Below, piece after piece: positions 1 through 64,000 of a DNA stretch of 64,000 nt. Made by a program: the position numbers and the translations under genes. The stretch comes from Candidatus Cloacimonadales bacterium (GTDB lineage: Bacteria; Cloacimonadota; Cloacimonadia; Cloacimonadales; JAFGVF01): contig OY762964.1 in the NCBI GenBank assembly GCA_963667035.1, positions 352,001 through 416,000 on the forward strand, given 5' to 3'. Below the pieces are notes generated by a model, which saw nothing but the letters and a program-made list of their open reading frames with translations, ran no database searches and was not told the origin of the DNA. Positions within the stretch are counted from its first letter, which is position 1. Every line of letters starts with the position of its first letter.

Positions 1-17
1 TCAATTAGGAGTTGAGA

Positions 18-977
18 ATGAATACCGACTTAGAAAACAAAGAACAACAAGAAACTGAAGAAGAAGAAAAGAAAAAGAAATTTGAGTTCTTAATTGATTA
101 TATCCCTCATTTAGCAGTGGCTGCAGTAATCACGATTGTTGGCTTAATTGTATTCAATTACAACTTTGATGTTAGAGTTGCTCATAGAGTAAGAGGATTT
201 GAATACCAGTACAGTGTAAGCAAAGAACATTATGAGAAAGAGTCGTTTGAAGATAGAGCACTTAACTATGCAATAATCAAGTATTTCATGGAAAACCTTG
301 ATTACAATTTCGAGGGATTAATCTCTAATGGTAAGAAAAGATTTACGACTCAAGCTTGGAAAGACGGATTTGAGAAATGGATGATATACTTATATCCATT
401 GTACACTACAAAAGCAAAAATAACCTCTTTTGAAGAAGCTTTTTCAAGTACAACAAGCGGGAACAGGGATGGCTACCGTAACAAGCCCTATACTGCTTTC
501 CTAAAATGTAATTTTGACATACTGCCTGAAGATTATAATCCCTATAACCTTCAATGCGTATCCGGTACAACGTTCCTTGAATCGCATCAAGGTGTAGAGT
601 TTGAGTATACTTTGAATGAAAAAGCTTATGTTTCAGTCTTCTTACTATATCTGGATGATTTAAAAGTATTTAGGATTGCAAATGAAGTTAGTGATGCAGG
701 AAGAAACTTCTTCCCACAAGATAGTTCAATGAAATTTGCTGCAAATGATTTACTTAGAGATGAATCAATCATTGTAACGGTCGCAACTCCTAAACCTTTA
801 AAGATAGATACCATATTTAGCGAGCATGGAGCGGATACTATTAAAATGTATGATTTTTATAAAACTCTTCATAAGCAGAAGAAATTTAGTTTCTACATGA
901 TACCATTATCCCGTCCGATAGGTAGTTCTAAAGTAGATCCTTATCATTTATCAAAAAATTTAAGACCTCAAATCTAA
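18..977 (+). CDS. Membrane-anchored hypothetical protein, possibly DUF4384-like C-terminal domain
   Basis: Long ORF, AGGAG RBS upstream, acidic/basic N-terminus then one hydrophobic helix; C-terminal 'FEYTLNEKAYVSVFLL' resembles DUF4384. Start could be TTG 12 or ATG 18. Confidence 0.6.
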   Translation: MNTDLENKEQQETEEEEKKKKFEFLIDYIPHLAVAAVITIVGLIVFNYNFDVRVAHRVRGFEYQYSVSKEHYEKESFEDRALNYAIIKYFMENLDYNFEGLISNGKKRFTTQAWKDGFEKWMIYLYPLYTTKAKITSFEEAFSSTTSGNRDGYRNKPYTAFLKCNFDILPEDYNPYNLQCVSGTTFLESHQGVEFEYTLNEKAYVSVFLLYLDDLKVFRIANEVSDAGRNFFPQDSSMKFAANDLLRDESIIVTVATPKPLKIDTIFSEHGADTIKMYDFYKTLHKQKKFSFYMIPLSRPIGSSKVDPYHLSKNLRPQI

Positions 978-996
978 CAAATTATTGATTAAAGAA

Positions 997-1022
997 AAGG
1001 CTGACAAACAATTATCAGCCTT
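997..1022. terminator. Hairpin between convergent genes
   Basis: AAGGCTGA...TCAGCCTT inverted repeat. Confidence 0.6.
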
Positions 1023-1040
1023 ATAATTGTTCTTAAGCAA

Positions 1041-1598
1041 CTAATCCGTATTCAATAGTGAATACTGTAATACATCATAAAAAACTTTATCGTCTTCATG
1101 GAAACCTCTCTTTCTGAGAAGTCCTTCTTTAGTAAAACCAAGTTTTTCGACTAAAGCAACCGATGGTTTATTTTCAGGAGAAATAAGACATTGTATTCTA
1201 TGCAACTCCATTTCTGTGAAACAAAAAGATAGAATAGCTTTCATTGCTTCAGTCATGTACCCCTTTTTCCAGAACTTCCTGTTTAAATCATAACCCAGAT
1301 CTGCAATACTCTCTTTTACAAAATCATGCACAACCATGGTACCTATGAGAATTCCGGAACTTTTCTCTTCTATTCCCCACCTAATAGCAGACATGCTATC
1401 AAACTGATTGTTGAAATATTCAATTAACATCTCAGCCGTTTCTTCACTATCCGGACCTTTCCAATCCAAATACTCAGTTACATCTCGATTATCATAGATT
1501 TCAAAAAAGTCGTCAGCATCATCATACTCCATACGTCTAATTACTAAGCGATCTGTTTCCAATTCAGGAAAAGAGTTAAAAACTTCTCTAAAGCTCAT
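1041..1598 (-). CDS. GNAT family N-acetyltransferase (RimJ/RimL-like)
   Basis: 'LETDRLVIR', 'LGYDLNRKFWKKGYMTEA', 'ENKPSVALVEKLGFTKEG' motifs. Confidence 0.9.
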   Translation of the reverse strand: MSFREVFNSFPELETDRLVIRRMEYDDADDFFEIYDNRDVTEYLDWKGPDSEETAEMLIEYFNNQFDSMSAIRWGIEEKSSGILIGTMVVHDFVKESIADLGYDLNRKFWKKGYMTEAMKAILSFCFTEMELHRIQCLISPENKPSVALVEKLGFTKEGLLRKRGFHEDDKVFYDVLQYSLLNTD

Positions 1599-1606
1599 TG
1601 TAGCTC

Positions 1607-2866
1607 CTAATCTATAAAATTGTTGATTAAATCTGATTCTGTAAGTGAAACTTGAGTACTATCAGTAAGATTTTTAAGAATGAACTGATTTGTTTCAATT
1701 TCATTTTCTCCAATAATTAAAGCATACTTAGCATTAACTTTGTTAGCATTCTTCATTTGAGCTTTCATTGATAGTTTCAATGGGTCAAATTCAACAATTA
1801 CACCTTTTGCTCTCAGTTTTTGCATTATCTCAGCACCTTTTAAGAGTGATTGATCTCCAAGTATAACTGCATAAACATCCGGTTTATATTCATCACCCAT
1901 AAACAATCCTTCTTGCTCCAGCGAAAGAATTAAACGTTCCAAACCTGCTGCAAAACCAACTCCGGGAGAATCCTTACCACCCACTTGCTCAACTAAACCG
2001 TTATATCTCCCTCCACCACCTATGGCATTTTGAGCTCCCAATTCGTTGTTAAGAAACTCAAAGGCTGTATAAGTATAGTAATCCAATCCTCTTACAATTC
2101 TTGGATTAATACTGTATTCAATATCCATGGCTTTAAGATAACTCTGAACAGCCTCAAAATGCTCTCTACATTCTTCATCCAAATAATCTATCATCAAAGG
2201 AGCTTTCTCTGATATTGCATTACATGCAGGGACTTTACAATCCAGTAGTCTTCTGGGATTTTTTTCTAAACGAGTAATACAGTCACCGCATAGTTCGTGC
2301 TTTTGAGGTTCATAGTAATCAACAAGAGCTTTATTATACCTATCAGTTGAAGCTTTGTTACCTAATGAGTTAAGTTCTAACACAATGCCTTTCAAACCGA
2401 GTCTTTTTAAGAAAGTATATTGTATGGCAATAACTTCTGCGTCAACATATGGATGATTTGAGCCTATAGCTTCAACTCCATATTGATAAAATTGACGATA
2501 TCTTCCTTTCTGTGGTCTATCATATCTAAACATAGGTCCTATATAATAGAGTCTCTGAAGTCCACCATTTGCCTGCATATTGTTCTCAACATAGCTTCTG
2601 ACCACCGGAGCTGTTCCTTCTGGTCTTAAAGCAAATGTTCTTTGCTTATTATCCTTGAATTTGTACATCTCTTTCTGAACTATATCGGATGTATCACCAA
2701 CATTCCTCTCAAACAAATCAGCTTGTTCAAAAATTGGAGTAACAATTTCTTTATATCCAAACTCTGTAACGGTTTGTATAAATATCTTTTTTATGTAGTT
2801 CCAAGTATAGCTTTTATCCGGTAATATATCAAAAGTACCTCTTGGGATTGTGTATTTAACAGCCAT
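1607..2866 (-). CDS. hisS: Histidine--tRNA ligase
   Basis: 'PRGTFD', 'LRPEGTA', 'FRYDRPQKGRYRQF', 'VRGLDYY', 'GGGRY' class II HisRS motifs. Confidence 0.98.
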   Translation of the reverse strand: MAVKYTIPRGTFDILPDKSYTWNYIKKIFIQTVTEFGYKEIVTPIFEQADLFERNVGDTSDIVQKEMYKFKDNKQRTFALRPEGTAPVVRSYVENNMQANGGLQRLYYIGPMFRYDRPQKGRYRQFYQYGVEAIGSNHPYVDAEVIAIQYTFLKRLGLKGIVLELNSLGNKASTDRYNKALVDYYEPQKHELCGDCITRLEKNPRRLLDCKVPACNAISEKAPLMIDYLDEECREHFEAVQSYLKAMDIEYSINPRIVRGLDYYTYTAFEFLNNELGAQNAIGGGGRYNGLVEQVGGKDSPGVGFAAGLERLILSLEQEGLFMGDEYKPDVYAVILGDQSLLKGAEIMQKLRAKGVIVEFDPLKLSMKAQMKNANKVNAKYALIIGENEIETNQFILKNLTDSTQVSLTESDLINNFID

Positions 2867-2960
2867 AACATCTCCTTGCGTTGTTTCGCATAATCATATT
2901 CTCAAATGTTTTGCTAATCAATGATTAGTCAATTCTTTTTAGGTGTTACATGTAATAGAA

Positions 2961-2988
2961 AAGGGATTCTTAAACTTAAGAATCCCTT
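2961..2988 (-). terminator. Intrinsic terminator after cutC
   Basis: 12-bp perfect stem AAGGGATTCTTA/TAAGAATCCCTT. Confidence 0.7.
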
Positions 2989-3008
2989 AAAATCTATCAT
3001 GATCTTTA

Positions 3009-3641
3009 TTATAATAATTTTCCAACAAGATTCCTTCCATGATAATATGGCTGATGTAATTTTGAATGGAGACGATTTACATTCTTATCGGTAATGTTAC
3101 CTGCAGGAATAATCTCCAATTCATAGTCTGCTATGTCATGCATCTTAATAATCATATCAAGTCCTGCTTCTGCAGTTTCTGCTCCTCCTGAAGAAAGAAT
3201 GTATTTCACACTCGGGTATTTCTTAAGAACCTCAACAGATTCAAGTATGTTATATGTTTGGTCAATTGCTTTATGGAAAGTTACAGGTATATCTCCTGTA
3301 GCTTTAAGAAGTTTCTTTAGAGCGGTTTCATTAATAGAGGCATCTTTTTTTAGAACACCTAACACGAATCCGGCAATCTTCATTGATTTAAACTCTCCTA
3401 TCGATGCACACATCTGGTCAATTTCTGCTTTAGAATAAACAAAATCACCTTCTCTTGGACGAATCATCACCTTCACAGGTATGTCAATAGCGTTTATAAC
3501 CAATCTTACCATCTCGATAGGTGGAGTTAAACCATCTTTTTCAAGATGAGAACAAAGCTCTAATCTGTCTGCTTTAAGCTCCCAAGCATAAAGTGCTTCC
3601 GAAAAGGACTCTACGCACACTTCTTTCCTAAAATTAATCAT
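3009..3641 (-). CDS. cutC: Copper homeostasis protein CutC
   Basis: 'EVCVES', 'ADRLELC', 'GLTP', 'VMIRPREGDFVYS', 'TFHKAID'; start at ATG 3641 behind GGAG. Confidence 0.93.
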   Translation of the reverse strand: MINFRKEVCVESFSEALYAWELKADRLELCSHLEKDGLTPPIEMVRLVINAIDIPVKVMIRPREGDFVYSKAEIDQMCASIGEFKSMKIAGFVLGVLKKDASINETALKKLLKATGDIPVTFHKAIDQTYNILESVEVLKKYPSVKYILSSGGAETAEAGLDMIIKMHDIADYELEIIPAGNITDKNVNRLHSKLHQPYYHGRNLVGKLL

Positions 3642-3796
3642 ATATACTCCAAACATTGTTAATCGCAAGTTTGAATCATTAGAATAATCGTCAATAAAAA
3701 AGCTGTACTAAATATATAAATGTATCTGTTTTAAGACATTAGCAGATGGTTTTATATTTGTTTTGAGATTCCAAGTTGTATAAATATGTTAACTAA

Positions 3797-4438
3797 TTAA
3801 AGTCCATATACTTGTTTACGAATGAGTAATAATCTTTCTACTTCGCTATTATCCAAAAGAGGGATATCTCCCAATTGTTTTAAATTTAAATAAATCATGG
3901 CACACTGCTCAAGGGTTTCCAAGTTCTTATATGCTTGTTCAGCACTACTTCCAAATGTAGCAACACCATGTTTTTCCAACAATAAAGCTGAAGATTTACC
4001 AATCCTCTCTTTTATATCATTAGTAATGTCAATAGAGCCCGGAGTCCCATATCGAATCAAAGGAACAAAACCTAAAGTAATGATTAATTCAGCCAAAAAA
4101 GGTTTATCTAATGGAAGCCCTGCACATGCTAAAGTAGTAGCAGCTATCGGATGTGCATGACAGATGAACCTTACATCATTTCTATGCTTGTATATCTCAA
4201 GATGTAGTTTAGATTCTGAAGATGGTTGTTTGTTTGAATTTAAAGGATTACCTAACCTATCAATCATAATAACATCATCCATACTCAATCTACCCTTACA
4301 AACCCCAGACGTTGTTATCAGATATTGACTATCATTTATCTTACAACTTATGTTTCCGTCTGCAGCAATAGAATATCTATATTTGTACATCAACTGACCG
4401 ATTCTGATAATTTCTAGTTTTAAATCATTAATTGTCAT
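3797..4438 (-). CDS. Class II aldolase/adducin family protein
   Basis: 'GNIS', 'PSSE..LH', 'HAH', 'LLEKHG' metal-binding motifs. Confidence 0.9.
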   Translation of the reverse strand: MTINDLKLEIIRIGQLMYKYRYSIAADGNISCKINDSQYLITTSGVCKGRLSMDDVIMIDRLGNPLNSNKQPSSESKLHLEIYKHRNDVRFICHAHPIAATTLACAGLPLDKPFLAELIITLGFVPLIRYGTPGSIDITNDIKERIGKSSALLLEKHGVATFGSSAEQAYKNLETLEQCAMIYLNLKQLGDIPLLDNSEVERLLLIRKQVYGL

Positions 4439-4518
4439 TATACACTTCCGAAATAAAATTTGACATAATACTTCTGAACTAATTATATTTTTGTCAATAT
4501 ATACTCAAAGAGGTTGAA

Positions 4519-6072
4519 TTGATTAGACGACATTTGCTTACTGATATTTTGAAAGGTGTATTAATTGTTATTGTTGCTATATTCTTTTTATTTGCAATCT
4601 TATACAGTATCATTGCTCCTGAAGGAAGCCCATATTTACATAGCACTACTATTATAAGAAATGTTGTCTATATTCTTACAATAAGCTTTATAATCACTGT
4701 TGTAATCTTAGAAAACAGTAGTCCCATAAAAGCCTTAGCTTGGATATTAGCACTGGTATTCATACCTGTTGTAGGAATCTTTTTATACATTTATTTCGGT
4801 AGAAATTATCGTAAACGAAAGATGTACAACATTAAAGCCTTAAGTGATAATCAATTAGTTCAAAGGCTATTAAACGAGGGTATACAACGAAGTGACGAAG
4901 CTCTTTCTAAATTGAGTAATTCTTTCCAAATAAAAATAACCAAGCTTTTGTTAAACAACAGTAAAGCATTTTTAACAGTAAATAATGAAGCTGAGATTTT
5001 TAAAGACGGGATTGAAGCTTTTGGAGAAATATTCTCTCAGCTAAAAGAGGCAAAAGATCACATTCATTTAGAATACTTCTCAATTTCCAATGATTCTGTT
5101 GGAAATGAGTTAAGAGAAATTCTAATAAACAAAGCCAATGAAGGTGTTAAGATTAGATTTATCATTGATTATGTTGGCTCTATTTTTTTGAGTAAGAGAT
5201 TTGTCCGGAAAATGACACATGCCGGAATTGAAGTAACATACTTCTCTCCTTCTAAATTTCCTTTTATCAACAGCAGACTAAACTATAGAAATCATAGGAA
5301 AATCATTGTTATAGACGGAGAAACAGGATTTGTTGGTGGACTCAACATCGGAGACAGCTATATAAGCAAAAACAAGTATTTCGGATACTGGAGAGATACT
5401 CACATGAAGCTTAAAGGTGAAGCAGTAAGATCTTTACAGGCTATTTTTTCTTTGGATTGGCAATATACTACAAAAGAAAGTTTGTTTAGTGTAAGCAACT
5501 TCTTTCCGACTAAAATCATAAATCACAATCCTATACAAATAGTTTCCAGTGGACCTGATTCCGATTGGGCTAGTATTATGCAAGTCTATTTCTCTATGAT
5601 AGCAGGAGCCTCAAAATCCATTAAGATTACTAGTCCTTATTTAGTATTGGATGAGAGTCTTCTAATGAGCATTAAAACAGCAGCCCTAAGTGGCATTGAT
5701 GTTAAAATTATCATACCGGGTATTCCTGATCATCAGATAGTTTATTGGGGAACTCAATCCTATATTGAAGAATTATTGGAAGCAGGTGTGAAAATATTTA
5801 GTTACAAAAAAGGCTTCATCCATGCAAAGGTTTTAATAGCAGATCATCTATGTGCCTCAGTAGGTACAGCAAACATGGATATTAGGAGTTTCAAGCATAA
5901 TTTTGAGGTAAATGCTTTACTCTTCGGAAGCGATGCAATAGGGAAACTAATTGATCAGTTTGGTTTAGATTTGCTTGACTGTGAAGAATTTACTCTCACA
6001 GAATTTCAGAAGAGAGGGAAAGTGAAAAGGTTAAGAGAATCTGTATGTAGATTGTTCTCTCCTTTGTTATAA
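4519..6072 (+). CDS. cls: Cardiolipin synthase
   Basis: Two HKD motifs (NHRKIIVID, HAKVLIAD) and N-terminal TM/PLDc_N region. Confidence 0.95.
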   Translation: MIRRHLLTDILKGVLIVIVAIFFLFAILYSIIAPEGSPYLHSTTIIRNVVYILTISFIITVVILENSSPIKALAWILALVFIPVVGIFLYIYFGRNYRKRKMYNIKALSDNQLVQRLLNEGIQRSDEALSKLSNSFQIKITKLLLNNSKAFLTVNNEAEIFKDGIEAFGEIFSQLKEAKDHIHLEYFSISNDSVGNELREILINKANEGVKIRFIIDYVGSIFLSKRFVRKMTHAGIEVTYFSPSKFPFINSRLNYRNHRKIIVIDGETGFVGGLNIGDSYISKNKYFGYWRDTHMKLKGEAVRSLQAIFSLDWQYTTKESLFSVSNFFPTKIINHNPIQIVSSGPDSDWASIMQVYFSMIAGASKSIKITSPYLVLDESLLMSIKTAALSGIDVKIIIPGIPDHQIVYWGTQSYIEELLEAGVKIFSYKKGFIHAKVLIADHLCASVGTANMDIRSFKHNFEVNALLFGSDAIGKLIDQFGLDLLDCEEFTLTEFQKRGKVKRLRESVCRLFSPLL

Positions 6073-6075
6073 ATT

Positions 6076-7233
6076 ATGAGAAGATTGATTAGTTTTTTAG
6101 AATCGCAAGAAAACTCGAACTTGATTAAACAAATAGGGGATGAATATCCGTTAAGTATAAATAGATTAGAATACTACACTAGAACTTATCCCGAGTTTCC
6201 GATAAAAGAATATCTTACGTTGTTAAGAATTCGTAGCAAAGTCTCTAAAAGAATACATTTTTCTGACAAGCTTTTGTTTACTGAAAAGGGAGCAATGCAA
6301 TCAAGTTCATCAACCTTAGCCAAATTTCATGCAGACTTGTTTAAAGACTATGGTATAATTGCTGATTTATGCTGTGGTTGTGGAATTGACCTCATAGAAT
6401 TGAGTAAACAAAAAGAACAATGTATAGCTGTTGATTGGGATGAAGAAACTCTTGAATGTGCTAAATTCAATTGTAAATCACTTGGAATTGATAATGTTAC
6501 TTTCTCATGTACCAAAGCTGAAGATTTCGATTCAGCTGTTGAAGCAATATTTGCCGATCCGGATAGAAGACCTGTGAGCAAAAGAACATTCTCTGCAGAG
6601 CAAATCTCCCCTTCATTATCCGAACTCCTCAAGCTACAATCGATTACTCCAAACCTAGCTGTTAAACTTTCACCAATCATGGATTACAAGAACCTGGTAT
6701 TACCAGAAAGAACAACGCTACTCTTTGTTTCGGAAGATGGAACAATGAAAGAGATTCTTTTAGTATCTGGTGAGTTAGCTACAGAATCTATAAGTCGCAT
6801 AGCGATACAATTACCTTCTGATAACAGATTCCAACAAACAAACAACAAAGTATCCGTTACTGATATAAAGGATTATCTTTTTGAGCCTGATTCTGCAATC
6901 ATTAGAAGTGGTATGGTTCAAGATTTAGCATTTCAAGAACAAATGACTTTGATTGACTCTCATCTTGCCATACTAACATCCGATAAAGCTATGCATAGTA
7001 ACTGGTATAAGAGTTTTAAAGTTTTGCATATCATGTCATATAACCGAAAACAGTTTCAAAAGTATCTTACAGCAAACAACATAGGAGATATTACAATTAA
7101 GCCTAGAGGTTTTCCGGAAGAAACTGAAAAATTCAAAAAAAAGCTCAAGTTAAAGGGAAGTAATTCTACTACTTGTTTCATACTAAGAATAGGCTCAGGT
7201 CATACTGTTGCTTTTGTAGAAAGAATAAGTTAA
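6076..7233 (+). CDS. Class I SAM-dependent methyltransferase with C-terminal THUMP-like domain
   Basis: 'ADLCCGCGID' SAM motif, 'DPDRR', 'YLFEPDSAIIRSG'. Confidence 0.85.
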   Translation: MRRLISFLESQENSNLIKQIGDEYPLSINRLEYYTRTYPEFPIKEYLTLLRIRSKVSKRIHFSDKLLFTEKGAMQSSSSTLAKFHADLFKDYGIIADLCCGCGIDLIELSKQKEQCIAVDWDEETLECAKFNCKSLGIDNVTFSCTKAEDFDSAVEAIFADPDRRPVSKRTFSAEQISPSLSELLKLQSITPNLAVKLSPIMDYKNLVLPERTTLLFVSEDGTMKEILLVSGELATESISRIAIQLPSDNRFQQTNNKVSVTDIKDYLFEPDSAIIRSGMVQDLAFQEQMTLIDSHLAILTSDKAMHSNWYKSFKVLHIMSYNRKQFQKYLTANNIGDITIKPRGFPEETEKFKKKLKLKGSNSTTCFILRIGSGHTVAFVERIS

Positions 7234-7284
7234 GTATAATTATTTCTATTGACTCTTAATAGCCAAATAAATTTTAATAAAGCC

Positions 7285-7881
7285 ATGATAAATAAATCTA
7301 AAGTACGTTACAAAATAATAGCAATTATTATTTTAATTACAGGATTATCGGGATGTGATATCTTTAAACCAAGAAAATCTGAAGAACCAACCCAGCCTCA
7401 AAAATGGAATGAATTCTTCACAGCTTGGGAATTAACACTTGAGAATCTTGAATTTGCTTATGAAGATAAGCGTAATAAAGATAATTATGTCCAGATTCTA
7501 ACAGAAGACTTCGAGTTCTATATGGATGATAATGATGCTTTAGATTTAGGTTTAAACAAACAATACTCTTGGGATAGGCAATCCGAGTTAAATCTACTTG
7601 AGAATATGCATGCCTATTTATCCGATACTAATGGAAACTTTGATATAATGTTCTCTGTTGAGAACTCGTCAGCTAGTGGTGTAAATGAAATGGAAGTTGA
7701 TGTAACATACGATATATTGATAACGGCAAACGCTGACTCAACTGCTGCTTTTAATGGTAATGCTACAATTTATTTTGAAGAAGACAGCGGTTATTGGTAT
7801 CTTAAGAAATTCTATGATTCCAGGAATAGTGAGCCGACTAATCCCACTTGGGGCAAGATGAAGTATGAATATGTTCAGTAA
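7285..7881 (+). CDS. Putative lipoprotein (NTF2-like)
   Basis: Signal peptide with lipobox 'GLSGC'; the TTG at 7249 looks like a -35 box, so ATG 7285 is preferred. Confidence 0.7.
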   Translation: MINKSKVRYKIIAIIILITGLSGCDIFKPRKSEEPTQPQKWNEFFTAWELTLENLEFAYEDKRNKDNYVQILTEDFEFYMDDNDALDLGLNKQYSWDRQSELNLLENMHAYLSDTNGNFDIMFSVENSSASGVNEMEVDVTYDILITANADSTAAFNGNATIYFEEDSGYWYLKKFYDSRNSEPTNPTWGKMKYEYVQ

Positions 7882-8461
7882 ATTGATTAAGATTATGATA
7901 ATCATTACAAGCATGTTCATTTATGCATGTGAGGAGAATCCTTTTAATCCCAAGACCATAGAAATAATTGAAACATCCAATGATTACGATTTTTCAACTC
8001 CAACCATGGTTATTGAGAATCTTGTTCGATCTTACGAGCAGAAGAATCTTGATCTTTTTAAGAGTTGTTTAGCTCAGGAATTCAGATTCGAATTGATTGC
8101 ATCTGATGCGGATGATATCGGTATAGATATGGATGGTGACGGTATCAAAGATAGTTGGTGGGGATATCAACAAGAAGTTTTAACACATGAGAATCTTTTC
8201 GAAAAAGGTGCAAACGGTTATCCTCCTCCGGATCAGATAACTCTACAGATTCCTACCGGACAGATTATTTGGAGTGATGATTCTGAGTTTCAAGAGGAAG
8301 GTTACCTTTACACAGATATTAGATTTAATCTATCCCTTCAATTCAATACAGGTCAATCATTCAATGCCAGTGGACGCGTGAGATTTTATGTTCTAAATAC
8401 AGGAACAGATGTAGACCCTCGATGGAGGATTATCATCTGGAGAGATAATTCTTGGTTGTAA
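7865..8461 (+). CDS. Putative lipoprotein (NTF2-like), paralog of upstream gene
   Basis: Lipobox 'IYAC'; shares 'ENL..(A/S)YE', 'L...F.F', 'W....E' and terminal 'W......D' with the preceding ORF. Confidence 0.7.
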   Translation: MNMFSKLIKIMIIITSMFIYACEENPFNPKTIEIIETSNDYDFSTPTMVIENLVRSYEQKNLDLFKSCLAQEFRFELIASDADDIGIDMDGDGIKDSWWGYQQEVLTHENLFEKGANGYPPPDQITLQIPTGQIIWSDDSEFQEEGYLYTDIRFNLSLQFNTGQSFNASGRVRFYVLNTGTDVDPRWRIIIWRDNSWL

Positions 8462-8467
8462 ACTCTT

Positions 8468-8884
8468 ATGTATAGTAGAATATTAGCAATTGATTACGGT
8501 GAAAAAAGAATAGGCTTAGCCTTAACAGACCTTATGCAAATGTTTGCAAAACCCTTCAAGACAATACCTAATGAAGGAAATAAGAAGACAATAGTTGCTA
8601 TAATGGATATCATCAAAGAGAAAGATGTCAGCCTGGTTGTTTTAGGACTCCCTTTAGGCCTTGAAGGACAACATACGGATAAGACAAGGGAAATTCTTGC
8701 TTTTCATGAGATTCTTAAAGAATCTCTGGAAACTCCAATTACTTTATGGGATGAGCGTCTTACCACCTATGAAGCTAAACAAGAATTGATAAAAATGGGA
8801 TATAATCCCATTAAGGGAAGAGAGATTATTGATGCTGTTGCAGCATATATGATATTGAGGAATTATTTAAAGGCAAATCAATAA
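8468..8884 (+). CDS. ruvX: Holliday junction resolvase-like / pre-16S rRNA nuclease RuvX (YqgF)
   Basis: 'ILAIDYGEKRIGLA', 'WDERLTT', 'IDAVAA'. Confidence 0.95.
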   Translation: MYSRILAIDYGEKRIGLALTDLMQMFAKPFKTIPNEGNKKTIVAIMDIIKEKDVSLVVLGLPLGLEGQHTDKTREILAFHEILKESLETPITLWDERLTTYEAKQELIKMGYNPIKGREIIDAVAAYMILRNYLKANQ

Positions 8885-9880
8885 ATGGACAAACGAAACG
8901 GATTTATACTTACAACAGCCATCATCTTGGCTGTTTTTCTTATTCTGGCAATACTATTGAGTGTACCAAGAAGTATCAAAAGAACTACTTTAATTATCAA
9001 TAAAGGTGATTCGGCAGGATTGATTGCTAAGAAACTTGCTGACAAAGGATTAATACGTTCGACATTTGTTTTCAGGCTTACTGCTACCATTACAAGAAAA
9101 GATAGAGAGCTGAAACCGGGACGCTACATTTTTGAGACTGAATCTAATGCTTTCATTGCTCTTGATAAAATATCATCCGGTGACTATGAGTTAATTTCCA
9201 TCACAATACCGGAAGGATTATCATTAGATAAGACTTTAACCAAAGTATCCAATTCATTGGATATCCCTTTCGGTGAGCTAAAAGATTTAGCTACAAATCC
9301 GTTGATTTGCAATAAACTCACAGGCATAAATGTTAATACTCTTGAAGGATTCTTATATCCGGAAACTTACCATTTTGAGGAGAATACCTCAGCACTTCAA
9401 GTCTTAACGGTAATGGTCAATCTTGCCAAGAAGGAGTTCCGTAAAGTAGAAATCGGTAGCATTAACTATTTAGATTATTATCAATCTCTTATCCTTGCTT
9501 CTATAGTTGAACTGGAAGCAAAAGACTCTTCAGAAATGCCAATCATTGCAGACGTATATATTAAAAGGCTTCAGAAAGGAATAAAACTTGGAGCTAGTCC
9601 AACGGTTCAATATCTACTAGAGCAAGAAGGCAAAAGAAGAAAATTCCTCTATTACAAAGATACAGAAATAGAATCCCCTTATAATACATATTTGAATTAT
9701 GGATTACCTCCAACTCCTATTTGCAGTCCTTCTGCAAATGCTATTAGAGCAGTTATTAAACCAACTCGAACAGATTATTTGTATTTCTTTGCAGATGGAA
9801 ATGGTAAACACATATTTACCAAATCCTATCAAGAACATCTGAATATGCGTAAACAGCATAAAATGAAAGGAAACAGATAG
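8885..9880 (+). CDS. mltG: Endolytic transglycosylase MltG
   Basis: 'ITIPEG', 'LEGFLYPETY', 'LASIVELE', 'SPYNTY..GLPPTPI'. Confidence 0.95.
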   Translation: MDKRNGFILTTAIILAVFLILAILLSVPRSIKRTTLIINKGDSAGLIAKKLADKGLIRSTFVFRLTATITRKDRELKPGRYIFETESNAFIALDKISSGDYELISITIPEGLSLDKTLTKVSNSLDIPFGELKDLATNPLICNKLTGINVNTLEGFLYPETYHFEENTSALQVLTVMVNLAKKEFRKVEIGSINYLDYYQSLILASIVELEAKDSSEMPIIADVYIKRLQKGIKLGASPTVQYLLEQEGKRRKFLYYKDTEIESPYNTYLNYGLPPTPICSPSANAIRAVIKPTRTDYLYFFADGNGKHIFTKSYQEHLNMRKQHKMKGNR

Positions 9881-10089
9881 ACCTTATAGCCAGTCTGTTT
9901 ACCTGTATAATTCCCCAACTAGTAGTAAGTTATAAAAACAAATATTGACTTATTATTACGATTCCAAACTAATGACATACCTCTTCGCAAGCCAAAGTAC
10001 GCAAACTGTCGAAGAGAGTTTTTCGTGAAGATTACTACTATAATAACTCCCTTTAGCAGTTATCTTCTGACGACATTACTGGAGGAATT

Positions 10090-11301
10090 ATGCCTACATT
10101 TGACACAGGCTCAACTGGTTTCATGCTTGTTGCAACCAGCCTTGTGATGCTTATGACTCCCGGACTAGCCTTTTTCTACGGTGGTCTTGCATCAAAACGT
10201 AACATTCTCGGAATTATGATTCAGAGTTTCGTATCTCTTGGAATCACAACAATGATGTGGTATTCAATCGGTTATTCCCTTTGCTTTAGTGGCACAGGAC
10301 CAATAATCGGTAATTTAGAACACATCTTCTTAAGAGGAATTGATACTTTCACTCCTTTTGGTGACGGTGCAATACCATTATTACTTTTCATATCATATCA
10401 AATGATGTTTGCGATTATTACACCTGCTCTTATCACAGGTGCCTTTACTGGTCGTGTCTCATTTAAAGCTTACCTAATTTTCCTTGTTTTATGGCAATTA
10501 CTTGTTTATTATCCCTTCGTACACATGATATGGGGTGGCGGTATATTGGCTCAATGGGGCGTAATGGACTTTGCAGGTGGCATAGTTGTTCACGTTACTG
10601 CAGGTTTTGCCGCTCTAGCTTCTGTTTTCTTTGTCGGCTCTCGACTGGATAAAAACTCTAAACCTAATAGCATACCACTTGTTGCAATTGGTACCGGTCT
10701 CTTATGGTTTGGATGGTATGGTTTTAACGCAGGTAGTGAGTTAAGAGTAGATAATATTACTGCTCTTGCTTTCTTAAATACTGACGTTGCCGCTTCTTTT
10801 GCAACCGTAACCTGGTTGATTATTGAATGGAAATTAACAGGTAAACCAAAATTCGTTGGCTTAATGACAGGAGCTGTTGCAGGTTTGGCTACTATCACTC
10901 CGGCAGCTGGTTTCATCCCCGTATGGGCTGCCGCAATAGTTGGTGTAGTTGCAAGTAGTGTTTGTTACATAGCTGTTCATATTAAGAACAAACGCGGTTG
11001 GGATGATGCCTTAGACGTTTGGGGTGTTCATGGAGTCGGTGGATTCATTGGTACCATTATGCTTGGTATTTTTGCTTCTCATTCCATAAATAGTAACATC
11101 ACAGACGGATTAATCAACGGCAACCCCGGTTTCTTACTAAAACAGATAGTAGCAACTGTCGGTGCGGCTATTTATGCATATCTATTTACTTACTTAATGT
11201 TGTGGTTAATTAACAAAATCACTCCGGTTAGAGTCTCAGAAGCTGAAGAAAAAGCCGGTCTCGATAATTCACAACATCAAGAAGAAGCTTATACAGATTA
11301 G
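10090..11301 (+). CDS. amt: Ammonium transporter
   Basis: 'MTPGLAFFYGG', 'DFAGGIVVH', 'WFGWYGFN', 'DDALDVWGVHG'; both conserved His present; GGAGG RBS. Confidence 0.97.
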   Translation: MPTFDTGSTGFMLVATSLVMLMTPGLAFFYGGLASKRNILGIMIQSFVSLGITTMMWYSIGYSLCFSGTGPIIGNLEHIFLRGIDTFTPFGDGAIPLLLFISYQMMFAIITPALITGAFTGRVSFKAYLIFLVLWQLLVYYPFVHMIWGGGILAQWGVMDFAGGIVVHVTAGFAALASVFFVGSRLDKNSKPNSIPLVAIGTGLLWFGWYGFNAGSELRVDNITALAFLNTDVAASFATVTWLIIEWKLTGKPKFVGLMTGAVAGLATITPAAGFIPVWAAAIVGVVASSVCYIAVHIKNKRGWDDALDVWGVHGVGGFIGTIMLGIFASHSINSNITDGLINGNPGFLLKQIVATVGAAIYAYLFTYLMLWLINKITPVRVSEAEEKAGLDNSQHQEEAYTD

Positions 11302-11349
11302 TTTTTTCTGAGTAGGTAAGGGAGTTAACCGACTCAAAACAATTTCACT

Positions 11350-11374
11350 GCACAGCAGGTTTATCCTGCTGTGC
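11350..11374 (+). terminator. Strong hairpin between amt and antiporter gene
   Basis: 10-bp perfect stem GCACAGCAGG/CCTGCTGTGC followed by a pyrimidine tract. Confidence 0.55.
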
Positions 11375-11394
11375 CTATCTCTTTTAGGCTTATT

Positions 11395-13233
11395 ATGAAC
11401 TTACAACACATGAAAATGCAGATATTCGAGCTGGGATTGTTGATTCTGGTTGCTTATGTTTGTGGTCTGCTAGCTAAGAAAATCAAAGTTGGTGCTGTAA
11501 TAGGACAAATATTCGGCGGCATACTTGTAGGACCTCATTTCTTGGAGCTACTACATAAGTTTTTTATTAATCACCAACAATGGTCTCATCTTGCATTCTT
11601 TAAACCTATATATTTCTTTTACCGAAACGGTTTCTCCGAATACAGCGAAATACTGGAAAGTTATCACTTTTTCGTGTTTCTTTTCTTGGGGCTCATAGCA
11701 TTCTCAATTGGAGAGGAACTTCATAGAGACAGGCTAAAACAGGTTGGTTTTAAAGCATTCATTATCTGCATGATACAAGGCTTTCTAACCTTCTTCCTTA
11801 TTGCCTTCGGATTTAGATTCCTCTTCGGATTCCCTTGGATTGTTTCTTTAATCATAGGATCAATAGGTATTGCAACAGCACCTGCCTTGACTTTTATTTT
11901 AATGTCAAAGCTGAAGATAACTGGAAGGTTAAAGCAACTTCTTGCGAATATTGTCGTTCTGGATGATATTTTAGAAGTGGTAATGTTTTCTATATTTCTA
12001 AGTATCGCAATGGCACAGCAGACTTCTCACGATATTTCCGGATTTCATATAATGAAGGAAGTTATACTTGAGCTAGTACTTGCCATAGGAATCGGTACTG
12101 TTATCTTCTTGATTCTTAAACTCACCATAAGAGAAAGAAGCAAGGATAACGAAGAAGTAGATGAAGAAGGTTCTTTTCTATCTACGGTTCTATCACAACA
12201 TCCAACCCCATCGGTTGAGATTCTCCTGATAGTACTTGCAATTGTTGCAATCGGTATTTCAGTGGCGATTCATTTCAATTTACCATTCCTTATCACTGCC
12301 GTGACTGCCGGTTTCCTTATCTCAAATCTTCACAATAATGCTATCTTTGATTCTTTGAAGATTGAAAATGTGATGCCTATCATGAATCTGTTGTTCTTTG
12401 CAATAATCGGAGCTAGTGTAAGACTAGAAAGTTTCTCGAAAGAGACAATTCTCTATGTTGCAGGATACATTGTATTCAGGTCAGCAGGTAAACTTATCGG
12501 TAACTGGAGTGGTGCTAGAATGACCGGACAAGATCCGAAGATTACCGCTGCTTTACCAAAACTAATGTTGCCTCAAGCCGGTATGGCTGCTGTTGAAACA
12601 ATACTCGTAGCTTCTGTACTTAAAGTTAACGGAGAGATTATATTTAATACCATTATCCCTGCATTAGTCGTATTCGAATTAGGTGGGGCCTATCTTTCTG
12701 AGAAAACACTAATCAAGTGGAAGAATGTTTCATTGGGAGAAAAAGAAGCTTTGAAACAAGCCGTAACAGATAAAAATCCAAATAGTTTATCATCCTTAAT
12801 CGGAGATAGAGTTATCCGAATGATGGCAAATACAAAACAAGAAGCTCTTTTTGAACTTGCACAAGTATTTGTACGCAAAGGTATCATTATGGAAACAGCC
12901 GACGTAACTCCTGCTCTACTCCAAAGAGAAAAACTCTCAAGTACTGCTATAGGGCGTGGAGTTGCAATCCCGCATTGTAGAATACCTCACATCGAGCAGA
13001 CTATGATTGTTTGTGGAATTTCTACAAATGGTATAGACTGGAAATGTCCTGACGGTCAGGATGTAAACGTTATGTTTCTCATTCTTACTCCGGAGACAAA
13101 GCCTCAGGAGCATCTCAAAGCTCTTTCTCTTATAGCATCTGTTGCAAAGAGAAACAACTTTGTTAAGGAACTTACGGAAGCCGTTACTACTAAGAATGAA
13201 CAAAAATGGCGTGAGATAATGACAATCTCGTAA
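11395..13233 (+). CDS. Cation:proton antiporter fused to C-terminal PTS EIIA (Ntr/fructose-type) domain
   Basis: Many TM helices with 'ATAPA' and 'LDD' CPA motifs; C-terminal 'REKLSSTAIGRGVAIPHCR' EIIA phospho-His motif. Start uncertain (11395/11410/11416). Confidence 0.88.
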   Translation: MNLQHMKMQIFELGLLILVAYVCGLLAKKIKVGAVIGQIFGGILVGPHFLELLHKFFINHQQWSHLAFFKPIYFFYRNGFSEYSEILESYHFFVFLFLGLIAFSIGEELHRDRLKQVGFKAFIICMIQGFLTFFLIAFGFRFLFGFPWIVSLIIGSIGIATAPALTFILMSKLKITGRLKQLLANIVVLDDILEVVMFSIFLSIAMAQQTSHDISGFHIMKEVILELVLAIGIGTVIFLILKLTIRERSKDNEEVDEEGSFLSTVLSQHPTPSVEILLIVLAIVAIGISVAIHFNLPFLITAVTAGFLISNLHNNAIFDSLKIENVMPIMNLLFFAIIGASVRLESFSKETILYVAGYIVFRSAGKLIGNWSGARMTGQDPKITAALPKLMLPQAGMAAVETILVASVLKVNGEIIFNTIIPALVVFELGGAYLSEKTLIKWKNVSLGEKEALKQAVTDKNPNSLSSLIGDRVIRMMANTKQEALFELAQVFVRKGIIMETADVTPALLQREKLSSTAIGRGVAIPHCRIPHIEQTMIVCGISTNGIDWKCPDGQDVNVMFLILTPETKPQEHLKALSLIASVAKRNNFVKELTEAVTTKNEQKWREIMTIS

Positions 13234-13250
13234 TTTAGAATTATACAAAT

Positions 13251-13284
13251 ATAGGGAGTTTCATAAACAGAAACTCCCTATTTT
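13251..13284 (+). terminator. Intrinsic terminator
   Basis: ATAGGGAGTTTC...GAAACTCCCTAT followed by T-run. Confidence 0.75.
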
Positions 13285-13536
13285 ATTATACTGACATATT
13301 CCTACAATATCTTGAAGAGTATTTATTATTCATAAATCCATGGTAAAGCTCATTCCTACTTCGGATTGTAAAGTCCTGATGCAGGTAGACACTTTTTATC
13401 ATGGATAACTTTCTTAACTTACCCACATTTCATACCACGACTATTGGAGCTTGAATGAGGAGCTCCATTAGCCGTGTATTGTGGATAAGTTCTCTAAAGA
13501 ACGAAAGTTGTCCACAATATGGTTTTACTTGCATGA

Positions 13537-14361
13537 CTAAGATGCAAGTGCATTATTATAAAATTCATTAGGTGTTTTAAGCTTTAGTGCACAATGCAAG
13601 CGTTTATTGTTGTAAAGATAAACTGCATCGGCGACTACTTTCCTAGCTTGTTCTATATCTCTGAATTTATCTCTCAAATAAAACTCATACTTTATAGTCC
13701 TATTGATTCTCTCGGCTATTGCATTGTCGTAGCATTTGTTAGGACCGGTCATGCTTATATCTACTCCACACTCTTGCAATCGATTAGTATAGATTCCTGA
13801 AGTGTATTGAGAACCTTTATCAGAGTGGTGTATCAAGCCGGGTGCAGGCTTGATACTCTTATAAGCTTTATTGAAGGTTGCAAGTGTACTTTCTGCCGTC
13901 ATGTCTTTCTGTACTGTAAAACCCACAATCTTACGACTGTAATAGTCTGTCATTATTGATAGATAGCAATGCTTGCCATTTACTAACTGCAAATAGGTTA
14001 TATCTGTTACCCAAACCTGATTAGGTCGAGTTACTGTCAGATTCTCTAATAAATTTGGATATACTTGATGATCCGGGTCAGAGACAGATGTATATACCTT
14101 ACGAGGTTTATGTTTAAACAACAAACCTTGAGCTCTGAGTGTATCAAAAAGTTTATCGCGTCCAACTGTGATTGGAACTCCATATTCAGGATCAAGAAGA
14201 TGCTCCTGCAATTTACGACCTCCGGTCTCCGGAATTTCTGAACGTATAACCATAACTTTAGAGATTACCTTTTCTTCAAAATCTATCTTTTGCTCTAAGG
14301 CTTTCTTCTCTTTGTAATAGCTTTTTCGGCTGCATCCAAGTGTACCGTCCTTCCTATGCAA
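13537..14361 (-). CDS. IS3-family transposase OrfB (DDE integrase core)
   Basis: 'PNQVWVTDITY', 'HHSDKGSQY', 'DNAIAERINRTIK'. Confidence 0.92.
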   Translation of the reverse strand: MHRKDGTLGCSRKSYYKEKKALEQKIDFEEKVISKVMVIRSEIPETGGRKLQEHLLDPEYGVPITVGRDKLFDTLRAQGLLFKHKPRKVYTSVSDPDHQVYPNLLENLTVTRPNQVWVTDITYLQLVNGKHCYLSIMTDYYSRKIVGFTVQKDMTAESTLATFNKAYKSIKPAPGLIHHSDKGSQYTSGIYTNRLQECGVDISMTGPNKCYDNAIAERINRTIKYEFYLRDKFRDIEQARKVVADAVYLYNNKRLHCALKLKTPNEFYNNALAS

Positions 14362-14522
14362 TCATTTATTCCGTATTCATTAATCCAACGTTTCAAAGTA
14401 GAGGAGCCACCTATGTTGTAAATAGTTCTTGCTTGGGAGATAGTTAGGACTCCATCTTCAATTTCTTTAACTACTTTGCATTTAAATACTTCACTATAAC
14501 ATAATGCTGTTTTCTGTTTCAT
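14295..14522 (-). pseudogene. IS3 OrfA, truncated (HTH only)
   Basis: 'YSEVFKCKVVKEIEDG...TLKRWINEYG' HTH, then runs into OrfB sequence with no coiled-coil segment. Confidence 0.65.
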
Positions 14523-14598
14523 TTTCTGTAAACCTTTAATTTCTCTCAGTTATATATGTGTCTACTTTATTTAGGACGATGTAATCTATCCTTTTGCA

Positions 14599-14728
14599 CG
14601 TCCACCAACCGGGGGTTTCTCTCGGGTTAGTCTCCCGTTGCTCTCCCGTTGGTCTCCCGTTGCGAGCAACGGGAGAGAAACGAGATAGAAATGAGAGAGA
14701 ATCTTGAAAGAAATCCGTAGTTGGACGG
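14599..14728. repeat. 11-nt-phased inverted-repeat element (CTCCCGTTG core)
   Basis: CTCCCGTTG at 14632, 14643, 14654; inverse CAACGGGAG at 14667 with degenerate copies at 14678, 14689. Confidence 0.8.
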
Positions 14729-15101
14729 ATTACTAAAGGAGTGAAAAAAGAACAAAGCAGATTGATAATTATGACAAATTACGAATAGGAATTGATTAAG
14801 ATTGAGAATGGAATTTAATCCTATTATTAAAGCGTTATATCATGTATTAGATATTAAGTAAATACTATATATAAAAGCACTTTTCTCGAGGCACAAAATT
14901 CTTTGTTAAAGAGCTAAACCTGAGGGCATGAGAGAAAATGAAGAAAAAATGAGAAAAACAGAAAATGAAAGCTAAAATGGGGTTAAGAAAGAGCTATAAA
15001 AGTGTTAAAGATAAAAATAAAATCAGTTACATAACTCAATGCTAAAAAGAAAGTAAATATAAATGTGTGTCCACATACGAATAAAAAAGATGCTTTTTTT
15101 A

Positions 15102-15192
15102 TTGACTCTAAAAGGGGTCTCATTAGGTTGTCGAAACACTTGTGAAACGGATGCGGAAACGCGGAAGTTAGACAGGTTGATCTTTAAGAAGT
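15102..15192 (+). promoter_or_regulatory. Putative rRNA promoter and boxA-like antitermination site
   Basis: TTGACT at 15102 after a T-run, TAGGTT downstream; TGATCTTTAAGAA near 15178 resembles boxA. Confidence 0.5.
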
Positions 15193-15233
15193 CAGAAATA
15201 GTGAGTGAATAATAAGCCAACAAGTCAATTATG

Positions 15234-16779
<1,546 letters not shown>

Positions 16780-16928
16780 TAAAGGTGTATAAAGCGATGA
16801 ATCTTTTAATCAGATTCCATTGCAATAATTAAAAATGTTCGGTAAGTTGTTCACTCACTTTTATAAATTTTAAAGTTTTTAGATCTAACAAAGTGAAATA
16901 CGTGGGATAGAGTGTATAGAGGATATTC

Positions 16929-19802
<2,874 letters not shown>

Positions 19803-19854
19803 GAAACTTTATATACTCTATCCCAGCAAATATAGTCGCAAAGCAGCGGCTGAA

Positions 19855-19971
19855 GATGGTGGCAATTGCGGTGATGATACACCTGTACCCATTCCGAACA
19901 CAGCAGTTAAGCTCACCAGCGTCGATGGTACTGCATTGGCAACGATGTGGGAGAGTAGATCGCCGCCATCT
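19855..19971 (+). rRNA. rrf: 5S rRNA
   Basis: CACCTGTACCCATTCCGAACACAGCAGTTAAG and GGGAGAGTAGATCGCCGCC motifs. Confidence 0.97.
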
Positions 19972-20024
19972 TCAGCCGCTGTTGACTTTTAAAGACAAAG
20001 TCAGTGACATTTATTTTTATAATT

Positions 20025-20052
20025 AAAAAGGGAACCGAAAAGGTTCCCTTTT
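20025..20052. terminator. Bidirectional terminator (rrn / ovoA)
   Basis: AAAAAGGGAACC-GAAAA-GGTTCCCTTTT. Confidence 0.85.
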
Positions 20053-20070
20053 ATACTTTTGTTAATAAAT

Positions 20071-22176
20071 CTACTTCTTCTTCCAGATTGTTACATTTGA
20101 GATTCTATAATCAAACTTTCTCGAATTTAATCTGATTGCATAGGGTATGTTGGCAGGTTCTTCTACTAGATCGAAGTTCTTTGAAAACAACTCTTTTATA
20201 TTATCAAGATAATAAACCGGCTCACCGTCTCTACGGAATCCACCCGGCCAATTATGTGAAGAGGCAACTTTCACATCCCAATCTGCAGTTGTAGCGAGTA
20301 CTAGATAACCTCCCGGATTAACTCGATTATGTATCTCCTCAATAAATGAAAGAGGATTATACATAGTTTCTAATGCATTCTCAACAATAATAACATCATA
20401 TTCTTTAAACTTAGCCATTAGATTTGAACCGTCAGCCTGATAGAAATCAATGTTTTCTCTTAGATTGTTCAGCCCTAAATCTTTAAGATTTATCTCTGCA
20501 AATGAATATATATCACCTTCCTCTTTTACCAGATACTTAACAATACCATTCTTTTTAAGATTTACACCTATTTTGAGCATTCTGGCAGAGAAATCAACTC
20601 CGGTTACATATTTAAAACAATTAGCAAGTTCAAAGGTTGTACGTCCTGTTCTACATCCCAGATTAAGAGCTTTACGCGAATTGCAAGCCGGAATAGAGTT
20701 GATAATAAGCTCAGCTAACTGCTTTGAATAGTTCCCCAGTTCAAGATAATCCGGTCCATAACCAAAATCACACCCGGTAATGACCTCAGGATCATCTTCA
20801 TAAACAGATCCATGAATAGCAGGTTGTTCTTCCGATTCAACGTATCTAAATCCGGCATGTTGATAGAAATGTCGTCTAAAAGCATATCTTGAATCTTTAA
20901 GAGCTTCATTACCTGTGGAAATCCAAGAGCCTCCTTTAATCATATTGTGGAGATTATCAAAGGTTGGAGTTGAGAAATCATCATAAGCAGGATGGACTTT
21001 GAATCCGTCAAATCCATAGATTGGAGTTTCGGTCCATTGCCATACATTACCAATAACGTCAAAGAATCCGTTGTTTTCAAACTTATTTACCGGACATGGA
21101 GAACAGTAGTGTTCCAGATTAATGTTGCCGGGAGCTGTTTCCCATTTTGGCTGATCCACTAGATCAATACTGTTATAGAGAGTGTACCATTCTTCTTCTG
21201 TAGGTAATCTAAGTTTCTTACCACTCTTTTCCGATTTCCAATTTGTGAAGGCTTTTGCTTCCAGATAATTACACTCAACAGGCCAATCCCATGGCATCGA
21301 TATTTCTTTGAATACCAGTCTTAGCTTCAAATCTCCTTCCGGATTACGTTTCCAGAATCTTGGCATAGCACACTTCTCATATTGTACCCATGCCCAACCT
21401 TCATCTGTCCACCATTTTTGGTTGTTATAACCGTCAGAATCAATAAATTCTTTGAACTCAGCATTGGAAACAAGATATTTAGAAGCCTTAAAGTCCTTTA
21501 CTTTATGAGTTTTCTTACCATACTCGTTGTCCCATCCGTAGTATTCTGCATCCAATGGCTTTCCAAGCGTAATCTCACATCCATTAACGGGAAGTAGCTC
21601 ATTCATAGGTGGTTTATTGCTCTCGTGGCAAACATCCCAGAAAACATTGTCGTTAAGAACTTCCAGTGGAAGTTGTCTAATTAGTACGGATGAAGTTTCT
21701 AAATGAATCCTTGAGTGTTCAATACCCATCATGATAATCCAAAAAGGATTTTCCCAGTTGATAGGCATTGCTAATGGAAGTGTCTTAATCAGTTCTTCGA
21801 CTAATGTCTTAACCTTTGCTCTATAGGCTATAGTATTTTCCAGTGTTGGCCATTCAAAGTGAGACTCATTCAAATCATCCCATGACATCTCATCAACACC
21901 AATTGCAAACATTGATTCATATTTAGGATTCACTCGAGTCTCAATTACTTTCGAGATGATTAGTTTATTAATATAGAAAGATGCAGTATGTCCAAAATAA
22001 AATATCAGCGGATGCCTTAATGGATCTGCACGCATATAGAAAGCTTCTGGTTTTAATCCGGCTAAGAGCTTTTCTTCAATAGCCCACGATGCTCTAAAAT
22101 AATCTAATATCTCCTGTCTCTTCATCTCGGGAAAACCATTCTTGAGATTAATCGTTTTAGTTATTTTGTAGTCCAT
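20071..22176 (-). CDS. ovoA: 5-histidylcysteine sulfoxide synthase OvoA (DinB_2 + FGE-sulfatase + methyltransferase)
   Basis: 'LRHPLIFYFGHTA', 'GVDEMSWDD', 'EHSRIHLETSSVLIRQL', 'RYAFRRHFYQHAGFRY', C-terminal SAM MTase 'LGCRTGR'. Confidence 0.93.
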   Translation of the reverse strand: MDYKITKTINLKNGFPEMKRQEILDYFRASWAIEEKLLAGLKPEAFYMRADPLRHPLIFYFGHTASFYINKLIISKVIETRVNPKYESMFAIGVDEMSWDDLNESHFEWPTLENTIAYRAKVKTLVEELIKTLPLAMPINWENPFWIIMMGIEHSRIHLETSSVLIRQLPLEVLNDNVFWDVCHESNKPPMNELLPVNGCEITLGKPLDAEYYGWDNEYGKKTHKVKDFKASKYLVSNAEFKEFIDSDGYNNQKWWTDEGWAWVQYEKCAMPRFWKRNPEGDLKLRLVFKEISMPWDWPVECNYLEAKAFTNWKSEKSGKKLRLPTEEEWYTLYNSIDLVDQPKWETAPGNINLEHYCSPCPVNKFENNGFFDVIGNVWQWTETPIYGFDGFKVHPAYDDFSTPTFDNLHNMIKGGSWISTGNEALKDSRYAFRRHFYQHAGFRYVESEEQPAIHGSVYEDDPEVITGCDFGYGPDYLELGNYSKQLAELIINSIPACNSRKALNLGCRTGRTTFELANCFKYVTGVDFSARMLKIGVNLKKNGIVKYLVKEEGDIYSFAEINLKDLGLNNLRENIDFYQADGSNLMAKFKEYDVIIVENALETMYNPLSFIEEIHNRVNPGGYLVLATTADWDVKVASSHNWPGGFRRDGEPVYYLDNIKELFSKNFDLVEEPANIPYAIRLNSRKFDYRISNVTIWKKK

Positions 22177-22458
22177 ATAGGCCTCGCTTGTGTTTCTTAG
22201 TTACTATAATTTAAATCCAACTTCGTAAGATGTCAAAAGAAATATTAAAAATAAGTCTATGAATGCAATTAAAGTTGATAATATGATTATAAGAACGATT
22301 AAGACTCAGTAAGTTCTATGGTGCCCTATTAGCACTTATCTCGTAGAAAGCTACGGGAGACTACGCGTTGGCAACGGGTGAGAATGCCAGATTAGTAAGT
22401 GATTTGAAAATTGGATTAGTATTTATACATAGAAAAGCTATAGTAATCTACTATAAAT

Positions 22459-22485
22459 AAAAAAAGCCTGCCGAAATGGCAGGCT
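22459..22485 (-). terminator. Intrinsic terminator after decarboxylase
   Basis: AGCCTGCC/GGCAGGCT stem preceded by A-run (T-tail on minus). Confidence 0.8.
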
Positions 22486-22497
22486 AAATATTATATA

Positions 22498-23658
22498 CTA
22501 TTGAAATATATAAGTTTTCAACGGTGGGAATCCATTGAATTCAATAGCACTATAGCTAGTTGTGTAAGCACCAGTCGTTAACCAATAAAGTTTGTCTCCG
22601 GTAGCCAAAGATAGAGGAAGCGGGTACATTGTATTCTCATACATAATGTCTTGAGAATCACAAGTAGGACCGGCGAGTATAACATCCTCCAAAACTCCGG
22701 TACGTTCTGTATATATAGGAAACTTAATTGATTCTTCAATAGTCTCAATCAATCCCGAGAACTTACCGACATCGGTATAGACCCATCTGTTAAGGGCTGT
22801 TCTTGATTTTCTGGAGACAAGAACAACTTCACTAACAAGAATGCCAGCATCAGCGACAAGAGAACGACCCGGTTCCAGAATAATCTGAGGCATATCATCA
22901 CCAAAATCTTCCTCAATATAACGCAGAATTTCTTCAGCATATACAGTTAACTCGTTAGTTTTGTTAACATAATTTGCAGGAAATCCCCCACCCATATTAA
23001 TCATTCTAAGTTTAATATCTTCATTCTCTTTTAAGAGGTCAAATATATACTTAACTTTTGCAAGTGCACCGTCCCAAGTTCCGATCTCTCTCTGTTGCGA
23101 ACCTACGTGGAAAGACATCCCATAAGGATCAAGTCCAAGTTTCTGAGCCAAAACAGCAAGATCATACACCAGGTCAGGCTGACAACCGAATTTACGGGAT
23201 AAACCCCAATCAGCTGTAGACGTGTTTTCTAATAAAACTCTGAAAAAGACCTTAGAACCCGGAGCTGCGAACGCAATATTACGAAGATCGGATTCACTGT
23301 CTGTCACAAAAAGTCTGACTCCTTTGTCATAGAAATACTTAATATGGTCTGCCTTTTTAATTGTATTTCCATAGCTAATTCTGTCAGGAGAAACACCAAG
23401 ACTAAGAACTTTATCAAGCTCAAAGATGGATGCGATATCAAAATTAGAGCCCAAGTCTTTGAGCAAACTAATAACTTCAACCGCAGGATTTGCTTTTACA
23501 GCATAATAAATCATTGCATGTGGAAAAAGATCAATCATCTGCTGGAATTTATCTCTGATAATATTCAGATTAACCAGCAGAAAAGGTGTCTCTTTACCTT
23601 TTGCATGATCCATAAAAAGCTTCCATTCCTGTTCGGAGTAATAAGCTTCTTTCATCAT
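22498..23658 (-). CDS. Fold-type III PLP-dependent ornithine/lysine decarboxylase
   Basis: 'YYAVKANP', 'FHVGSQ', 'GGGFP', 'EPGR', 'GPTCDS', 'GAYT...FNGF'. Confidence 0.92.
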   Translation of the reverse strand: MMKEAYYSEQEWKLFMDHAKGKETPFLLVNLNIIRDKFQQMIDLFPHAMIYYAVKANPAVEVISLLKDLGSNFDIASIFELDKVLSLGVSPDRISYGNTIKKADHIKYFYDKGVRLFVTDSESDLRNIAFAAPGSKVFFRVLLENTSTADWGLSRKFGCQPDLVYDLAVLAQKLGLDPYGMSFHVGSQQREIGTWDGALAKVKYIFDLLKENEDIKLRMINMGGGFPANYVNKTNELTVYAEEILRYIEEDFGDDMPQIILEPGRSLVADAGILVSEVVLVSRKSRTALNRWVYTDVGKFSGLIETIEESIKFPIYTERTGVLEDVILAGPTCDSQDIMYENTMYPLPLSLATGDKLYWLTTGAYTTSYSAIEFNGFPPLKTYIFQ

Positions 23659-23874
23659 TCCTCCTTTATGTAATCAGAATTTTGAACAAGACACAATACA
23701 AGTTCAATAAAATTCAGAAAAGTATCACATGAAAAATTTTGAAAAGCATATAGTGTCAATGATTATTTTTGATAAATTGCTAACTGTCTATGAGATATGA
23801 TTATAAGCCTCAAAATAGGTCGCTAAAGATTGTAATAAATGTTCAAACTAATCAAATGGGGGAATTGTCGACTA

Positions 23875-23906
23875 ATAAAAAGAGCTGTTCACAATGAACA
23901 GCCCTT
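23875..23906 (-). terminator. Intrinsic terminator after kamE
   Basis: GCTGTTCA/TGAACAGC stem with A-run on its left. Confidence 0.7.
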
Positions 23907-23926
23907 ATATATTAAAAAAGTGAATA

Positions 23927-24682
23927 CTATTTCTTTTCTTCTCTTTCTGCTATTGTAACGGATATGAATGAAGCAACGTCAGTTGAATATGAACCTGTAC
24001 CGAATCCGGCATCATAACCGAGTTCAATTGCGATTTCATGATTAAGACGAGGTCCCCCACAGATAAAGAGCATCTTATCTCTGAGTCCTTCAGCTTCCGC
24101 CATTTCAATAAGCTTAGTTAGGTTCTGAATATGAATATTCTTCTGAGTCACAATCTGAGAAACAAGAATAGCATCTGCATTGACTTCACGTGCTTTCTTG
24201 AGAAGTTCTTCGCATGGAACTTGAGCTCCCATATTAATAGCTTCTATATGCTTGTATCTTTCAAGACCATAACGATGATTGTAGCCTTTCATGTTCATGA
24301 TTGCATCAATACCCACAGTATGTGCATCGCTTTCAATGCATGCACCGACAACTGTCAGGTCTCTTCCGATATGTTGCTCTATGTAGTCATCATTCTCATA
24401 CATATCCATTACGGGTGTTTCCACTACTTTAACTTTGATAGCAGTCAGGTCGATTTCCGCATTGGAAGTTGCATAAGCGTTAAAATGAGTAAAACCTTCA
24501 GTCAGGTCATTCATGTGACAGACATCAATATCATCCATTCCCATTTTACGGAGGATTTGTCTGGCAGCTTCTTTACCCTGTTCGTTACATGGAACAGGTA
24601 AAGTAAAAGAGATCTGAACACGACCGTCGTTTAAAGTGTCACCATAAGGTCTTATTCTGGTTGGATCTGTTTTTACCGGCAT
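23927..24682 (-). CDS. kamE: Lysine 5,6-aminomutase beta subunit (B12-binding)
   Basis: 'PYGDTLNDGRVQISFTLP', B12 motif 'DAHTVG', PLP-Lys 'MNMKG', 'GGPR'. Confidence 0.95.
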   Translation of the reverse strand: MPVKTDPTRIRPYGDTLNDGRVQISFTLPVPCNEQGKEAARQILRKMGMDDIDVCHMNDLTEGFTHFNAYATSNAEIDLTAIKVKVVETPVMDMYENDDYIEQHIGRDLTVVGACIESDAHTVGIDAIMNMKGYNHRYGLERYKHIEAINMGAQVPCEELLKKAREVNADAILVSQIVTQKNIHIQNLTKLIEMAEAEGLRDKMLFICGGPRLNHEIAIELGYDAGFGTGSYSTDVASFISVTIAEREEKK

Positions 24683-24692
24683 TATTTCCTCC

Positions 24693-26255
24693 TTATCCGT
24701 TTAATCCGAGTTCCTGTTTCATCTGTTCCAGGAATGGGTTGAGATAGTTTTCAGAGCGTTTGAATACTCCTTCGGCACCTTTGCCTTTATCTTCAGGACG
24801 CTTAATGTCAGCAAAATCTCCACGAGCCATTGCTTCAAAGAGACCGGTATCTACAACTTTCTGTAAGAAAGCAATAGCCTCGTCAAGTACCGATTCAGCA
24901 CGCTTGTTGATGAAGCCGTCAGGATCTATTGAAAGCTCTTTACCAAGGTCTTTTACAGCAGTAAAAATATAGTTGGCATTCTCAATCGCGAGTGCTCTAT
25001 CAGCGATATGCGGAGTATGAATAGCCTCAGTCATCATACCAAGAAGCTGAACACCTTGTCCGGTCAACTGACCGATAAAGTTGAACATAGCGTCCATAAG
25101 GTGAGTTTTGAAGATGTTGCCTGAAGCAAATTTAGTAGGTGGCATATATTTAACGGGAGCAGTAGGGAAGAGGGTTTTAGTAAGCATAGCATGTGCCAGC
25201 TCATATGAGAAACTGTTCTCTACTTCGGGGTTGATCTCATAAGCATGACCAAGTCCCATTTTCTCCTCTTTAATTCCTGAGAAAGCAGCAAACTGTTCGT
25301 TGATAAGCTGAGAAGCTGTAACAGTGTAAGCTTTTTCAATCGCATCAGATGTAGTGAGATAGTTGTCTTCACCTGTCTGAATCTCTATTCCTGCATAAGC
25401 GTTTATCATGCGTGAGAAGTACTGATCAAGAATAGTTCTTCTTGGGTTGATATCACGGAAAAGGATACCGTACATCGCATCGTTGAGCATAACATCAAGA
25501 CGTTCAATCGCACCCATAACAGCAATCTCCGGCATACAAAGTCCGGATGCATAATTTGTGAGTCCGATATATCTTTCAAGCTCATCACCAACTTCATCAA
25601 GAGCTTTACGCATAATACGGAAGTTTTCTTGTGTTGCGAATGTACCACCGAAACCTTCAGTTGTAGGTCCGTAAGGTACATAGTCGAGTAATGATTGGGC
25701 AGTAGAACGGATAACGGCAATAATATCGGCACCTTCACGGGCCGCTGCTACAGCCTGATTCACATCTTCATAGATGTTTCCGGTTGCCACGATAACATAG
25801 AGACCCGGTTTTCTGCGTGGTCCGAATGTTTTGAACTTGTTCTCACGGAACTCTTTCTGACTTCTGATATGAGCCAACATCTTCTCTGTTTGCTCCTGAA
25901 TCACAGCGAGAACTTTCTCGTCATCATCCTGCTTTACTGTAGAGAGGTCTATTTCACCTGTAGCAACTTTATCAGCAACTTCTTGAGCAGAAATATTTAA
26001 TCCTGACATTGCGTTAGCAATCCAGTATGCAGCTCCGCGTTCTATTATTTTTTTCTCTTGTAAATGTTCAACAATCACATTTGGTAAAGGAGTCCCATCA
26101 TCAGTTGCTCCGTCAATACCCATTAATCTAACAACGGTACGCTCAATCGTTTCTGAGCTGTAACCATCGAAAAGCCAATCAAATGAATATACAATCTGTC
26201 TCGCCAAGTCTTTCGCCTTACGAATCTTTTCCTCTTTGATGGAAAGCTGTAACAC
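24693..26255 (-). CDS. kamD: Lysine 5,6-aminomutase alpha subunit
   Basis: 'YVIVATGNIYED', 'AVIRSTAQSLLDYVPYG.TTEGFGGT', 'NYASGLCMPEIA'. Confidence 0.95.
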   Translation of the reverse strand: MLQLSIKEEKIRKAKDLARQIVYSFDWLFDGYSSETIERTVVRLMGIDGATDDGTPLPNVIVEHLQEKKIIERGAAYWIANAMSGLNISAQEVADKVATGEIDLSTVKQDDDEKVLAVIQEQTEKMLAHIRSQKEFRENKFKTFGPRRKPGLYVIVATGNIYEDVNQAVAAAREGADIIAVIRSTAQSLLDYVPYGPTTEGFGGTFATQENFRIMRKALDEVGDELERYIGLTNYASGLCMPEIAVMGAIERLDVMLNDAMYGILFRDINPRRTILDQYFSRMINAYAGIEIQTGEDNYLTTSDAIEKAYTVTASQLINEQFAAFSGIKEEKMGLGHAYEINPEVENSFSYELAHAMLTKTLFPTAPVKYMPPTKFASGNIFKTHLMDAMFNFIGQLTGQGVQLLGMMTEAIHTPHIADRALAIENANYIFTAVKDLGKELSIDPDGFINKRAESVLDEAIAFLQKVVDTGLFEAMARGDFADIKRPEDKGKGAEGVFKRSENYLNPFLEQMKQELGLNG

Positions 26256-27228
26256 ATCTCCTCCCTTTCGTCGGTATTTCTTTGCCTGACAAAACTTTTA
26301 AGCCGTTTTTTCGTCAAGGGAAATTGGGGAGTATCCACTACCAGATAAATCTTGTGGTTCCGTGGAATTCAATCTTCAATATAACAGGTTCGGATTTGAC
26401 TTCTAAGATGTGTGCTTAGAATGGTCATATTCGACCCCATTCGGGGTCGTTTGTGTTTGGGGATTACTTACCATGCATTACATGCATGGCTACTCACATT
26501 TAATCCCGTTGGGATTAACATCGTATATGTTAGTTCACATTGATACCCATTGGGATTAGCATTATATATGATAATTTACATTGATAACCTTTAGGATTAT
26601 GCCTGCCTTTGGATGATTATTGCATCATTGCTTTCCAGCATTGTGTGCATTGTTTCCCAATCTAGTAACATTGGGAATACACTTTTATAATGTTTTTCAT
26701 AATTATCAGGTTATGTTTACTTACAAACTAACCAAGGTTAGAAATTGAATTTGCTAACCATGAAATGGTTACATATGAATAGCCCCGAATGCAATTCGGG
26801 GTAAAGAATTACCAGCGATCGACAACTCCAACGGAGTTGAATTTATTTGGTCATGGTACTCATTGCTAAAATATTTGACCCCATTCGAGGTCGTTGTCTG
26901 TTTTTGGGTTCAGTTACCATGCATTTCATACATGGCTACACACATTTAATCACTCCATGATTATTCCTACCTGTTTATGATTGTGTTTTGGGGGATTGAG
27001 AACTATGCATTGGATACAATGTTATTTACATTTATTCTCGTTGGGATAATGGCTGCCTTTGTATGTTTTTTATAATTATCTGACTATGTTTACATGCATA
27101 CAAACGAAGATTGGAAATGGAATTTGTTAACCCTGGAAGGGTTACATATGAGTAGCCCCGAATGCAATTCGGGGTAATGTATTCCTCCAAATAATACAAC
27201 CCCGAATGGGGTTGAATATGCTAATCAT

Positions 27229-27257
27229 TTGACACATATACTCATGCATATTATATT
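27229..27257 (+). promoter_or_regulatory. Sigma70-like promoter of tnpA
   Basis: TTGACA-17 nt-TATATT upstream of GGAGG RBS and ATG 27292. Confidence 0.7.
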
Positions 27258-27291
27258 TGTAGTGCTCTCTGTAGGAGAAATTGGAGGTTAT

Positions 27292-27738
27292 ATGTCTACA
27301 TACTCGCAACTACTATATCATATTGTTTTTAGTACAAAAGGACGAATGAGAACTCTAAATCTGAAGAAAAGAGATGAGATTTTGAGTTACATGTGTGGAT
27401 TTCTTAGAAACAATAATACTCATGTGTTCAGAATAAATATGACAGATGACCATGTACACATATTTTGTTCTATTCATCAATCGGAGTGCATATCCAGTTT
27501 GATTAAAGGATTAAAGATAGCAACAGGTAAATGGATGAAGAGTCAAAACATATCTCCCGATTTTCACGGATGGCAAATTGGATATGGGATATTTACAGTA
27601 AATTGGAACGATAGACAAAAGTTAATCGAATATATAAAGAATCAGCAAGAACACCATAAACATACGGACTCATTAGCAGAATTTAAGAAGTTATTGGATG
27701 AATTTGGTATTGATTATAAAGATGCATATCTTGAGTGA
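27292..27738 (+). CDS. tnpA: IS200/IS605-family Y1 (HUH) transposase, REP-associated (RAYT-like)
   Basis: 'YHIVFSTK', HUH 'DHVH', 'WQIGYG', catalytic 'YIKNQ'; no tnpB; flanked by REP units. Confidence 0.92.
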   Translation: MSTYSQLLYHIVFSTKGRMRTLNLKKRDEILSYMCGFLRNNNTHVFRINMTDDHVHIFCSIHQSECISSLIKGLKIATGKWMKSQNISPDFHGWQIGYGIFTVNWNDRQKLIEYIKNQQEHHKHTDSLAEFKKLLDEFGIDYKDAYLE

Positions 27739-28252
27739 ACATATTCGACCCCATCCGGGGTCGGTTGGTGTTTTCGTGGATTGTTTACCATGCATTTCAT
27801 ACATGGCTACTCATATTTAATCACTCCGTGATTATTCCTGACTATTTATGATTGTGTTTTGGGATTGCTAACCATGAAATGGTTACATGTGAGTAGCCCC
27901 GAATGCAATTCGGGGTCACTAATTTCACATGAAATTAACAACTCCAACGGGGTTAAATATTGCCAAATGATTTCTCCGGAATGAAACAATTTTTTCTTAA
28001 CATATATGCAAAAACTAAGACTCAATTCCTCAAAATAATATAGCAACGGAATCTAGTTTCACATCATATCATATTCGATTTATAGATATGCTATTCTGGC
28101 TACTTGTTATAGGCAAGTATATGAATGATTAGCGTAGAACAATTATCTTGACGTAATATTTATAGTGATTAATAAATCCTTAACAATAAAATTGTTAAAA
28201 AATAGGAATATCACTTTTAGTAGGGATGCTATTGTGGTAAAGAGAGGAAAAA

Positions 28253-28837
28253 ATGGGGAAGAAGGGGAAAACAACTCTACTGATTATTGCATTAATCATG
28301 CTATCAACTTGTCTTTTTGCTAAAGAACCAATCAAAGAAGAACTACCTAAGAAAGAGTTTAGCTTGGGGGTTAATGTTGGAGCGGTTTCAGGCATAGGAC
28401 TGTCAGCACGAATATTTAATGAGAAAAACGGTTTACAGTTCACAATAGGTGGTTGGGGTAGTGAGAAATCTAAAGAAGATGGGTATTACAAAGTAAAAAA
28501 AGAGTTTTATGATTTTGGTTTGCAAGTCATGCATGAACTTCGCAAATATGAGGACGGGCGTTTCTACATGTTTGGAGGAGGAATGTGTTTAGCTGCTGAA
28601 TCAAAACGGATATATAAGGATTATAAAAAGGATGAAGATCCATTTTCCCTAGAAGATGATGATGATAAACTTGCAGTTGTGACTTTTGGAGGAGGAGTAG
28701 GATTTGAACACAAATTTTCAGGTCCAGTATATATGATTGCAGAAGTACCTGTAACCTTTTTCGCTTCATTCAATAACAATACTGTAATAGGAGTCGTGCC
28801 TATTAGTATTCAATTGGGTTTGATGTACAAGTTTTAA
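28253..28837 (+). CDS. Secreted outer-membrane beta-barrel-like protein
   Basis: Signal peptide, alternating beta-strand pattern, C-terminal 'LGLMYKF'. Confidence 0.7.
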   Translation: MGKKGKTTLLIIALIMLSTCLFAKEPIKEELPKKEFSLGVNVGAVSGIGLSARIFNEKNGLQFTIGGWGSEKSKEDGYYKVKKEFYDFGLQVMHELRKYEDGRFYMFGGGMCLAAESKRIYKDYKKDEDPFSLEDDDDKLAVVTFGGGVGFEHKFSGPVYMIAEVPVTFFASFNNNTVIGVVPISIQLGLMYKF

Positions 28838-28849
28838 TATATAAAGGAG

Positions 28850-29425
28850 ATGATCTTGAAAAAATTGATACTACTTGTTTTAATGATTTGCATGGCAATT
28901 ACAATGTTTGCAGAAACAGTTGTTGAAGAAATTAAGGAAGTTAAAGAAGTGAGAGTTAAACCTGAGACGGATTTCTATCTGGGTATGAATTTTGGATTTG
29001 TTTCCGGATTCGGTTTCTCAGCAAGAGTGTTTGGACCTAAGTTAGGGATGCAAATGACATATGCTCGTCTTGAAATATCCGAAGATCAGGACTCTGATGA
29101 AATGACGAGTAAGGGTACTAATTTTGGTATAGAAGTATTATACTCAATCCATAGCTCTAAGAATTATCGCTTCTATGCACTCCTTGGAGGAGCAAATTAT
29201 TCACTTAAAGGTGATTATCATTTCGATATAGCTGATGTTGGTGATGATGACTTTGACCATGAAACCAGATACAAAATACAGACTTACGGTCTTGGACCCG
29301 GATTCGAAATCAAAGCTTTAGGACCGATTATGCTCATTGCTGAGATGCCTGTAAGTTATGCAGAGGAAGATGGAGATTCTAGAATCTTCTTAGGATTGAA
29401 TCTAGGAATTATGGCTAAATTCTAA
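28850..29425 (+). CDS. Outer-membrane beta-barrel-like protein, tandem paralog
   Basis: Shares 'G.VSG.G.SAR.F', 'G.GFE.K..GP...IAE.PV' and terminal 'LG.M.KF' with upstream ORF. Confidence 0.7.
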   Translation: MILKKLILLVLMICMAITMFAETVVEEIKEVKEVRVKPETDFYLGMNFGFVSGFGFSARVFGPKLGMQMTYARLEISEDQDSDEMTSKGTNFGIEVLYSIHSSKNYRFYALLGGANYSLKGDYHFDIADVGDDDFDHETRYKIQTYGLGPGFEIKALGPIMLIAEMPVSYAEEDGDSRIFLGLNLGIMAKF

Positions 29426-29445
29426 TCTAAGTCTATTTTAACTAT

Positions 29446-29470
29446 AGCCCCGGTAATTACCGGGGCTTTT
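29446..29470. terminator. Bidirectional terminator
   Basis: AGCCCCGGTAATTACCGGGGCT perfect palindrome plus T-run between convergent genes. Confidence 0.8.
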
Positions 29471-29477
29471 GTGTAGT

Positions 29478-31241
29478 TTACTTTATAAAAACAAACTTCT
29501 TTTGAGTCCGAACATTGCCAGTTTCTAACATTATGAAATATACACCGGAGCTGTAATCATCTACGTTGAACATTTTATCAAGACTAAGAACTTGCTTCCC
29601 GGAACTAATCATTACATTGCTATTTCTTCTCAATAGACGACCTTTTATGTCGTAAAGAGATATGGTTGAATATCCCGATGACTTTGTATCAATTTCTACT
29701 AATACATTATTGTAAGCGGGATTTGGATATACCGATAACAGTAAAGGTTGGGTAGATGTAACATTTTCATCAATAGCAGTAAGTCCTGTGACTACAACAT
29801 TATCAACAGCAAGCAACAAGGCATCAAAAGAACAACATTCAATGCCAATTCTAAAGCTCTGATTACTCCATGGTTCGATTGGAAATTCATAAAGTGTCCA
29901 GTTATCGGTTACTTCAATATAATCGGTTTCATGTAAGGATATTGGATTCTCAATATCAGCATCCGGATAGATATACACTTTGATTCTTTCTAATCCATAT
30001 TGAGAGGTCATGGATCTTGTCATAAAACTCAGAGAACCTGATGTAATAGGACTTATCACAGGAGAGATGATAATGTCTTCATTCGGAGGGATTACTGAAG
30101 CAAGAGAAACTAGGCATTTCTCTCCCGTAAAAGCATTGAAAGGGAAACCGATAAGCTGTGAAGGTTCCCATACGACAAAACCATGAGCATTACCTTCTCC
30201 ATCAAAGTCCCATTCTCCAAGACCATAAGTGAGACTACTATCATTGTCTAAGCAAGTCCATGGCTGTCCTAAATCCTGAAACGAGGTATAGTCTTCAAAA
30301 TCATCTTGAAACACCATATTTTGTCCCGAGCTGGTAGTAAAACTCCAAGTGGGACCAACTCTTATCTCATCTGAGAATGTACCTTCAACTCGCCAAAAGT
30401 AATGAGTTCCGGTCTCTAAATCGAAAGGAATATCCAGAGTTTGTTGAGCTGTGTTGTTGCTTAAAAGGGTGAGATTTGATTCATTAGTACCCAGATAAAC
30501 ATTGTAGGACTCAGCATTCCAATACCAATTCAAATTAGTATTGATAGGAACATCAACCGAACCGTTATATGGAAAGGGTTGTTCCGGAGTTAGCATCTCA
30601 CGATTAACCAGCAACTTTATGTTGGGTAGATTTGTCTCTCTTAATGCTGAATAATTATTAAGAGCATCAGTGCTTACCGGAGAAGTCATGCTCCCCGTGA
30701 ATAATCCCATAGTATCTGTATAGCTGTGAGCTAGAAAGCGTTCATAAGAGGACATCATGCCATCACGGGATTCCTTTATGCTGATGAGTAAATTTTCTCC
30801 GTTTTGGTATATATAGGGAGTATCAAAACTGATAGACAGCCAACCGGACGTGGTATCAATGAACTGATAGTTATCCGTACTCCAAGTTCCGCTAAAGCAT
30901 TCTTGCAAATCACTATCCTGTTGCCAATCGATGTTGTTGAAACTTGAATGTTGAGTTGTTCCAAGCTTCACAATCAGATCATTTTGATGTTGGAAGAATT
31001 GATTGTAAGCATCTTGGATCGGGCTGTCTGAGTCAAAGTTCAGATTAAAAGCAATCCCGATTATCTCATAATCCTCAGATAAGAGATAATCGGGATAAAT
31101 CATTTGTGAGTAGCTGTAGTTTATTCTGTTAAATATAGGTAGATGAGAGTTAGTAATGTTACCTTCTCCGATTTGTATCTGCTCGGTTGAGTGAAGCAAG
31201 CAGATACAATATAAGAGTAGGGTAAACAATATCTTTCTCAT
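29478..31241 (-). CDS. Secreted protein with FN3-like and cleaved-adhesin (choice-of-anchor J)-like domains and T9SS-type C-terminal sorting domain
   Basis: Signal peptide; 'YNVYLGT..YFWRV..GPTWSFTT'; 'DDFEDY..WTCLDND'; 'YPNP..YDIKGR..SGVYF'. Confidence 0.8.
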   Translation of the reverse strand: MRKILFTLLLYCICLLHSTEQIQIGEGNITNSHLPIFNRINYSYSQMIYPDYLLSEDYEIIGIAFNLNFDSDSPIQDAYNQFFQHQNDLIVKLGTTQHSSFNNIDWQQDSDLQECFSGTWSTDNYQFIDTTSGWLSISFDTPYIYQNGENLLISIKESRDGMMSSYERFLAHSYTDTMGLFTGSMTSPVSTDALNNYSALRETNLPNIKLLVNREMLTPEQPFPYNGSVDVPINTNLNWYWNAESYNVYLGTNESNLTLLSNNTAQQTLDIPFDLETGTHYFWRVEGTFSDEIRVGPTWSFTTSSGQNMVFQDDFEDYTSFQDLGQPWTCLDNDSSLTYGLGEWDFDGEGNAHGFVVWEPSQLIGFPFNAFTGEKCLVSLASVIPPNEDIIISPVISPITSGSLSFMTRSMTSQYGLERIKVYIYPDADIENPISLHETDYIEVTDNWTLYEFPIEPWSNQSFRIGIECCSFDALLLAVDNVVVTGLTAIDENVTSTQPLLLSVYPNPAYNNVLVEIDTKSSGYSTISLYDIKGRLLRRNSNVMISSGKQVLSLDKMFNVDDYSSGVYFIMLETGNVRTQKKFVFIK

Positions 31242-31242
31242 T

Positions 31243-32253
31243 TTACTTCACTACTACAACCTTCTTAGCTAAAGTCTTATTCTCTTTTGATTTAAGAAAA
31301 TAGAAACCATTAGCAAGATTACGAGTATTTACTTCTCTGCTCCCGTCTATATCCATAACTTTTCTTCCCTTGATATCATACAATGCAATATCCGATATTT
31401 CATTATCCGCTTTCAGTTTGAAGCTATCTCTACAAGGATTGGGATAAACAGACATTGTAGGAATAGGTTGTATGTGCTCTTCATTATCGGTAGGAAGATA
31501 TTGATAAACAGAACGATAGTATAATTCAAGATTGTCTGAAGCTGAAGTGCCGTAAGAACTCACAGTTTCAGCTAATACACCATTTTCATAAGTGTTAACT
31601 GAATGAAAGGAGTGATACTCTGTTCCTGAATTCAAATCTGTATTGAACATATCCGTTTGAGATATACCGAATTCATTATAAACATACTCGGTTCTGTTCA
31701 TTTGAACCCACCCTCCATAGTATTCAATATATGAATAAGAGATAGAACTTGTCAAATTGCCATTAGTATATGTATATATATCATATAGTTCCATGTCACC
31801 ATAATCAGAATAATTAGTTTGATTCATCCTATACAATTCACCATTTTGCCATAAATTATCCCAAACAGCTGAAACTTCCCATGCTCCATTCTCCCATACA
31901 TAATAGGTTTTTAAATCAAGACCGTCTTCGCAATATTCATATTCCATCTTAGCGGTTAACAGCCAAGAACCATTATTATTTTCATAGTACATGTCTTGTA
32001 TAATATCACCGTCTTCATTATAAGTATTTTCATACTTGTATTGCTGAGTTCCTGAATCAATAATCCCATTAAAGGAGATTGTGTAATCAACTAAATTGTC
32101 ATCATCTGTGTAAAAATAATCAGTATATCTATTCTGTTGCCAGCCATTGCTATATTCGTAGCTAACTATCTTGTTGATTCTTGGGTCTCCATCAGTTGCT
32201 ATCAATATCATAAATGATGAAAGTATTAAAAGTAATAATATAGTTTTTTTCAT
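31243..32253 (-). CDS. Secreted Tyr-rich repeat protein with T9SS-type C-terminal sorting domain
   Basis: Signal peptide, repeated 'EY.Y..G' units, 'VYPNP..YDIKGR..GFYFL'. Confidence 0.8.
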   Translation of the reverse strand: MKKTILLLLILSSFMILIATDGDPRINKIVSYEYSNGWQQNRYTDYFYTDDDNLVDYTISFNGIIDSGTQQYKYENTYNEDGDIIQDMYYENNNGSWLLTAKMEYEYCEDGLDLKTYYVWENGAWEVSAVWDNLWQNGELYRMNQTNYSDYGDMELYDIYTYTNGNLTSSISYSYIEYYGGWVQMNRTEYVYNEFGISQTDMFNTDLNSGTEYHSFHSVNTYENGVLAETVSSYGTSASDNLELYYRSVYQYLPTDNEEHIQPIPTMSVYPNPCRDSFKLKADNEISDIALYDIKGRKVMDIDGSREVNTRNLANGFYFLKSKENKTLAKKVVVVK

Positions 32254-32418
32254 TAAGCCTCCTTAGCAAAGATGTTTAAAACTATATTTGATTTGTAAAG
32301 AAAAAAATATATATCAGTGAAATGTAGTTGAATTGTATCGGATATGAATAAACTTTTGGCTTGTCTCTACCTTTTTTGTTGACATCCAGGCATTAACTTT
32401 TTTTTCTGCATATCAGAT

Positions 32419-32494
<76 letters not shown>

Positions 32495-32505
32495 CCTTTT
32501 AGAAT

Positions 32506-32534
32506 AGGGCTAACAATGAGTTAGCCCTTTTTTT
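32506..32534 (+). terminator. tRNA terminator
   Basis: AGGGCTAAC/GTTAGCCCT plus long T-run. Confidence 0.85.
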
Positions 32535-32903
32535 GTGTTGAAAATACCCTATTTACAAGTGTTTATGACTCTTCTTACTTGTAAATTAGTTATACTATAC
32601 ACTAATAATTGCAGAAGATAAAGAAAATCTAATCTGTTTACAAATTGGATAAAGTCATTATAGATGCCTTGTTTTATAACCTATAGATTAGCAATTGTTA
32701 GGATATAGATATTCATAGCGAGTTTCGGAAATGCCACTTAAAAAGCAAGTATAGATGAAATGGGCATATGTGTCAGTAAACTTACTAATCTAAACATAAT
32801 CAGTCACAAAGCCTATAATAGTTTACTTAGTATAATCATTGTTTAGTACCTAATATCCTAATAGTGCTATAAATAGTTATTTTCAACTCCGACTAAAAGA
32901 AAA

Positions 32904-33232
32904 CCTCCTAGAGCGGAGGTCAATTTCAACTTTTTGGCATTGAAATGGTCTATGTCCCAACAGGGGCATTTGTCGTAACCCCTCCTTATGCGGAGGTCAA
33001 TTTCAACCTCAAATTCAATCCAAGAGAACTCGGAATGGCTAGTGTGTCGTAACCCCTCCTTATGCGGAGGTCAATTTCAACATGAAATGGTAGAAGAATA
33101 TATTGGATACTTTGAATAATGTCGTAACCCCTCCTTATGCGGAGGTCAATTTCAACACTAGGCATGGCTGTAGTGATGTCTTGTCTCATACAGAAAGTCG
33201 TAACCCCTCCTTATGCGGAGGTCAATTTCAAC
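32904..33232 (-). CRISPR. CRISPR array 1: 4 full 36-nt repeats, 1 truncated repeat, 4 spacers
   Basis: GTCGTAACCCCTCCTTATGCGGAGGTCAATTTCAAC at 32972, 33046, 33121, 33197; partial TAGA-variant at 32904-32930; leader on the right. Confidence 0.97.
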
Positions 33233-33515
33233 CGCTACCATTTTCAACCCTCTGATAATGCACGTTTAAAATCCCATTTCTGCGAGTCTCCAAAAAATGA
33301 CCTAAAAAAAACCATTTTTAGAGAGGTCTGCAGGATTTCGTGTAACTCATTGATTACCAACAAGATACAAAGAAAGACAATAAACATAGATAAATGCTTA
33401 TTATACAATAGCTTACACGAATAGTCGGAAATAGTTTGCTGTATTAAATATAAGCAAAAATCGATTCACCGAAAAATTAGGTAATCTGCGGTACAGGTTG
33501 CTATAACCTGCACTT
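33233..33515 (-). promoter_or_regulatory. CRISPR leader 1
   Basis: Abuts the first repeat; homologous to 46420-46702; IHF-consensus match AATCAATGAGTTA on minus at 33343-33355. Confidence 0.85.
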
Positions 33516-33634
33516 TGCATGATTCTTAAAAAACTACTCAGCTTACAAACACATCTATCACACTTTCAATTAGCAATATACGATATATACTTAAATCATA
33601 AAAACAGTCAATATAAATCAGTTTTTCAGAGTGA

Positions 33635-33901
33635 TTATTCAACAAAAAAGAAAAGTTCCGGTAATTCTTCGCCAATCACTTTCGAGTTTTTAGTACAATT
33701 CTTACACAATCTGAAGATATGAACTATGCCATCATCTTTTCTAATTGTTTCAATATCTCTCCTGATATGTTTAATCTTATTAGGTGTAGCTTCAACCAAA
33801 AACAAAGACTTCTGAATTCTTAACCCTTTCTTTTCTAAGTAGTGAGCAAGCTTAGTTCTTATCTTGTCACATGTAATATCGTAAGCGATAATATATGTCA
33901 T
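33635..33901 (-). CDS. cas2: CRISPR-associated endonuclease Cas2
   Basis: 'YIIAYDI', 'GLRIQKSLF', 'LCKNC', 88 aa. Confidence 0.96.
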   Translation of the reverse strand: MTYIIAYDITCDKIRTKLAHYLEKKGLRIQKSLFLVEATPNKIKHIRRDIETIRKDDGIVHIFRLCKNCTKNSKVIGEELPELFFFVE

Positions 33902-36465
33902 AAGAATCTATAAGCTTTAAACTTAACACCAAGCAATAGAGAATTTTTAAATGATCTGACCATCTTCTCAATCCATACTTCATAGGTATATGATTGATTT
34001 TTAACGCTAATCTCTCTCTTCATAGTTGACTCAAATGCTCTGATAAAAGTTCTGAAACCTACAGAGTCAAGTTTCAAATATGACGAACCATCTATACTAT
34101 AAAAATTACTCTTAGTTATCTGCTTCTTGTGAATCAATGAAAGAACTATTCTATCAATAAGAAAGCGGAAGCATTCCATTAAGTCAGAAGCCAGTGCTTC
34201 ATGCGTTCCTCTTCCCATGTGAAAGATTCCGTTAAAAGAGTTGATTCCGTTTGCAATTAGTGACTCAGAGAAACGCCTATAGAGTAGTGAATATCCAAGT
34301 GATAAAAGAACATTGACCGGACCAATTGGAGGATGGTAGGATCTTGATTCAAATGGCATGGGAGCTATTAAATCTCTAAAATGCTTGAAGTATGTCTTAG
34401 CGGCATAACCTTCCATACCTCGGATTGATTCTATTGAGTTAGACTGTTGAATCTTATTTAGCATGGAGCCTAGTTGCTTCTCATTAATCTTTAATCTTTT
34501 AAGTAGTCGATACTGGTTTACAATCTTTGTATAGGCAATTTCTCTAACAAAATCAAGTTTGAAATTTGAATAGTCATAAGAGTTACTAGCATTGAATAAC
34601 TCAGCGGTATTCGATATCTTGTTATGAGTTAGATATCCCCCCAAGGGTCTTCCATGAATAGAAAGAAAGTAGATAGGTATCTGCTCTCTTATAGCTCTGT
34701 AGATAATTCCTCCGCTTATGCGAGGTTTACCAAAGATAAGGATTCTGCTTATCTCCTTCCATGTATATTTTGTTGTAGATTCTTTTGATTCAACGAATAT
34801 ATAATTTCCCCTTGTGCTTGCATACTTAATCGAAAATGACAAATATAGCGGTTTGGAATTGCAGTTTGTCAGTTTAGAAAAATCAGACCAATCGGTATTT
34901 TCAATCGGTTTTCTCTCAGGAATGAAGATGGATGATTCAGAGATTCTGTAGCCTAGGAAGCTTAATTGTGATGCTTGGGTAAACTCCAAATACTTATCCT
35001 CGTTTATCTTCAATCCTAAGTGTGTTAGCATTTGCTTTATCTGATTCAATATTTCTTCTTTATTATCGGTTTTACCTACAATAACCATATCGTCAGCATA
35101 TCTGATAAGTTTTAAATCTTTCCTGTTTCTAAACCAACGGTCAAATGCTAGCATTGCAAAGTTAGATAGAAGAGGTGAAAGTGTATTACCTTGAATAAGT
35201 TTCTTGGAGAAATACTTAGCTATAAGTTCTATCTCTTCCTGAGCAACAGATTGTGCTTTAAGCATAAGAATAATTTTAGAGATTGATATAGAATCAAAAA
35301 ATGCACTTACATCAAGCTTCAGGCCCCATTTAAAACCTATATCAAACTCTTTTTTTACTGCAGAGGCAGCTAAATGATGAGAGTATCCCTTTCTATAAGC
35401 GAAGCAACTATATGTTAACAACCTTTGGAGTCTCTTGTCAAAGATGTCTGTGAGAATTGAAAGAACCAGTTTATCTATAATCCTATAAGAGGCAATGTTT
35501 CTATAGTTCCCGTTCTTCTTTTTTGCTCTGAACATATCCGGAGGTGAAGGATTGTAATCCGACATTACTATCTGATTGGATAGCTTTCTTAAATAATCGG
35601 GATGCTCTAAGAGTTCTGCACCTGTCATATCATTCCCGGACTCATTGCTTTCTACAAGCTCTTGCAATTTTGAGTGGAGATTGGAAAATGAGAATTTTGA
35701 GTGATGAAGAGTATTCATATCATATATCGGGTTAGGTAATTCTTCAACATAATAGAATCCGAACCCAAAAGTTCTATTCTTTCCAAGACCGGTAAATTGC
35801 CCCCAATGAAACAGTTTCAGTAACTCTTGAGAAAATGTTCCTCTTAGTACTATCCCTCCAATAATCCCACCAATTGTTTTTTTATACTCAATATCTAACC
35901 AGATGAAGGAGCTATTGCTCATACAGATTCCTGAAGTATCGGGAACAGAAAGTTCAAGAGCATTACTTAAGTGCTGTATGAATTCAGCTAAATCAAAGTG
36001 AAAAGGGTGAAAGAATCTTCCTTCTGATTTATCCATTCGTTTTAAACGTAGAGGAGCTTGAAAGATAAGTGTTATCTTCTTCAAGTTCTGAGTAGTAAGA
36101 TTTGAGTCTGCATGGGGTTGAAATTCAAAATAGTTCCAGTTCTCTAATACAATAGTTTCATTTAATACAAAATGATTGCCTCTAGTGATATAGTTCTTCT
36201 CATTAGTTTCAAACCATTTCAATAGTACTAATCTTCCTTCATTATTTGTTGCTATGTTGACCGGGACAATATCATTTTTCTTCAAAGTATCAGGAGATGG
36301 ATATGGAATAATGTTTATTTCCAGTTCTTTTGCAGAATTATCAGAGACTTTTCTAAGCTCGTTTCTAAATAAAGCACTCCAATGTATACCTGTATATATT
36401 GGCAAGTTAGTTATATCATTAATAACTTTGAATTGAATGTTGAACCAGTAACGATAGTACTTCAT
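33898..36465 (-). CDS. cas1: Cas6-reverse transcriptase-Cas1 triple fusion
   Basis: N-terminal Cas6 with G-loop 'GLGKNRTFGFG'; RT 'LDVSAFFDSI', 'QGNTLSPLLSN', 'RYADD'; Cas1 'RGMEGYAAKTYF', 'NVLLSLGY', 'GIFH', 'LASDLMECFR'. Confidence 0.95.
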   Translation of the reverse strand: MKYYRYWFNIQFKVINDITNLPIYTGIHWSALFRNELRKVSDNSAKELEINIIPYPSPDTLKKNDIVPVNIATNNEGRLVLLKWFETNEKNYITRGNHFVLNETIVLENWNYFEFQPHADSNLTTQNLKKITLIFQAPLRLKRMDKSEGRFFHPFHFDLAEFIQHLSNALELSVPDTSGICMSNSSFIWLDIEYKKTIGGIIGGIVLRGTFSQELLKLFHWGQFTGLGKNRTFGFGFYYVEELPNPIYDMNTLHHSKFSFSNLHSKLQELVESNESGNDMTGAELLEHPDYLRKLSNQIVMSDYNPSPPDMFRAKKKNGNYRNIASYRIIDKLVLSILTDIFDKRLQRLLTYSCFAYRKGYSHHLAASAVKKEFDIGFKWGLKLDVSAFFDSISISKIILMLKAQSVAQEEIELIAKYFSKKLIQGNTLSPLLSNFAMLAFDRWFRNRKDLKLIRYADDMVIVGKTDNKEEILNQIKQMLTHLGLKINEDKYLEFTQASQLSFLGYRISESSIFIPERKPIENTDWSDFSKLTNCNSKPLYLSFSIKYASTRGNYIFVESKESTTKYTWKEISRILIFGKPRISGGIIYRAIREQIPIYFLSIHGRPLGGYLTHNKISNTAELFNASNSYDYSNFKLDFVREIAYTKIVNQYRLLKRLKINEKQLGSMLNKIQQSNSIESIRGMEGYAAKTYFKHFRDLIAPMPFESRSYHPPIGPVNVLLSLGYSLLYRRFSESLIANGINSFNGIFHMGRGTHEALASDLMECFRFLIDRIVLSLIHKKQITKSNFYSIDGSSYLKLDSVGFRTFIRAFESTMKREISVKNQSYTYEVWIEKMVRSFKNSLLLGVKFKAYRFL

Positions 36466-38045
36466 TGCTTGGGAAATGGTGACAACTTCAATATTCTATC
36501 AATTAGTACTTCTTTAAGTATTGGTAGCCAATTGATAAAAGTAATATGCTTCATGCTTTCTATTTCGGAGATAATCAGTTTAATTGTTGAACTTTGTTCT
36601 TCTATCTTGTTAGTACCGTGATTCAAATTAATGCCTAGACATTCTTCTATAGTTCCTAAGTTTATTGGCTTTCCTTGATGAATAAAATCATTACGTTCTA
36701 ATGAAAGTCTTTTAATCTTATCCATAATGGACATTATTGAATCAAAATTTACGCCTTCTTTTATCCCTTGGCTAATAATCATGTTATAACTTATCCAATT
36801 GGTTTTATAATAAGTTTGTTCATCTGCAGTTTTCCTATCATTAGTAACTGTCACTTTTAAAAAATAAGGTAGCTCTACTTTAAAGGGGATATGTCTCAAG
36901 TCGAAGAAGAACTTCTTAGGTTTATTTCTATCAGCCTGTATAAAAACAACGGATTTAGAACCAATAGTTTTAATCTTATCCATTATCAGTAACTCACCTG
37001 TAGAAATAAGGGTAGTACTCATACCCCACCAATTTCCTTTTCTTGATTCCTGAATTGATCTCAACAAGTTACAACCGACAGCATTTTTAGAATCAAGCAT
37101 CTCATTCATTGTTATCAATCGTGTAATCAGATTACTATTCTTATGTTCTTTCTTGTAAACATCGATTAATTTCTCTGTTTCCTTTTTATCTCTATACAAC
37201 CATGATACCGCAATCTCCAGTAATCTGAAAGCATGAATGTCAAGTCTCTTCAGTTTAAGCTCATTAGCAATACTAATAGCACCTAAGAAGTCATAATCTT
37301 TAACTCTTTGTAACAGTGCAAATTTAAGGGTATATTTATTTTGAATATCCTTTTTCCGGCTGATTCTTATCCTACCCTTAGATTGTTCCATTAAACAATT
37401 TCTGTTTGGGAAGTAAGCATTGATAGCAGTATCTAGAGCATTAGAGATTCTTGGCATTCCTCCGGAACTGAAGACTTGAACAGATGAGATATTTCCATTA
37501 TCTTGCTTCAAAATATCCTGCATGAAAGAGTCTATTTGTCTATATGCAAATTCGTCTGTTATATCTGCATTTCTTGCATTACAATCTTTACAAAGATTAA
37601 TAACACTTATATCATTTATATACTTTTCATAATGATTCATCATCTCATCTATAAATGATTTGATAATGCTTGAGTATAAATATGGTTCTTTTTCTAGAAA
37701 CCCTTTTAGATGAATAGATAGATTCTCTTTACTTATATGACTTCTATCAGTAGTTAGCAAAACAAGCTTGTATTCTTCTTCATTACTAAGAGATTGCAAC
37801 ATAGCTTCTGTCAAAGGGAATGTAAGACACTTATCACTTTCTATAAAGTCCTTAAGTGTTTGTTCTTGTTCTCCTTCTTTTCCAAACATAGGATTCCAGT
37901 TTAGCTCTTTCTTTTTTAATGCACATGATAGCTCACTTTGAACTTCATTAAGTGAAGTTTTATTAAAGCTGTCATAGTTATAATTTCTTCCGGATACATA
38001 TAATTGAACATCTCTCTGTCCTATGGTTTGTATCAACAGAATCAT
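36462..38045 (-). CDS. Type III accessory effector, CARF-like N-terminus with HEPN-like C-terminus (Csx1/Csm6-like)
   Basis: Rossmann-like start 'LLIQTIGQRD', 'VFSSGGMP', C-terminal RxxxxH 'RNDFIH'; lies within the cas operon. Confidence 0.7.
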   Translation of the reverse strand: MILLIQTIGQRDVQLYVSGRNYNYDSFNKTSLNEVQSELSCALKKKELNWNPMFGKEGEQEQTLKDFIESDKCLTFPLTEAMLQSLSNEEEYKLVLLTTDRSHISKENLSIHLKGFLEKEPYLYSSIIKSFIDEMMNHYEKYINDISVINLCKDCNARNADITDEFAYRQIDSFMQDILKQDNGNISSVQVFSSGGMPRISNALDTAINAYFPNRNCLMEQSKGRIRISRKKDIQNKYTLKFALLQRVKDYDFLGAISIANELKLKRLDIHAFRLLEIAVSWLYRDKKETEKLIDVYKKEHKNSNLITRLITMNEMLDSKNAVGCNLLRSIQESRKGNWWGMSTTLISTGELLIMDKIKTIGSKSVVFIQADRNKPKKFFFDLRHIPFKVELPYFLKVTVTNDRKTADEQTYYKTNWISYNMIISQGIKEGVNFDSIMSIMDKIKRLSLERNDFIHQGKPINLGTIEECLGINLNHGTNKIEEQSSTIKLIISEIESMKHITFINWLPILKEVLIDRILKLSPFPKQ

Positions 38046-38121
38046 ATATATTTCCTCAATTAAAGTTTAACTATGATTAACGAGTCCATTTAAGAAGCTA
38101 TTATGACTATTTGAGATTGTT

Positions 38122-40026
38122 TTATTCACAATACTCTTGCCTTCTTAACTTAGCATAATCCCCACGAATTTTTGCATGCCAACTCATTATTTGCCCATTC
38201 TCTTTTGGATAAGAACCTGTTTGAGATACAATTTTGAAATATTTCCCTATTGACTCTATAAAAGTTTGTTGCATTTTTTTATAATTAATTCTTAAGTCTT
38301 CGTTGAAACTTTTATAGTCTTCATTATTGATAAAACCATTATCAACAAAGAATTTTACTGTACCTAAACCTTTGTTTTTAGCATAACCTATCTGATGAGC
38401 ATATTTAGCTTCCTCAAATTTTTCTTCTCCATCAAGCTCTAGTGCAAGTTTAAGTAGTAAGTATTCATTTATAGTTAGGTTATTAAAGTTTACTCTAAAC
38501 TTGAAATGTATCGGTTTGTTGGGAGAGGCTTCTATAGCCTCATGCATTATCACACTATAATCTATCGGATTGCTTAGTGAAGGAGCAGGGTTTGTAGTTC
38601 TCTTGAACACTTTTCTTCCGGAGAGTCTTGTACATCCATTTCTGTTTAACGGTTCACCATAAGTAACAACTTTATTTCTATTGTTTTGTTGAAGATAAAA
38701 TTCATAAGATGATGGTTTCGGAGAACCTGTTCTAGGTAGAATAATATCTGTGGTTTTTAGATCCTGATCACAAATAGCGAAGTTAAAATGAACTTTACCG
38801 GACTTACTGTTATTATCAACCGAGTAACCAAACATTTCATCTACAATTGATTTCCCATCATCTACTTTGATATCATCAGGGAAATCTTGGGAGTTTATTT
38901 CTTTGTCAAATGCCCATGGATAGTAGAATGTTTTACCAAAAGTCTTTACATGTATAAGAGTTTTTTCAATAAACTCCTCTGAGTTTTCCCTAAGAACTCG
39001 TTTACTGCTCTCTGTATACTCGTAGAAGATTACGTCTCCTTGTTTTAGCTTAATCATAGCATCCCAGTTCTTTTTTATTTCTTTCTCATGTACATTAACA
39101 TCAAGAGGATGATCCTCTAGATGATATTTTTTAAGAGTTAAGAATGTGCTCTCGTACCCATTTTTAGTTTCTTTGTTTATCGAATGTTGGTTACCCGTTA
39201 TTCTGAAGTATTGTTTTGGAATATAGATACAGTCATGGTTCCCTGTATGTATATTACCGTTAAATAATCTTGCAAAGGTTCCATTACCATCTAGACCATT
39301 TGAATACTTGAGACAGTAAAGAGTAGTTTCTTGAGCATTGTCATCATAGTTACGTATTCTCCAACGTCCTTGTTGATTATGAAGCCTATGATTGTAAGGA
39401 TTCAAGTTAAGTCTATTATTATGTATCGTAGTGTAATTCTCATAGTCTTGCTTAGTAGAGTATATGACAGGGACATCCTTCAATGAACCAAAATGCGAAA
39501 AAGTAAGAGAATTATCATGTGTGAATAGTACTATCCCTATTCCCATTTTAACAGAATCTGATGGACGAAAATTCAAGTTAGGTCTCATGATAAATCCTTT
39601 ACTGTTAACTCTTCTCATTTTCGTGTTAGTATATGAAGCAATAAATGAGCTGATGCAACCTTTAAGGGTGTAAGGAGAAATGAGTATTCTATCGTTAACT
39701 TTGAGGGGATATATGTGTGTTGAATTACTCTCCCCATCAGAATGTTCATTTCCGACTAATAATTGGTTCAAAGCATACATTGAACAGTTTAGATAACCGG
39801 TATATAGTTTATTTCCATCCATCTCTGTTGTATTAAACTTAGCTTGTTTGATATCTTCGTGGTTCTGATTATTCTTAATCGGAATAAATGTATATGGTAA
39901 TCTGTCTCTATTGAATCTAATTCTGTTTTCCAGCTCAGTAGGATTAACATCAGTTGTATTGTTATGATTACGGTTTCCACGGTTGTAGTTTTGGTCATGG
40001 TTATGATGTTCACTTCTGTTGTTCAT
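38122..40026 (-). CDS. cas7: Type III-D Cas7 with large insertion (TIGR03986-like RAMP)
   Basis: 'PYTFIP', 'ISPYTLKG', 'SPKPSSYEFY', 'GRKVF', G-loop 'IGYAKNKGLG'. Confidence 0.88.
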   Translation of the reverse strand: MNNRSEHHNHDQNYNRGNRNHNNTTDVNPTELENRIRFNRDRLPYTFIPIKNNQNHEDIKQAKFNTTEMDGNKLYTGYLNCSMYALNQLLVGNEHSDGESNSTHIYPLKVNDRILISPYTLKGCISSFIASYTNTKMRRVNSKGFIMRPNLNFRPSDSVKMGIGIVLFTHDNSLTFSHFGSLKDVPVIYSTKQDYENYTTIHNNRLNLNPYNHRLHNQQGRWRIRNYDDNAQETTLYCLKYSNGLDGNGTFARLFNGNIHTGNHDCIYIPKQYFRITGNQHSINKETKNGYESTFLTLKKYHLEDHPLDVNVHEKEIKKNWDAMIKLKQGDVIFYEYTESSKRVLRENSEEFIEKTLIHVKTFGKTFYYPWAFDKEINSQDFPDDIKVDDGKSIVDEMFGYSVDNNSKSGKVHFNFAICDQDLKTTDIILPRTGSPKPSSYEFYLQQNNRNKVVTYGEPLNRNGCTRLSGRKVFKRTTNPAPSLSNPIDYSVIMHEAIEASPNKPIHFKFRVNFNNLTINEYLLLKLALELDGEEKFEEAKYAHQIGYAKNKGLGTVKFFVDNGFINNEDYKSFNEDLRINYKKMQQTFIESIGKYFKIVSQTGSYPKENGQIMSWHAKIRGDYAKLRRQEYCE

Positions 40027-40516
40027 GGTACAACCTCCATTCGTCTTTATCTCTTAATACTAATATGTCATTCGAATCCAAATTTTCAGGAATAGCTCCA
40101 ATGTCTTGAGCAAAAGAGAATCGATAATTTCTGTTTGCAGATTTTGAATCCAAAACTTTACTCTTCCCTTCTTTCTTTGAATGTAGTATTTCAAATTCAA
40201 ATTTTTCTGCTTTATCCCTGCTTATTTCAGATAGATGATAAACATAGTCTTTGCAAGAGCTATCTGTTGCAATAAATAGGAATTGTACATCATTGTTAAA
40301 AAATACTAATCTGATACAATCAGAGTAGCTTTCAAATGAATCATAATTGATTTCTTTATGTAGAAATATACCTGTATTGCCTTTCTTAGCTTTTCCCTTC
40401 TCTTTCTCAAGGACTATGTTAGCAAGACATATTGTCCATCTTCTTTCTCCTACAACCCAAAGGTTTCGGTACTTGTTCACTAGATCCTTTATCTCTTCAA
40501 ATCTAACGATATTCAT
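40010..40516 (-). CDS. csx19: Csx19-like type III-D subunit
   Basis: Small ORF between Cas7-Cas7 and Cas7-insertion, 'IRLVFFN' motif; GAGGAGG RBS before ATG 40516; assignment largely positional. Confidence 0.6.
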   Translation of the reverse strand: MNIVRFEEIKDLVNKYRNLWVVGERRWTICLANIVLEKEKGKAKKGNTGIFLHKEINYDSFESYSDCIRLVFFNNDVQFLFIATDSSCKDYVYHLSEISRDKAEKFEFEILHSKKEGKSKVLDSKSANRNYRFSFAQDIGAIPENLDSNDILVLRDKDEWRLYHEQQK

Positions 40517-41726
40517 TGTCACCCTCCTCAATGCTGATATTTGGATAACAGCCATTTGCCCCTAGTGATATAAGTCTTTTATTACAACCTTCACTAATGA
40601 AATTCATTAGATCTCTAGCATCTATATCACACGGAATTCTTATCAAACCCATAGCATTAGCATGAAACAGTCGTTCTTCATTAAATTTCCCACTCCCATA
40701 AACAGCTCTGGTAAATTCATCTTCCGCATGACGTTCAATATTGATTAAGTGCTTTCTTATATCATCGTGATTTACGTTTACCATTAAATCGGGAAAGTAG
40801 ACATTCCCATGATTTGCTCCATCTTGCCCAAAGAATTCTTTCAACCATTTACTATATCCATACTTCTCCAAGTACATTGAGAATGTACCTTTTAAAGATG
40901 AACCCGGTATGTAGAGGTGTTTTCCTGTATTAACAAAAATCCCGGTAGAAGGATTATCAGCGAGACTACTATGACTAACACCACCCTTTATTAGAAGGGC
41001 ATTGGTTCCATATCCATCTTCTTCATCATCTACTGATACAACTATTTCCCAAGTATTATAACGTTTTTTTGCTTGATGATTCAGAGGTACATCAATTGAT
41101 TCTAAAGGATTTCCATCCAGATAATCACGATAGTTTTCTTTGGATATGCAAGTTTTTGTAGCTTTCTCTAATCTGCAAAAACCGTTACCGGATGTACTAT
41201 GACCTCCAAAGAAAGCTCCTTCCTTTTCCCAAGAAGTTAATACTGTTTCTACCCATCTAGTAAATGACTCAATACTCTGTTTCTTGTTCTTGAGAGAAAG
41301 ATTGTCGATTGTTATCGAGATATCGAAATCTACATTTTCAGGTTCTATTTCCCAATAGCTGAAAAGTTGTTTTTGCTCAGCCGTTTTTGTCTCTCTATTA
41401 ATTTTAACTCGATTTCTTATCATAGCGTTCGAATTGTATTGCATTAAGGATACAGTTCTAAAGATTAATGGTGATGCGTATTCTTCTTCATCTTCGGATT
41501 TAAAAAGCTTATTCCAAAGTGTTGTTTCATCTTTCGTAGGAGTAACGACATTCTTAAGAGTATCAAAGAAAACACCTGAGATAGAAGTTCCCGGTATAAC
41601 TAATTCCCCCAAACCATTCCTTATGATTTCGAAGGCACCAATAGGAGATTTCTGCCCACAACCTATATGAAGAGCAGATTTTAACTTAATCTTTGCATTA
41701 TAAATAATTTTAATCGGATTACACAT
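40503..41726 (-). CDS. cas7: Cas7-Cas7 tandem RAMP fusion
   Basis: Two RAMP units: 'LHIGCG..IPGTSISG..FGGHSTSGNG' and 'LLIKGG..YIPGSSLKG..FFG'; start at ATG 41726. Confidence 0.88.
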   Translation of the reverse strand: MCNPIKIIYNAKIKLKSALHIGCGQKSPIGAFEIIRNGLGELVIPGTSISGVFFDTLKNVVTPTKDETTLWNKLFKSEDEEEYASPLIFRTVSLMQYNSNAMIRNRVKINRETKTAEQKQLFSYWEIEPENVDFDISITIDNLSLKNKKQSIESFTRWVETVLTSWEKEGAFFGGHSTSGNGFCRLEKATKTCISKENYRDYLDGNPLESIDVPLNHQAKKRYNTWEIVVSVDDEEDGYGTNALLIKGGVSHSSLADNPSTGIFVNTGKHLYIPGSSLKGTFSMYLEKYGYSKWLKEFFGQDGANHGNVYFPDLMVNVNHDDIRKHLINIERHAEDEFTRAVYGSGKFNEERLFHANAMGLIRIPCDIDARDLMNFISEGCNKRLISLGANGCYPNISIEEGDNEYR

Positions 41727-43809
41727 TCTGCCCCCTTTTGCTCTCAATTCTCTTTTTTATTCCTAAGAATAAGAGCCTAATTAATTCATACTTATCATTT
41801 CTCTCGTTAAACTCTGAAGCATTAAATAGCTTTTCAAACTTCTCCCATTTTTCTTTATTCAATGTTGTTTTACCATGTGCTATCTCTTCCAAGATTTTTT
41901 CTGAGTCATATTTTGAATCCATGTATGAGATAATTTTACTACAGAAAGTAACTGAGCTCTCATCGGATTTATACTCTGAGAGACCTTTATTACTATTCTT
42001 AAGTTTTTCAATGAATTGAAACTGCTCATTAATTCGGTTTAGCTTTTTTATTTGGTGTATAGCAATTTTAGGGTCACTCTTTACTGTTGCATTAAACTCA
42101 GGAGTAGTAAAATTGAAATCATGGACAGGCAGGTTAACTATAAACTTACCAAATCCCTCATTTGTATTGAATCCTAAACCTTTACTTCCCAAGCTAACTA
42201 AATTCGTTATGTTTATGTTATCAGATTTCGACTCAAATAAAAAACATGAGCCTTTTTTTATCACTTTTTCTGAGAATCTTCGTAAACCTGATGTTCCAGA
42301 GAAACTCTGATGGAGTTCAGTTTCAACTTTGCTATCGATCAATTCGTATGAGTCAGGTAATCCAAAGTCTTCAGCTTTCAGCATGGTTTTGGGGTTTAGT
42401 TTATCATCATACAAGATAACATCAGATGTGAGGGTGATGGTTATCCTATCTGTTGACTTAGGAGGTTGAATGCTATCTTCTGAAACAGAGGTTATTTCAA
42501 CTATTTTTACAGGTTGAGCTCCACGTCCCACATGTAAGTTATATGTACCATTCAACCAATCATGATAGATTACTTTAAACATCTTTGCGTCTTCTATTGA
42601 ATTAAAAGAGATGTTCCCAATAAATCTTGTTCCCTTATATATCATTTCCTGAGTGAAAACAGCATTTTTCTCTGTAGTTTGAGTCGATTCCGTAATCCTG
42701 TTTCTTAGAACTAGTTCTATTTTAGGAGAATATACTTTAGCGTTTTCAGGACACATCTTTTTATCAACAAAAACTATATACTCATCACTGAAGCTTTTAT
42801 CACTTTGAGAGTTCATACTTTTATACGTTAGGGTATTGCGAGTTACGAGATTAGGAAATGCTTTTTTATCCATTGTCGTAGGAGTAATGTTCAATAACCA
42901 ATGAGGTATCTCATATTCATAACAGTCTTTTTTCCTTTTATTCAGGTAGTAATTTTTATATGAGTTGGTACTCTTACGTTTACGTAATGATAATGGAATC
43001 GGTATAACCTCGTGTTTCGCACTGGATTCTTTAGGTATAGGATAAAAGTTTGTTATTCTTATATTATCGTGGTCTATGATACTTGATTCGGATCCAAGTT
43101 TAAGAAGTACATTTCTAAACATACCTAAGGCAGTTGTTCCTTTTATATAGTTTAGAGTATGGATGATGTTTCCTGTTTGCCCTGCACCTGCGATACAGGT
43201 ATTATTCAGTAATTCAAGAATAATTCTGTAATCCTTTATATTCGTTACACCATCAAGAGATTTTACATCCTTGTCTTTATTGGGTATAATGGTTGTCTTA
43301 ATTGCACCAAAACCTCTTCGCCTTAATCCTCCAAATAGCTTTAGATTTTTGATCCCGAGTTTTAGTAAACCTTCAATTTCTTTTTCATTATTACCGAGAG
43401 TTTGGAATTCCAGGCTACAATCAAAGATTGCCCCTTTAGAACCAAATTCAATATCCCTCAAAGCACCTTTATCTTCGTCTTCGATAATGTCATCAACTTT
43501 AGTGAAAGTATGAATAACGAATGGGTTTAGGGCTGTTTCATCTTGATTATAGTTAACAGAGACATCCAAAGAACCAAGATTACCATATTTAAAGATAGAA
43601 TTGTATGATTCCCTATATTCAGTAAGAACATTTTTTACTTCTCGACAAGATTGTCTTAACAAACCTTTCAATGTCTCAGTATTCAGAGCAGGATTCCCTT
43701 CATCATCTTTCATCTGACCATCACTATATAAACCAACACAATCCATACCTGTACCTATATGAAAATCCTCAAGAGTTTCTATTTTAAAATTAATCCTAAT
43801 GAGTTTCAT
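41719..43809 (-). CDS. Cas7-Cas5(Csx10)-Cas11 fusion
   Basis: Cas7 'FHIGTG..TLKGLLR..FGGLRRRGFG'; Cas5 'YIKGTTALG..VGRG..KGSCF..GLGFNTNEGFG'; helical C-terminal tail (putative Cas11). Confidence 0.82.
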   Translation of the reverse strand: MKLIRINFKIETLEDFHIGTGMDCVGLYSDGQMKDDEGNPALNTETLKGLLRQSCREVKNVLTEYRESYNSIFKYGNLGSLDVSVNYNQDETALNPFVIHTFTKVDDIIEDEDKGALRDIEFGSKGAIFDCSLEFQTLGNNEKEIEGLLKLGIKNLKLFGGLRRRGFGAIKTTIIPNKDKDVKSLDGVTNIKDYRIILELLNNTCIAGAGQTGNIIHTLNYIKGTTALGMFRNVLLKLGSESSIIDHDNIRITNFYPIPKESSAKHEVIPIPLSLRKRKSTNSYKNYYLNKRKKDCYEYEIPHWLLNITPTTMDKKAFPNLVTRNTLTYKSMNSQSDKSFSDEYIVFVDKKMCPENAKVYSPKIELVLRNRITESTQTTEKNAVFTQEMIYKGTRFIGNISFNSIEDAKMFKVIYHDWLNGTYNLHVGRGAQPVKIVEITSVSEDSIQPPKSTDRITITLTSDVILYDDKLNPKTMLKAEDFGLPDSYELIDSKVETELHQSFSGTSGLRRFSEKVIKKGSCFLFESKSDNINITNLVSLGSKGLGFNTNEGFGKFIVNLPVHDFNFTTPEFNATVKSDPKIAIHQIKKLNRINEQFQFIEKLKNSNKGLSEYKSDESSVTFCSKIISYMDSKYDSEKILEEIAHGKTTLNKEKWEKFEKLFNASEFNERNDKYELIRLLFLGIKKRIESKRGQNV

Positions 43810-45298
43810 TCTGTCCTCCGGATTTGACTTTACAGAAATCCATTAACTCAATAATATCTAGAGCTGTATTCAAAAGTATGTTGTCACCTAAGGAATGATA
43901 TTCAATTAGATTGCTCGGGAAATTTAAATACTTGCTTAATAGTTCAGTATTAGCTTTTCCTGTTTTCAGTATAGTTCTTAATTGCTTGTATTTGTTTCTA
44001 CCTGCAGCATCTTTTTCATTGGTAGCTAAATTGTGTTCATTTTTTGATTGTTCCCATATTTTCATAGCTGTCTTAATTCTACAAGGTCTCTGAGTTAGTA
44101 TTTCGATTGTATCTTCATATTTGTTTAGATAGTTTATCTCTCGAATGGTTTCAATATCTTCGGAACCTGATGGGAAATGTACATGCCAGTCAATTGTATT
44201 TACGTATTCAATACTATCATCTACATTCCAAATTCTACTTTTAACTTTTGCTGAAGAAAGTAAAGACTCTGCTAATGCGTGAGCTTGTGAGAACGGATAT
44301 GTGTATTTCGTGAAAGCTATTCCCGCTGAAATGGTTGTATTAGATAAAGCTGTACAAAACTTGTCTACAATATCAAATGCGATTTCAGGAACCGATATTA
44401 TTAACAAATCATCTCCTCCCAGCATTAAGACCTGATATTTATGATTGTCATGGATTTTACATGATGCTTCCAGAGCCTTTCGGTAAGCTTCTCTTCTCGA
44501 GAACCAGAACTTTTCATATTCAACTAATGTCTCAAACATGGGCTTTAGTTTTAATAACTCTCTTTTATCTTTGAAACAGTCCCCCATTGCATTACCATCA
44601 ATTGCAATTACTGCCATTTTATTGTTTGACGGAATTATTGAAGCCTTTGCAAGACTCTCAAAGTCAACTGGCATATTATCTGCTTTATTTGTTTCTTTTA
44701 GAAAAGTGGATAGAAAATCTGAAGTTTTTCTACTGTAGAAGTCTTCCCCCTGTTTCTTAATATGTTTAGAAAACTGGCTTTCATTTTTACTTTTTACTAG
44801 TTGAGGATTAATCCCATCATCCGAGGGGTAAAAGTACGGATTATCAATAAATATGTCGCTTGGCTCTTTACACAGTGTTTCTGTTCCTTTATCCTTGAAA
44901 TCATCAAGTGTCTTTATCTCCTCAAAATCACATTCAATGCATCTTATTGAGAGACTAACTCCCGGAATTATTTCCTTTCCTCTATTAAAAGCTGATAAAG
45001 CGAACTCCTTTGCCTCTTCAGATGTAGTAAATAAAGAATCGAAATGCCCACCTGCCGAACTGATTATCCCTTTCTCGAAATTTGCTTTCAAATCATCAGT
45101 TTCCCACTTCTCGTTAATCTCTATACTTGATATATAGTTAGTCCACTCTTCTGGAACATCATATTTTTCTCGAAGCTTCGGAAGTTCCTTCACAAAGAAT
45201 TCTCCAAGCAGAGAGTTTGCACCCAACATTGTTTTAAGTTTTGGAAGTTTAAAGATAAATGATTGTACTTTATTTGTTTTTAGGAATAAATAGACCAT
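43796..45298 (-). CDS. cas10: Cas10, HD-less, intact GGDD palm
   Basis: 'VQSFIF..L....GANSLL', 'SAGGHF', 'IDGNAMG', 'LGGDDL', 'ISAGIAF', 'AESLLSSAK'; only 500 aa, no N-terminal HD domain. Confidence 0.95.
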   Translation of the reverse strand: MVYLFLKTNKVQSFIFKLPKLKTMLGANSLLGEFFVKELPKLREKYDVPEEWTNYISSIEINEKWETDDLKANFEKGIISSAGGHFDSLFTTSEEAKEFALSAFNRGKEIIPGVSLSIRCIECDFEEIKTLDDFKDKGTETLCKEPSDIFIDNPYFYPSDDGINPQLVKSKNESQFSKHIKKQGEDFYSRKTSDFLSTFLKETNKADNMPVDFESLAKASIIPSNNKMAVIAIDGNAMGDCFKDKRELLKLKPMFETLVEYEKFWFSRREAYRKALEASCKIHDNHKYQVLMLGGDDLLIISVPEIAFDIVDKFCTALSNTTISAGIAFTKYTYPFSQAHALAESLLSSAKVKSRIWNVDDSIEYVNTIDWHVHFPSGSEDIETIREINYLNKYEDTIEILTQRPCRIKTAMKIWEQSKNEHNLATNEKDAAGRNKYKQLRTILKTGKANTELLSKYLNFPSNLIEYHSLGDNILLNTALDIIELMDFCKVKSGGQNETH

Positions 45299-45518
45299 TG
45301 AAATCCTCCTTCATAGCATTGACTTGTTATCCTACATTTATAATTAAGTAAACTGCTGTTTTCGAGCAATTACCCTTTGAGCTTAGATTTACCTGATTAT
45401 TCAAAACCATGAATCTATAGATAAGCAATTATTCTTTCCGGTATCAAGTAGCCTTATAGAAAATACCTCAATGCCGAAACTCCGTATTATTCTCTTGGCT
45501 CCCGCTTCTTTTTGATCT

Positions 45519-45600
45519 TTTGGTCTACTCTTGCATTACCCTTGGGTTTCCCTTGCAAAGTAAGGGAAACCCAAGGGTAATGCAACGGAAACCTAAGCTT
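45519..45600. repeat. 11-nt-phased inverted-repeat element (CTTG/CAAG core)
   Basis: TTGCATTACCCTTGGGTTTCCCTT / AAGGGAAACCCAAGGGTAATGCAA perfect IR; CTTG at 45530, 45541, 45552. Confidence 0.8.
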
Positions 45601-45805
45601 ACTTTTTCAAATTCAATCCTCTAATCGTTATCTTATCGTTTAAGGTGAAGTGTGTAACTTATCAAGATTAAAACCCGATTATGGAACTGATAAACTGAGA
45701 GCCAATCAAATCGATGAAGGACTGATTGCTTGGATTTATCAATGTAATTGTATTTAGAGGAATGGGATTATTAATTAATCTCTAATGAAAACTGTTTATA
45801 TTTTC

Positions 45806-45835
45806 AAAAATCCTCTGCCGAAGCAGAGGTCATTA
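45806..45835 (-). terminator. Likely terminator of array-2 transcript
   Basis: Minus strand CCTCTGC-TTCG-GCAGAGG then ATTTTT. Confidence 0.65.
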
Positions 45836-45955
45836 TCTTCTGAGATTCTTCTTATTATCGCATTATTGCAGAGTTCTTTCGCAATATCAGTCCTCAGTTA
45901 TATAAATAATAACAACAATTAACAATCCGGCAATCAATTACTTTTCCCCTTAAAT

Positions 45956-46419
45956 AGACTAACCCCTCCTTATGCGGAGGTCAATTTCAACAAATTTGCA
46001 AAAGTGGAAAAATCCTTCTGATGTCGTAACCCCTCCTTATGCGGAGGTCAATTTCAACACAAGACTCACTAAGAGATCTTTGATAAAATTAAGCAATAGT
46101 CGTAACCCCTCCTAGAGCGGAGGTCAATTTCAACTCTCGAAGATAACGAGGGTAACCCGATAGCCGTGTCGTAACCCCTCCTAGAGCGGAGGTCAATTTC
46201 AACTTAAAGAGTGTGGTTTATTTATGAGCAATTACATTAGGTCGTAACCCCTCCTAGAGCGGAGGTCAATTTCAACTCCTATAAAGGACAAGGAATTCTT
46301 GGCAAATGTAAAAGTCGTAACCCCTCCTAGAGCGGAGGTCAATTTCAACTATTTGAAACAATTCTAAGAGCAACCAACTGAAGGTCGTAACCCCTCCTAG
46401 AGCGGAGGTCAATTTCAAC
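45956..46419 (-). CRISPR. CRISPR array 2: 7 repeats (terminal one degenerate), 6 spacers
   Basis: Repeats at 45956 (degenerate), 46023, 46099, 46168, 46241, 46314, 46384; spacers 31-40 nt. Confidence 0.97.
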
Positions 46420-46702
46420 CGCTACCATTTTCAACCCTCTGATAATGTACGTTTAAAACCCCATTTCTGTGAGTCTCCCAAAAAAGACTCAAAAAACACC
46501 CTATTTTGGAGAGATCCGCAGGATTTTATATAACTCCATGACTGTCAATAAGATATAGAAAAAGACAGAAAAAGTGACTAACGTTAGCATTTACAAAGAG
46601 TTATGCCAATATCCATAATCCTTTTGCTCTATCAAAGACAAGCAAAAAACGATTCACCGCAAAATTCGAAGAAGCTGCTGTACAGATTGCTTTAACCTGC
46701 AT
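46420..46702 (-). promoter_or_regulatory. CRISPR leader 2
   Basis: Begins CGCTACCATTTTCAACCCTCTGATAATG, identical to leader 1, and stays alignable for about 280 nt. Confidence 0.85.
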
Positions 46703-47114
46703 TTAGCAAACTTCAAAAACATAAGCACATTGGGTGATAAGTTTACAAGCACTTCTATAATATTAACAATGATCTAGTTTAAATAAGTAACAAAACCGGA
46801 AGATGTCAATAAAAAAATGTTTTAATAGATATTAAAATAAATTATGAGGTTATTATTGATGATGTATAACTGGTAAAATCCCTAACCGGAATATTTTCCA
46901 ATATGTTAATAGGCTCATCAAGGGTACAGAAACCTTTTAAAGGAAAAGTTAGTATATGACTTGGCAGTTTCTTTAGTAGCAGTTACAGCAATTATAAGAG
47001 TTGTTCTATTTATGAGAAAATTTATTAATCGGATAATGATTCATGCTTCTTCCCAATAGAAAACGATTTCGTCTATTATGATTATAATTTAAATATGTGA
47101 GCAATTAGATTAAT

Positions 47115-47390
47115 TTGTTTTATACATTGACTGTTGAAAATGATTCCTTGATATCGAGTTGGGATGATGTAGGAGCTAGTAGTTATTCTGTATTCAATGC
47201 GAATACTTCTTTCCCAATAATGTGGGGAAACATCTCTGAAATAGGTTCTTTCGAAACTAACGGAAATAGAGTTAGTTGGGTTATTAATCTACCTGAATTA
47301 CCTATGTAGTATTATAGAGTAACCGCTACAAATAATGTTGTTATTAGAGAAATTGGACAAGCTTTATGGATTAACAATCTTAGATAAAAG
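47115..47390 (+). pseudogene. Remnant of a secreted-protein FN3-like domain
   Basis: 'SWDDVGASSYSVF...' then in-frame TAG followed by 'YYRVTA'; no clear start. Confidence 0.35.
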
Positions 47391-47525
47391 AGGTAAGATA
47401 AATGCATCTCAACCACTTCATAGTTCTCTTATTTTGTAATACAAAATAGAATGCCAACAGAATTCGTAAAATAGAGAATATTTTGTTTATTATAGCACTG
47501 AAGGCTATAAACAATACTTCCACTT

Positions 47526-47578
47526 ACTCTTAATCAACGGGTCTAGGGTTCTAGTCCCTACAGGAGTACAACCTTTTA
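47526..47578 (+). repeat. Degenerate 3' half of tRNA-Lys (att site)
   Basis: ACTCTTAATCAACGGGTCTAGGGTTCTAGTCCCTACAGGAGTACAACCTTTTA matches 32449-32501 with 4 mismatches. Confidence 0.9.
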
Positions 47579-48307
47579 TCATTTCCAAGTAAGTTTCATC
47601 TTAAAGAGTTCTTTATCATTATAAAGTATCTGGTGCTCATGAATAGTGTCACTTAGTTTGCCGGAGACTATCTCTAGTTCCTGACCAAGTTTTGCCTCAT
47701 TAATGAACAATAGCTCAATTTTCTTAAGCTCATGATCGGCTATGTATTCAGGCTTGTAATAGTCAAGGCACCAAAGGGAATAGCATGAGTTGTTAACGTG
47801 GTTGTTAACGTCTATATCGAATAGTTTCACAGTTACATTATGCTTAATGGAGAGGTCTGATTGCAAGACAATTTTATCTTTAATGGTATTACCAAAGAAC
47901 AGTTTTGAAATATCGATAGGTGCTTGTTCATAGAACTCTGATGTTCTAACAGGTTTCCTGGAATCTCGTCTTATAACAAACCAGGAACTGGAAGCATATC
48001 CTATGACTTTATCTTCCAGAATAATCTCGAATTCTCTGTAGCAGAAAAGTCTATCCATACCGGGTGACCAAGTCTTGATTGTAATCACATCACCCCATTT
48101 AGGCCATTCTTCCATATTAATCATCTGTTTATGTAGAACCCATGTCATACCTATTGCTTCCAGGTCATGATATCCCAGTCCCAGGTCTTTAGAGTGTTTC
48201 CAAGCAGTTTCTTGTAGAAATCTGGCTAATACAGGTAAATACAGTTTTCCTTTAAAATCAGTATTAAAGGATCTGACTTCATATTTGTCTTCTCTCATCT
48301 GTTTCAT
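47579..48307 (-). CDS. Acyl-ACP thioesterase
   Basis: 'WPKWGDVITIKTW', 'DIDVNNHVNNSCY'; GAGGTG RBS before ATG 48307. Confidence 0.9.
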   Translation of the reverse strand: MKQMREDKYEVRSFNTDFKGKLYLPVLARFLQETAWKHSKDLGLGYHDLEAIGMTWVLHKQMINMEEWPKWGDVITIKTWSPGMDRLFCYREFEIILEDKVIGYASSSWFVIRRDSRKPVRTSEFYEQAPIDISKLFFGNTIKDKIVLQSDLSIKHNVTVKLFDIDVNNHVNNSCYSLWCLDYYKPEYIADHELKKIELLFINEAKLGQELEIVSGKLSDTIHEHQILYNDKELFKMKLTWK

Positions 48308-48464
48308 ATTCACCTCACTTCTACTAGAAAACAACTGTTAACTTGAATGTCAAATAGTATTATCATTTTCTGAGAGTTCATTCATTTTTATTGCTGTGTT
48401 AGCCAATTCATGGGAGGTAACCCTCCAATCTCCAGATTCTCTCATGACATATAACCACAACCAA

Positions 48465-48526
48465 CTTACGAGACTCTTGCATAATCCTTGCATAAATCTT
48501 GCATAACTATGCAAGAACGATGCGAG
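48465..48526. repeat. 11-nt-phased inverted-repeat element (CTTGCAT core)
   Basis: CTTGCATAA at 48476, 48487, 48498; ATGCAAG 48509, ATGCGAG 48520. Confidence 0.8.
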
Positions 48527-48630
48527 TTTTTTGTGACATGTATGCTTTGATTTTGTGCTTGTTAATCACGGGCAAAACGGGAGATCATAACGTGAAAGTT
48601 TCATGGCAAACTCCATCACAGCATAATCAT

Positions 48631-48755
48631 CCCACTGTTTTTCCACTGTGCAGGCACTGCTAACCCGGTGTTTCAGTGCGTGGATAGTGGGATTACAGTG
48701 CCTGCACAGTGCGAGCACAGAGCGTTGACAGAATAGGGAGTGTGAGAGAACAGTG
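48631..48755. repeat. 11-nt-phased inverted-repeat element (CACTG/CAGTG core)
   Basis: CACTG at 48633, 48644, 48655; CAGTG-like at 48674, 48685, 48696, 48707, 48718, 48729, 48751; 16-bp perfect IR 48644-48659/48696-48711. Confidence 0.85.
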
Positions 48756-48949
48756 AGGGGGCTGAAATGACGTAACTTATTGGAAAACTCACTGCTTACG
48801 GTTCTATGATAACGAGTACAGCGTAAAAACTAAGAAATCATATCGTTATTGCTATTCGAGTGAAGATTTAAAGTCATAATTATAAGCAATTAATTTATTG
48901 ACAATGTTATCTAATATCTAATAATCTTAATCCATAACTGGAGGTATAC

Positions 48950-51900
48950 ATGAAGAAAACTGTACTTTTATTTATTCTATGTTTATTTACACTTCTAACT
49001 GCAGTCCCTGCATCACCATACCCAATATCGGTGAAACAACCGGACGGCTCAAAGCTTACCATCAAATTGAAAGGTGATGAATATGTGAACTGGGCACAAA
49101 CGGAAGACGGATATACTCTTCTGAAAGATAGCGGTTTTTACTGCTATGCAACTAAGAGCGGAGAAGACTTGGTGAGTTCCGGAATTCGAGCTCATGATAA
49201 CGAAAAATCTGTTGAACGTAGTTTCCGCAGTATGAATGAACCGGATTTACGCTTTTCCCAAAGACAAATTGATGAGAAATTAGCTACTTTTCCTAAAAGG
49301 GACTACTTGCAAAGAGTGAGTAGATTTCCAACTAGCGGAACACGTAATCTGCTTATGATTCTAGTTAACTTCTCTGATACAAGTACACTTTACTCTCAAA
49401 ACGACTTTAACAATTATATGAATCAAGTGAACTATAACGGAACTGGTAGTTTCAAGGACTATTATCTTGAATGTTCACATAATCAACTGACAGTGAATAC
49501 AACCGTTACTGCATGGGTAACAGTTAGCGGTACACATGATTCTTACGGTCCCGAATCTATGTGGGATATTCTTGCTTATCAAGCCGTTCAAGCAGCTGAT
49601 GCAGCAGGGGTTGATTTCTCATTGTTTGATAATGATAATGACGGTTCGGTTGACGGAGTAGCCATAATTCATCAAGGCTCCGGTCAGGAAGCTACGGGTG
49701 ATACCGATGATGTTTGGTCTCATAGTTATACTTTGGAAGCTAGGTATAGTACGGGACAGAGGACATTTGACGGTGTATTGGTAGGCGAGTATACTATGCA
49801 ACCTGAGATATACGGAACAGGAACAACAATGTCTACTATAGGTGTTATGTGCCACGAGTTTGGTCACAATCTAGGTGCACCTGATTATTATGATACGGAC
49901 TATTCAGCGAACGGTCAACAGTCGGGAACCGGATACTGGGATTTAATGGGTAGCGGATCATGGAATAATAACGGATACACTCCTGCACATCATAATCCGT
50001 TTACTAAATGGAAACATTATGGCTGGACATCTCCTGCACTTTTGCAAGCATCTAGCAGAAAGACTCTTGATAGCGTAGTGGACAGTAATAATGATTTCTA
50101 CTATTTTGAGACTTCAACCGCCGATGAATACTTTCTTTTGGAAAACAGACAGAAAGTTGGATTTGATGCTTCACTTCCCGGACACGGTTTGATGATATAT
50201 CATGTTGATGAAGACTATATTTTTGCACATCAAAATGCTAATGATATCAATGCTACAAGTCATCAGGGATTATATCCTAAAGCTGCAAACGGTACTGTAA
50301 ACTATAGCTCATGTCCTTTCCCCGGTACATCTAATAATACCCTCTTTAACGATGACTCTACACCGAACAGTAAGTCTTGGGCTGGTGAAGATAGTTATCA
50401 GAATATTGTAATTATCAGCGAATCAGGTGGAAATGTAACCTTTGATTATCTCTGGGATACAGCTATTGCAGATATAACAACTCCAGATACTGACGATTAT
50501 GTTTATCGTGGTACATTTGTTCCGGTGGCAGTAGACGTCTCGACTTTCTATTGTGCTGTCAATTATGTAAGCTTAACTATTAAGAATTCAAGTGGTGTAA
50601 CTACACGTTCACTATATGACTATACTGCACCATATTCTTTCATATTGAATACCGAGAGTTTATCTGTCGACAGATATTCTCTTACAGCACAGGCTCATAT
50701 TGACGGTGGTATCACTTTAACAGACCTTATACATTTAAATGTTAATAGTGATCCGGAACCTGCCACTAATCCAACTCCCGAGGATTTAGCAGTTGACGTA
50801 GAGCCGTCTACACTTCTATCATGGTTACAGTCAACAACCGGAATAGACCCGGATGCTTATAAACTATACCTCGGGACAACCAATCCACCCACGACTTTGG
50901 TTATGAATGATAATGTAACAAGCTTTAATCCTACTCTTAACTATGGAACTACATATTACTGGCAGGTTGTTCCTTATACTGTAGAGGCTAAGTCTGCTAA
51001 GGGAAATGCCACAAACTGCCCTGTTTGGTCATTCACAACAATGGAAATCCAAGCAACGGATGATACACCTTCGGGGAATATTACTCCGGTGAATGATTCC
51101 GAAATTCCGGAAGGAACAGCTATCACTGTAGAAGACCCACCTGTAACACCGGAAGTTCCCGAAGGCTCGATAGCCATTGAAGACGTTGTAATCTCCGTTA
51201 CTTCTTCGACTCCTGTTGAGCTTACTGTTACAATCTATTTTGATAGTTATGCAACAAGTGTCTATTATGTTGAGGGTGGAGTGTATATACCGGACGAAGA
51301 CTTAACCTGGGATATTGATAATGTCTCCTTTGATTATATGTTTGCAGGGACAACAAAAGGTAGTTATACATTTGTTGTGACAGAGGAAGGTATTCCGTTG
51401 GCAATATCATTTTCTTTGTTTGAGGCTGAAGTGTTAACTGCCGAAGATGTTGAGATTCATTGGGTAACTGAATCGGAAGCTTACATTAATCATTATAATG
51501 TCCTAAGAAGCAAAGAAGATCCTGCGGAAGAGATGACGAATTTGACTATAGATTCACCTATCTTTGCTAAACATAATGAAACGACAACCGACTATTACTA
51601 TACTGATAAAGAGTTTAAGCAAGGCGAAACCTATTTCTACTGGTTAGAGGCTGTTGATTACAGTGGGCATTTCTCGCTGTACGGTCCAATAGAAGTGACT
51701 TGTGAATATAATGAAAATCCTGAGGATATTCCCGAAGCAAGTGTCACATCACTCACAAGTTTGTACCCTAACCCGTTTAATCCTAATCTGAATATCAGCT
51801 TTAGCTTGAAAGAGGAGCAGGATGTCTCAATTGAAATTTACAATACCAAAGGACAATTAGTATCTACCCTTGCAGGAGAACATCTGCAAGAAGGTGAATA

Positions 51901-52018
51901 TACAAGAGTCTGGAATGGATTGGATAACAAACGAAAAGCGGTTCCGTCAGGGATTTACTTTATCAGATTAATGACAGATAGTAAGGTGTTTACCAATAAA
52001 GCGGTATTACTAAAATAA
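48950..52018 (+). CDS. M6 family (immune inhibitor A-like) metalloprotease with C-terminal sorting domain
   Basis: Signal peptide, 'QPDG..GDE' prodomain, 'CHEFGHNLGAPDYY', 'WDLMGSGSWN', 'EYFLLENR', CTD 'YPNPFNP..SGIYF'. Confidence 0.92.
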   Translation: MKKTVLLFILCLFTLLTAVPASPYPISVKQPDGSKLTIKLKGDEYVNWAQTEDGYTLLKDSGFYCYATKSGEDLVSSGIRAHDNEKSVERSFRSMNEPDLRFSQRQIDEKLATFPKRDYLQRVSRFPTSGTRNLLMILVNFSDTSTLYSQNDFNNYMNQVNYNGTGSFKDYYLECSHNQLTVNTTVTAWVTVSGTHDSYGPESMWDILAYQAVQAADAAGVDFSLFDNDNDGSVDGVAIIHQGSGQEATGDTDDVWSHSYTLEARYSTGQRTFDGVLVGEYTMQPEIYGTGTTMSTIGVMCHEFGHNLGAPDYYDTDYSANGQQSGTGYWDLMGSGSWNNNGYTPAHHNPFTKWKHYGWTSPALLQASSRKTLDSVVDSNNDFYYFETSTADEYFLLENRQKVGFDASLPGHGLMIYHVDEDYIFAHQNANDINATSHQGLYPKAANGTVNYSSCPFPGTSNNTLFNDDSTPNSKSWAGEDSYQNIVIISESGGNVTFDYLWDTAIADITTPDTDDYVYRGTFVPVAVDVSTFYCAVNYVSLTIKNSSGVTTRSLYDYTAPYSFILNTESLSVDRYSLTAQAHIDGGITLTDLIHLNVNSDPEPATNPTPEDLAVDVEPSTLLSWLQSTTGIDPDAYKLYLGTTNPPTTLVMNDNVTSFNPTLNYGTTYYWQVVPYTVEAKSAKGNATNCPVWSFTTMEIQATDDTPSGNITPVNDSEIPEGTAITVEDPPVTPEVPEGSIAIEDVVISVTSSTPVELTVTIYFDSYATSVYYVEGGVYIPDEDLTWDIDNVSFDYMFAGTTKGSYTFVVTEEGIPLAISFSLFEAEVLTAEDVEIHWVTESEAYINHYNVLRSKEDPAEEMTNLTIDSPIFAKHNETTTDYYYTDKEFKQGETYFYWLEAVDYSGHFSLYGPIEVTCEYNENPEDIPEASVTSLTSLYPNPFNPNLNISFSLKEEQDVSIEIYNTKGQLVSTLAGEHLQEGEYTRVWNGLDNKRKAVPSGIYFIRLMTDSKVFTNKAVLLK

Positions 52019-52032
52019 GATTCTAAAGATAC

Positions 52033-52060
52033 GAGAGGGTCAGAGTCTGACCCTCTCTTT
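52033..52060 (+). terminator. Intrinsic terminator
   Basis: GAGAGGGTCAGA/TCTGACCCTCTC followed by TTT. Confidence 0.8.
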
Positions 52061-52169
52061 ATTTCTCTACATCGGTAGTAATGATTATGCTGCATGAAGA
52101 GATATAAGCCATTTTCCTTGACACTATTAAACCATAGTTTAAACTTCAAAAAAATCATAAGGAATTAAA

Positions 52170-54890
52170 ATGGCAAAAGATACGCTATATCTCATAGATG
52201 GAACCGCAGTTTTATATAGAGCTCATTTTGCATTCATAAAAAATCCGTTAATCAACTCAAAAGGTCAACATACAAGTGCTTTGTTCGGGACAATAAACTC
52301 ATTTCTGAGGTTACTTGATGTGTCGGAAGGGAAGCACTTTGCAATAGCCTTCGATAGGAAAGAACCTACTTTCAGAAAAGAGATTAGCAGTGACTACAAA
52401 GCAAATAGACCCCCTATGCCGGGTGAACTTGTTTCTCAATTAGAACCAATAAGGAATTTCTTTGAGTTAATTGGCATGGAGGAATACTCCCTAGCGGGTT
52501 ATGAAGCTGACGATGTGCTTTGCACTATGGCAGAGCGTTATAAAGATAAATACGATATTGTGCTTGTGACCGGTGATAAAGATTATGCTCAGGTTGTAAG
52601 CGAAGGCGTTAGTATCTATGACCCTAAAAAAGAGCAATATCTAAATCCTGAGAAAGTATATGAGAAATACGGAGTGAGACCTAATCAGTTTGTTGATTAT
52701 CTGGCATTAATGGGCGACTCGGCGGACAATATACCCGGTGTGAGAGGAATAGGACCTAAAACAGCATCAGCATTGTTACAGGAATATGATACTTTAGAAG
52801 GTATTTATGAGCATATCGATGATATTACCGGTTCAAAACAGAAAAAGCTAATTGAGTTTAAAGAGGATGCATTTACATCAAGAAAATTAGCTAAGATAGT
52901 ACTGGATGTACCTATTGAAACTGATGATACAGACTTTTTATTTGAACCCAAAGAATTTGATAAAGTTTGTGAGTTTCTTGATACCTTTGAGCTTTCGAGT
53001 TTGAAAAAGAAGCTTATCTCATTGTTTGATGTTAACCCTGATGAGTATAGTGATAGCGAAGAAGTGGAAGAAAGTAGTACAGTAAGCTTTAAACCGGTAC
53101 TTATTAATACGGAGTCTTCATTTCTTACAATGCTGAACAAGATGAGCAAATATGAATATATTGCTTTTGATACGGAGACAACAGGTATAGACCCTCACGA
53201 CTGTGAACTGGTAGGTGTCTCAATTGCTTTTGATAAAGGAGAAGGGTATTATCTACCTTTCAGGCATTTGGAAGCTGAGAATCTGGATACTAAAAAACAT
53301 CTGCCAAGTCTAGTTAAAGCTTTAAAGAATAAGGTGATTATCGGGCATAACATTAAATACGATTTGCACGTGTTACATTATGAAGGATATGATTTTAAGA
53401 ATAAGCTCTTTGATACAATGGTAGCAGCTTATCTATTGGATGCGGGTCGTGGTGCATACTCACTTGATAAGTGTTCTGAGATAGAGCTTAACTATAAGAT
53501 GGTTCCTATATCGGAATTGATAGGCAAAGGACAGAATCAACTAACCTTTGATAGAGTGCCATTGCAAACCGCTACTAAGTACTCTTCGGAAGATGCATAT
53601 ATAACTTTGGAATTATTCGAAATATATAAAGAAAGGCTTATTAACAGCAATCTGGATAAGCTCTTTTATGATATGGAAATGCCACTCATATCAACCCTCT
53701 TGATAATGGAACAAAATGGAGTCTTTTGCGATACTGACTTCCTGAAAGAATTGGAAACAAAGATAGAGAAGTTGAGAGTGGAATTGGAAGATAAAATCTA
53801 CGAGATTGCAGGATATGAGTTTAACCTTAACTCGACCAAGCAATTGGGCAAACTTCTTTTTGAAGAGATGGATATTCCGCCTGTAAAGAAAACAAAAACA
53901 GGATATTCTACCGACACAACCGTTCTGGAGAAACTTGCTAATGAATACGAGGTTGCTAAGTATATCAGTGACTATCGTCAACTAACTAAACTACTATCTA
54001 CTTATGTAATGGCTTTACCGAAGTTGATAAACAGCAAAACCGGAAGAATACATTCCTCATTTAATCAGACTATTGCTTCTACAGGAAGATTATCCTCAAC
54101 TAATCCGAACTTACAAAACATTCCTATCAGAACTGAGATGGGAAGAGAGATTAGAAAAGCGTTCCATGCACAAGAAGCATCGAGCAAGATTATCTCAGCA
54201 GACTACTCACAAATAGAGTTAAGGTTACTTGCCATATTATCAGAAGATAAAGAGATGATTCATGCCTTTAAAGAAGGTATTGATATTCACACAAGAACTG
54301 CGGCATTGATATTTGACATACCTGAAGAGCAAGTAACTAAAGAGCAACGTTCTCAGGCAAAGACAATCAATTTCGGAATAATATACGGTATGGGTTCGGT
54401 TAAGCTATCACAAACTCTTAATATTTCCAGAGCAGAAGCCAAAAAGTTTATTGAGAACTATTTCAAAACATTCCCTACAATCAAGAACTGGATGGATGAA
54501 GCTGTACAATTTGCTAAGCAAAACGAATACTGTGAGACGATGTGGGGAAGAAGACTATATCTGCCTGAAATAAACAAAGATAACCGTTTTGCTTCTGATG
54601 CAGAAAGGGTTGCAGTGAATATGCCCATTCAGGGAAGTGCAGCCGATATAATTAAGACAGCTATGAATAATCTTCAAAAGAGACTTACCGAAAAATATGA
54701 TAATGATGGCGTTAAGATGATTATTCAAGTTCATGACGAGCTAATCTTTGAAGTGGAATTCTACTATGTAGATGAAGCTAAAAACATTATAAGAGAGGAA
54801 ATGGAAAGAGCCCTTCCTGATAAATATAGAGGCGTTATTCCTTTAACGGTTGACATCGGAGAAGGTGACAATTGGTATGAAGCTCACTAG
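52170..54890 (+). CDS. polA: DNA polymerase I
   Basis: 5'-3' exonuclease 'LIDG', 'EADD', 'GDSADNIPGV'; 3'-5' exonuclease 'FDTET'; polymerase 'ADYSQIELR', 'KTINFGIIYG', 'QVHDEL'. Confidence 0.98.
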   Translation: MAKDTLYLIDGTAVLYRAHFAFIKNPLINSKGQHTSALFGTINSFLRLLDVSEGKHFAIAFDRKEPTFRKEISSDYKANRPPMPGELVSQLEPIRNFFELIGMEEYSLAGYEADDVLCTMAERYKDKYDIVLVTGDKDYAQVVSEGVSIYDPKKEQYLNPEKVYEKYGVRPNQFVDYLALMGDSADNIPGVRGIGPKTASALLQEYDTLEGIYEHIDDITGSKQKKLIEFKEDAFTSRKLAKIVLDVPIETDDTDFLFEPKEFDKVCEFLDTFELSSLKKKLISLFDVNPDEYSDSEEVEESSTVSFKPVLINTESSFLTMLNKMSKYEYIAFDTETTGIDPHDCELVGVSIAFDKGEGYYLPFRHLEAENLDTKKHLPSLVKALKNKVIIGHNIKYDLHVLHYEGYDFKNKLFDTMVAAYLLDAGRGAYSLDKCSEIELNYKMVPISELIGKGQNQLTFDRVPLQTATKYSSEDAYITLELFEIYKERLINSNLDKLFYDMEMPLISTLLIMEQNGVFCDTDFLKELETKIEKLRVELEDKIYEIAGYEFNLNSTKQLGKLLFEEMDIPPVKKTKTGYSTDTTVLEKLANEYEVAKYISDYRQLTKLLSTYVMALPKLINSKTGRIHSSFNQTIASTGRLSSTNPNLQNIPIRTEMGREIRKAFHAQEASSKIISADYSQIELRLLAILSEDKEMIHAFKEGIDIHTRTAALIFDIPEEQVTKEQRSQAKTINFGIIYGMGSVKLSQTLNISRAEAKKFIENYFKTFPTIKNWMDEAVQFAKQNEYCETMWGRRLYLPEINKDNRFASDAERVAVNMPIQGSAADIIKTAMNNLQKRLTEKYDNDGVKMIIQVHDELIFEVEFYYVDEAKNIIREEMERALPDKYRGVIPLTVDIGEGDNWYEAH

Positions 54891-54905
54891 TTAGAGGAAG
54901 GATGA

Positions 54906-55682
54906 ATGAAAGAATTTGATAGATTAGTAGAGATAATAGCAAAATTACGTGACCCGTCAGACGGTTGTCCTTGGGATTTAAAACAAACCCATAAGTCACT
55001 TGTATCGGGCTTTATAGAAGAATTGTATGAAACTGTTGAAGCAATCGAAGATAGTAATCCGAAAGCACTTCAAGAAGAACTGGGTGATTTGATGCTACAT
55101 ATCTTGTTACAATCCAGAATTGCAGAGGAAAACAGGGAATTCACCATAGTTGATGCTTTAACCGGAATCAGTGATAAATTGATTAGACGTCATCCCCATA
55201 TCTTTGGTGATACAGAGGAAACCGATGCAGGACAAGTCAAAGTAAATTGGGAGCGAATCAAGAAGGAAGAGAAGAAAAGGGAACGAGAATCAATCCTTGA
55301 TGGAACTCCTTTATCCATGCCTGCTTTGTTGGTTGCTCACAGAGTCCAAGAGAAGGCTGCTTCAACCGGATTTGATTGGGATTCGGTAGAACCTATATTT
55401 GATAAAATAAATGAAGAGCAGGAAGAGATAAAGGAAGCTGTAGAGTTAGGAGAACAGGATAAGATCGAAGAAGAAATCGGTGATTTGATATTCTCTGCAG
55501 TTAATCTTGCCAGAAAGCTGAATGTAGATTCCGAATCAGCTCTAAGAGTCACAATTAATAAGTTCATTAGAAGGTTTAAACAAGTAGAGAAGATTTACTC
55601 TGAGAATGGAGATAAAATGTATGAATCAACTCTTGAAGAGCTTGATGAAACTTGGGAACAAGTTAAACGCACAGAAGCATAA
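54906..55682 (+). CDS. mazG: Nucleoside triphosphate pyrophosphohydrolase MazG
   Basis: 'LRDP..GCPWD..QT', 'EELGDL', 'KLIRRHPHIF', 'GFDW'. Confidence 0.96.
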   Translation: MKEFDRLVEIIAKLRDPSDGCPWDLKQTHKSLVSGFIEELYETVEAIEDSNPKALQEELGDLMLHILLQSRIAEENREFTIVDALTGISDKLIRRHPHIFGDTEETDAGQVKVNWERIKKEEKKRERESILDGTPLSMPALLVAHRVQEKAASTGFDWDSVEPIFDKINEEQEEIKEAVELGEQDKIEEEIGDLIFSAVNLARKLNVDSESALRVTINKFIRRFKQVEKIYSENGDKMYESTLEELDETWEQVKRTEA

Positions 55683-57162
55683 TAACCTACTCCAACTTTA
55701 TTTCATCGTAGGCAGTATAGTCTTAATAGGTTTTTACATCACCTATACCAATGTTTTGCTTAAAAAAGCTAAGCAGGACTCGGAGTTTATACCTAGAAGT
55801 TTTGCTAATTACATTGTATATATTGAATCACAGATGCTTGAAGCAGAGAGTAATTCAAAACTAATCTCGGAGTTATTCGCAAAATATATAAAATCGTTAA
55901 CCGAAGACGATTACGAAGATATACTAGTTGAGTATATTAGAGATGATTTTGTTACTAATATAACTATGCCTGTGATAATAGCAGATGATAAGAAACAACC
56001 GCTTTACTGGAGAAATCTGGATATACCTGAGTCCGTACAATTTAAAGACCTTAGTTCCGTATATAAGGAGCACATAGAAAAGATAGAAGCTCAGATGGAC
56101 CAAATACCATTGAAGTATGAAAACAAAATTGTTGGATATGTGTTCTATAGAAGTCAAACGGGATTTGAGGATTTTGTACAGGATGTTAACTATCCCTTGA
56201 TAGTGACAGATGAATTCAGAAAACCCAGATATTGGCGTAATATGGGCATTCTTGAAAATGTTAAATATGAAGCTCTGAATGAACCTAATAAGAGCTACAT
56301 AAACAAGCAGATGCATAAGATGGTTGAATTTCCCCTTGAAGCTAATGGAAAGCGAGTAGGCTTTGTTTATTTCGAAGAATCAGGATCATTAAAAAAGATA
56401 CGCTCCTTAGTGTATGTCGAGATACTCTTAATTGTCCTGTTTGTTGCTTTTGGAAGCTATGGCTTCCTGATGATTAAGAACTCGGAAAAGGATTCTTTAT
56501 GGGTTGGATTAGCTAAAGAAACAGCACATCAATTCGGGACTCCCATAACATCTTTACAGGGTTGGACTGATTACTTAAAACTACATTTTGAGGATAGTCA
56601 GGAAGCTGATGAAATTAACCCTATGCTAGAGAATATTGCTGAGGATGTAAAGCATCTTCAGAAGATAGCTTCTCGTTTTGGGAAGGTTGGATCTAATGTT
56701 AAATTACAACCTGTGAAAATCTGCGAAGTTGTTAATGAAACAGTTAGTTATTTTGAGACAAGATTGCCTCACTTTAGTGCTAAAATAAATATTAAACTAA
56801 GTTGTGAGGATACGGAACTGAGAGTTATAATGGAAAAAGAACTGTTTCAATGGACTTTAGAGAATCTTGTTAAAAATAGTATTGATGCAATGACAGCTAA
56901 AGGTGGATTAATCACAATCTCTGTGCTTAAAGAAAACCAGTACATGTCTTTAAGATTGCAAGATGAAGGTAAGGGCATACCTAAAAATATGTTAAAGAAG
57001 ATATTCGAACCCGGTTTTACAACTAAGAAGAGAGGTTGGGGACTGGGACTTAGTCTTGTAAAAAGAATTATTGAAGATTATCATAATGGTGAGATTAGAG
57101 TTGTGGAGACTTCTCCCAAAGGAACAACATTTGAAATCCGACTTAAGGAGCATTTAATATGA
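55645..57162 (+). CDS. Membrane sensor histidine kinase
   Basis: Two TM helices, H-box 'ETAHQFGTPI', 'ENLVKNSIDAM', 'DEGKGI', 'GWGLGL'; start uncertain, overlaps the mazG end. Confidence 0.9.
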   Translation: MKLGNKLNAQKHNNLLQLYFIVGSIVLIGFYITYTNVLLKKAKQDSEFIPRSFANYIVYIESQMLEAESNSKLISELFAKYIKSLTEDDYEDILVEYIRDDFVTNITMPVIIADDKKQPLYWRNLDIPESVQFKDLSSVYKEHIEKIEAQMDQIPLKYENKIVGYVFYRSQTGFEDFVQDVNYPLIVTDEFRKPRYWRNMGILENVKYEALNEPNKSYINKQMHKMVEFPLEANGKRVGFVYFEESGSLKKIRSLVYVEILLIVLFVAFGSYGFLMIKNSEKDSLWVGLAKETAHQFGTPITSLQGWTDYLKLHFEDSQEADEINPMLENIAEDVKHLQKIASRFGKVGSNVKLQPVKICEVVNETVSYFETRLPHFSAKINIKLSCEDTELRVIMEKELFQWTLENLVKNSIDAMTAKGGLITISVLKENQYMSLRLQDEGKGIPKNMLKKIFEPGFTTKKRGWGLGLSLVKRIIEDYHNGEIRVVETSPKGTTFEIRLKEHLI

Positions 57163-58661
57163 CATTGCTAACACCTGAACAAATGTATAAATTAGATAAG
57201 AAAACTATGGATGATTTCGGCATTCCTTCAAGAGTCTTGATGGAAAATGCAGGGAAAGGTTGTGCCGATTATATCAATATTAATTATCCCGATAAATTAG
57301 ATGTAAGTGTTGTATGCTCTACGGGTAATAATGGTGGGGATGGCTTTGTTATAGCGAGATGGTTACATAGCTATGGATATAACTGTACTGTGTATGTGAT
57401 TGGAGATGAAAGCAAGTTTTCAGAGGAGACCAGAGAGAATTATAGCTTATTAAGTAAGCTTAAAATACAGGTTATTAATATAAAAGACGAGGAAGGCTGG
57501 AAAGCCAATAGATTACCTTTACTGACTTCACAATTGATAATCGACAGCATCTTTGGTATTGGTTTTAAAGGTGAGATAAGAGGTATTGCTAAACAGATTG
57601 TTGAATCAATCAATAGGGTTAAAGCGATTGTTATTAGTATTGATATTCCAAGCGGCTTAAATGCTCTGACCGGTAAAACCGCTATTTGTGTAAAAGCAGA
57701 TGAAACTCTTACCATGGCATCATTGAAAACAGGGCATATCTTAGGTGATGGTATGATTTACTGTGGGAAAACAACAGTGATTCCTATTGGTATCCCTAAA
57801 ACTTATTTTTTTGAGGAGAATCCGGTAGTACTGGTAAATGATGAATGTGTCTCTTTACCTGCAAGAAACAAAGTCTCTCATAAAGGTAGCTATGGAAGAA
57901 TCGCCATTATTGCCGGTTCAAAAGGATATACCGGTGCAGCTATTATGTCATGCCAATCAGCTTTGAAGAGTGGTGCTGGATTGATAACTCTTTTTCATAG
58001 AAAGGAGTTGTCCAATATCTTTGAGGTTACTTTGAAAGAGGTAATGACGAAAGAAATTCCGGAAGAAAACGGTATGCCTGATACATACAAATTGATATCA
58101 TTATTGGAGAACTACGATGCTATATTGTTTGGCCCAGGCATTGGTAATAATGAGTATTCCAAACACATTTTGGAAGAAATGATTGTTAAGATTGACAGAC
58201 CCGTTGTGATTGATGCCGATGGTCTAAATATACTTTCCGAGAACTCACATCTGATGAATCAATTAGCTTATAAGGATATTATACTTACTCCTCATATTGG
58301 AGAATTCGGTAGATTAGCCGGTATCTCAGTTAAAGATGTTATTGATAATAAGATTGATGTACTTAAAAACTTCGTTAACAACTACAAAGTGAAAGTTTTA
58401 CTCAAAGATAGTACTACTGTTTTTATGGACGGAGAGAGTACTTATATCAATATTAGTGGAAATGATGGACTTTCTACCGGTGGATCTGGAGATGTTTTAG
58501 CCGGAATCATAGTATCTTTCATAGGTCAGAGGGTGCCGTTATCTGAAGCTCCTATCTCAGCTTCATGGCTTCTTGGTACAACCGCCGAGAAAATAAATAG
58601 AGTGAAAGAGACTAACTCGATCACTCCATCCGATATTATTGATAATCTATTTGTTAGATAA
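57159..58661 (+). CDS. nnr: Bifunctional NAD(P)H-hydrate epimerase/dehydratase
   Basis: 'LMENAG', 'GNNGGDG', 'DIPSG', 'HKGSYG', 'DADGLN', 'LTPHIGEF', 'GGSGDVLAG'. Confidence 0.95.
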   Translation: MTLLTPEQMYKLDKKTMDDFGIPSRVLMENAGKGCADYININYPDKLDVSVVCSTGNNGGDGFVIARWLHSYGYNCTVYVIGDESKFSEETRENYSLLSKLKIQVINIKDEEGWKANRLPLLTSQLIIDSIFGIGFKGEIRGIAKQIVESINRVKAIVISIDIPSGLNALTGKTAICVKADETLTMASLKTGHILGDGMIYCGKTTVIPIGIPKTYFFEENPVVLVNDECVSLPARNKVSHKGSYGRIAIIAGSKGYTGAAIMSCQSALKSGAGLITLFHRKELSNIFEVTLKEVMTKEIPEENGMPDTYKLISLLENYDAILFGPGIGNNEYSKHILEEMIVKIDRPVVIDADGLNILSENSHLMNQLAYKDIILTPHIGEFGRLAGISVKDVIDNKIDVLKNFVNNYKVKVLLKDSTTVFMDGESTYINISGNDGLSTGGSGDVLAGIIVSFIGQRVPLSEAPISASWLLGTTAEKINRVKETNSITPSDIIDNLFVR

Positions 58662-58883
58662 TTAATCTATAACAAATAATCCATCTGCATCCCTGAAGTT
58701 TTTGGTTGCTATCATGATTATGTCATATATCCACCAGATACCAAAACCTCCTCCGGTTACCATCATTAGCAGTCCGCTAAATATCTTACCGTTATAAAAT
58801 CTGTGTATACCTAATTCGCCTAAGAATATGCAAAGTAGTAGAGTAGCTAACCAGCTTCTCTTACTGTGTATCTCATTATTCAT
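58662..58883 (-). CDS. TM2 domain protein
   Basis: 'KRSWLATLLLCIFLGELGIHRFY'. Confidence 0.9.
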   Translation of the reverse strand: MNNEIHSKRSWLATLLLCIFLGELGIHRFYNGKIFSGLLMMVTGGGFGIWWIYDIIMIATKNFRDADGLFVID

Positions 58884-58906
58884 GGAAACTCCTGTTTGAA
58901 TAAGTT

Positions 58907-60184
58907 CTATTTAACCAATATAACTTTCTTTGTCATTGACGCATTATTTAAATCTACTTTCCAAAAATAGATTCCTGAAGGATAGTTCATAGAGCTGAAC
59001 TTGAAACTGTTAATACCTTGATTAAGAATCCCATTATGTACATTCTCAACTAATCTACCTTTAACATCATAGATGTTAATGTTTACACTTTCTGACTTAC
59101 TGTTCACAATTTCTAGAGTACTGTAATCGTTGAAAGGGTTAGGATATGTACTGAGTAACATTGGATGGGCTTGTTGTATCTCTTCATTCGAAGCAGTAGG
59201 GGAGAGTACAATGTTTAATACTTCATAGTCCCCATCAATGGTTACTTGCTCTTCATAAGTATCGTAACCTAAGGCAACTACACTTACATTGTATGTCCCG
59301 TCTTCTAAACCACGATTGAAAGTACCATCTTCACCTGTTAAAAAATAATCTTCGAAATCAGGATTAGAGTCCATTGTTATATAAAAAGCAACATAACCGA
59401 GAGGATTCCCCAAGTTATCTTCAACAGTACCTTCAATTCCTCCTTCCAAATCAGGATATAGGAAGTTGATACCGGATTCATGTCCGTTTACCGTCACTAC
59501 TTGTTGAGGAGGAGTTTGTGTATTTTCTCCTTGTATATCAAGATAGCTGTATACATTTACTGCACATTCAACATTTGGTATAGTATCCGGTACATAAACT
59601 TGATATGAACCTAACATACTACCGAATTCCATTATCAAGTACTCTCCTTCCGGCATTGGGTCAAAGAAGTTAGCTATGCAAGTCATTAATTCGAGATTAG
59701 AGAAGTCGTCTGAATTGTAATTTATATATACAAGAGGACTGGGGACCGGTAAGTCAATCCATCCACCTTCCTGTAACACAGTTCCAGATACGGAGTAATT
59801 AGTGTCTAATTGATTGTAATGAACCAACACACTGTCAGCAACATTGCCATCTTCCAATATGATTGTTACAGGTACGGAGGAAGGTAAACTCATCTCGCAT
59901 TCGAGATTAGCTGTAAAATGACCATCGAAGCCTGTTTCATCGTAACCGAGTCCATCCTGGAATAGACTGAAAGGTATCTCAATTGTGGGGATCTCAAGGA
60001 GTGGAATGTCTATAGAAATGCGATATCCTGCATTCCCCATAACAGACTCAAAGTCAAAATCATATACCATAGTATCGCCAATTGATACGGTTACCTCTTC
60101 TTGTCCGTTAATTGTAAAGTTATGTACTGAGAACAGTGACCCCATAATTGCAAATACTGAAACCAATAATAGCAATTTCTTCAT
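58907..60184 (-). CDS. Secreted protein with carboxypeptidase-regulatory-like domain and T9SS-type sorting domain
   Basis: Signal peptide; 'IEGTVED..G.P..T..DG.F..G.Y.V.V.A.GY'; 'YPNPFN..YDVKGR..SGIYF'. Confidence 0.8.
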   Translation of the reverse strand: MKKLLLLVSVFAIMGSLFSVHNFTINGQEEVTVSIGDTMVYDFDFESVMGNAGYRISIDIPLLEIPTIEIPFSLFQDGLGYDETGFDGHFTANLECEMSLPSSVPVTIILEDGNVADSVLVHYNQLDTNYSVSGTVLQEGGWIDLPVPSPLVYINYNSDDFSNLELMTCIANFFDPMPEGEYLIMEFGSMLGSYQVYVPDTIPNVECAVNVYSYLDIQGENTQTPPQQVVTVNGHESGINFLYPDLEGGIEGTVEDNLGNPLGYVAFYITMDSNPDFEDYFLTGEDGTFNRGLEDGTYNVSVVALGYDTYEEQVTIDGDYEVLNIVLSPTASNEEIQQAHPMLLSTYPNPFNDYSTLEIVNSKSESVNINIYDVKGRLVENVHNGILNQGINSFKFSSMNYPSGIYFWKVDLNNASMTKKVILVK

Positions 60185-60382
60185 AGTTTTTCTCCATATT
60201 TTGTTTATTCAGTTCTTTTTATCCCTTCTTATCCAAGAGTCAAGGAAATTGTCTAGCATGTCTTTATCAATTTTCATCAAAAGAAAATGTGCATTAAGAA
60301 AGAAGTACAATTATAATATTTATATTGACTAAGTAAAACCGAGATATCCAATTATCATAAAAACATAGAAAGGGATTGATTT

Positions 60383-61546
60383 ATGTACGACTTCGATACA
60401 CTATATAAAAGAAAAGGTACAGGCTGTTATAAATATGATGCTTTAAAGCTTGTTTACGATAATGAAGATTTACAACCTCTATGGGTTGCAGATATGGACT
60501 TTGCTATTGCTCCTGAGATTACAAATTCCCTTCAGGAAAGATTAAAGCATCCTATTTATGGATACAACCTAAGGCCTGATAGTTATTATCAATCAATCAT
60601 TAACTGGCTAAAGAGAAGGCATTCTTGGGATATAGAACAATCATGGATATGTAATAGTCCCGGTATAGTTCCCGGAATAAACATGGCTTTGTTGGAGTTA
60701 ACCAAGCCCGGAGATAAAGTTTTGATTCAAGAACCTGTTTATAGCCCTTTTAGGCAAGCTGTCTTGGATCATGGAAGGGAATTGGTTGTGAATCGTTTAG
60801 TCGATAATCTTGGAAATTGGAGTATTGACTTTGTACAACTTGATAAGCAACTTGAGGGAGTAAAGATGTTTATCTTCTGTAGTCCTCATAATCCTATCGG
60901 TCGATTGTGGACAGAAGAAGAATTATTAAAACTGGGTCGATTATGTAAGAAACATAATGTTATTATTTTCAGTGATGAGATACATAACGATTTGATACTG
61001 TCTGATAAAAAGCATATTCCTATAGCAACATTAGAGGATTTTAGTGAGTTCACAATCACGGGTATTGCTCCCAGTAAGACGTTCAATATCCCCGGTTTGA
61101 TTGCATCTGCGTTGATTATTCCTAACAAGATGATTCATAAACGCTTAATGGATTATATGTTTAAGTTACACATGTTCTCACTAAACTCATTTGGGATGGT
61201 AGCTCTAGAAGCTGCTTATAACAAGGGAGAAAAATGGCTTGAGGAATTGCTTGAGTATTTGAGAGGAAATGCTAAACTAGTTAGCGATAAGTTGTCATCT
61301 CTACATCCTGATCTAAAAGTAGCAAAACAGCAAGCGACTTATCTTGCTTGGATAGATCTCCGCTTCACAGGTATGACCAGTAAAGAACTCAACAAACTGT
61401 TTGTAGAGAAAGCAGGTGTTGCCTTAAGTCCCGGTGATGAATTTGGAGTGTCAGGTGACGGATACATGAGATTAAATTTTGCTTTACCGAGAAAAGAATT
61501 AGAATTAGCATTAGATAAGATAATAAAAGCAATAAAAGAAAACTAG
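60383..61546 (+). CDS. MalY/PatB family PLP-dependent C-S lyase/aminotransferase
   Basis: 'PLWVADMDF', 'CSPHNPIGR', 'SDEIH', 'PSKTFNIPG', 'ATYLAW', 'MRLNFA'. Confidence 0.92.
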
Positions 61547-61556
61547 GGAGGCAAGA

Positions 61557-62375
61557 ATGGATTTACATAAGAAAATTAAAGATCTTTATGATAAGGCTGA
61601 TAACTCGGAATATTATGAAGAGAAATTAACTATTTTCGAAGAGTTTAAGTTTAGATTGAACAACGGTCTTATTCGCTCTGCTGAATATACCGAGAATTGT
61701 TGGAAAGTCAATGAGTGGGTCAAGAAAGGTATTCTTCTTGGTTTTCAAATAGGAGCTATAACTGAGTATCCTCTGGAGAAAGGTAACAGCTTTTGGGATA
61801 AGAACACATATCCTCCCAAGCAATTTACTCTTGAAGATCATGTACGTCTAGTGCCGGGTGGCTCAGCAGTAAGAGATGGAGCTTATATTGCACCAAGCGT
61901 GATAATAATGCCTCCTGCTTATGTGAATGTAGGAGCTTATGTCGATGAAGGTACTTTGATAGATTCTCATGCCTTAGTAGGAAGTTGTGCACAAGTTGGC
62001 AAGTATTGCCATATATCTGCCGGAGTGCAGATTGGCGGAGTTATTGAGCCAATCGGTAGTAAACCGGTTATTATTGAAGACAATGTCTTTCTTGGTGGAC
62101 AATCAGGTCTGTACGAAGGAGTTGTAGTTAAAGCAAATGCCGTACTTGCTCCAGGAACTATTATCTCATCATCAACACCTGTCTATGATGCGGTTAATAG
62201 CTGTTATCTTGAAAAGAAAGACGGCTCAATCGTTATCCCAGAAGGTGCTGTTGTTGTTCCCGGAAGCAGACCATTAAAGGACAATCCTGCTCACCAGATC
62301 TACTGTCCTGTCATTATAAAATACAGAGATGAAAGCACTGATCAAGCATTAGAACTTGAAGAGTATATCAGATAG
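61557..62375 (+). CDS. dapD: Tetrahydrodipicolinate N-succinyltransferase
   Basis: '[13 protein letters not shown]', '[12 protein letters not shown]', 'VGSCAQVG', 'GGVIEP..PVIIED'. Confidence 0.95.
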
Positions 62376-62397
62376 CTAGAATATTATCATTGTAAAA

Positions 62398-62419
62398 AAG
62401 GGCACAGTTTTGTGCCCTT
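62398..62419 (+). terminator. dapD terminator hairpin abutting the IS end
   Basis: AAGGGCACA/TGTGCCCTT. Confidence 0.65.
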
Positions 62420-62420
62420 C

Positions 62421-64000
62421 AGACCGTTTACAAACCCAGTTATGAAAATGACTGGGTTTTTACATTGTAAGTTTATTTCTGATTAGTTGAGTACAATATC
62501 AGGATAATGAGATTTAGCTCTATATTCGTCTAAACCAGAGCATATATTAACATAAAAAGCTAATAACATTGATGCCACTTTCCCTGATATGCCATTGAAA
62601 AGGTATTTAACCAGTTTCTTTATGTTTTGAACTACTGATGTCATATATGCTTGTTCTCGAACTCGTTCTATACCTCGATATTTCGCATACCGATAACCAT
62701 GAAGTTGCTTTGCATTTGCAAAGCTTCTCTCAATGGTTTCTTTTCGTTTTTTGTATATCTCTTTGCCACAAAAGGTTAACCTGTTTTTATGGATAATCTC
62801 TCTACTGTCTTCCCATACATGACGCATGATAACTTTTTGATGGTTCTTGCTCTCGGTGCATTTGTTAAGCATTGGACAGTTTTTACAATAGCTACTCTCG
62901 GATGCATATTCATCATAACCGTTACGGTTTGTTGTTCGATATTTAAGCTCTTTCCCTTCTGGACAGATGTATATGTCTCTATCTGAAATGAACTTAAAAT
63001 CACGCTTCTTGAAAAGACCTTTTTTACCTCCAAGTCGACGATAACCTATTACTCCCATGATTCCCATATCTACTAATTCTTTGCATATATTAGCTGTATC
63101 ATACCCGGCATCAAGACCTACTGCCAGGACATCAAAACCAAAACGCTCTTGCTGCACTTTTAGCCTATCAATATAGCAAGAACTGTCATTCACATTGCCG
63201 GCGGTAATATGAACATCTGTTATGAAGTTTACTTTAGGATCTACGGTTCTATGATCAAGATAGAAGAAACCTTGTGGTTTCTTGTCTCGCGTCATGAAAC
63301 CACTGTCAGGATCTGTTTTACTAGACTTAATCTCTTTAACTTTGGGTGACGAACCGCCTTTAAAGTCATTGTCTTTAGGTGGGAGTGGCTTCTTACCGTG
63401 AGCTTTTCGGTTTTCATCCACTGTTTTATTTAGATCTTCAAGATAACTCTGAGGTGTGGTCTCTACTTTAATTGATTCATATTTGCCTTTATTAGCATTA
63501 GCTTTCAGATGAGTTGAATCGCTATAAAGAACCTTGCCATCTACCAAACCATTCTCGATACCAAGTTTTACAATATCAATGAAAATCTCTTCAAAAACAG
63601 TGCTATCAGTAAAGCGTCTGCGACGATTCTGGCTGAAGAGAGAATGACTCGGTATTTTATCAGTAAGCCCATACCCTAAGAACCAGCGATATGCTACATT
63701 GACCTGAATCTCTCTGATTAGTTGTCGCTCAGAACGGATACCAAATAGATAACCAATAAAAAGCATTTTGAAGAAAGTTATGGGATGCACTGGGGGACGA
63801 CCGTTGTCGGGGCAATACAAATGAGCAGTTCGGTCCATAATAAAACTAAAATCTATTACCCTGTCAATCTTGCGTAGAATATGATCTTCCGGGACAAGAT
63901 CATCTATTATTACAAATTCCATTTGGGACTGTGTGTCAGAAACTTTTTTAAGCATAACCACCTCTAATTATGATGGTTTAAGTATAAACTAAGGGGGTTT
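62421..64000 (-). mobile_element. IS1182-family insertion sequence (other end runs off the window)
   Basis: Candidate IR AGACCGTTTACAAACCC at 62421; the window ends in GGGGTTT, consistent with the start of the complementary IR. Confidence 0.75.
62483..63961 (-). CDS. IS1182-family DDE transposase
   Basis: 'LVPEDHILR', 'GIRSERQL..AYRWFLG', 'DSTHLKANA', 'TDPDSG', 'LDAGY', 'RKETIERSF'. Confidence 0.95.
   Translation of the reverse strand: MVMLKKVSDTQSQMEFVIIDDLVPEDHILRKIDRVIDFSFIMDRTAHLYCPDNGRPPVHPITFFKMLFIGYLFGIRSERQLIREIQVNVAYRWFLGYGLTDKIPSHSLFSQNRRRRFTDSTVFEEIFIDIVKLGIENGLVDGKVLYSDSTHLKANANKGKYESIKVETTPQSYLEDLNKTVDENRKAHGKKPLPPKDNDFKGGSSPKVKEIKSSKTDPDSGFMTRDKKPQGFFYLDHRTVDPKVNFITDVHITAGNVNDSSCYIDRLKVQQERFGFDVLAVGLDAGYDTANICKELVDMGIMGVIGYRRLGGKKGLFKKRDFKFISDRDIYICPEGKELKYRTTNRNGYDEYASESSYCKNCPMLNKCTESKNHQKVIMRHVWEDSREIIHKNRLTFCGKEIYKKRKETIERSFANAKQLHGYRYAKYRGIERVREQAYMTSVVQNIKKLVKYLFNGISGKVASMLLAFYVNICSGLDEYRAKSHYPDIVLN

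Follow-up and report, generated by a model that had tools for sequence, protein, structure and literature searches.

An apparently intact type III-D CRISPR-Cas operon lies between two CRISPR arrays in which two variants of one 36-nt repeat occur in opposite order, within a window of 64,000 nt (the whole stretch of Candidatus Cloacimonadales bacterium DNA that was analysed). This pattern is best explained, with a probability of roughly 55%, by homologous recombination at the 36-nt repeats between sister loci of a TTAT type and a TAGA type, for which a linear double crossover would be the likeliest route. The layout is that expected of repeat-mediated gain, loss or exchange of a cassette, as the cas genes are bracketed by co-oriented arrays of the same repeat. 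The entire locus, both arrays and leaders included, is contained in a 15-kb island at a tRNA-Lys gene (Table 1).

On the plus strand the repeat reads GTCGTAACCCCTCC, followed by TTAT or TAGA, followed by GCGGAGGTCAATTTCAAC, and all 12 copies were located where the first-pass annotation had placed them. The claim that the two variants differ only in the hairpin loop was borne out: three loop bases are the sole difference between the TTAT and TAGA forms, and, loop and two trailer ends aside, the 12 copies are identical. Both forms fold alike, with a 5-bp stem and a 6-nt loop at -11.2 kcal/mol each, which suggests that drift between lineages is tolerated in the loop but not in the stem or the ends. 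Three of the four loop bases differ, no intermediate form occurs among the 12 repeats, and the array-1 trailer agrees with the TAGA form at 27 of its 27 kept bases; thus, chance convergence of the loop forms is unlikely. The repeat was found in none of 100 relatives' genomes, nor in three contig collections (genome_contigs, metagenome_contigs and viral_contigs), and the same search set yielded no sister locus with TTAT only or TAGA only.

The degenerate TAGA trailer of array 1 (32895-32930) keeps its leader-proximal 27 nt (32904-32930), with seven of the nine distal bases off consensus, and is followed by TTAT copies at 32972, 33046, 33121 and 33197. The array-2 trailer (45956-45991) is of the TTAT form and departs from the consensus at four distal positions; another TTAT copy begins at 46023, and TAGA copies follow at 46099, 46168, 46241, 46314 and 46384. 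These positions confirm the composition described earlier, namely four leader-proximal TTAT repeats and a TAGA trailer in one array, and five TAGA and two TTAT repeats in the other. With leaders that start at 33233 (array 1) and 46420 (array 2), both arrays are read on the minus strand, in agreement with the earlier assumption. These leaders are paralogous, being identical over the first 28 nt and about 76% identical over 285 nt; a 130-nt leader family, spanning the last 43 nt of spacer plus repeat and the first 87 nt of the leader, is 88% identical between leaders 1 and 2. The proposed nesting held across all 12 copies: the six TTAT repeats adjoin the cas operon and the six TAGA repeats lie outside. 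The TTAT copies form one unbroken block, as in 7 of 924 random orders of six TTAT and six TAGA repeats, a null that is too generous because repeats are copied from the neighbouring repeat. The telling point, over this count, is the opposite order of the variants, with TAGA then TTAT from trailer to leader in array 1, and TTAT then TAGA in array 2.

Table 1 Features of the tRNA-Lys island and its right flank (positions in the window; dot, no strand assigned).
Feature	Position	Strand	Evidence or remarks
tRNA-Lys (anticodon CTT), left island boundary	32419..32494	+	ARAGORN; Rfam tRNA 69.5 bits
Non-coding stretch, tRNA to array-1 trailer	32495..32894	.	No stop-to-stop frame over 43 aa
CRISPR array 1	32895..33232	-	Degenerate TAGA trailer, then 4 TTAT repeats; 4 spacers, 38-41 nt
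Leader 1	33233..33560	-	Paralogue of leader 2
cas2	33635..33901	-	TIGR01573 E 9e-16; PF09827 E 9e-17
cas6-RT-cas1 fusion, 855 aa	33898..36465	-	PF10040 Cas6, residues 134-237; PF00078 RT, 315-508; PF01867 Cas1, 545-812
CARF-HEPN ancillary protein, Csx1/Csm6-like, 527 aa	36462..38045	-	PADLOC CARF_m10--CARF_HEPN E 3e-13; Csx1/Csm6 E 1e-5
Large Cas7-type RAMP, 634 aa	38122..40026	-	TIGR03986 E 9e-37, below cut-off; PADLOC Csm3 E 3e-41, Cas7_IIId
181-aa protein without family	40010..40555	-	Same position in relatives' operons
Cas7 RAMP, 414 aa	40503..41747	-	PF03787 E 9e-19; Cas7_IIId E 4e-29
Cas7-Cas5 (Csx10-like) RAMP fusion, 696 aa	41719..43809	-	Cas7_IIId E 3e-17; Cas5_IIId E 4e-16; TIGR02674 Csx10 E 8e-11, below cut-off
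Short Cas10, 500 aa	43796..45298	-	PADLOC Cas10 E 2e-50, Cas10d E 1e-44; PF22335
Non-coding stretch, array-2 trailer to cas10	45299..45955	.	Perfect 24-nt inverted repeat at 45531-45585
CRISPR array 2	45956..46419	-	TTAT trailer (4 distal mismatches), 1 TTAT repeat, then 5 TAGA repeats; 6 spacers, 31-40 nt
Leader 2	46420..46750	-	Paralogue of leader 1
Non-coding stretch	46751..47522	.	Short stop-to-stop frames only
Copy of tRNA-Lys 3' half, right island boundary	47523..47578	+	51/56 nt identical to 32446-32501
Acyl-ACP thioesterase gene, chromosomal flank	47579..48334	-	PF01643, PF20791

The domain matches of the interior point to a type III-D system with an RT-associated adaptation module. 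Cas6, RT and Cas1 domains are joined in one protein (PADLOC Cas1_IIIb, E 1e-68; YADD at residue 456), and cas2 overlaps its stop codon. The predicted Cas10 large subunit has a palm or cyclase domain, with the cyclase motif GGDD at residue 294, and lacks an N-terminal HD domain. Three proteins match the Cas7_IIId and Cas5_IIId models, the NCBIfam Csx10 and TIGR03986 matches being below their curated cut-offs. The CARF-HEPN protein carries RNDFIH at residue 451 and has no match in Pfam or NCBIfam. The 181-aa protein, which matches nothing in NCBIfam, Pfam or PADLOC, has homologues of 24-39% identity in five of six relatives' loci (L055-L059, none in L060), and its position makes it a candidate small subunit (Cas11). 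The nearest cas relatives (G082) are only 40-59% identical in protein. Nothing unusual was seen in the cas proteins. NCBIfam and Pfam searches revealed no genes for replication or transfer in the interior, which consists of cas genes, a leader and non-coding DNA only.

An intact tRNA-Lys marks one end of the island, and the other is marked by the genome's sole direct copy of the 3' part of this tRNA. This copy abuts the thioesterase stop codon, and its own-genome matches are itself and tRNA-Lys only (E 3e-16). The tRNA and its terminator hairpin are 96% identical in the same-genus genome G001, and the first 39 nt of the adjoining non-coding stretch are this terminator, common to G001 (blastn to L034, 92% over 39 nt). 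No integrase gene was found in the island: frames of at least 60 aa are cas genes or short overlapping frames, and the end stretches hold no long frame. In the stretch beyond leader 2, tblastn with eight cas proteins gave nothing below E 1, and no integrase remnant was detected. The GC content is 33.6% for the island versus 35.6% for the genome, and the interior is not set apart. A search for an empty site found none: in G001, the one well-assembled genome of the same genus, unrelated genes fill the roughly 10 kb that separate tRNA-Lys from a 52% identical thioesterase homologue, and the contigs of G002 and G003 are too short to tell.

The order of the repeats was compared with contigs (k=31) from three runs (X1, X2 and X3), which represent one sample of one study and are possibly the assembly's own source. 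The contig covering 32447-33005 (X1, X2 and X3) contains the TAGA trailer, the spacer and the first TTAT repeat without a difference, and that covering 46027-46128 (X3) contains a spacer between a TTAT and a TAGA repeat, with 0 differences. Both mixed TTAT/TAGA junction spacers are physically present in the sample. A third contig (33231-45989; X1 and X2) reaches from leader 1 through the cas operon into the TTAT trailer. The leader-repeat joints of the two arrays have 45 nt in common and the k=31 contigs end there; thus, the pairing of leader 1 with TTAT and of leader 2 with TAGA is given by the assembly only. The cas contig has depths of 6.7, 7.2 and 4.1 in the three runs, inside the ranges seen for its flanking contigs (4.4-8.0, 6.4-7.8 and 2.6-4.5). 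It is highly improbable that the order is a chimeric assembly artefact, produced from a TTAT strain and a TAGA strain in the sample or by a wrong path taken through the repeats. The runs do resemble mixed-community data, with 0.6-1.8 million contigs at a depth near 3-7, no contig bridges a whole array, and the k=31 contigs do not settle the leader assignment because of the 45 nt common to the joints. However, the contigs that carry the two mixed junction spacers are unbranched and show 0 differences, whereas a two-strain mixture sharing these spacers would break them, the genome is a single 3.10-Mb contig, and the longest shared stretch, at 45 nt, should be spanned by ordinary reads.

New repeats are copied from the leader-proximal repeat, such that an array can be read as a history from trailer (old) to leader (new). 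On the recombination reading, two sister versions of the locus, one TTAT and one TAGA, would have recombined at the 36-nt repeats with one endpoint in each array. The result would be an interior of single origin, running from the trailer end of array 2 across the 657-nt stretch, the cas operon and leader 1 to the leader end of array 1, between two outer ends of another origin. A double crossover on linear incoming DNA would either replace a resident cassette or place a cassette into a cas-less array; the product is alike for both, and likewise does not tell which part came in. This route is favoured as it fits how bacteria take up DNA, and an incoming replicon is unlikely given an interior without replication or transfer genes. 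RecA recombination makes crossovers inefficiently with only 36 nt of homology, which counts against this explanation, as do the low protein identity of the nearest cas relatives and a GC content by which the interior does not stand out. Alternative states of the site, such as a fused single array or another cassette, were seen neither in the 100 relatives and three collections nor in the contigs of the three runs, a fourth run under the same species label gave no contig for the locus, and one genome without a sister locus cannot by itself show direction or mechanism.

The first-pass annotation had proposed that the cassette entered by a crossover within an array. Of this, the nested variants and, on the simplest account, endpoints at the repeats within both arrays are upheld; the circle that it invoked is not required. 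In that proposal, a single crossover inserted a non-replicating circle, composed of a TTAT array, leader 1 and the cas operon, into a cas-less TAGA array by tRNA-Lys, and the circle could leave in the same way. The topology is exact for the variant pattern, and the circle's single array would need a true array end, which the array-2 trailer, with its four distal mismatches, provides. The excision half is documented in Haloferax (in the part of PMC6546412 drawn on here), and E. coli provides examples of a cas site occupied by a single array without cas (in the part of PMC3903273 drawn on here). Nevertheless, a single crossover with a circle is unlikely, as a linear double crossover yields the identical product and nothing speaks for the circle specifically. 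Another cell would have to be the source of the circle, which has no genes for transfer or replication. That the DNA taken up by cells is normally in the form of linear strands also weighs against it. Entry into an orphan array fits no better than a two-array locus whose resident cassette was replaced; moreover, the supposed resident would be an island with nothing but an orphan array, and the search for such an empty site returned none, the repeat being absent from all of the relatives and collections and G001 carrying other genes at the site. Excision of the cassette gained no support either: neither a deletion joint nor a circle joint was found in the contigs of the three runs, a weak test as contigs drop rare forms, and the cas contig depth matches that of its flanks.

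Two further histories were considered. Only array 2 may have recombined, with a TAGA sister strain replacing its outer part together with leader 2 and the right flank through one crossover in array 2 and another in the shared flank, and the array-1 TAGA trailer left as a fossil that predates a switch to TTAT. The far stronger decay of that trailer (7/9 distal bases, versus 4/36 in the array-2 trailer) suggests that it is old, and sister strains of one species would share the flank, which offers long homology for one crossover. This history is quite unlikely, since it adds a three-base switch in array 1 and a spread of TTAT to array 2 before the exchange, and makes the exact nesting partly coincidental. 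It is also improbable that the pattern arose without foreign DNA, through short-patch gene conversion or mutation of leader-proximal repeats and copying of the new form by spacer uptake. Templates of both forms are present in one cell, the identical first 28 nt of the leaders would fit conversion near the junction, and variant blocks are a known result of adjacent-repeat copying (as described in the part of PMC2886076 used here). Conversion would, however, require two independent opposite events, or a three-base reversion to the exact old form, and the 12 repeats include no intermediate loop.

The relatives also bear on the recombination reading: two of the three in which arrays were detected have two arrays with paralogous leaders around different cas modules. 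In G027, only cas6-RT-cas1 and cas2 are enclosed by the two arrays, which share one repeat and have 93% identical leaders; the two arrays of G225, with 81% identical leaders, enclose effector and CARF genes only. Since the bracketed module differs among these two genomes and the present locus, where everything is enclosed, leader-array units appear to mark module boundaries in this family. A bolder and very doubtful conjecture is that the segment from the array-2 trailer to the array-1 head is a self-contained mobile cassette that enters and leaves arrays as a circle with the repeat as attachment site, perhaps helped by its own Cas1-Cas2 integrase rather than RecA alone. If true, type III-D/RT systems could hop between arrays of compatible repeat, which would explain the leader-array units around different modules in the relatives.

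Type III systems with RT-Cas1 or Cas6-RT-Cas1 fusions are known, e.g. in Marinomonas mediterranea, and the present locus resembles them in that the fusion adjoins Cas2 and type III effector genes. The use of a CRISPR repeat by a mobile element has been described for prophage phiAP1.1, which integrates into type II-A array repeats of Streptococcus pyogenes (bioRxiv 10.1101/2020.10.09.333658, in part). In that case the repeat is the element's attachment site, and spacers are moved by cycles of integration and excision. As a phage, the element contrasts with the interior described here, in which NCBIfam and Pfam detected no integrase or phage gene; phiAP1.1 reportedly uses its own integration machinery.

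The E. coli systems offer a closer parallel. In the portion of PMC3903273 considered here, a type I-F CRISPR4.1 / cas-F / CRISPR4.2 arrangement is set against a single CRISPR4.1-2 array without cas, and exchange of the I-E cas module is discussed with the idea of an 'anchor' terminal repeat. Common to that work and the present locus are a site with or without cas between arrays, a leader for each array, replacement of cas variants at a fixed site, and a degenerate terminal repeat, a proposed aid to substitution. The E. coli inference draws on many strains rather than one genome and, in the same portion, gives insertion sequences a major role; none was seen inside the present locus. Nesting of repeat variants, which serves as evidence here, is not used in that portion of the E. 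coli work. In the Haloferax volcanii type I-B system, the cas cassette lies between two CRISPR loci and is lost by recombination between them, and the cas-between-arrays layout is called common in archaea (review PMC6546412, in the part cited). The likeness lies in a cassette between co-oriented arrays whose repeats provide homology for recombination. That case is a laboratory deletion, whereas the present locus, a III-D system with RT-Cas1 in another host, holds only a footprint, one that suggests exchange or gain involving two variants; the deletion product was not found in the contigs. Exchange of cas modules, like cassette loss through recombination between arrays, is already in print. If the recombination reading holds, the locus is an unusually clean natural footprint, with both endpoints of a cas-cassette exchange placed within about 75 nt each, inside the arrays. 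It would support CRISPR repeats as recombination joints for swapping, losing and regaining immune modules, a view that so far rested mainly on E. coli strain comparisons and Haloferax deletions, and for which the opposite order of repeat variants in paired arrays is a simple marker that could be screened across genomes.

The 36-nt repeat (+ strand GTCGTAACCCCTCC-[TTAT or TAGA]-GCGGAGGTCAATTTCAAC) occurs in 12 copies in the window, distributed over two arrays that lie ~12.7 kb apart. A search of the 3.10-Mb single-contig genome with the loop left free returned these 12 matches, all in the window. Differences among the copies are confined to the loop and to the leader-distal ends of the two trailers. 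The repeat variants and array coordinates given in the first-pass annotation are thus confirmed, with each of the 12 copies located. The three bases that distinguish the TTAT from the TAGA form all lie within the loop, and the repeat RNA (- strand) is predicted to adopt the same fold in both forms, a 5-bp stem with a 6-nt loop (-11.2 kcal/mol). No self-targeting was detected: beyond its own position, no spacer of the 10 matches the genome over more than 17 nt.

On the + strand each array is followed by a leader. Leaders 1 and 2 are homologous and alignable across roughly 330 nt; their first 28 nt are identical, and the identity is ~76% over 285 nt. A 130-nt repeat family with 88% identity spans the last repeat and the first 87 nt of the leader. 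The position of the leaders shows that both arrays are read on the - strand; their youngest ends are at 33232 and 46419.

Features of the two-array CRISPR locus and the tRNA-Lys island, in window coordinates. The genes between the two arrays are all on the - strand.
Feature	Position	Length	Strand	Remarks
tRNA-Lys(CTT)	32419-32494			Left boundary of the island
Array 1	32895-33232		read on -	TAGA trailer with only 27 leader-proximal bases kept, then TTAT x4
cas2	between arrays		-	
Cas6-RT-Cas1 fusion		855 aa	-	YADD present
CARF-HEPN protein		527 aa	-	Detected by PADLOC models only
Cas7-type RAMP		634 aa	-	
Protein of no family		181 aa	-	
Cas7		414 aa	-	
Cas7-Cas5 (Csx10-like) fusion		696 aa	-	
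Short Cas10		500 aa	-	GGDD present, no HD domain
Perfect inverted repeat	45531-45585	24 nt		7-nt loop; between array-2 trailer and cas10
Array 2	45956-46419		read on -	TTAT trailer with four mismatches at far end, then TTAT x1, TAGA x5
Copy of tRNA-Lys 3' half	47523-47578	56 nt		51/56 identical; directly abuts the acyl-ACP thioesterase stop codon
Dispersed repeat	48400-48800			Core ~100 nt; imperfect 40-nt inverted repeat at 48627-48728

Each new CRISPR repeat is copied from the one next to the leader, so array 1 changed from TAGA to TTAT and array 2 the other way, from TTAT to TAGA. Such blocks of repeat variants have been described (PMC2886076). The nested pattern is best explained by an exchange between two versions of the locus, one TTAT-type and one TAGA-type. 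One of its endpoints would fall between the loops at 32912 and 32986, the second between those at 46040 and 46113. Such an exchange may have taken the form of a double crossover on linear DNA, which would either have replaced a resident cassette or filled a cas-less array. Upstream of leader 2, no match below E 1 to cas2 or another cas remnant, the sign of a former resident cassette, was found. Mutation is an unlikely origin of the pattern, as it would need a three-base change without intermediates and then its exact reversal. By topological reasoning, intragenomic excision and re-entry that began with two pure arrays can be discarded: the circle would contain both variants, making an all-TTAT interior impossible.

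The first-pass annotation had proposed that a circle carrying the TTAT array, leader 1 and the cas operon entered a TAGA array by a single crossover and could excise the same way. This proposal is supported in part, namely for the crossovers in both arrays, which the opposite order of the variants favours. The circle and the excision do not follow, as a double crossover gives the same product and no corresponding joint is listed; either part of the locus may be the incomer. DNA normally enters a cell as a linear strand, and no replication or transfer genes are present in the interior; the double crossover is therefore rated higher and the circle low. A further option combines one crossover in array 2 with one in the common flank, in which case the array-1 trailer would be an ancient relic. 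A pair of short conversions in opposite directions would also have to be counted among the candidates, at low odds.

An assembly fault likewise has low odds. The locus is present as k=31 contigs in three runs of one sample (X1, X2 and X3), which do not provide independent support because they belong to one study that is possibly the source of the assembly. In all three runs a contig covering 32447-33005 contains, with 0 differences, the TAGA trailer and the first TTAT repeat separated by a spacer. In X3 a TTAT and a TAGA repeat flank one spacer on a contig covering 46027-46128. Leader 1, the entire operon and the TTAT trailer are found on a contig covering 33231-45989 in X1 and X2. These contigs indicate that the mixed TTAT/TAGA junctions physically exist, since two co-occurring strains, one TTAT and one TAGA, with those spacers in common would have broken them. 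None of the pieces listed for X1-X3 bridges a whole array, and the assignment of leader to variant rests on the assembly because the two leader-repeat joints share 45 nt. The check for excision or a circle suggested earlier, run on the same contigs, yielded no deletion joint or circle joint among the pieces listed, rare forms being apt to drop out of contigs. The depth of the cas contig falls inside the range of the flanking contigs. A run from another sample with the same species label (X4) gave no match to the locus and is uninformative either way.

The empty site in relatives that the first-pass annotation proposed to look for did not emerge, nor did a sister locus: the repeat with a free loop was found in 0 of 100 relatives and had 0 matches in genome_contigs and in metagenome_contigs, and an 18-nt repeat end had 0 matches in viral_contigs. 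A protein-guided locus search returned nothing with the 634-aa RAMP in genome_contigs or with the 414-aa RAMP in metagenome_contigs and plasmids (the latter by tblastn). The outer stretches and the 657-nt stretch between the array-2 trailer and cas10 gave only two weak matches to relatives' loci (57-58 nt at 76%, E 8e-4 and 2e-3).

Relatives of the system are recognizable by the 634-aa RAMP, which matches 18 of the 232 genomes searched from the phylum, this genome counted. Six of the 17 others were compared, namely the best-scoring with usable contigs; G091 and G152 outscored G099 and were excluded for short contigs. Arrays were sought by k-mer scan in all six and by repeat search in four, and were found in three. 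The nearest relative, G082 (40-59% protein identity), has one array, situated after cas2 where the contig ends; none was seen in the 3.7 kb that precede cas10. In G027, two arrays that share the same repeat and have leaders 93% identical bracket cas6-RT-cas1 and cas2 only. In the type III-D/RT locus of G225, two arrays (2538-3321 and 12659-13365 of stretch L058) with leaders 81% identical over 187 nt bracket effector and CARF genes only. The repeats of the G225 arrays are clearly different, with little in common beyond the last 9 nt; leader and repeat seem to have been recombined there, or else their rates of divergence seem to differ strongly. No array was detected in the stretches examined of G030, G156 and G099. 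The G030 operon contains runs of a 28-nt palindromic unit between its RAMP and CARF genes (3520-4440 of stretch L056), occupying the place of leader and array in other relatives. Two of the three array-bearing relatives thus have two arrays with paralogous leaders, and the leader-array unit lies at different module boundaries. Orphan-array insertion is therefore not needed to explain the two arrays here, and the layouts fit arrays as places where modules join.

The 15-kb block between tRNA-Lys and its partial copy includes both arrays, both leaders and non-coding ends of ~400 nt and ~770 nt, and has the signature typical of site-specific integration at a tRNA gene. The copy matches only itself and this tRNA-Lys in the genome; its five mismatches would fit integration long ago, or an element that carried a differing version of the tRNA end. 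No integrase was found in the island: the frames of at least 60 aa are all cas genes or overlap them, and frame inspection of the island ends (32500-32895 and 46700-47520) for integrase remnants revealed short frames only. The island is not distinct in GC content, and the tRNA was the sole Rfam match in 30000-50000. G001, the only same-genus genome with a good assembly, keeps the convergent layout of tRNA-Lys and the thioesterase gene, with ~10 kb between them. CRISPR is absent from this interval, which codes for a DsrE-like protein, a secreted protein, a sigma-54 activator and a STAND-like NTPase of 1410 aa. The interval is therefore variable, and G001 does not represent a clean empty site; too little sequence is available from G002 and G003 for comparison. 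The NTPase gene (11096-15328 of stretch L034) adjoins tRNA-Lys in the place of the CRISPR island, and defence genes may accumulate preferentially at this site. Beyond the island lies a member of a dispersed repeat family (40 matches in the genome, no Rfam match) that looks like a MITE or REP-type element. The family shows very high summed depth and many variants in the sample contigs, and a further copy lies ~170 nt after tRNA-Lys in G003.

Subtype III-D models fit the cas genes best, and no gene appears broken. Judging from the protein families, the locus likely works in the standard way for such systems. RT-Cas1 and Cas2 would add spacers at the leader end, and the Cas6 domain would cleave the transcript at the hairpin. 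Upon binding of target RNA by the effector complex, Cas10 would make cyclic oligoadenylate, which would in turn activate the CARF-HEPN RNase. The 24-nt inverted repeat has one other copy in the genome, at G000:C1:1030750-1030800, with 2-3 mismatches in each arm. This copy is ~2.2 kb away from a second, unrelated CRISPR array, and the element may be a terminator or regulator site common to the two loci. The second array (different repeat, 14 copies), an adjoining Cas1 match and a third Cas1 match with an internal TAA are located at G000:C1:1033021-1033907, 1034480-1035154 and 1948127-1948978.

In the open-access literature, we found no paper that takes the opposite order of repeat variants in paired arrays as its evidence, or that shows entry of a cas cassette into an array as a circle. 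Related events are described in several sources. The E. coli I-F site has either two arrays around cas-F or one array without cas, and cas-E variants have been exchanged, with a degenerate terminal repeat proposed as an 'anchor' aiding the substitution (PMC3903273). A prophage integrates into CRISPR repeats (preprint 10.1101/2020.10.09.333658), and array recombination across strains was rare in four species (PMC4524480). The present locus adds an example of an already known event in a known type of system, and its value lies in the neat footprint.

Follow-up and report, generated by a model that had tools for sequence, protein, structure and literature searches.

A Cas6-RT-Cas1 fusion encoded near the middle of the window (the whole 64,000-nucleotide stretch of DNA analysed) is very probably a functional-looking enzyme of both CRISPR adaptation and crRNA maturation, belonging to a known family and ending, together with Cas2, a type III-D-like operon. 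The activity of this protein is predicted by homology; the fusion type itself has already been characterised, with structures and biochemistry published for the representatives from Marinomonas MMB-1 and Thiomicrospira.

Domains and catalytic residues of the fusion

The fusion gene and its three domains are located as follows.

33898..36465, minus strand: cas6-RT-cas1, whole open reading frame, 855 aa
35731..36465, minus strand: Cas6 domain (aa 1-245) with a pair of RRM folds, the G-rich loop (aa 226-236) and Arg34
34912..35700, minus strand: RT domain (aa 256-518) with RT1-RT7 and YADD; thumb-less, made up of fingers and palm
33901..34860, minus strand: Cas1 integrase domain (aa 536-855), E685, H749, D761, E764

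A first-pass annotation had described an 855-aa Cas6-RT-Cas1 triple fusion with intact catalytic motifs. All three domains indeed score above the Pfam cut-offs, and the motifs of the Cas6, RT and Cas1 domains lie where each had been placed: the G-rich loop (expected around 35760-35790) at nt 35758-35790, YADD (around 35089-35100) at precisely nt 35089-35100 (aa 456-459), and QG at aa 425-426 (nt 35188-35193). At full length, a profile of 37 family members aligned over its positions 11-880 with residues 17-971 of the solved Thiomicrospira Cas6-RT-Cas1 (E 5.9e-168). The AF2 model of the 855-aa protein (pLDDT 91.9, pTM 0.89), in which the packing of the domains against each other is a prediction, has 7KFU_C as its top Foldseek match (E 3.6e-39). 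The conservation counts given below refer to an alignment of 81 full-length Cas6-RT-Cas1 family sequences.

The Cas6 assignment is based on a Pfam match of CRISPR_Cas6 (PF10040) to aa 134-237 (E 3.8e-9; 37.6 bits, the cut-off being 25) and on the predicted fold. When the domain was modelled alone (pLDDT 92.0), its top seven matches in VIA were without exception Cas6 nucleases (195-214 of 250 residues aligned, Z 12.1-16.5), and the top Foldseek match was 6DD5, the Cas6 domain of the MMB-1 protein (E 4.7e-11). The glycines of the G-rich loop are nearly invariant (G228 in 80/81, G234 in 81/81 and G236 in 78/81 sequences), and Arg34 pairs with the Thiomicrospira Cas6 active-site residue R37 in the profile alignment to 7KFT. 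The fusion was also correctly taken for the sole cas6 of the locus: three profile libraries found no other Cas6 among its eight genes. A genome-wide search with PF10040 matched no gene besides the fusion; a type I-B Cas6b (PADLOC E 7e-56) is encoded ∼1.55 Mb away, in a locus that does not carry the repeat of the fusion locus.

The Cas1 part is matched by Cas_Cas1 (PF01867) at aa 545-812 (Pfam E 5e-56) and by TIGR00287 (179 bits against a cut-off of 71.7), and its model superposes in VIA on residues 650-980 of 7KFT_D (Z 31.3, rmsd 2.5, 310 residues aligned). The E/H/D-E residues that had been noted in this domain (E685, H749, D761, E764) are each present in 81/81 sequences, with H749 pairing with the Thiomicrospira Cas1 active-site H873. 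Cas1 is joined to the RT by a linker of just ∼17 aa (519-535), of which residues 524-533 are modelled with low confidence.

The RT domain is recognised by RVT_1 (PF00078) at aa 315-508 (Pfam E 2.6e-28) and aligns in VIA with residues 5-290 of the GsI-IIC RT (6AR1_A; Z 25.7, rmsd 2.2, 261 residues aligned). Its Asp triad is conserved in the family (D385 in 80/81, D458 in 80/81, D459 in 79/81). In structures of apo group II intron RTs, the distal segment of RT3a lies over part of the active site, and in G2L4 it blocks it. This segment (RT3a as defined in bioRxiv 10.1101/2025.01.14.632616) is 13 residues shorter here than in all three group II intron RT structures shown (5HHL, 6AR1 and 5HHJ), with the gap directly before QG, just where the RT had been suspected of being trimmed; against Thiomicrospira 7KFT the gap amounts to 12+3 aa, ∼15 residues. 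The shortening is common to the close relatives of the fusion. The absence of both the distal RT3a segment and the thumb could make the RT too weak to copy protospacers, so that adaptation would proceed from DNA only and the RT would have another role or be vestigial. Such a reading would fit the full integration of dsDNA described for the Thiomicrospira complex (PMC8102632) and the fact that 0/10 spacers could be traced to a transcript in the host genome or phage records. We nevertheless regard it as unlikely: the catalytic and dNTP-binding motifs of the RT are all conserved across the 81-sequence alignment, its fingers and palm fit those of a group II intron RT known to be active (rmsd 2.2), and the four RT-Cas1 proteins with demonstrated RNA spacer acquisition, as described in PMC11014452, are thumb-less too.

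The type III-D-like operon

The remaining seven genes of the locus are encoded on the same strand.

33635..33901, minus strand: cas2, 88 aa (PF09827 E 9.4e-17; TIGR01573 E 9e-16)
36462..38045, minus strand: CARF-HEPN (Csx1/Csm6-like) accessory protein, 527 aa (PADLOC CARF_HEPN E 3e-13, 4e-6 and 1.2e-5)
38122..40026, minus strand: Cas7 with a large insertion (RAMP of the TIGR03986 family), 634 aa (PADLOC Csm3/Cas7_IIId E 2.6e-41)
40010..40555, minus strand: 181-aa ORF of no known family, position conserved in the relative L002
40503..41747, minus strand: double Cas7 (Csx7/Csm3-like), 414 aa (PF03787 E 8.7e-19; PADLOC Cas7_IIId E 3.8e-29, in two stretches)
41719..43809, minus strand: Cas7-Cas5 (Csx10) fusion, 696 aa (PADLOC Cas7_IIId at aa 99-184, Cas5_IIId at aa 212-559)
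43796..45298, minus strand: Cas10, 500 aa (PADLOC Cas10 E 2.2e-50; PF22335 palm2)

By sequence, the locus encodes a putative type III-D-like effector in which Cas10 is combined with a Cas5 of the Csx10 type and with multiple Cas7 paralogues, partly as fusions. The Cas10 translation contains a GGDD cyclase motif, and no HD domain was detected in it. Two of the family matches, that of TIGR03986 to the 634-aa Cas7 (E 8.8e-37) and that of the Csx10 model TIGR02674, fall below the respective cut-offs; the 634-aa Cas7 has no significant match among PDB sequences. Among PDB sequences the 696-aa protein matches a single entry, the type III-D effector 8S9T, through its 'Cas7-Cas5-Cas11' chain (E 9.8e-12), over an alignment limited to aa 355-563. 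A Cas11 part was not detected: no Cas11 model of three profile libraries matched any of the eight locus proteins, and the C-terminal 130 aa of the 696-aa protein received no family assignment. The 527-aa protein has an R-x4-H motif in its C-terminal part and no Pfam or NCBIfam match; it was considered as a hidden Cas6 and rejected, as it scores as CARF-HEPN. The 181-aa ORF, which gave no usable match in Pfam (E up to 10), PADLOC, NCBIfam, PDB sequences or the ESM Atlas, is 39% identical (E 4e-33) to a syntenic 161-aa ORF of L002; it was likewise discarded as a hidden Cas6, having no G-rich loop on inspection and no Cas6 match. By analogy with the gene order of the 8S9T-8S9X system, this ORF may be the counterpart of a small III-D subunit.

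The start of cas6-RT-cas1 overlaps the stop codon of the upstream gene by 4 nt, and the start of cas2 overlaps the stop of cas6-RT-cas1, again by 4 nt. The gene order is conserved in L002, a MAG labelled Cloacimonadota whose fusion is 57% identical to the one described here. A single sample, which may be the source sample, yielded contigs in three of its runs that carry an identical operon and break at the arrays; they constitute neither independent support nor an indication of new spacers. A search for RNA sequencing runs containing the locus found none.

Arrays, repeat and genomic setting

The operon is flanked by two arrays, and a tRNA gene lies beyond the first of them.

32419..32494, plus strand: tRNA-Lys (CTT) (ARAGORN; Rfam RF00005, 69.5 bits)
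32895..33232, minus strand: CRISPR array 1, four identical 36-nt repeats plus, at the low-coordinate end, a degenerate terminal one
33233..33634, minus strand: leader 1, from the cas2 stop to the first repeat
45956..46419, minus strand: CRISPR array 2, seven repeats, of which the one at the lowest coordinate is degenerate
46420..46830, minus strand: leader 2, homologous to leader 1

Two leader-array units adjoining the fusion had been reported from the outset, and they are present with 5 and 7 repeats and ∼400-nt leaders (84% mean column identity). The leaders align across ∼400 nt, and the ∼130 nt adjoining the repeat are nearly identical. Array 1 holds four spacers (41, 38, 39 and 40 nt) and array 2 holds six (31, 40, 33, 37, 37 and 34 nt). 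In blastn-short searches of the host genome, 0/10 spacers matched anything beyond themselves, other matches being at most 17 nt long, and neither array matched any of 50,697 phage records. A comparison of the 13.5-kb locus as DNA with 203 genomes of the same order returned matches to cas genes, leader and repeats, none of which could be read as a protospacer.

The repeat folds into a hairpin of a 5-bp stem and a 6-nt loop (-11.2 kcal/mol, z -2.5). Among seven repeats from five loci, double changes preserve the pairing at 2/12 predicted pairs, and in the L002 repeat the 3' tail is unchanged and a stem change is compensated. These features bear on the possibility that the Cas6 domain is chiefly a structural partner needed by the RT, with crRNA maturation left to another nuclease (for example the I-B Cas6b or a host RNase). 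Such a division of labour would be in line with the Thiomicrospira data, where mutating the Cas6 active site is described as affecting both ligation and RT activity (PMC8102632), and a second Cas6, that of the I-B type, is indeed encoded in the genome. The position of Arg34 is occupied by Arg in merely 44/81 family members; Arg34 and the G-rich loop are nonetheless both retained in 5/5 members of the clade to which the fusion belongs. Moreover, the operon has no other Cas6, the repeat occurs in the genome in 11 copies, all of them at the fusion locus, and its hairpin and 3' tail are conserved together with the fusion in relatives. Taken together, these observations make a chiefly structural Cas6 domain very unlikely, and we favor a Cas6 domain that would process the repeat.

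Past activity of the adaptation module is recorded in array 2, where a 3-nt loop variant is found in the five leader-proximal repeats and is absent from the two older ones. As new CRISPR repeats are copies of the first repeat, at least four spacers were added after the loop change; the pattern is thus a record of past spacer uptake. It also weighs against viewing the locus as a decaying, horizontally acquired island in which adaptation has ceased. An island would be compatible with the tRNA-Lys gene, which lies ∼400 nt past the older end of array 1, has 93-95% identical counterparts in genomes of the same genus and family that lack the CRISPR locus, and marks one border of a variable region; the locus was not found in 11 genomes of the same family. 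The arrays are short (4 and 6 spacers), the type I-B cas1 of the genome has an internal stop, and one relative has lost Cas1 and Cas2 beside degenerate arrays. On the other hand, 8/8 cas ORFs of the locus are intact and coupled, the catalytic residues are in place, and all repeats apart from the terminal ones are perfect, which renders decay extremely improbable.

The mode of action that we propose for a functioning adaptation and maturation enzyme extends by homology what is seen in the domains, catalytic residues, predicted folds, operon and hairpin conservation, and uptake record. The two homologous leaders would drive minus-strand transcription of their arrays, and the N-terminal Cas6 domain would bind the repeat hairpin and cut a few bases 3' of it, leaving each crRNA with an 8-9-nt repeat-derived 5' handle. 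The crRNAs would be loaded into the Cas10/Cas7/Cas5 effector, in which binding of target RNA may switch on the GGDD cyclase of Cas10, with the CARF-HEPN protein responding to the signal. For adaptation, the integrase would presumably be assembled, like the Thiomicrospira complex of known structure, from four fusion protomers and a Cas2 dimer; RNA protospacers would be turned into short cDNA by the thumb-less RT, and Cas1 would insert DNA or RNA/cDNA where leader and repeat meet, in either array.

Size, clade and relation to known systems

The clade of the fusion consists of proteins of 854-859 aa from Cloacimonadota-labelled records that are 52-59% identical. The description of the fusion as compact is apt insofar as this clade comprises the five shortest among the 81 full-length fusions compared, but the step to the next shortest (866 aa) is merely 7-11 aa. 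Relative to the solved Thiomicrospira chain of 984 aa the fusion is 129 aa shorter, mostly in the N-terminal half of Cas6 and in the RT-Cas1 linker. The trimming of the RT accounts for 5 aa relative to the nearest relatives and 13 aa relative to the distant group, and is not the chief source of the shortening. In the tree, which contains no named members of the published RT-CRISPR clades 8 and 11, the compact clade is nested among Cas6-RT-Cas1 fusions and MAGs labelled Cloacimonadota and Atribacterota; judging from the sequences compared, it falls inside the large known Cas6-RT-Cas1 family. The RT-CRISPR clades with Cas6 are reportedly, in the work of Toro et al. from 2017 and 2018, clade 8 (mostly Proteobacteria) and clade 11 (Bacteroidetes/Porphyromonas). 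A metagenome scan queried with the single fusion protein found no relative, and one queried with the clade alignment found six loci. A narrow literature search found no published description of a compact Cloacimonadota RT-Cas1 clade.

The fusion had been put forward as a small candidate enzyme for transcript recording. It is not the smallest such candidate, since RT-Cas1 fusions without a Pfam Cas6 domain retrieved in our search are 689-752 aa long (P0018-P0025). A bolder reading, which we consider doubtful, is that the compact clade represents a naturally minimised Cas6-RT-Cas1, more rigid and with the RT active site uncovered at rest, owing to three changes: the loss of distal RT3a, the ∼17-aa linker and a pared-down first RRM of Cas6. 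[quoted passage not shown] The fusion opens no new question; Cas6-less RT-Cas1 proteins are smaller, and the biology is that of the published systems. Cas6-RT-Cas1 enzymes are a natural basis for RNA-recording tools and few have been studied, and a member that is 129 aa shorter than the Thiomicrospira chain and is accompanied by a Cas2 of its own, a pair of leaders and two variants of the repeat is therefore a convenient extra test case. It could help to establish which RT features (distal RT3a, length of the linker) are important when RNA spacers are taken up, how well the Cas6 domain tolerates changes in the loop, and in what way modules of this kind are combined with type III-D effectors that have fused subunits.

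Of the characterised systems, the Thiomicrospira Cas6-RT-Cas1 with Cas2 (7KFT/7KFU; Wang et al. 2021, PMC8102632) has the identical domain order, likewise an adjacent cas2 and a type III locus, and the same Cas6 active-site Arg and Cas1 active-site His, at 16-24% identity in structural alignments. Ahead of QG the fusion described here is ∼15 residues shorter; it also differs by its far shorter linker and smaller N-terminal part of Cas6, by YADD in place of FADD, and by Tyr-His in place of R834-R835 (Tyr710 and His711, respectively, being the alignment-derived equivalents); R835 has been proposed to aid with RNA substrates (PMC8102632). The protein of Marinomonas mediterranea MMB-1 (Mohr et al. 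2024, PMC11014452) is of the same fusion type and has likewise been proposed to serve both crRNA processing and the uptake of RNA spacers, but it is described in that paper as linked to type III-A, whereas the present locus has effector genes of the type III-D kind. RNA-derived spacer uptake is also described for the RT-Cas1 proteins of Vibrio vulnificus, linked to type III-D as is the fusion, and of Fusicatenibacter saccharivorans; these have no Cas6 domain, and their crRNA maturation is therefore separate. With the type III-D effector 8S9T-8S9X, finally, the locus shares a double Cas7 as well as an insertion-bearing Cas7.

Domain architecture and catalytic motifs

The minus-strand ORF 33898-36465 encodes an 855-aa protein in which Pfam recognizes a Cas6 domain (aa 134-237, E 3.8e-9, above cut-off), a reverse transcriptase (RT) domain (aa 315-508, E 2.6e-28) and a Cas1 domain (aa 545-812, E 5e-56), establishing the Cas6-RT-Cas1 triple fusion proposed in the first-pass annotation. 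NCBIfam confirmed the Cas1 part and found the RT similar to that of group II introns. Two things make the start codon credible: a 4-nt overlap with the stop codon of the preceding gene, and an N-terminus that lines up with the N-termini of relatives. All three motifs named in that annotation were found at its coordinates:

G-rich loop: aa 226-236, window 35758-35790, minus strand
QG motif: aa 425-426, window 35188-35193, minus strand
YADD motif: aa 456-459, window 35089-35100, minus strand

Searched exhaustively with HMMER, 1.84 billion representative proteins yielded 532 with E below 1e-30. From the best 150 of these, together with those of the first search and down to P0155, 81 full-length fusions were chosen (fragments excluded) and aligned. 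The catalytic motifs, described earlier as intact, are so by this measure: Cas1 residues E685, H749, D761 and E764 are invariant. Of the 81 sequences, 79-80 retain the RT aspartates D385, D458 and D459, 77 retain Q425, 79 retain G426 and 78-81 retain the glycines of the G-loop. By homology, the fusion would be expected to have RT activity, to acquire spacers from RNA and to cleave its repeat.

Locus organization, arrays and genomic setting

The genes of the locus all lie on the minus strand and are listed from high to low coordinates.

Features of the locus (window coordinates)
46420 to about 46830, minus: leader 2, by homology to leader 1
45956-46419, minus: array 2
43796-45298, minus: Cas10, GGDD present, no HD domain detected
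41719-43809, minus: Cas7-Cas5 (Csx10) fusion; sole PDB sequence match a type III-D effector 'Cas7-Cas5-Cas11' chain
40503-41747, minus: double Cas7
40010-40555, minus: 181-aa ORF without family
38122-40026, minus: Cas7 with large insertion
36462-38045, minus: CARF-HEPN protein
33898-36465, minus: cas6-RT-cas1 (Pfam)
33635-33901, minus: cas2 (Pfam)
33233-33634, minus: leader 1, by homology to leader 2
32895-33232, minus: array 1

The same gene order (531, 696, 412, 161, 662, 547 and 859 aa, then cas2, leader and array) was found in L002, a locus of a Cloacimonadota-labelled metagenome-assembled genome (MAG). Its 161-aa ORF is 39% identical to the 181-aa ORF at the same operon place, which is probably an uncharacterised effector subunit.

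Both leader-array units reported at the locus are present, the two leaders aligning over about 400 nt with near-identity beside the first repeat. The degenerate repeat at the low-coordinate end of both arrays implies transcription from the minus strand, the same as that of the cas genes. A near-perfect ~80-nt palindrome (45527-45605) stands in the stretch that separates the start of cas10 from the old end of array 2, possibly as a terminator or REP-like element that keeps array 2 transcription apart from the cas operon. A related copy occurs between convergent genes in another region of the same genome (L088:2700-2850, ~1.0307 Mb), near a third cas1 locus.

The 36-nt repeat occurs in 11 copies genome-wide, every one at this locus. 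Its minus-strand RNA is predicted to form a 5-bp hairpin with a 6-nt loop and pairing flanks (-11.2 kcal/mol, z -2.5). In a comparison of 7 repeats at 5 loci, one of them next to a 35%-identical fusion, the hairpin and 3' tail are kept beside relatives of the fusion, and 2 of 12 predicted pairs have changed on both sides while still pairing; for a small set of related repeats, this is modest support for a conserved hairpin. The Thiomicrospira enzyme converts a 35-nt repeat into a 26-nt 5' product (PMC8102632), and an analogous cut here would leave an 8-9-nt handle.

The loop reads GCTCTA in the five leader-proximal repeats of array 2 and GCATAA in its two older repeats; in array 1 it is GCATAA in four repeats and GCTCTA in the degenerate terminal one. 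In CRISPR adaptation each new repeat is a copy of the first repeat, so that at least four spacers joined array 2 after its first repeat had changed. The mirrored loop versions suggest an exchange between homologous leader-repeat units, which would explain the pattern more easily than the same 3-nt change occurring twice, and also that both versions are tolerated. Searches with the 10 spacers found no match in the host genome, in phage records or in related genomes, and no RNA sequencing run was found to contain the locus.

A tRNA-Lys gene lies ~400 nt from the locus. The distance from this tRNA to the right-flank gene is ~15.4 kb here vs ~10.5 kb in a same-genus genome, where nothing between the two matches the locus; this fits horizontal gain at a variable site. 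No integrase was seen at the tRNA-Lys-flanked locus. Just past the tRNA are adjacent genes (29478-32253) for 587-aa and 336-aa proteins with type IX secretion C-terminal sorting domains, with 68% DNA identity in the same-genus genome. Two repetitive stretches were also observed: a dispersed short repeat of ~100-130 nt within 48596-48799, with at least 35 matches at 72-82% identity in the same-genus genome (48674-48720 also being flagged by Tandem Repeats Finder), and 1.5 kb of non-coding-looking DNA (26389-27924) with several families of 25-121-nt direct repeats, among them three copies of a GC-rich hairpin motif.

The fusion does contain the sole cas6 of its locus, as had been stated, though not of the genome, which is assembled as one 3.10-Mb contig at 98.2% completeness and also encodes a Cas6b in a type I-B locus ~1.55 Mb away. 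This locus (L087, own genome 1936000-1954000) comprises cas6b, cas8b, cas7b, cas5b, cas3, cas1 and cas4; cas1 is broken by an in-frame TAA (ORFs of 123 and 211 aa), cas3 is in two pieces (ORFs of 641 and 123 aa), and independent adaptation by this system may have been lost. A third Cas1 of 294 aa is located beside 112-aa and 1056-aa ORFs (L088, own genome 1028000-1040000), a layout that, from the Cas1 match and ORF sizes, looks like a type II locus.

Relatives, compactness and the gap before the QG motif

Four close relatives are 52-59% identical to the fusion, one of them an ORF of the L002 MAG; two partial relatives are 56% (P0006) and 61% (P0007) identical. The fusion and the four form a compact clade on a long stem (FastTree, 91 rows, local support 100), nested in a group with Cloacimonadota- and Atribacterota-labelled MAGs and placed sister to an 886-aa protein by a method that readily joins long branches. 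Published Cas6-bearing RT-CRISPR clades include clades 8 and 11 (Toro et al. 2017, 2018). A limited literature search found no description of the compact clade, whose relatives may be listed in supplementary tables of the clade papers. In a protein search of 60 relatives, the fusion matched none of 11 same-family genomes, while RT-containing matches were found in 6 of 49 same-order genomes (one of the compact type at 57% identity, five of a longer type at 33-36%) and Cas1-part-only matches in three more genomes. At the DNA level the gene was detected in 3 of 203 same-order genomes.

Partial architectures were observed as well. A free-standing 274-aa open frame in a same-order genome (G027:C2:831183-831545) shares 39% identity with the latter half of the Cas6 domain (aa 126-243) and might possibly be related to the donor of that domain. 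Two metagenome contigs (L090:10001-14007 and L089:885-7313) encode a 517-aa Cas6-RT protein, 50% identical over aa 1-513, which stops where Cas1 would start; in place of cas1 and cas2 come several arrays of the same repeat family, short and partly degenerate, in which at least three variants of the repeat occur. Either this form naturally lacks Cas1 or the locus is decaying.

The RT had been described as trimmed just before the QG motif, and HMMER alignment of aa 251-520 bears this out, with 13 aa missing immediately ahead of QG relative to each of the three group II intron RT structures listed (5HHL, 6AR1, 5HHJ). Gaps of 12 and 3 aa appear in the same region against Thiomicrospira, and no long gap against the CRISPR-linked Caloramator RT domain 8BGJ. 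[quoted passage not shown] The spacing between the Asp of RT3 and the Gln of RT4 is 40 aa in the compact clade, vs a median of 45 aa (minimum 41) in nearer relatives and 53 aa in the more distant group; the gap is thus not special to the fusion alone.

Most of the length saving lies outside this trim, in the Cas6 N-terminal part (137 vs 156 aa in nearer relatives), the second Cas6 segment (51 vs 58 aa) and the RT7-to-Cas1 stretch (74 aa vs 112 aa in the more distant group). The 81 chosen fusions span 854-1037 aa, the compact clade providing the five shortest (854-859 aa; next 866 aa). The claim of a small enzyme holds in this company, but not among RT-Cas1 proteins at large, as fusions found without a Pfam Cas6 domain have only 689-752 aa.

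Predicted structure and comparison with the Thiomicrospira enzyme

The AlphaFold2 model built from the 81-sequence alignment (pLDDT 91.9, pTM 0.89) has low confidence only at segment 524-533. The first 250 residues, modelled separately (pLDDT 92.0), matched Cas6 nucleases in all of the top seven rows of an all-against-representatives search (Z 12.1-16.5), with the corresponding domain of the Marinomonas MMB-1 fusion as the best Foldseek match (6DD5, E 4.7e-11). By VIA-align, aa 256-518 superimpose on residues 5-290 of the GsI-IIC group II intron RT (Z 25.7, rmsd 2.2, 261 aligned), pointing to an RT of fingers and palm without a thumb; a thumb-less RT has already been published for this family (PMC8102632, PMC11014452).

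The top Foldseek match of the whole model was the Thiomicrospira Cas6-RT-Cas1/Cas2 complex (7KFU_C, E 3.6e-39), and aa 536-855 align with the Cas1 part of 7KFT_D (Z 31.3, rmsd 2.5, 310 aligned). A 37-member family profile likewise aligns with the entire chain of the solved Thiomicrospira enzyme (E 5.9e-168). Once residue numbers are shifted by 3 to match those of the paper, Arg34 pairs with the Cas6 active-site R37, mutation of which lowers processing to 12% (PMC8102632). H749 corresponds to the Cas1 active-site H873 and R708 to R832, whereas R834 and R835 are replaced by Y710 and H711. Overall, the fusion adds a somewhat shorter member to the known Cas6-RT-Cas1 family, and its locus is type III-D-like.
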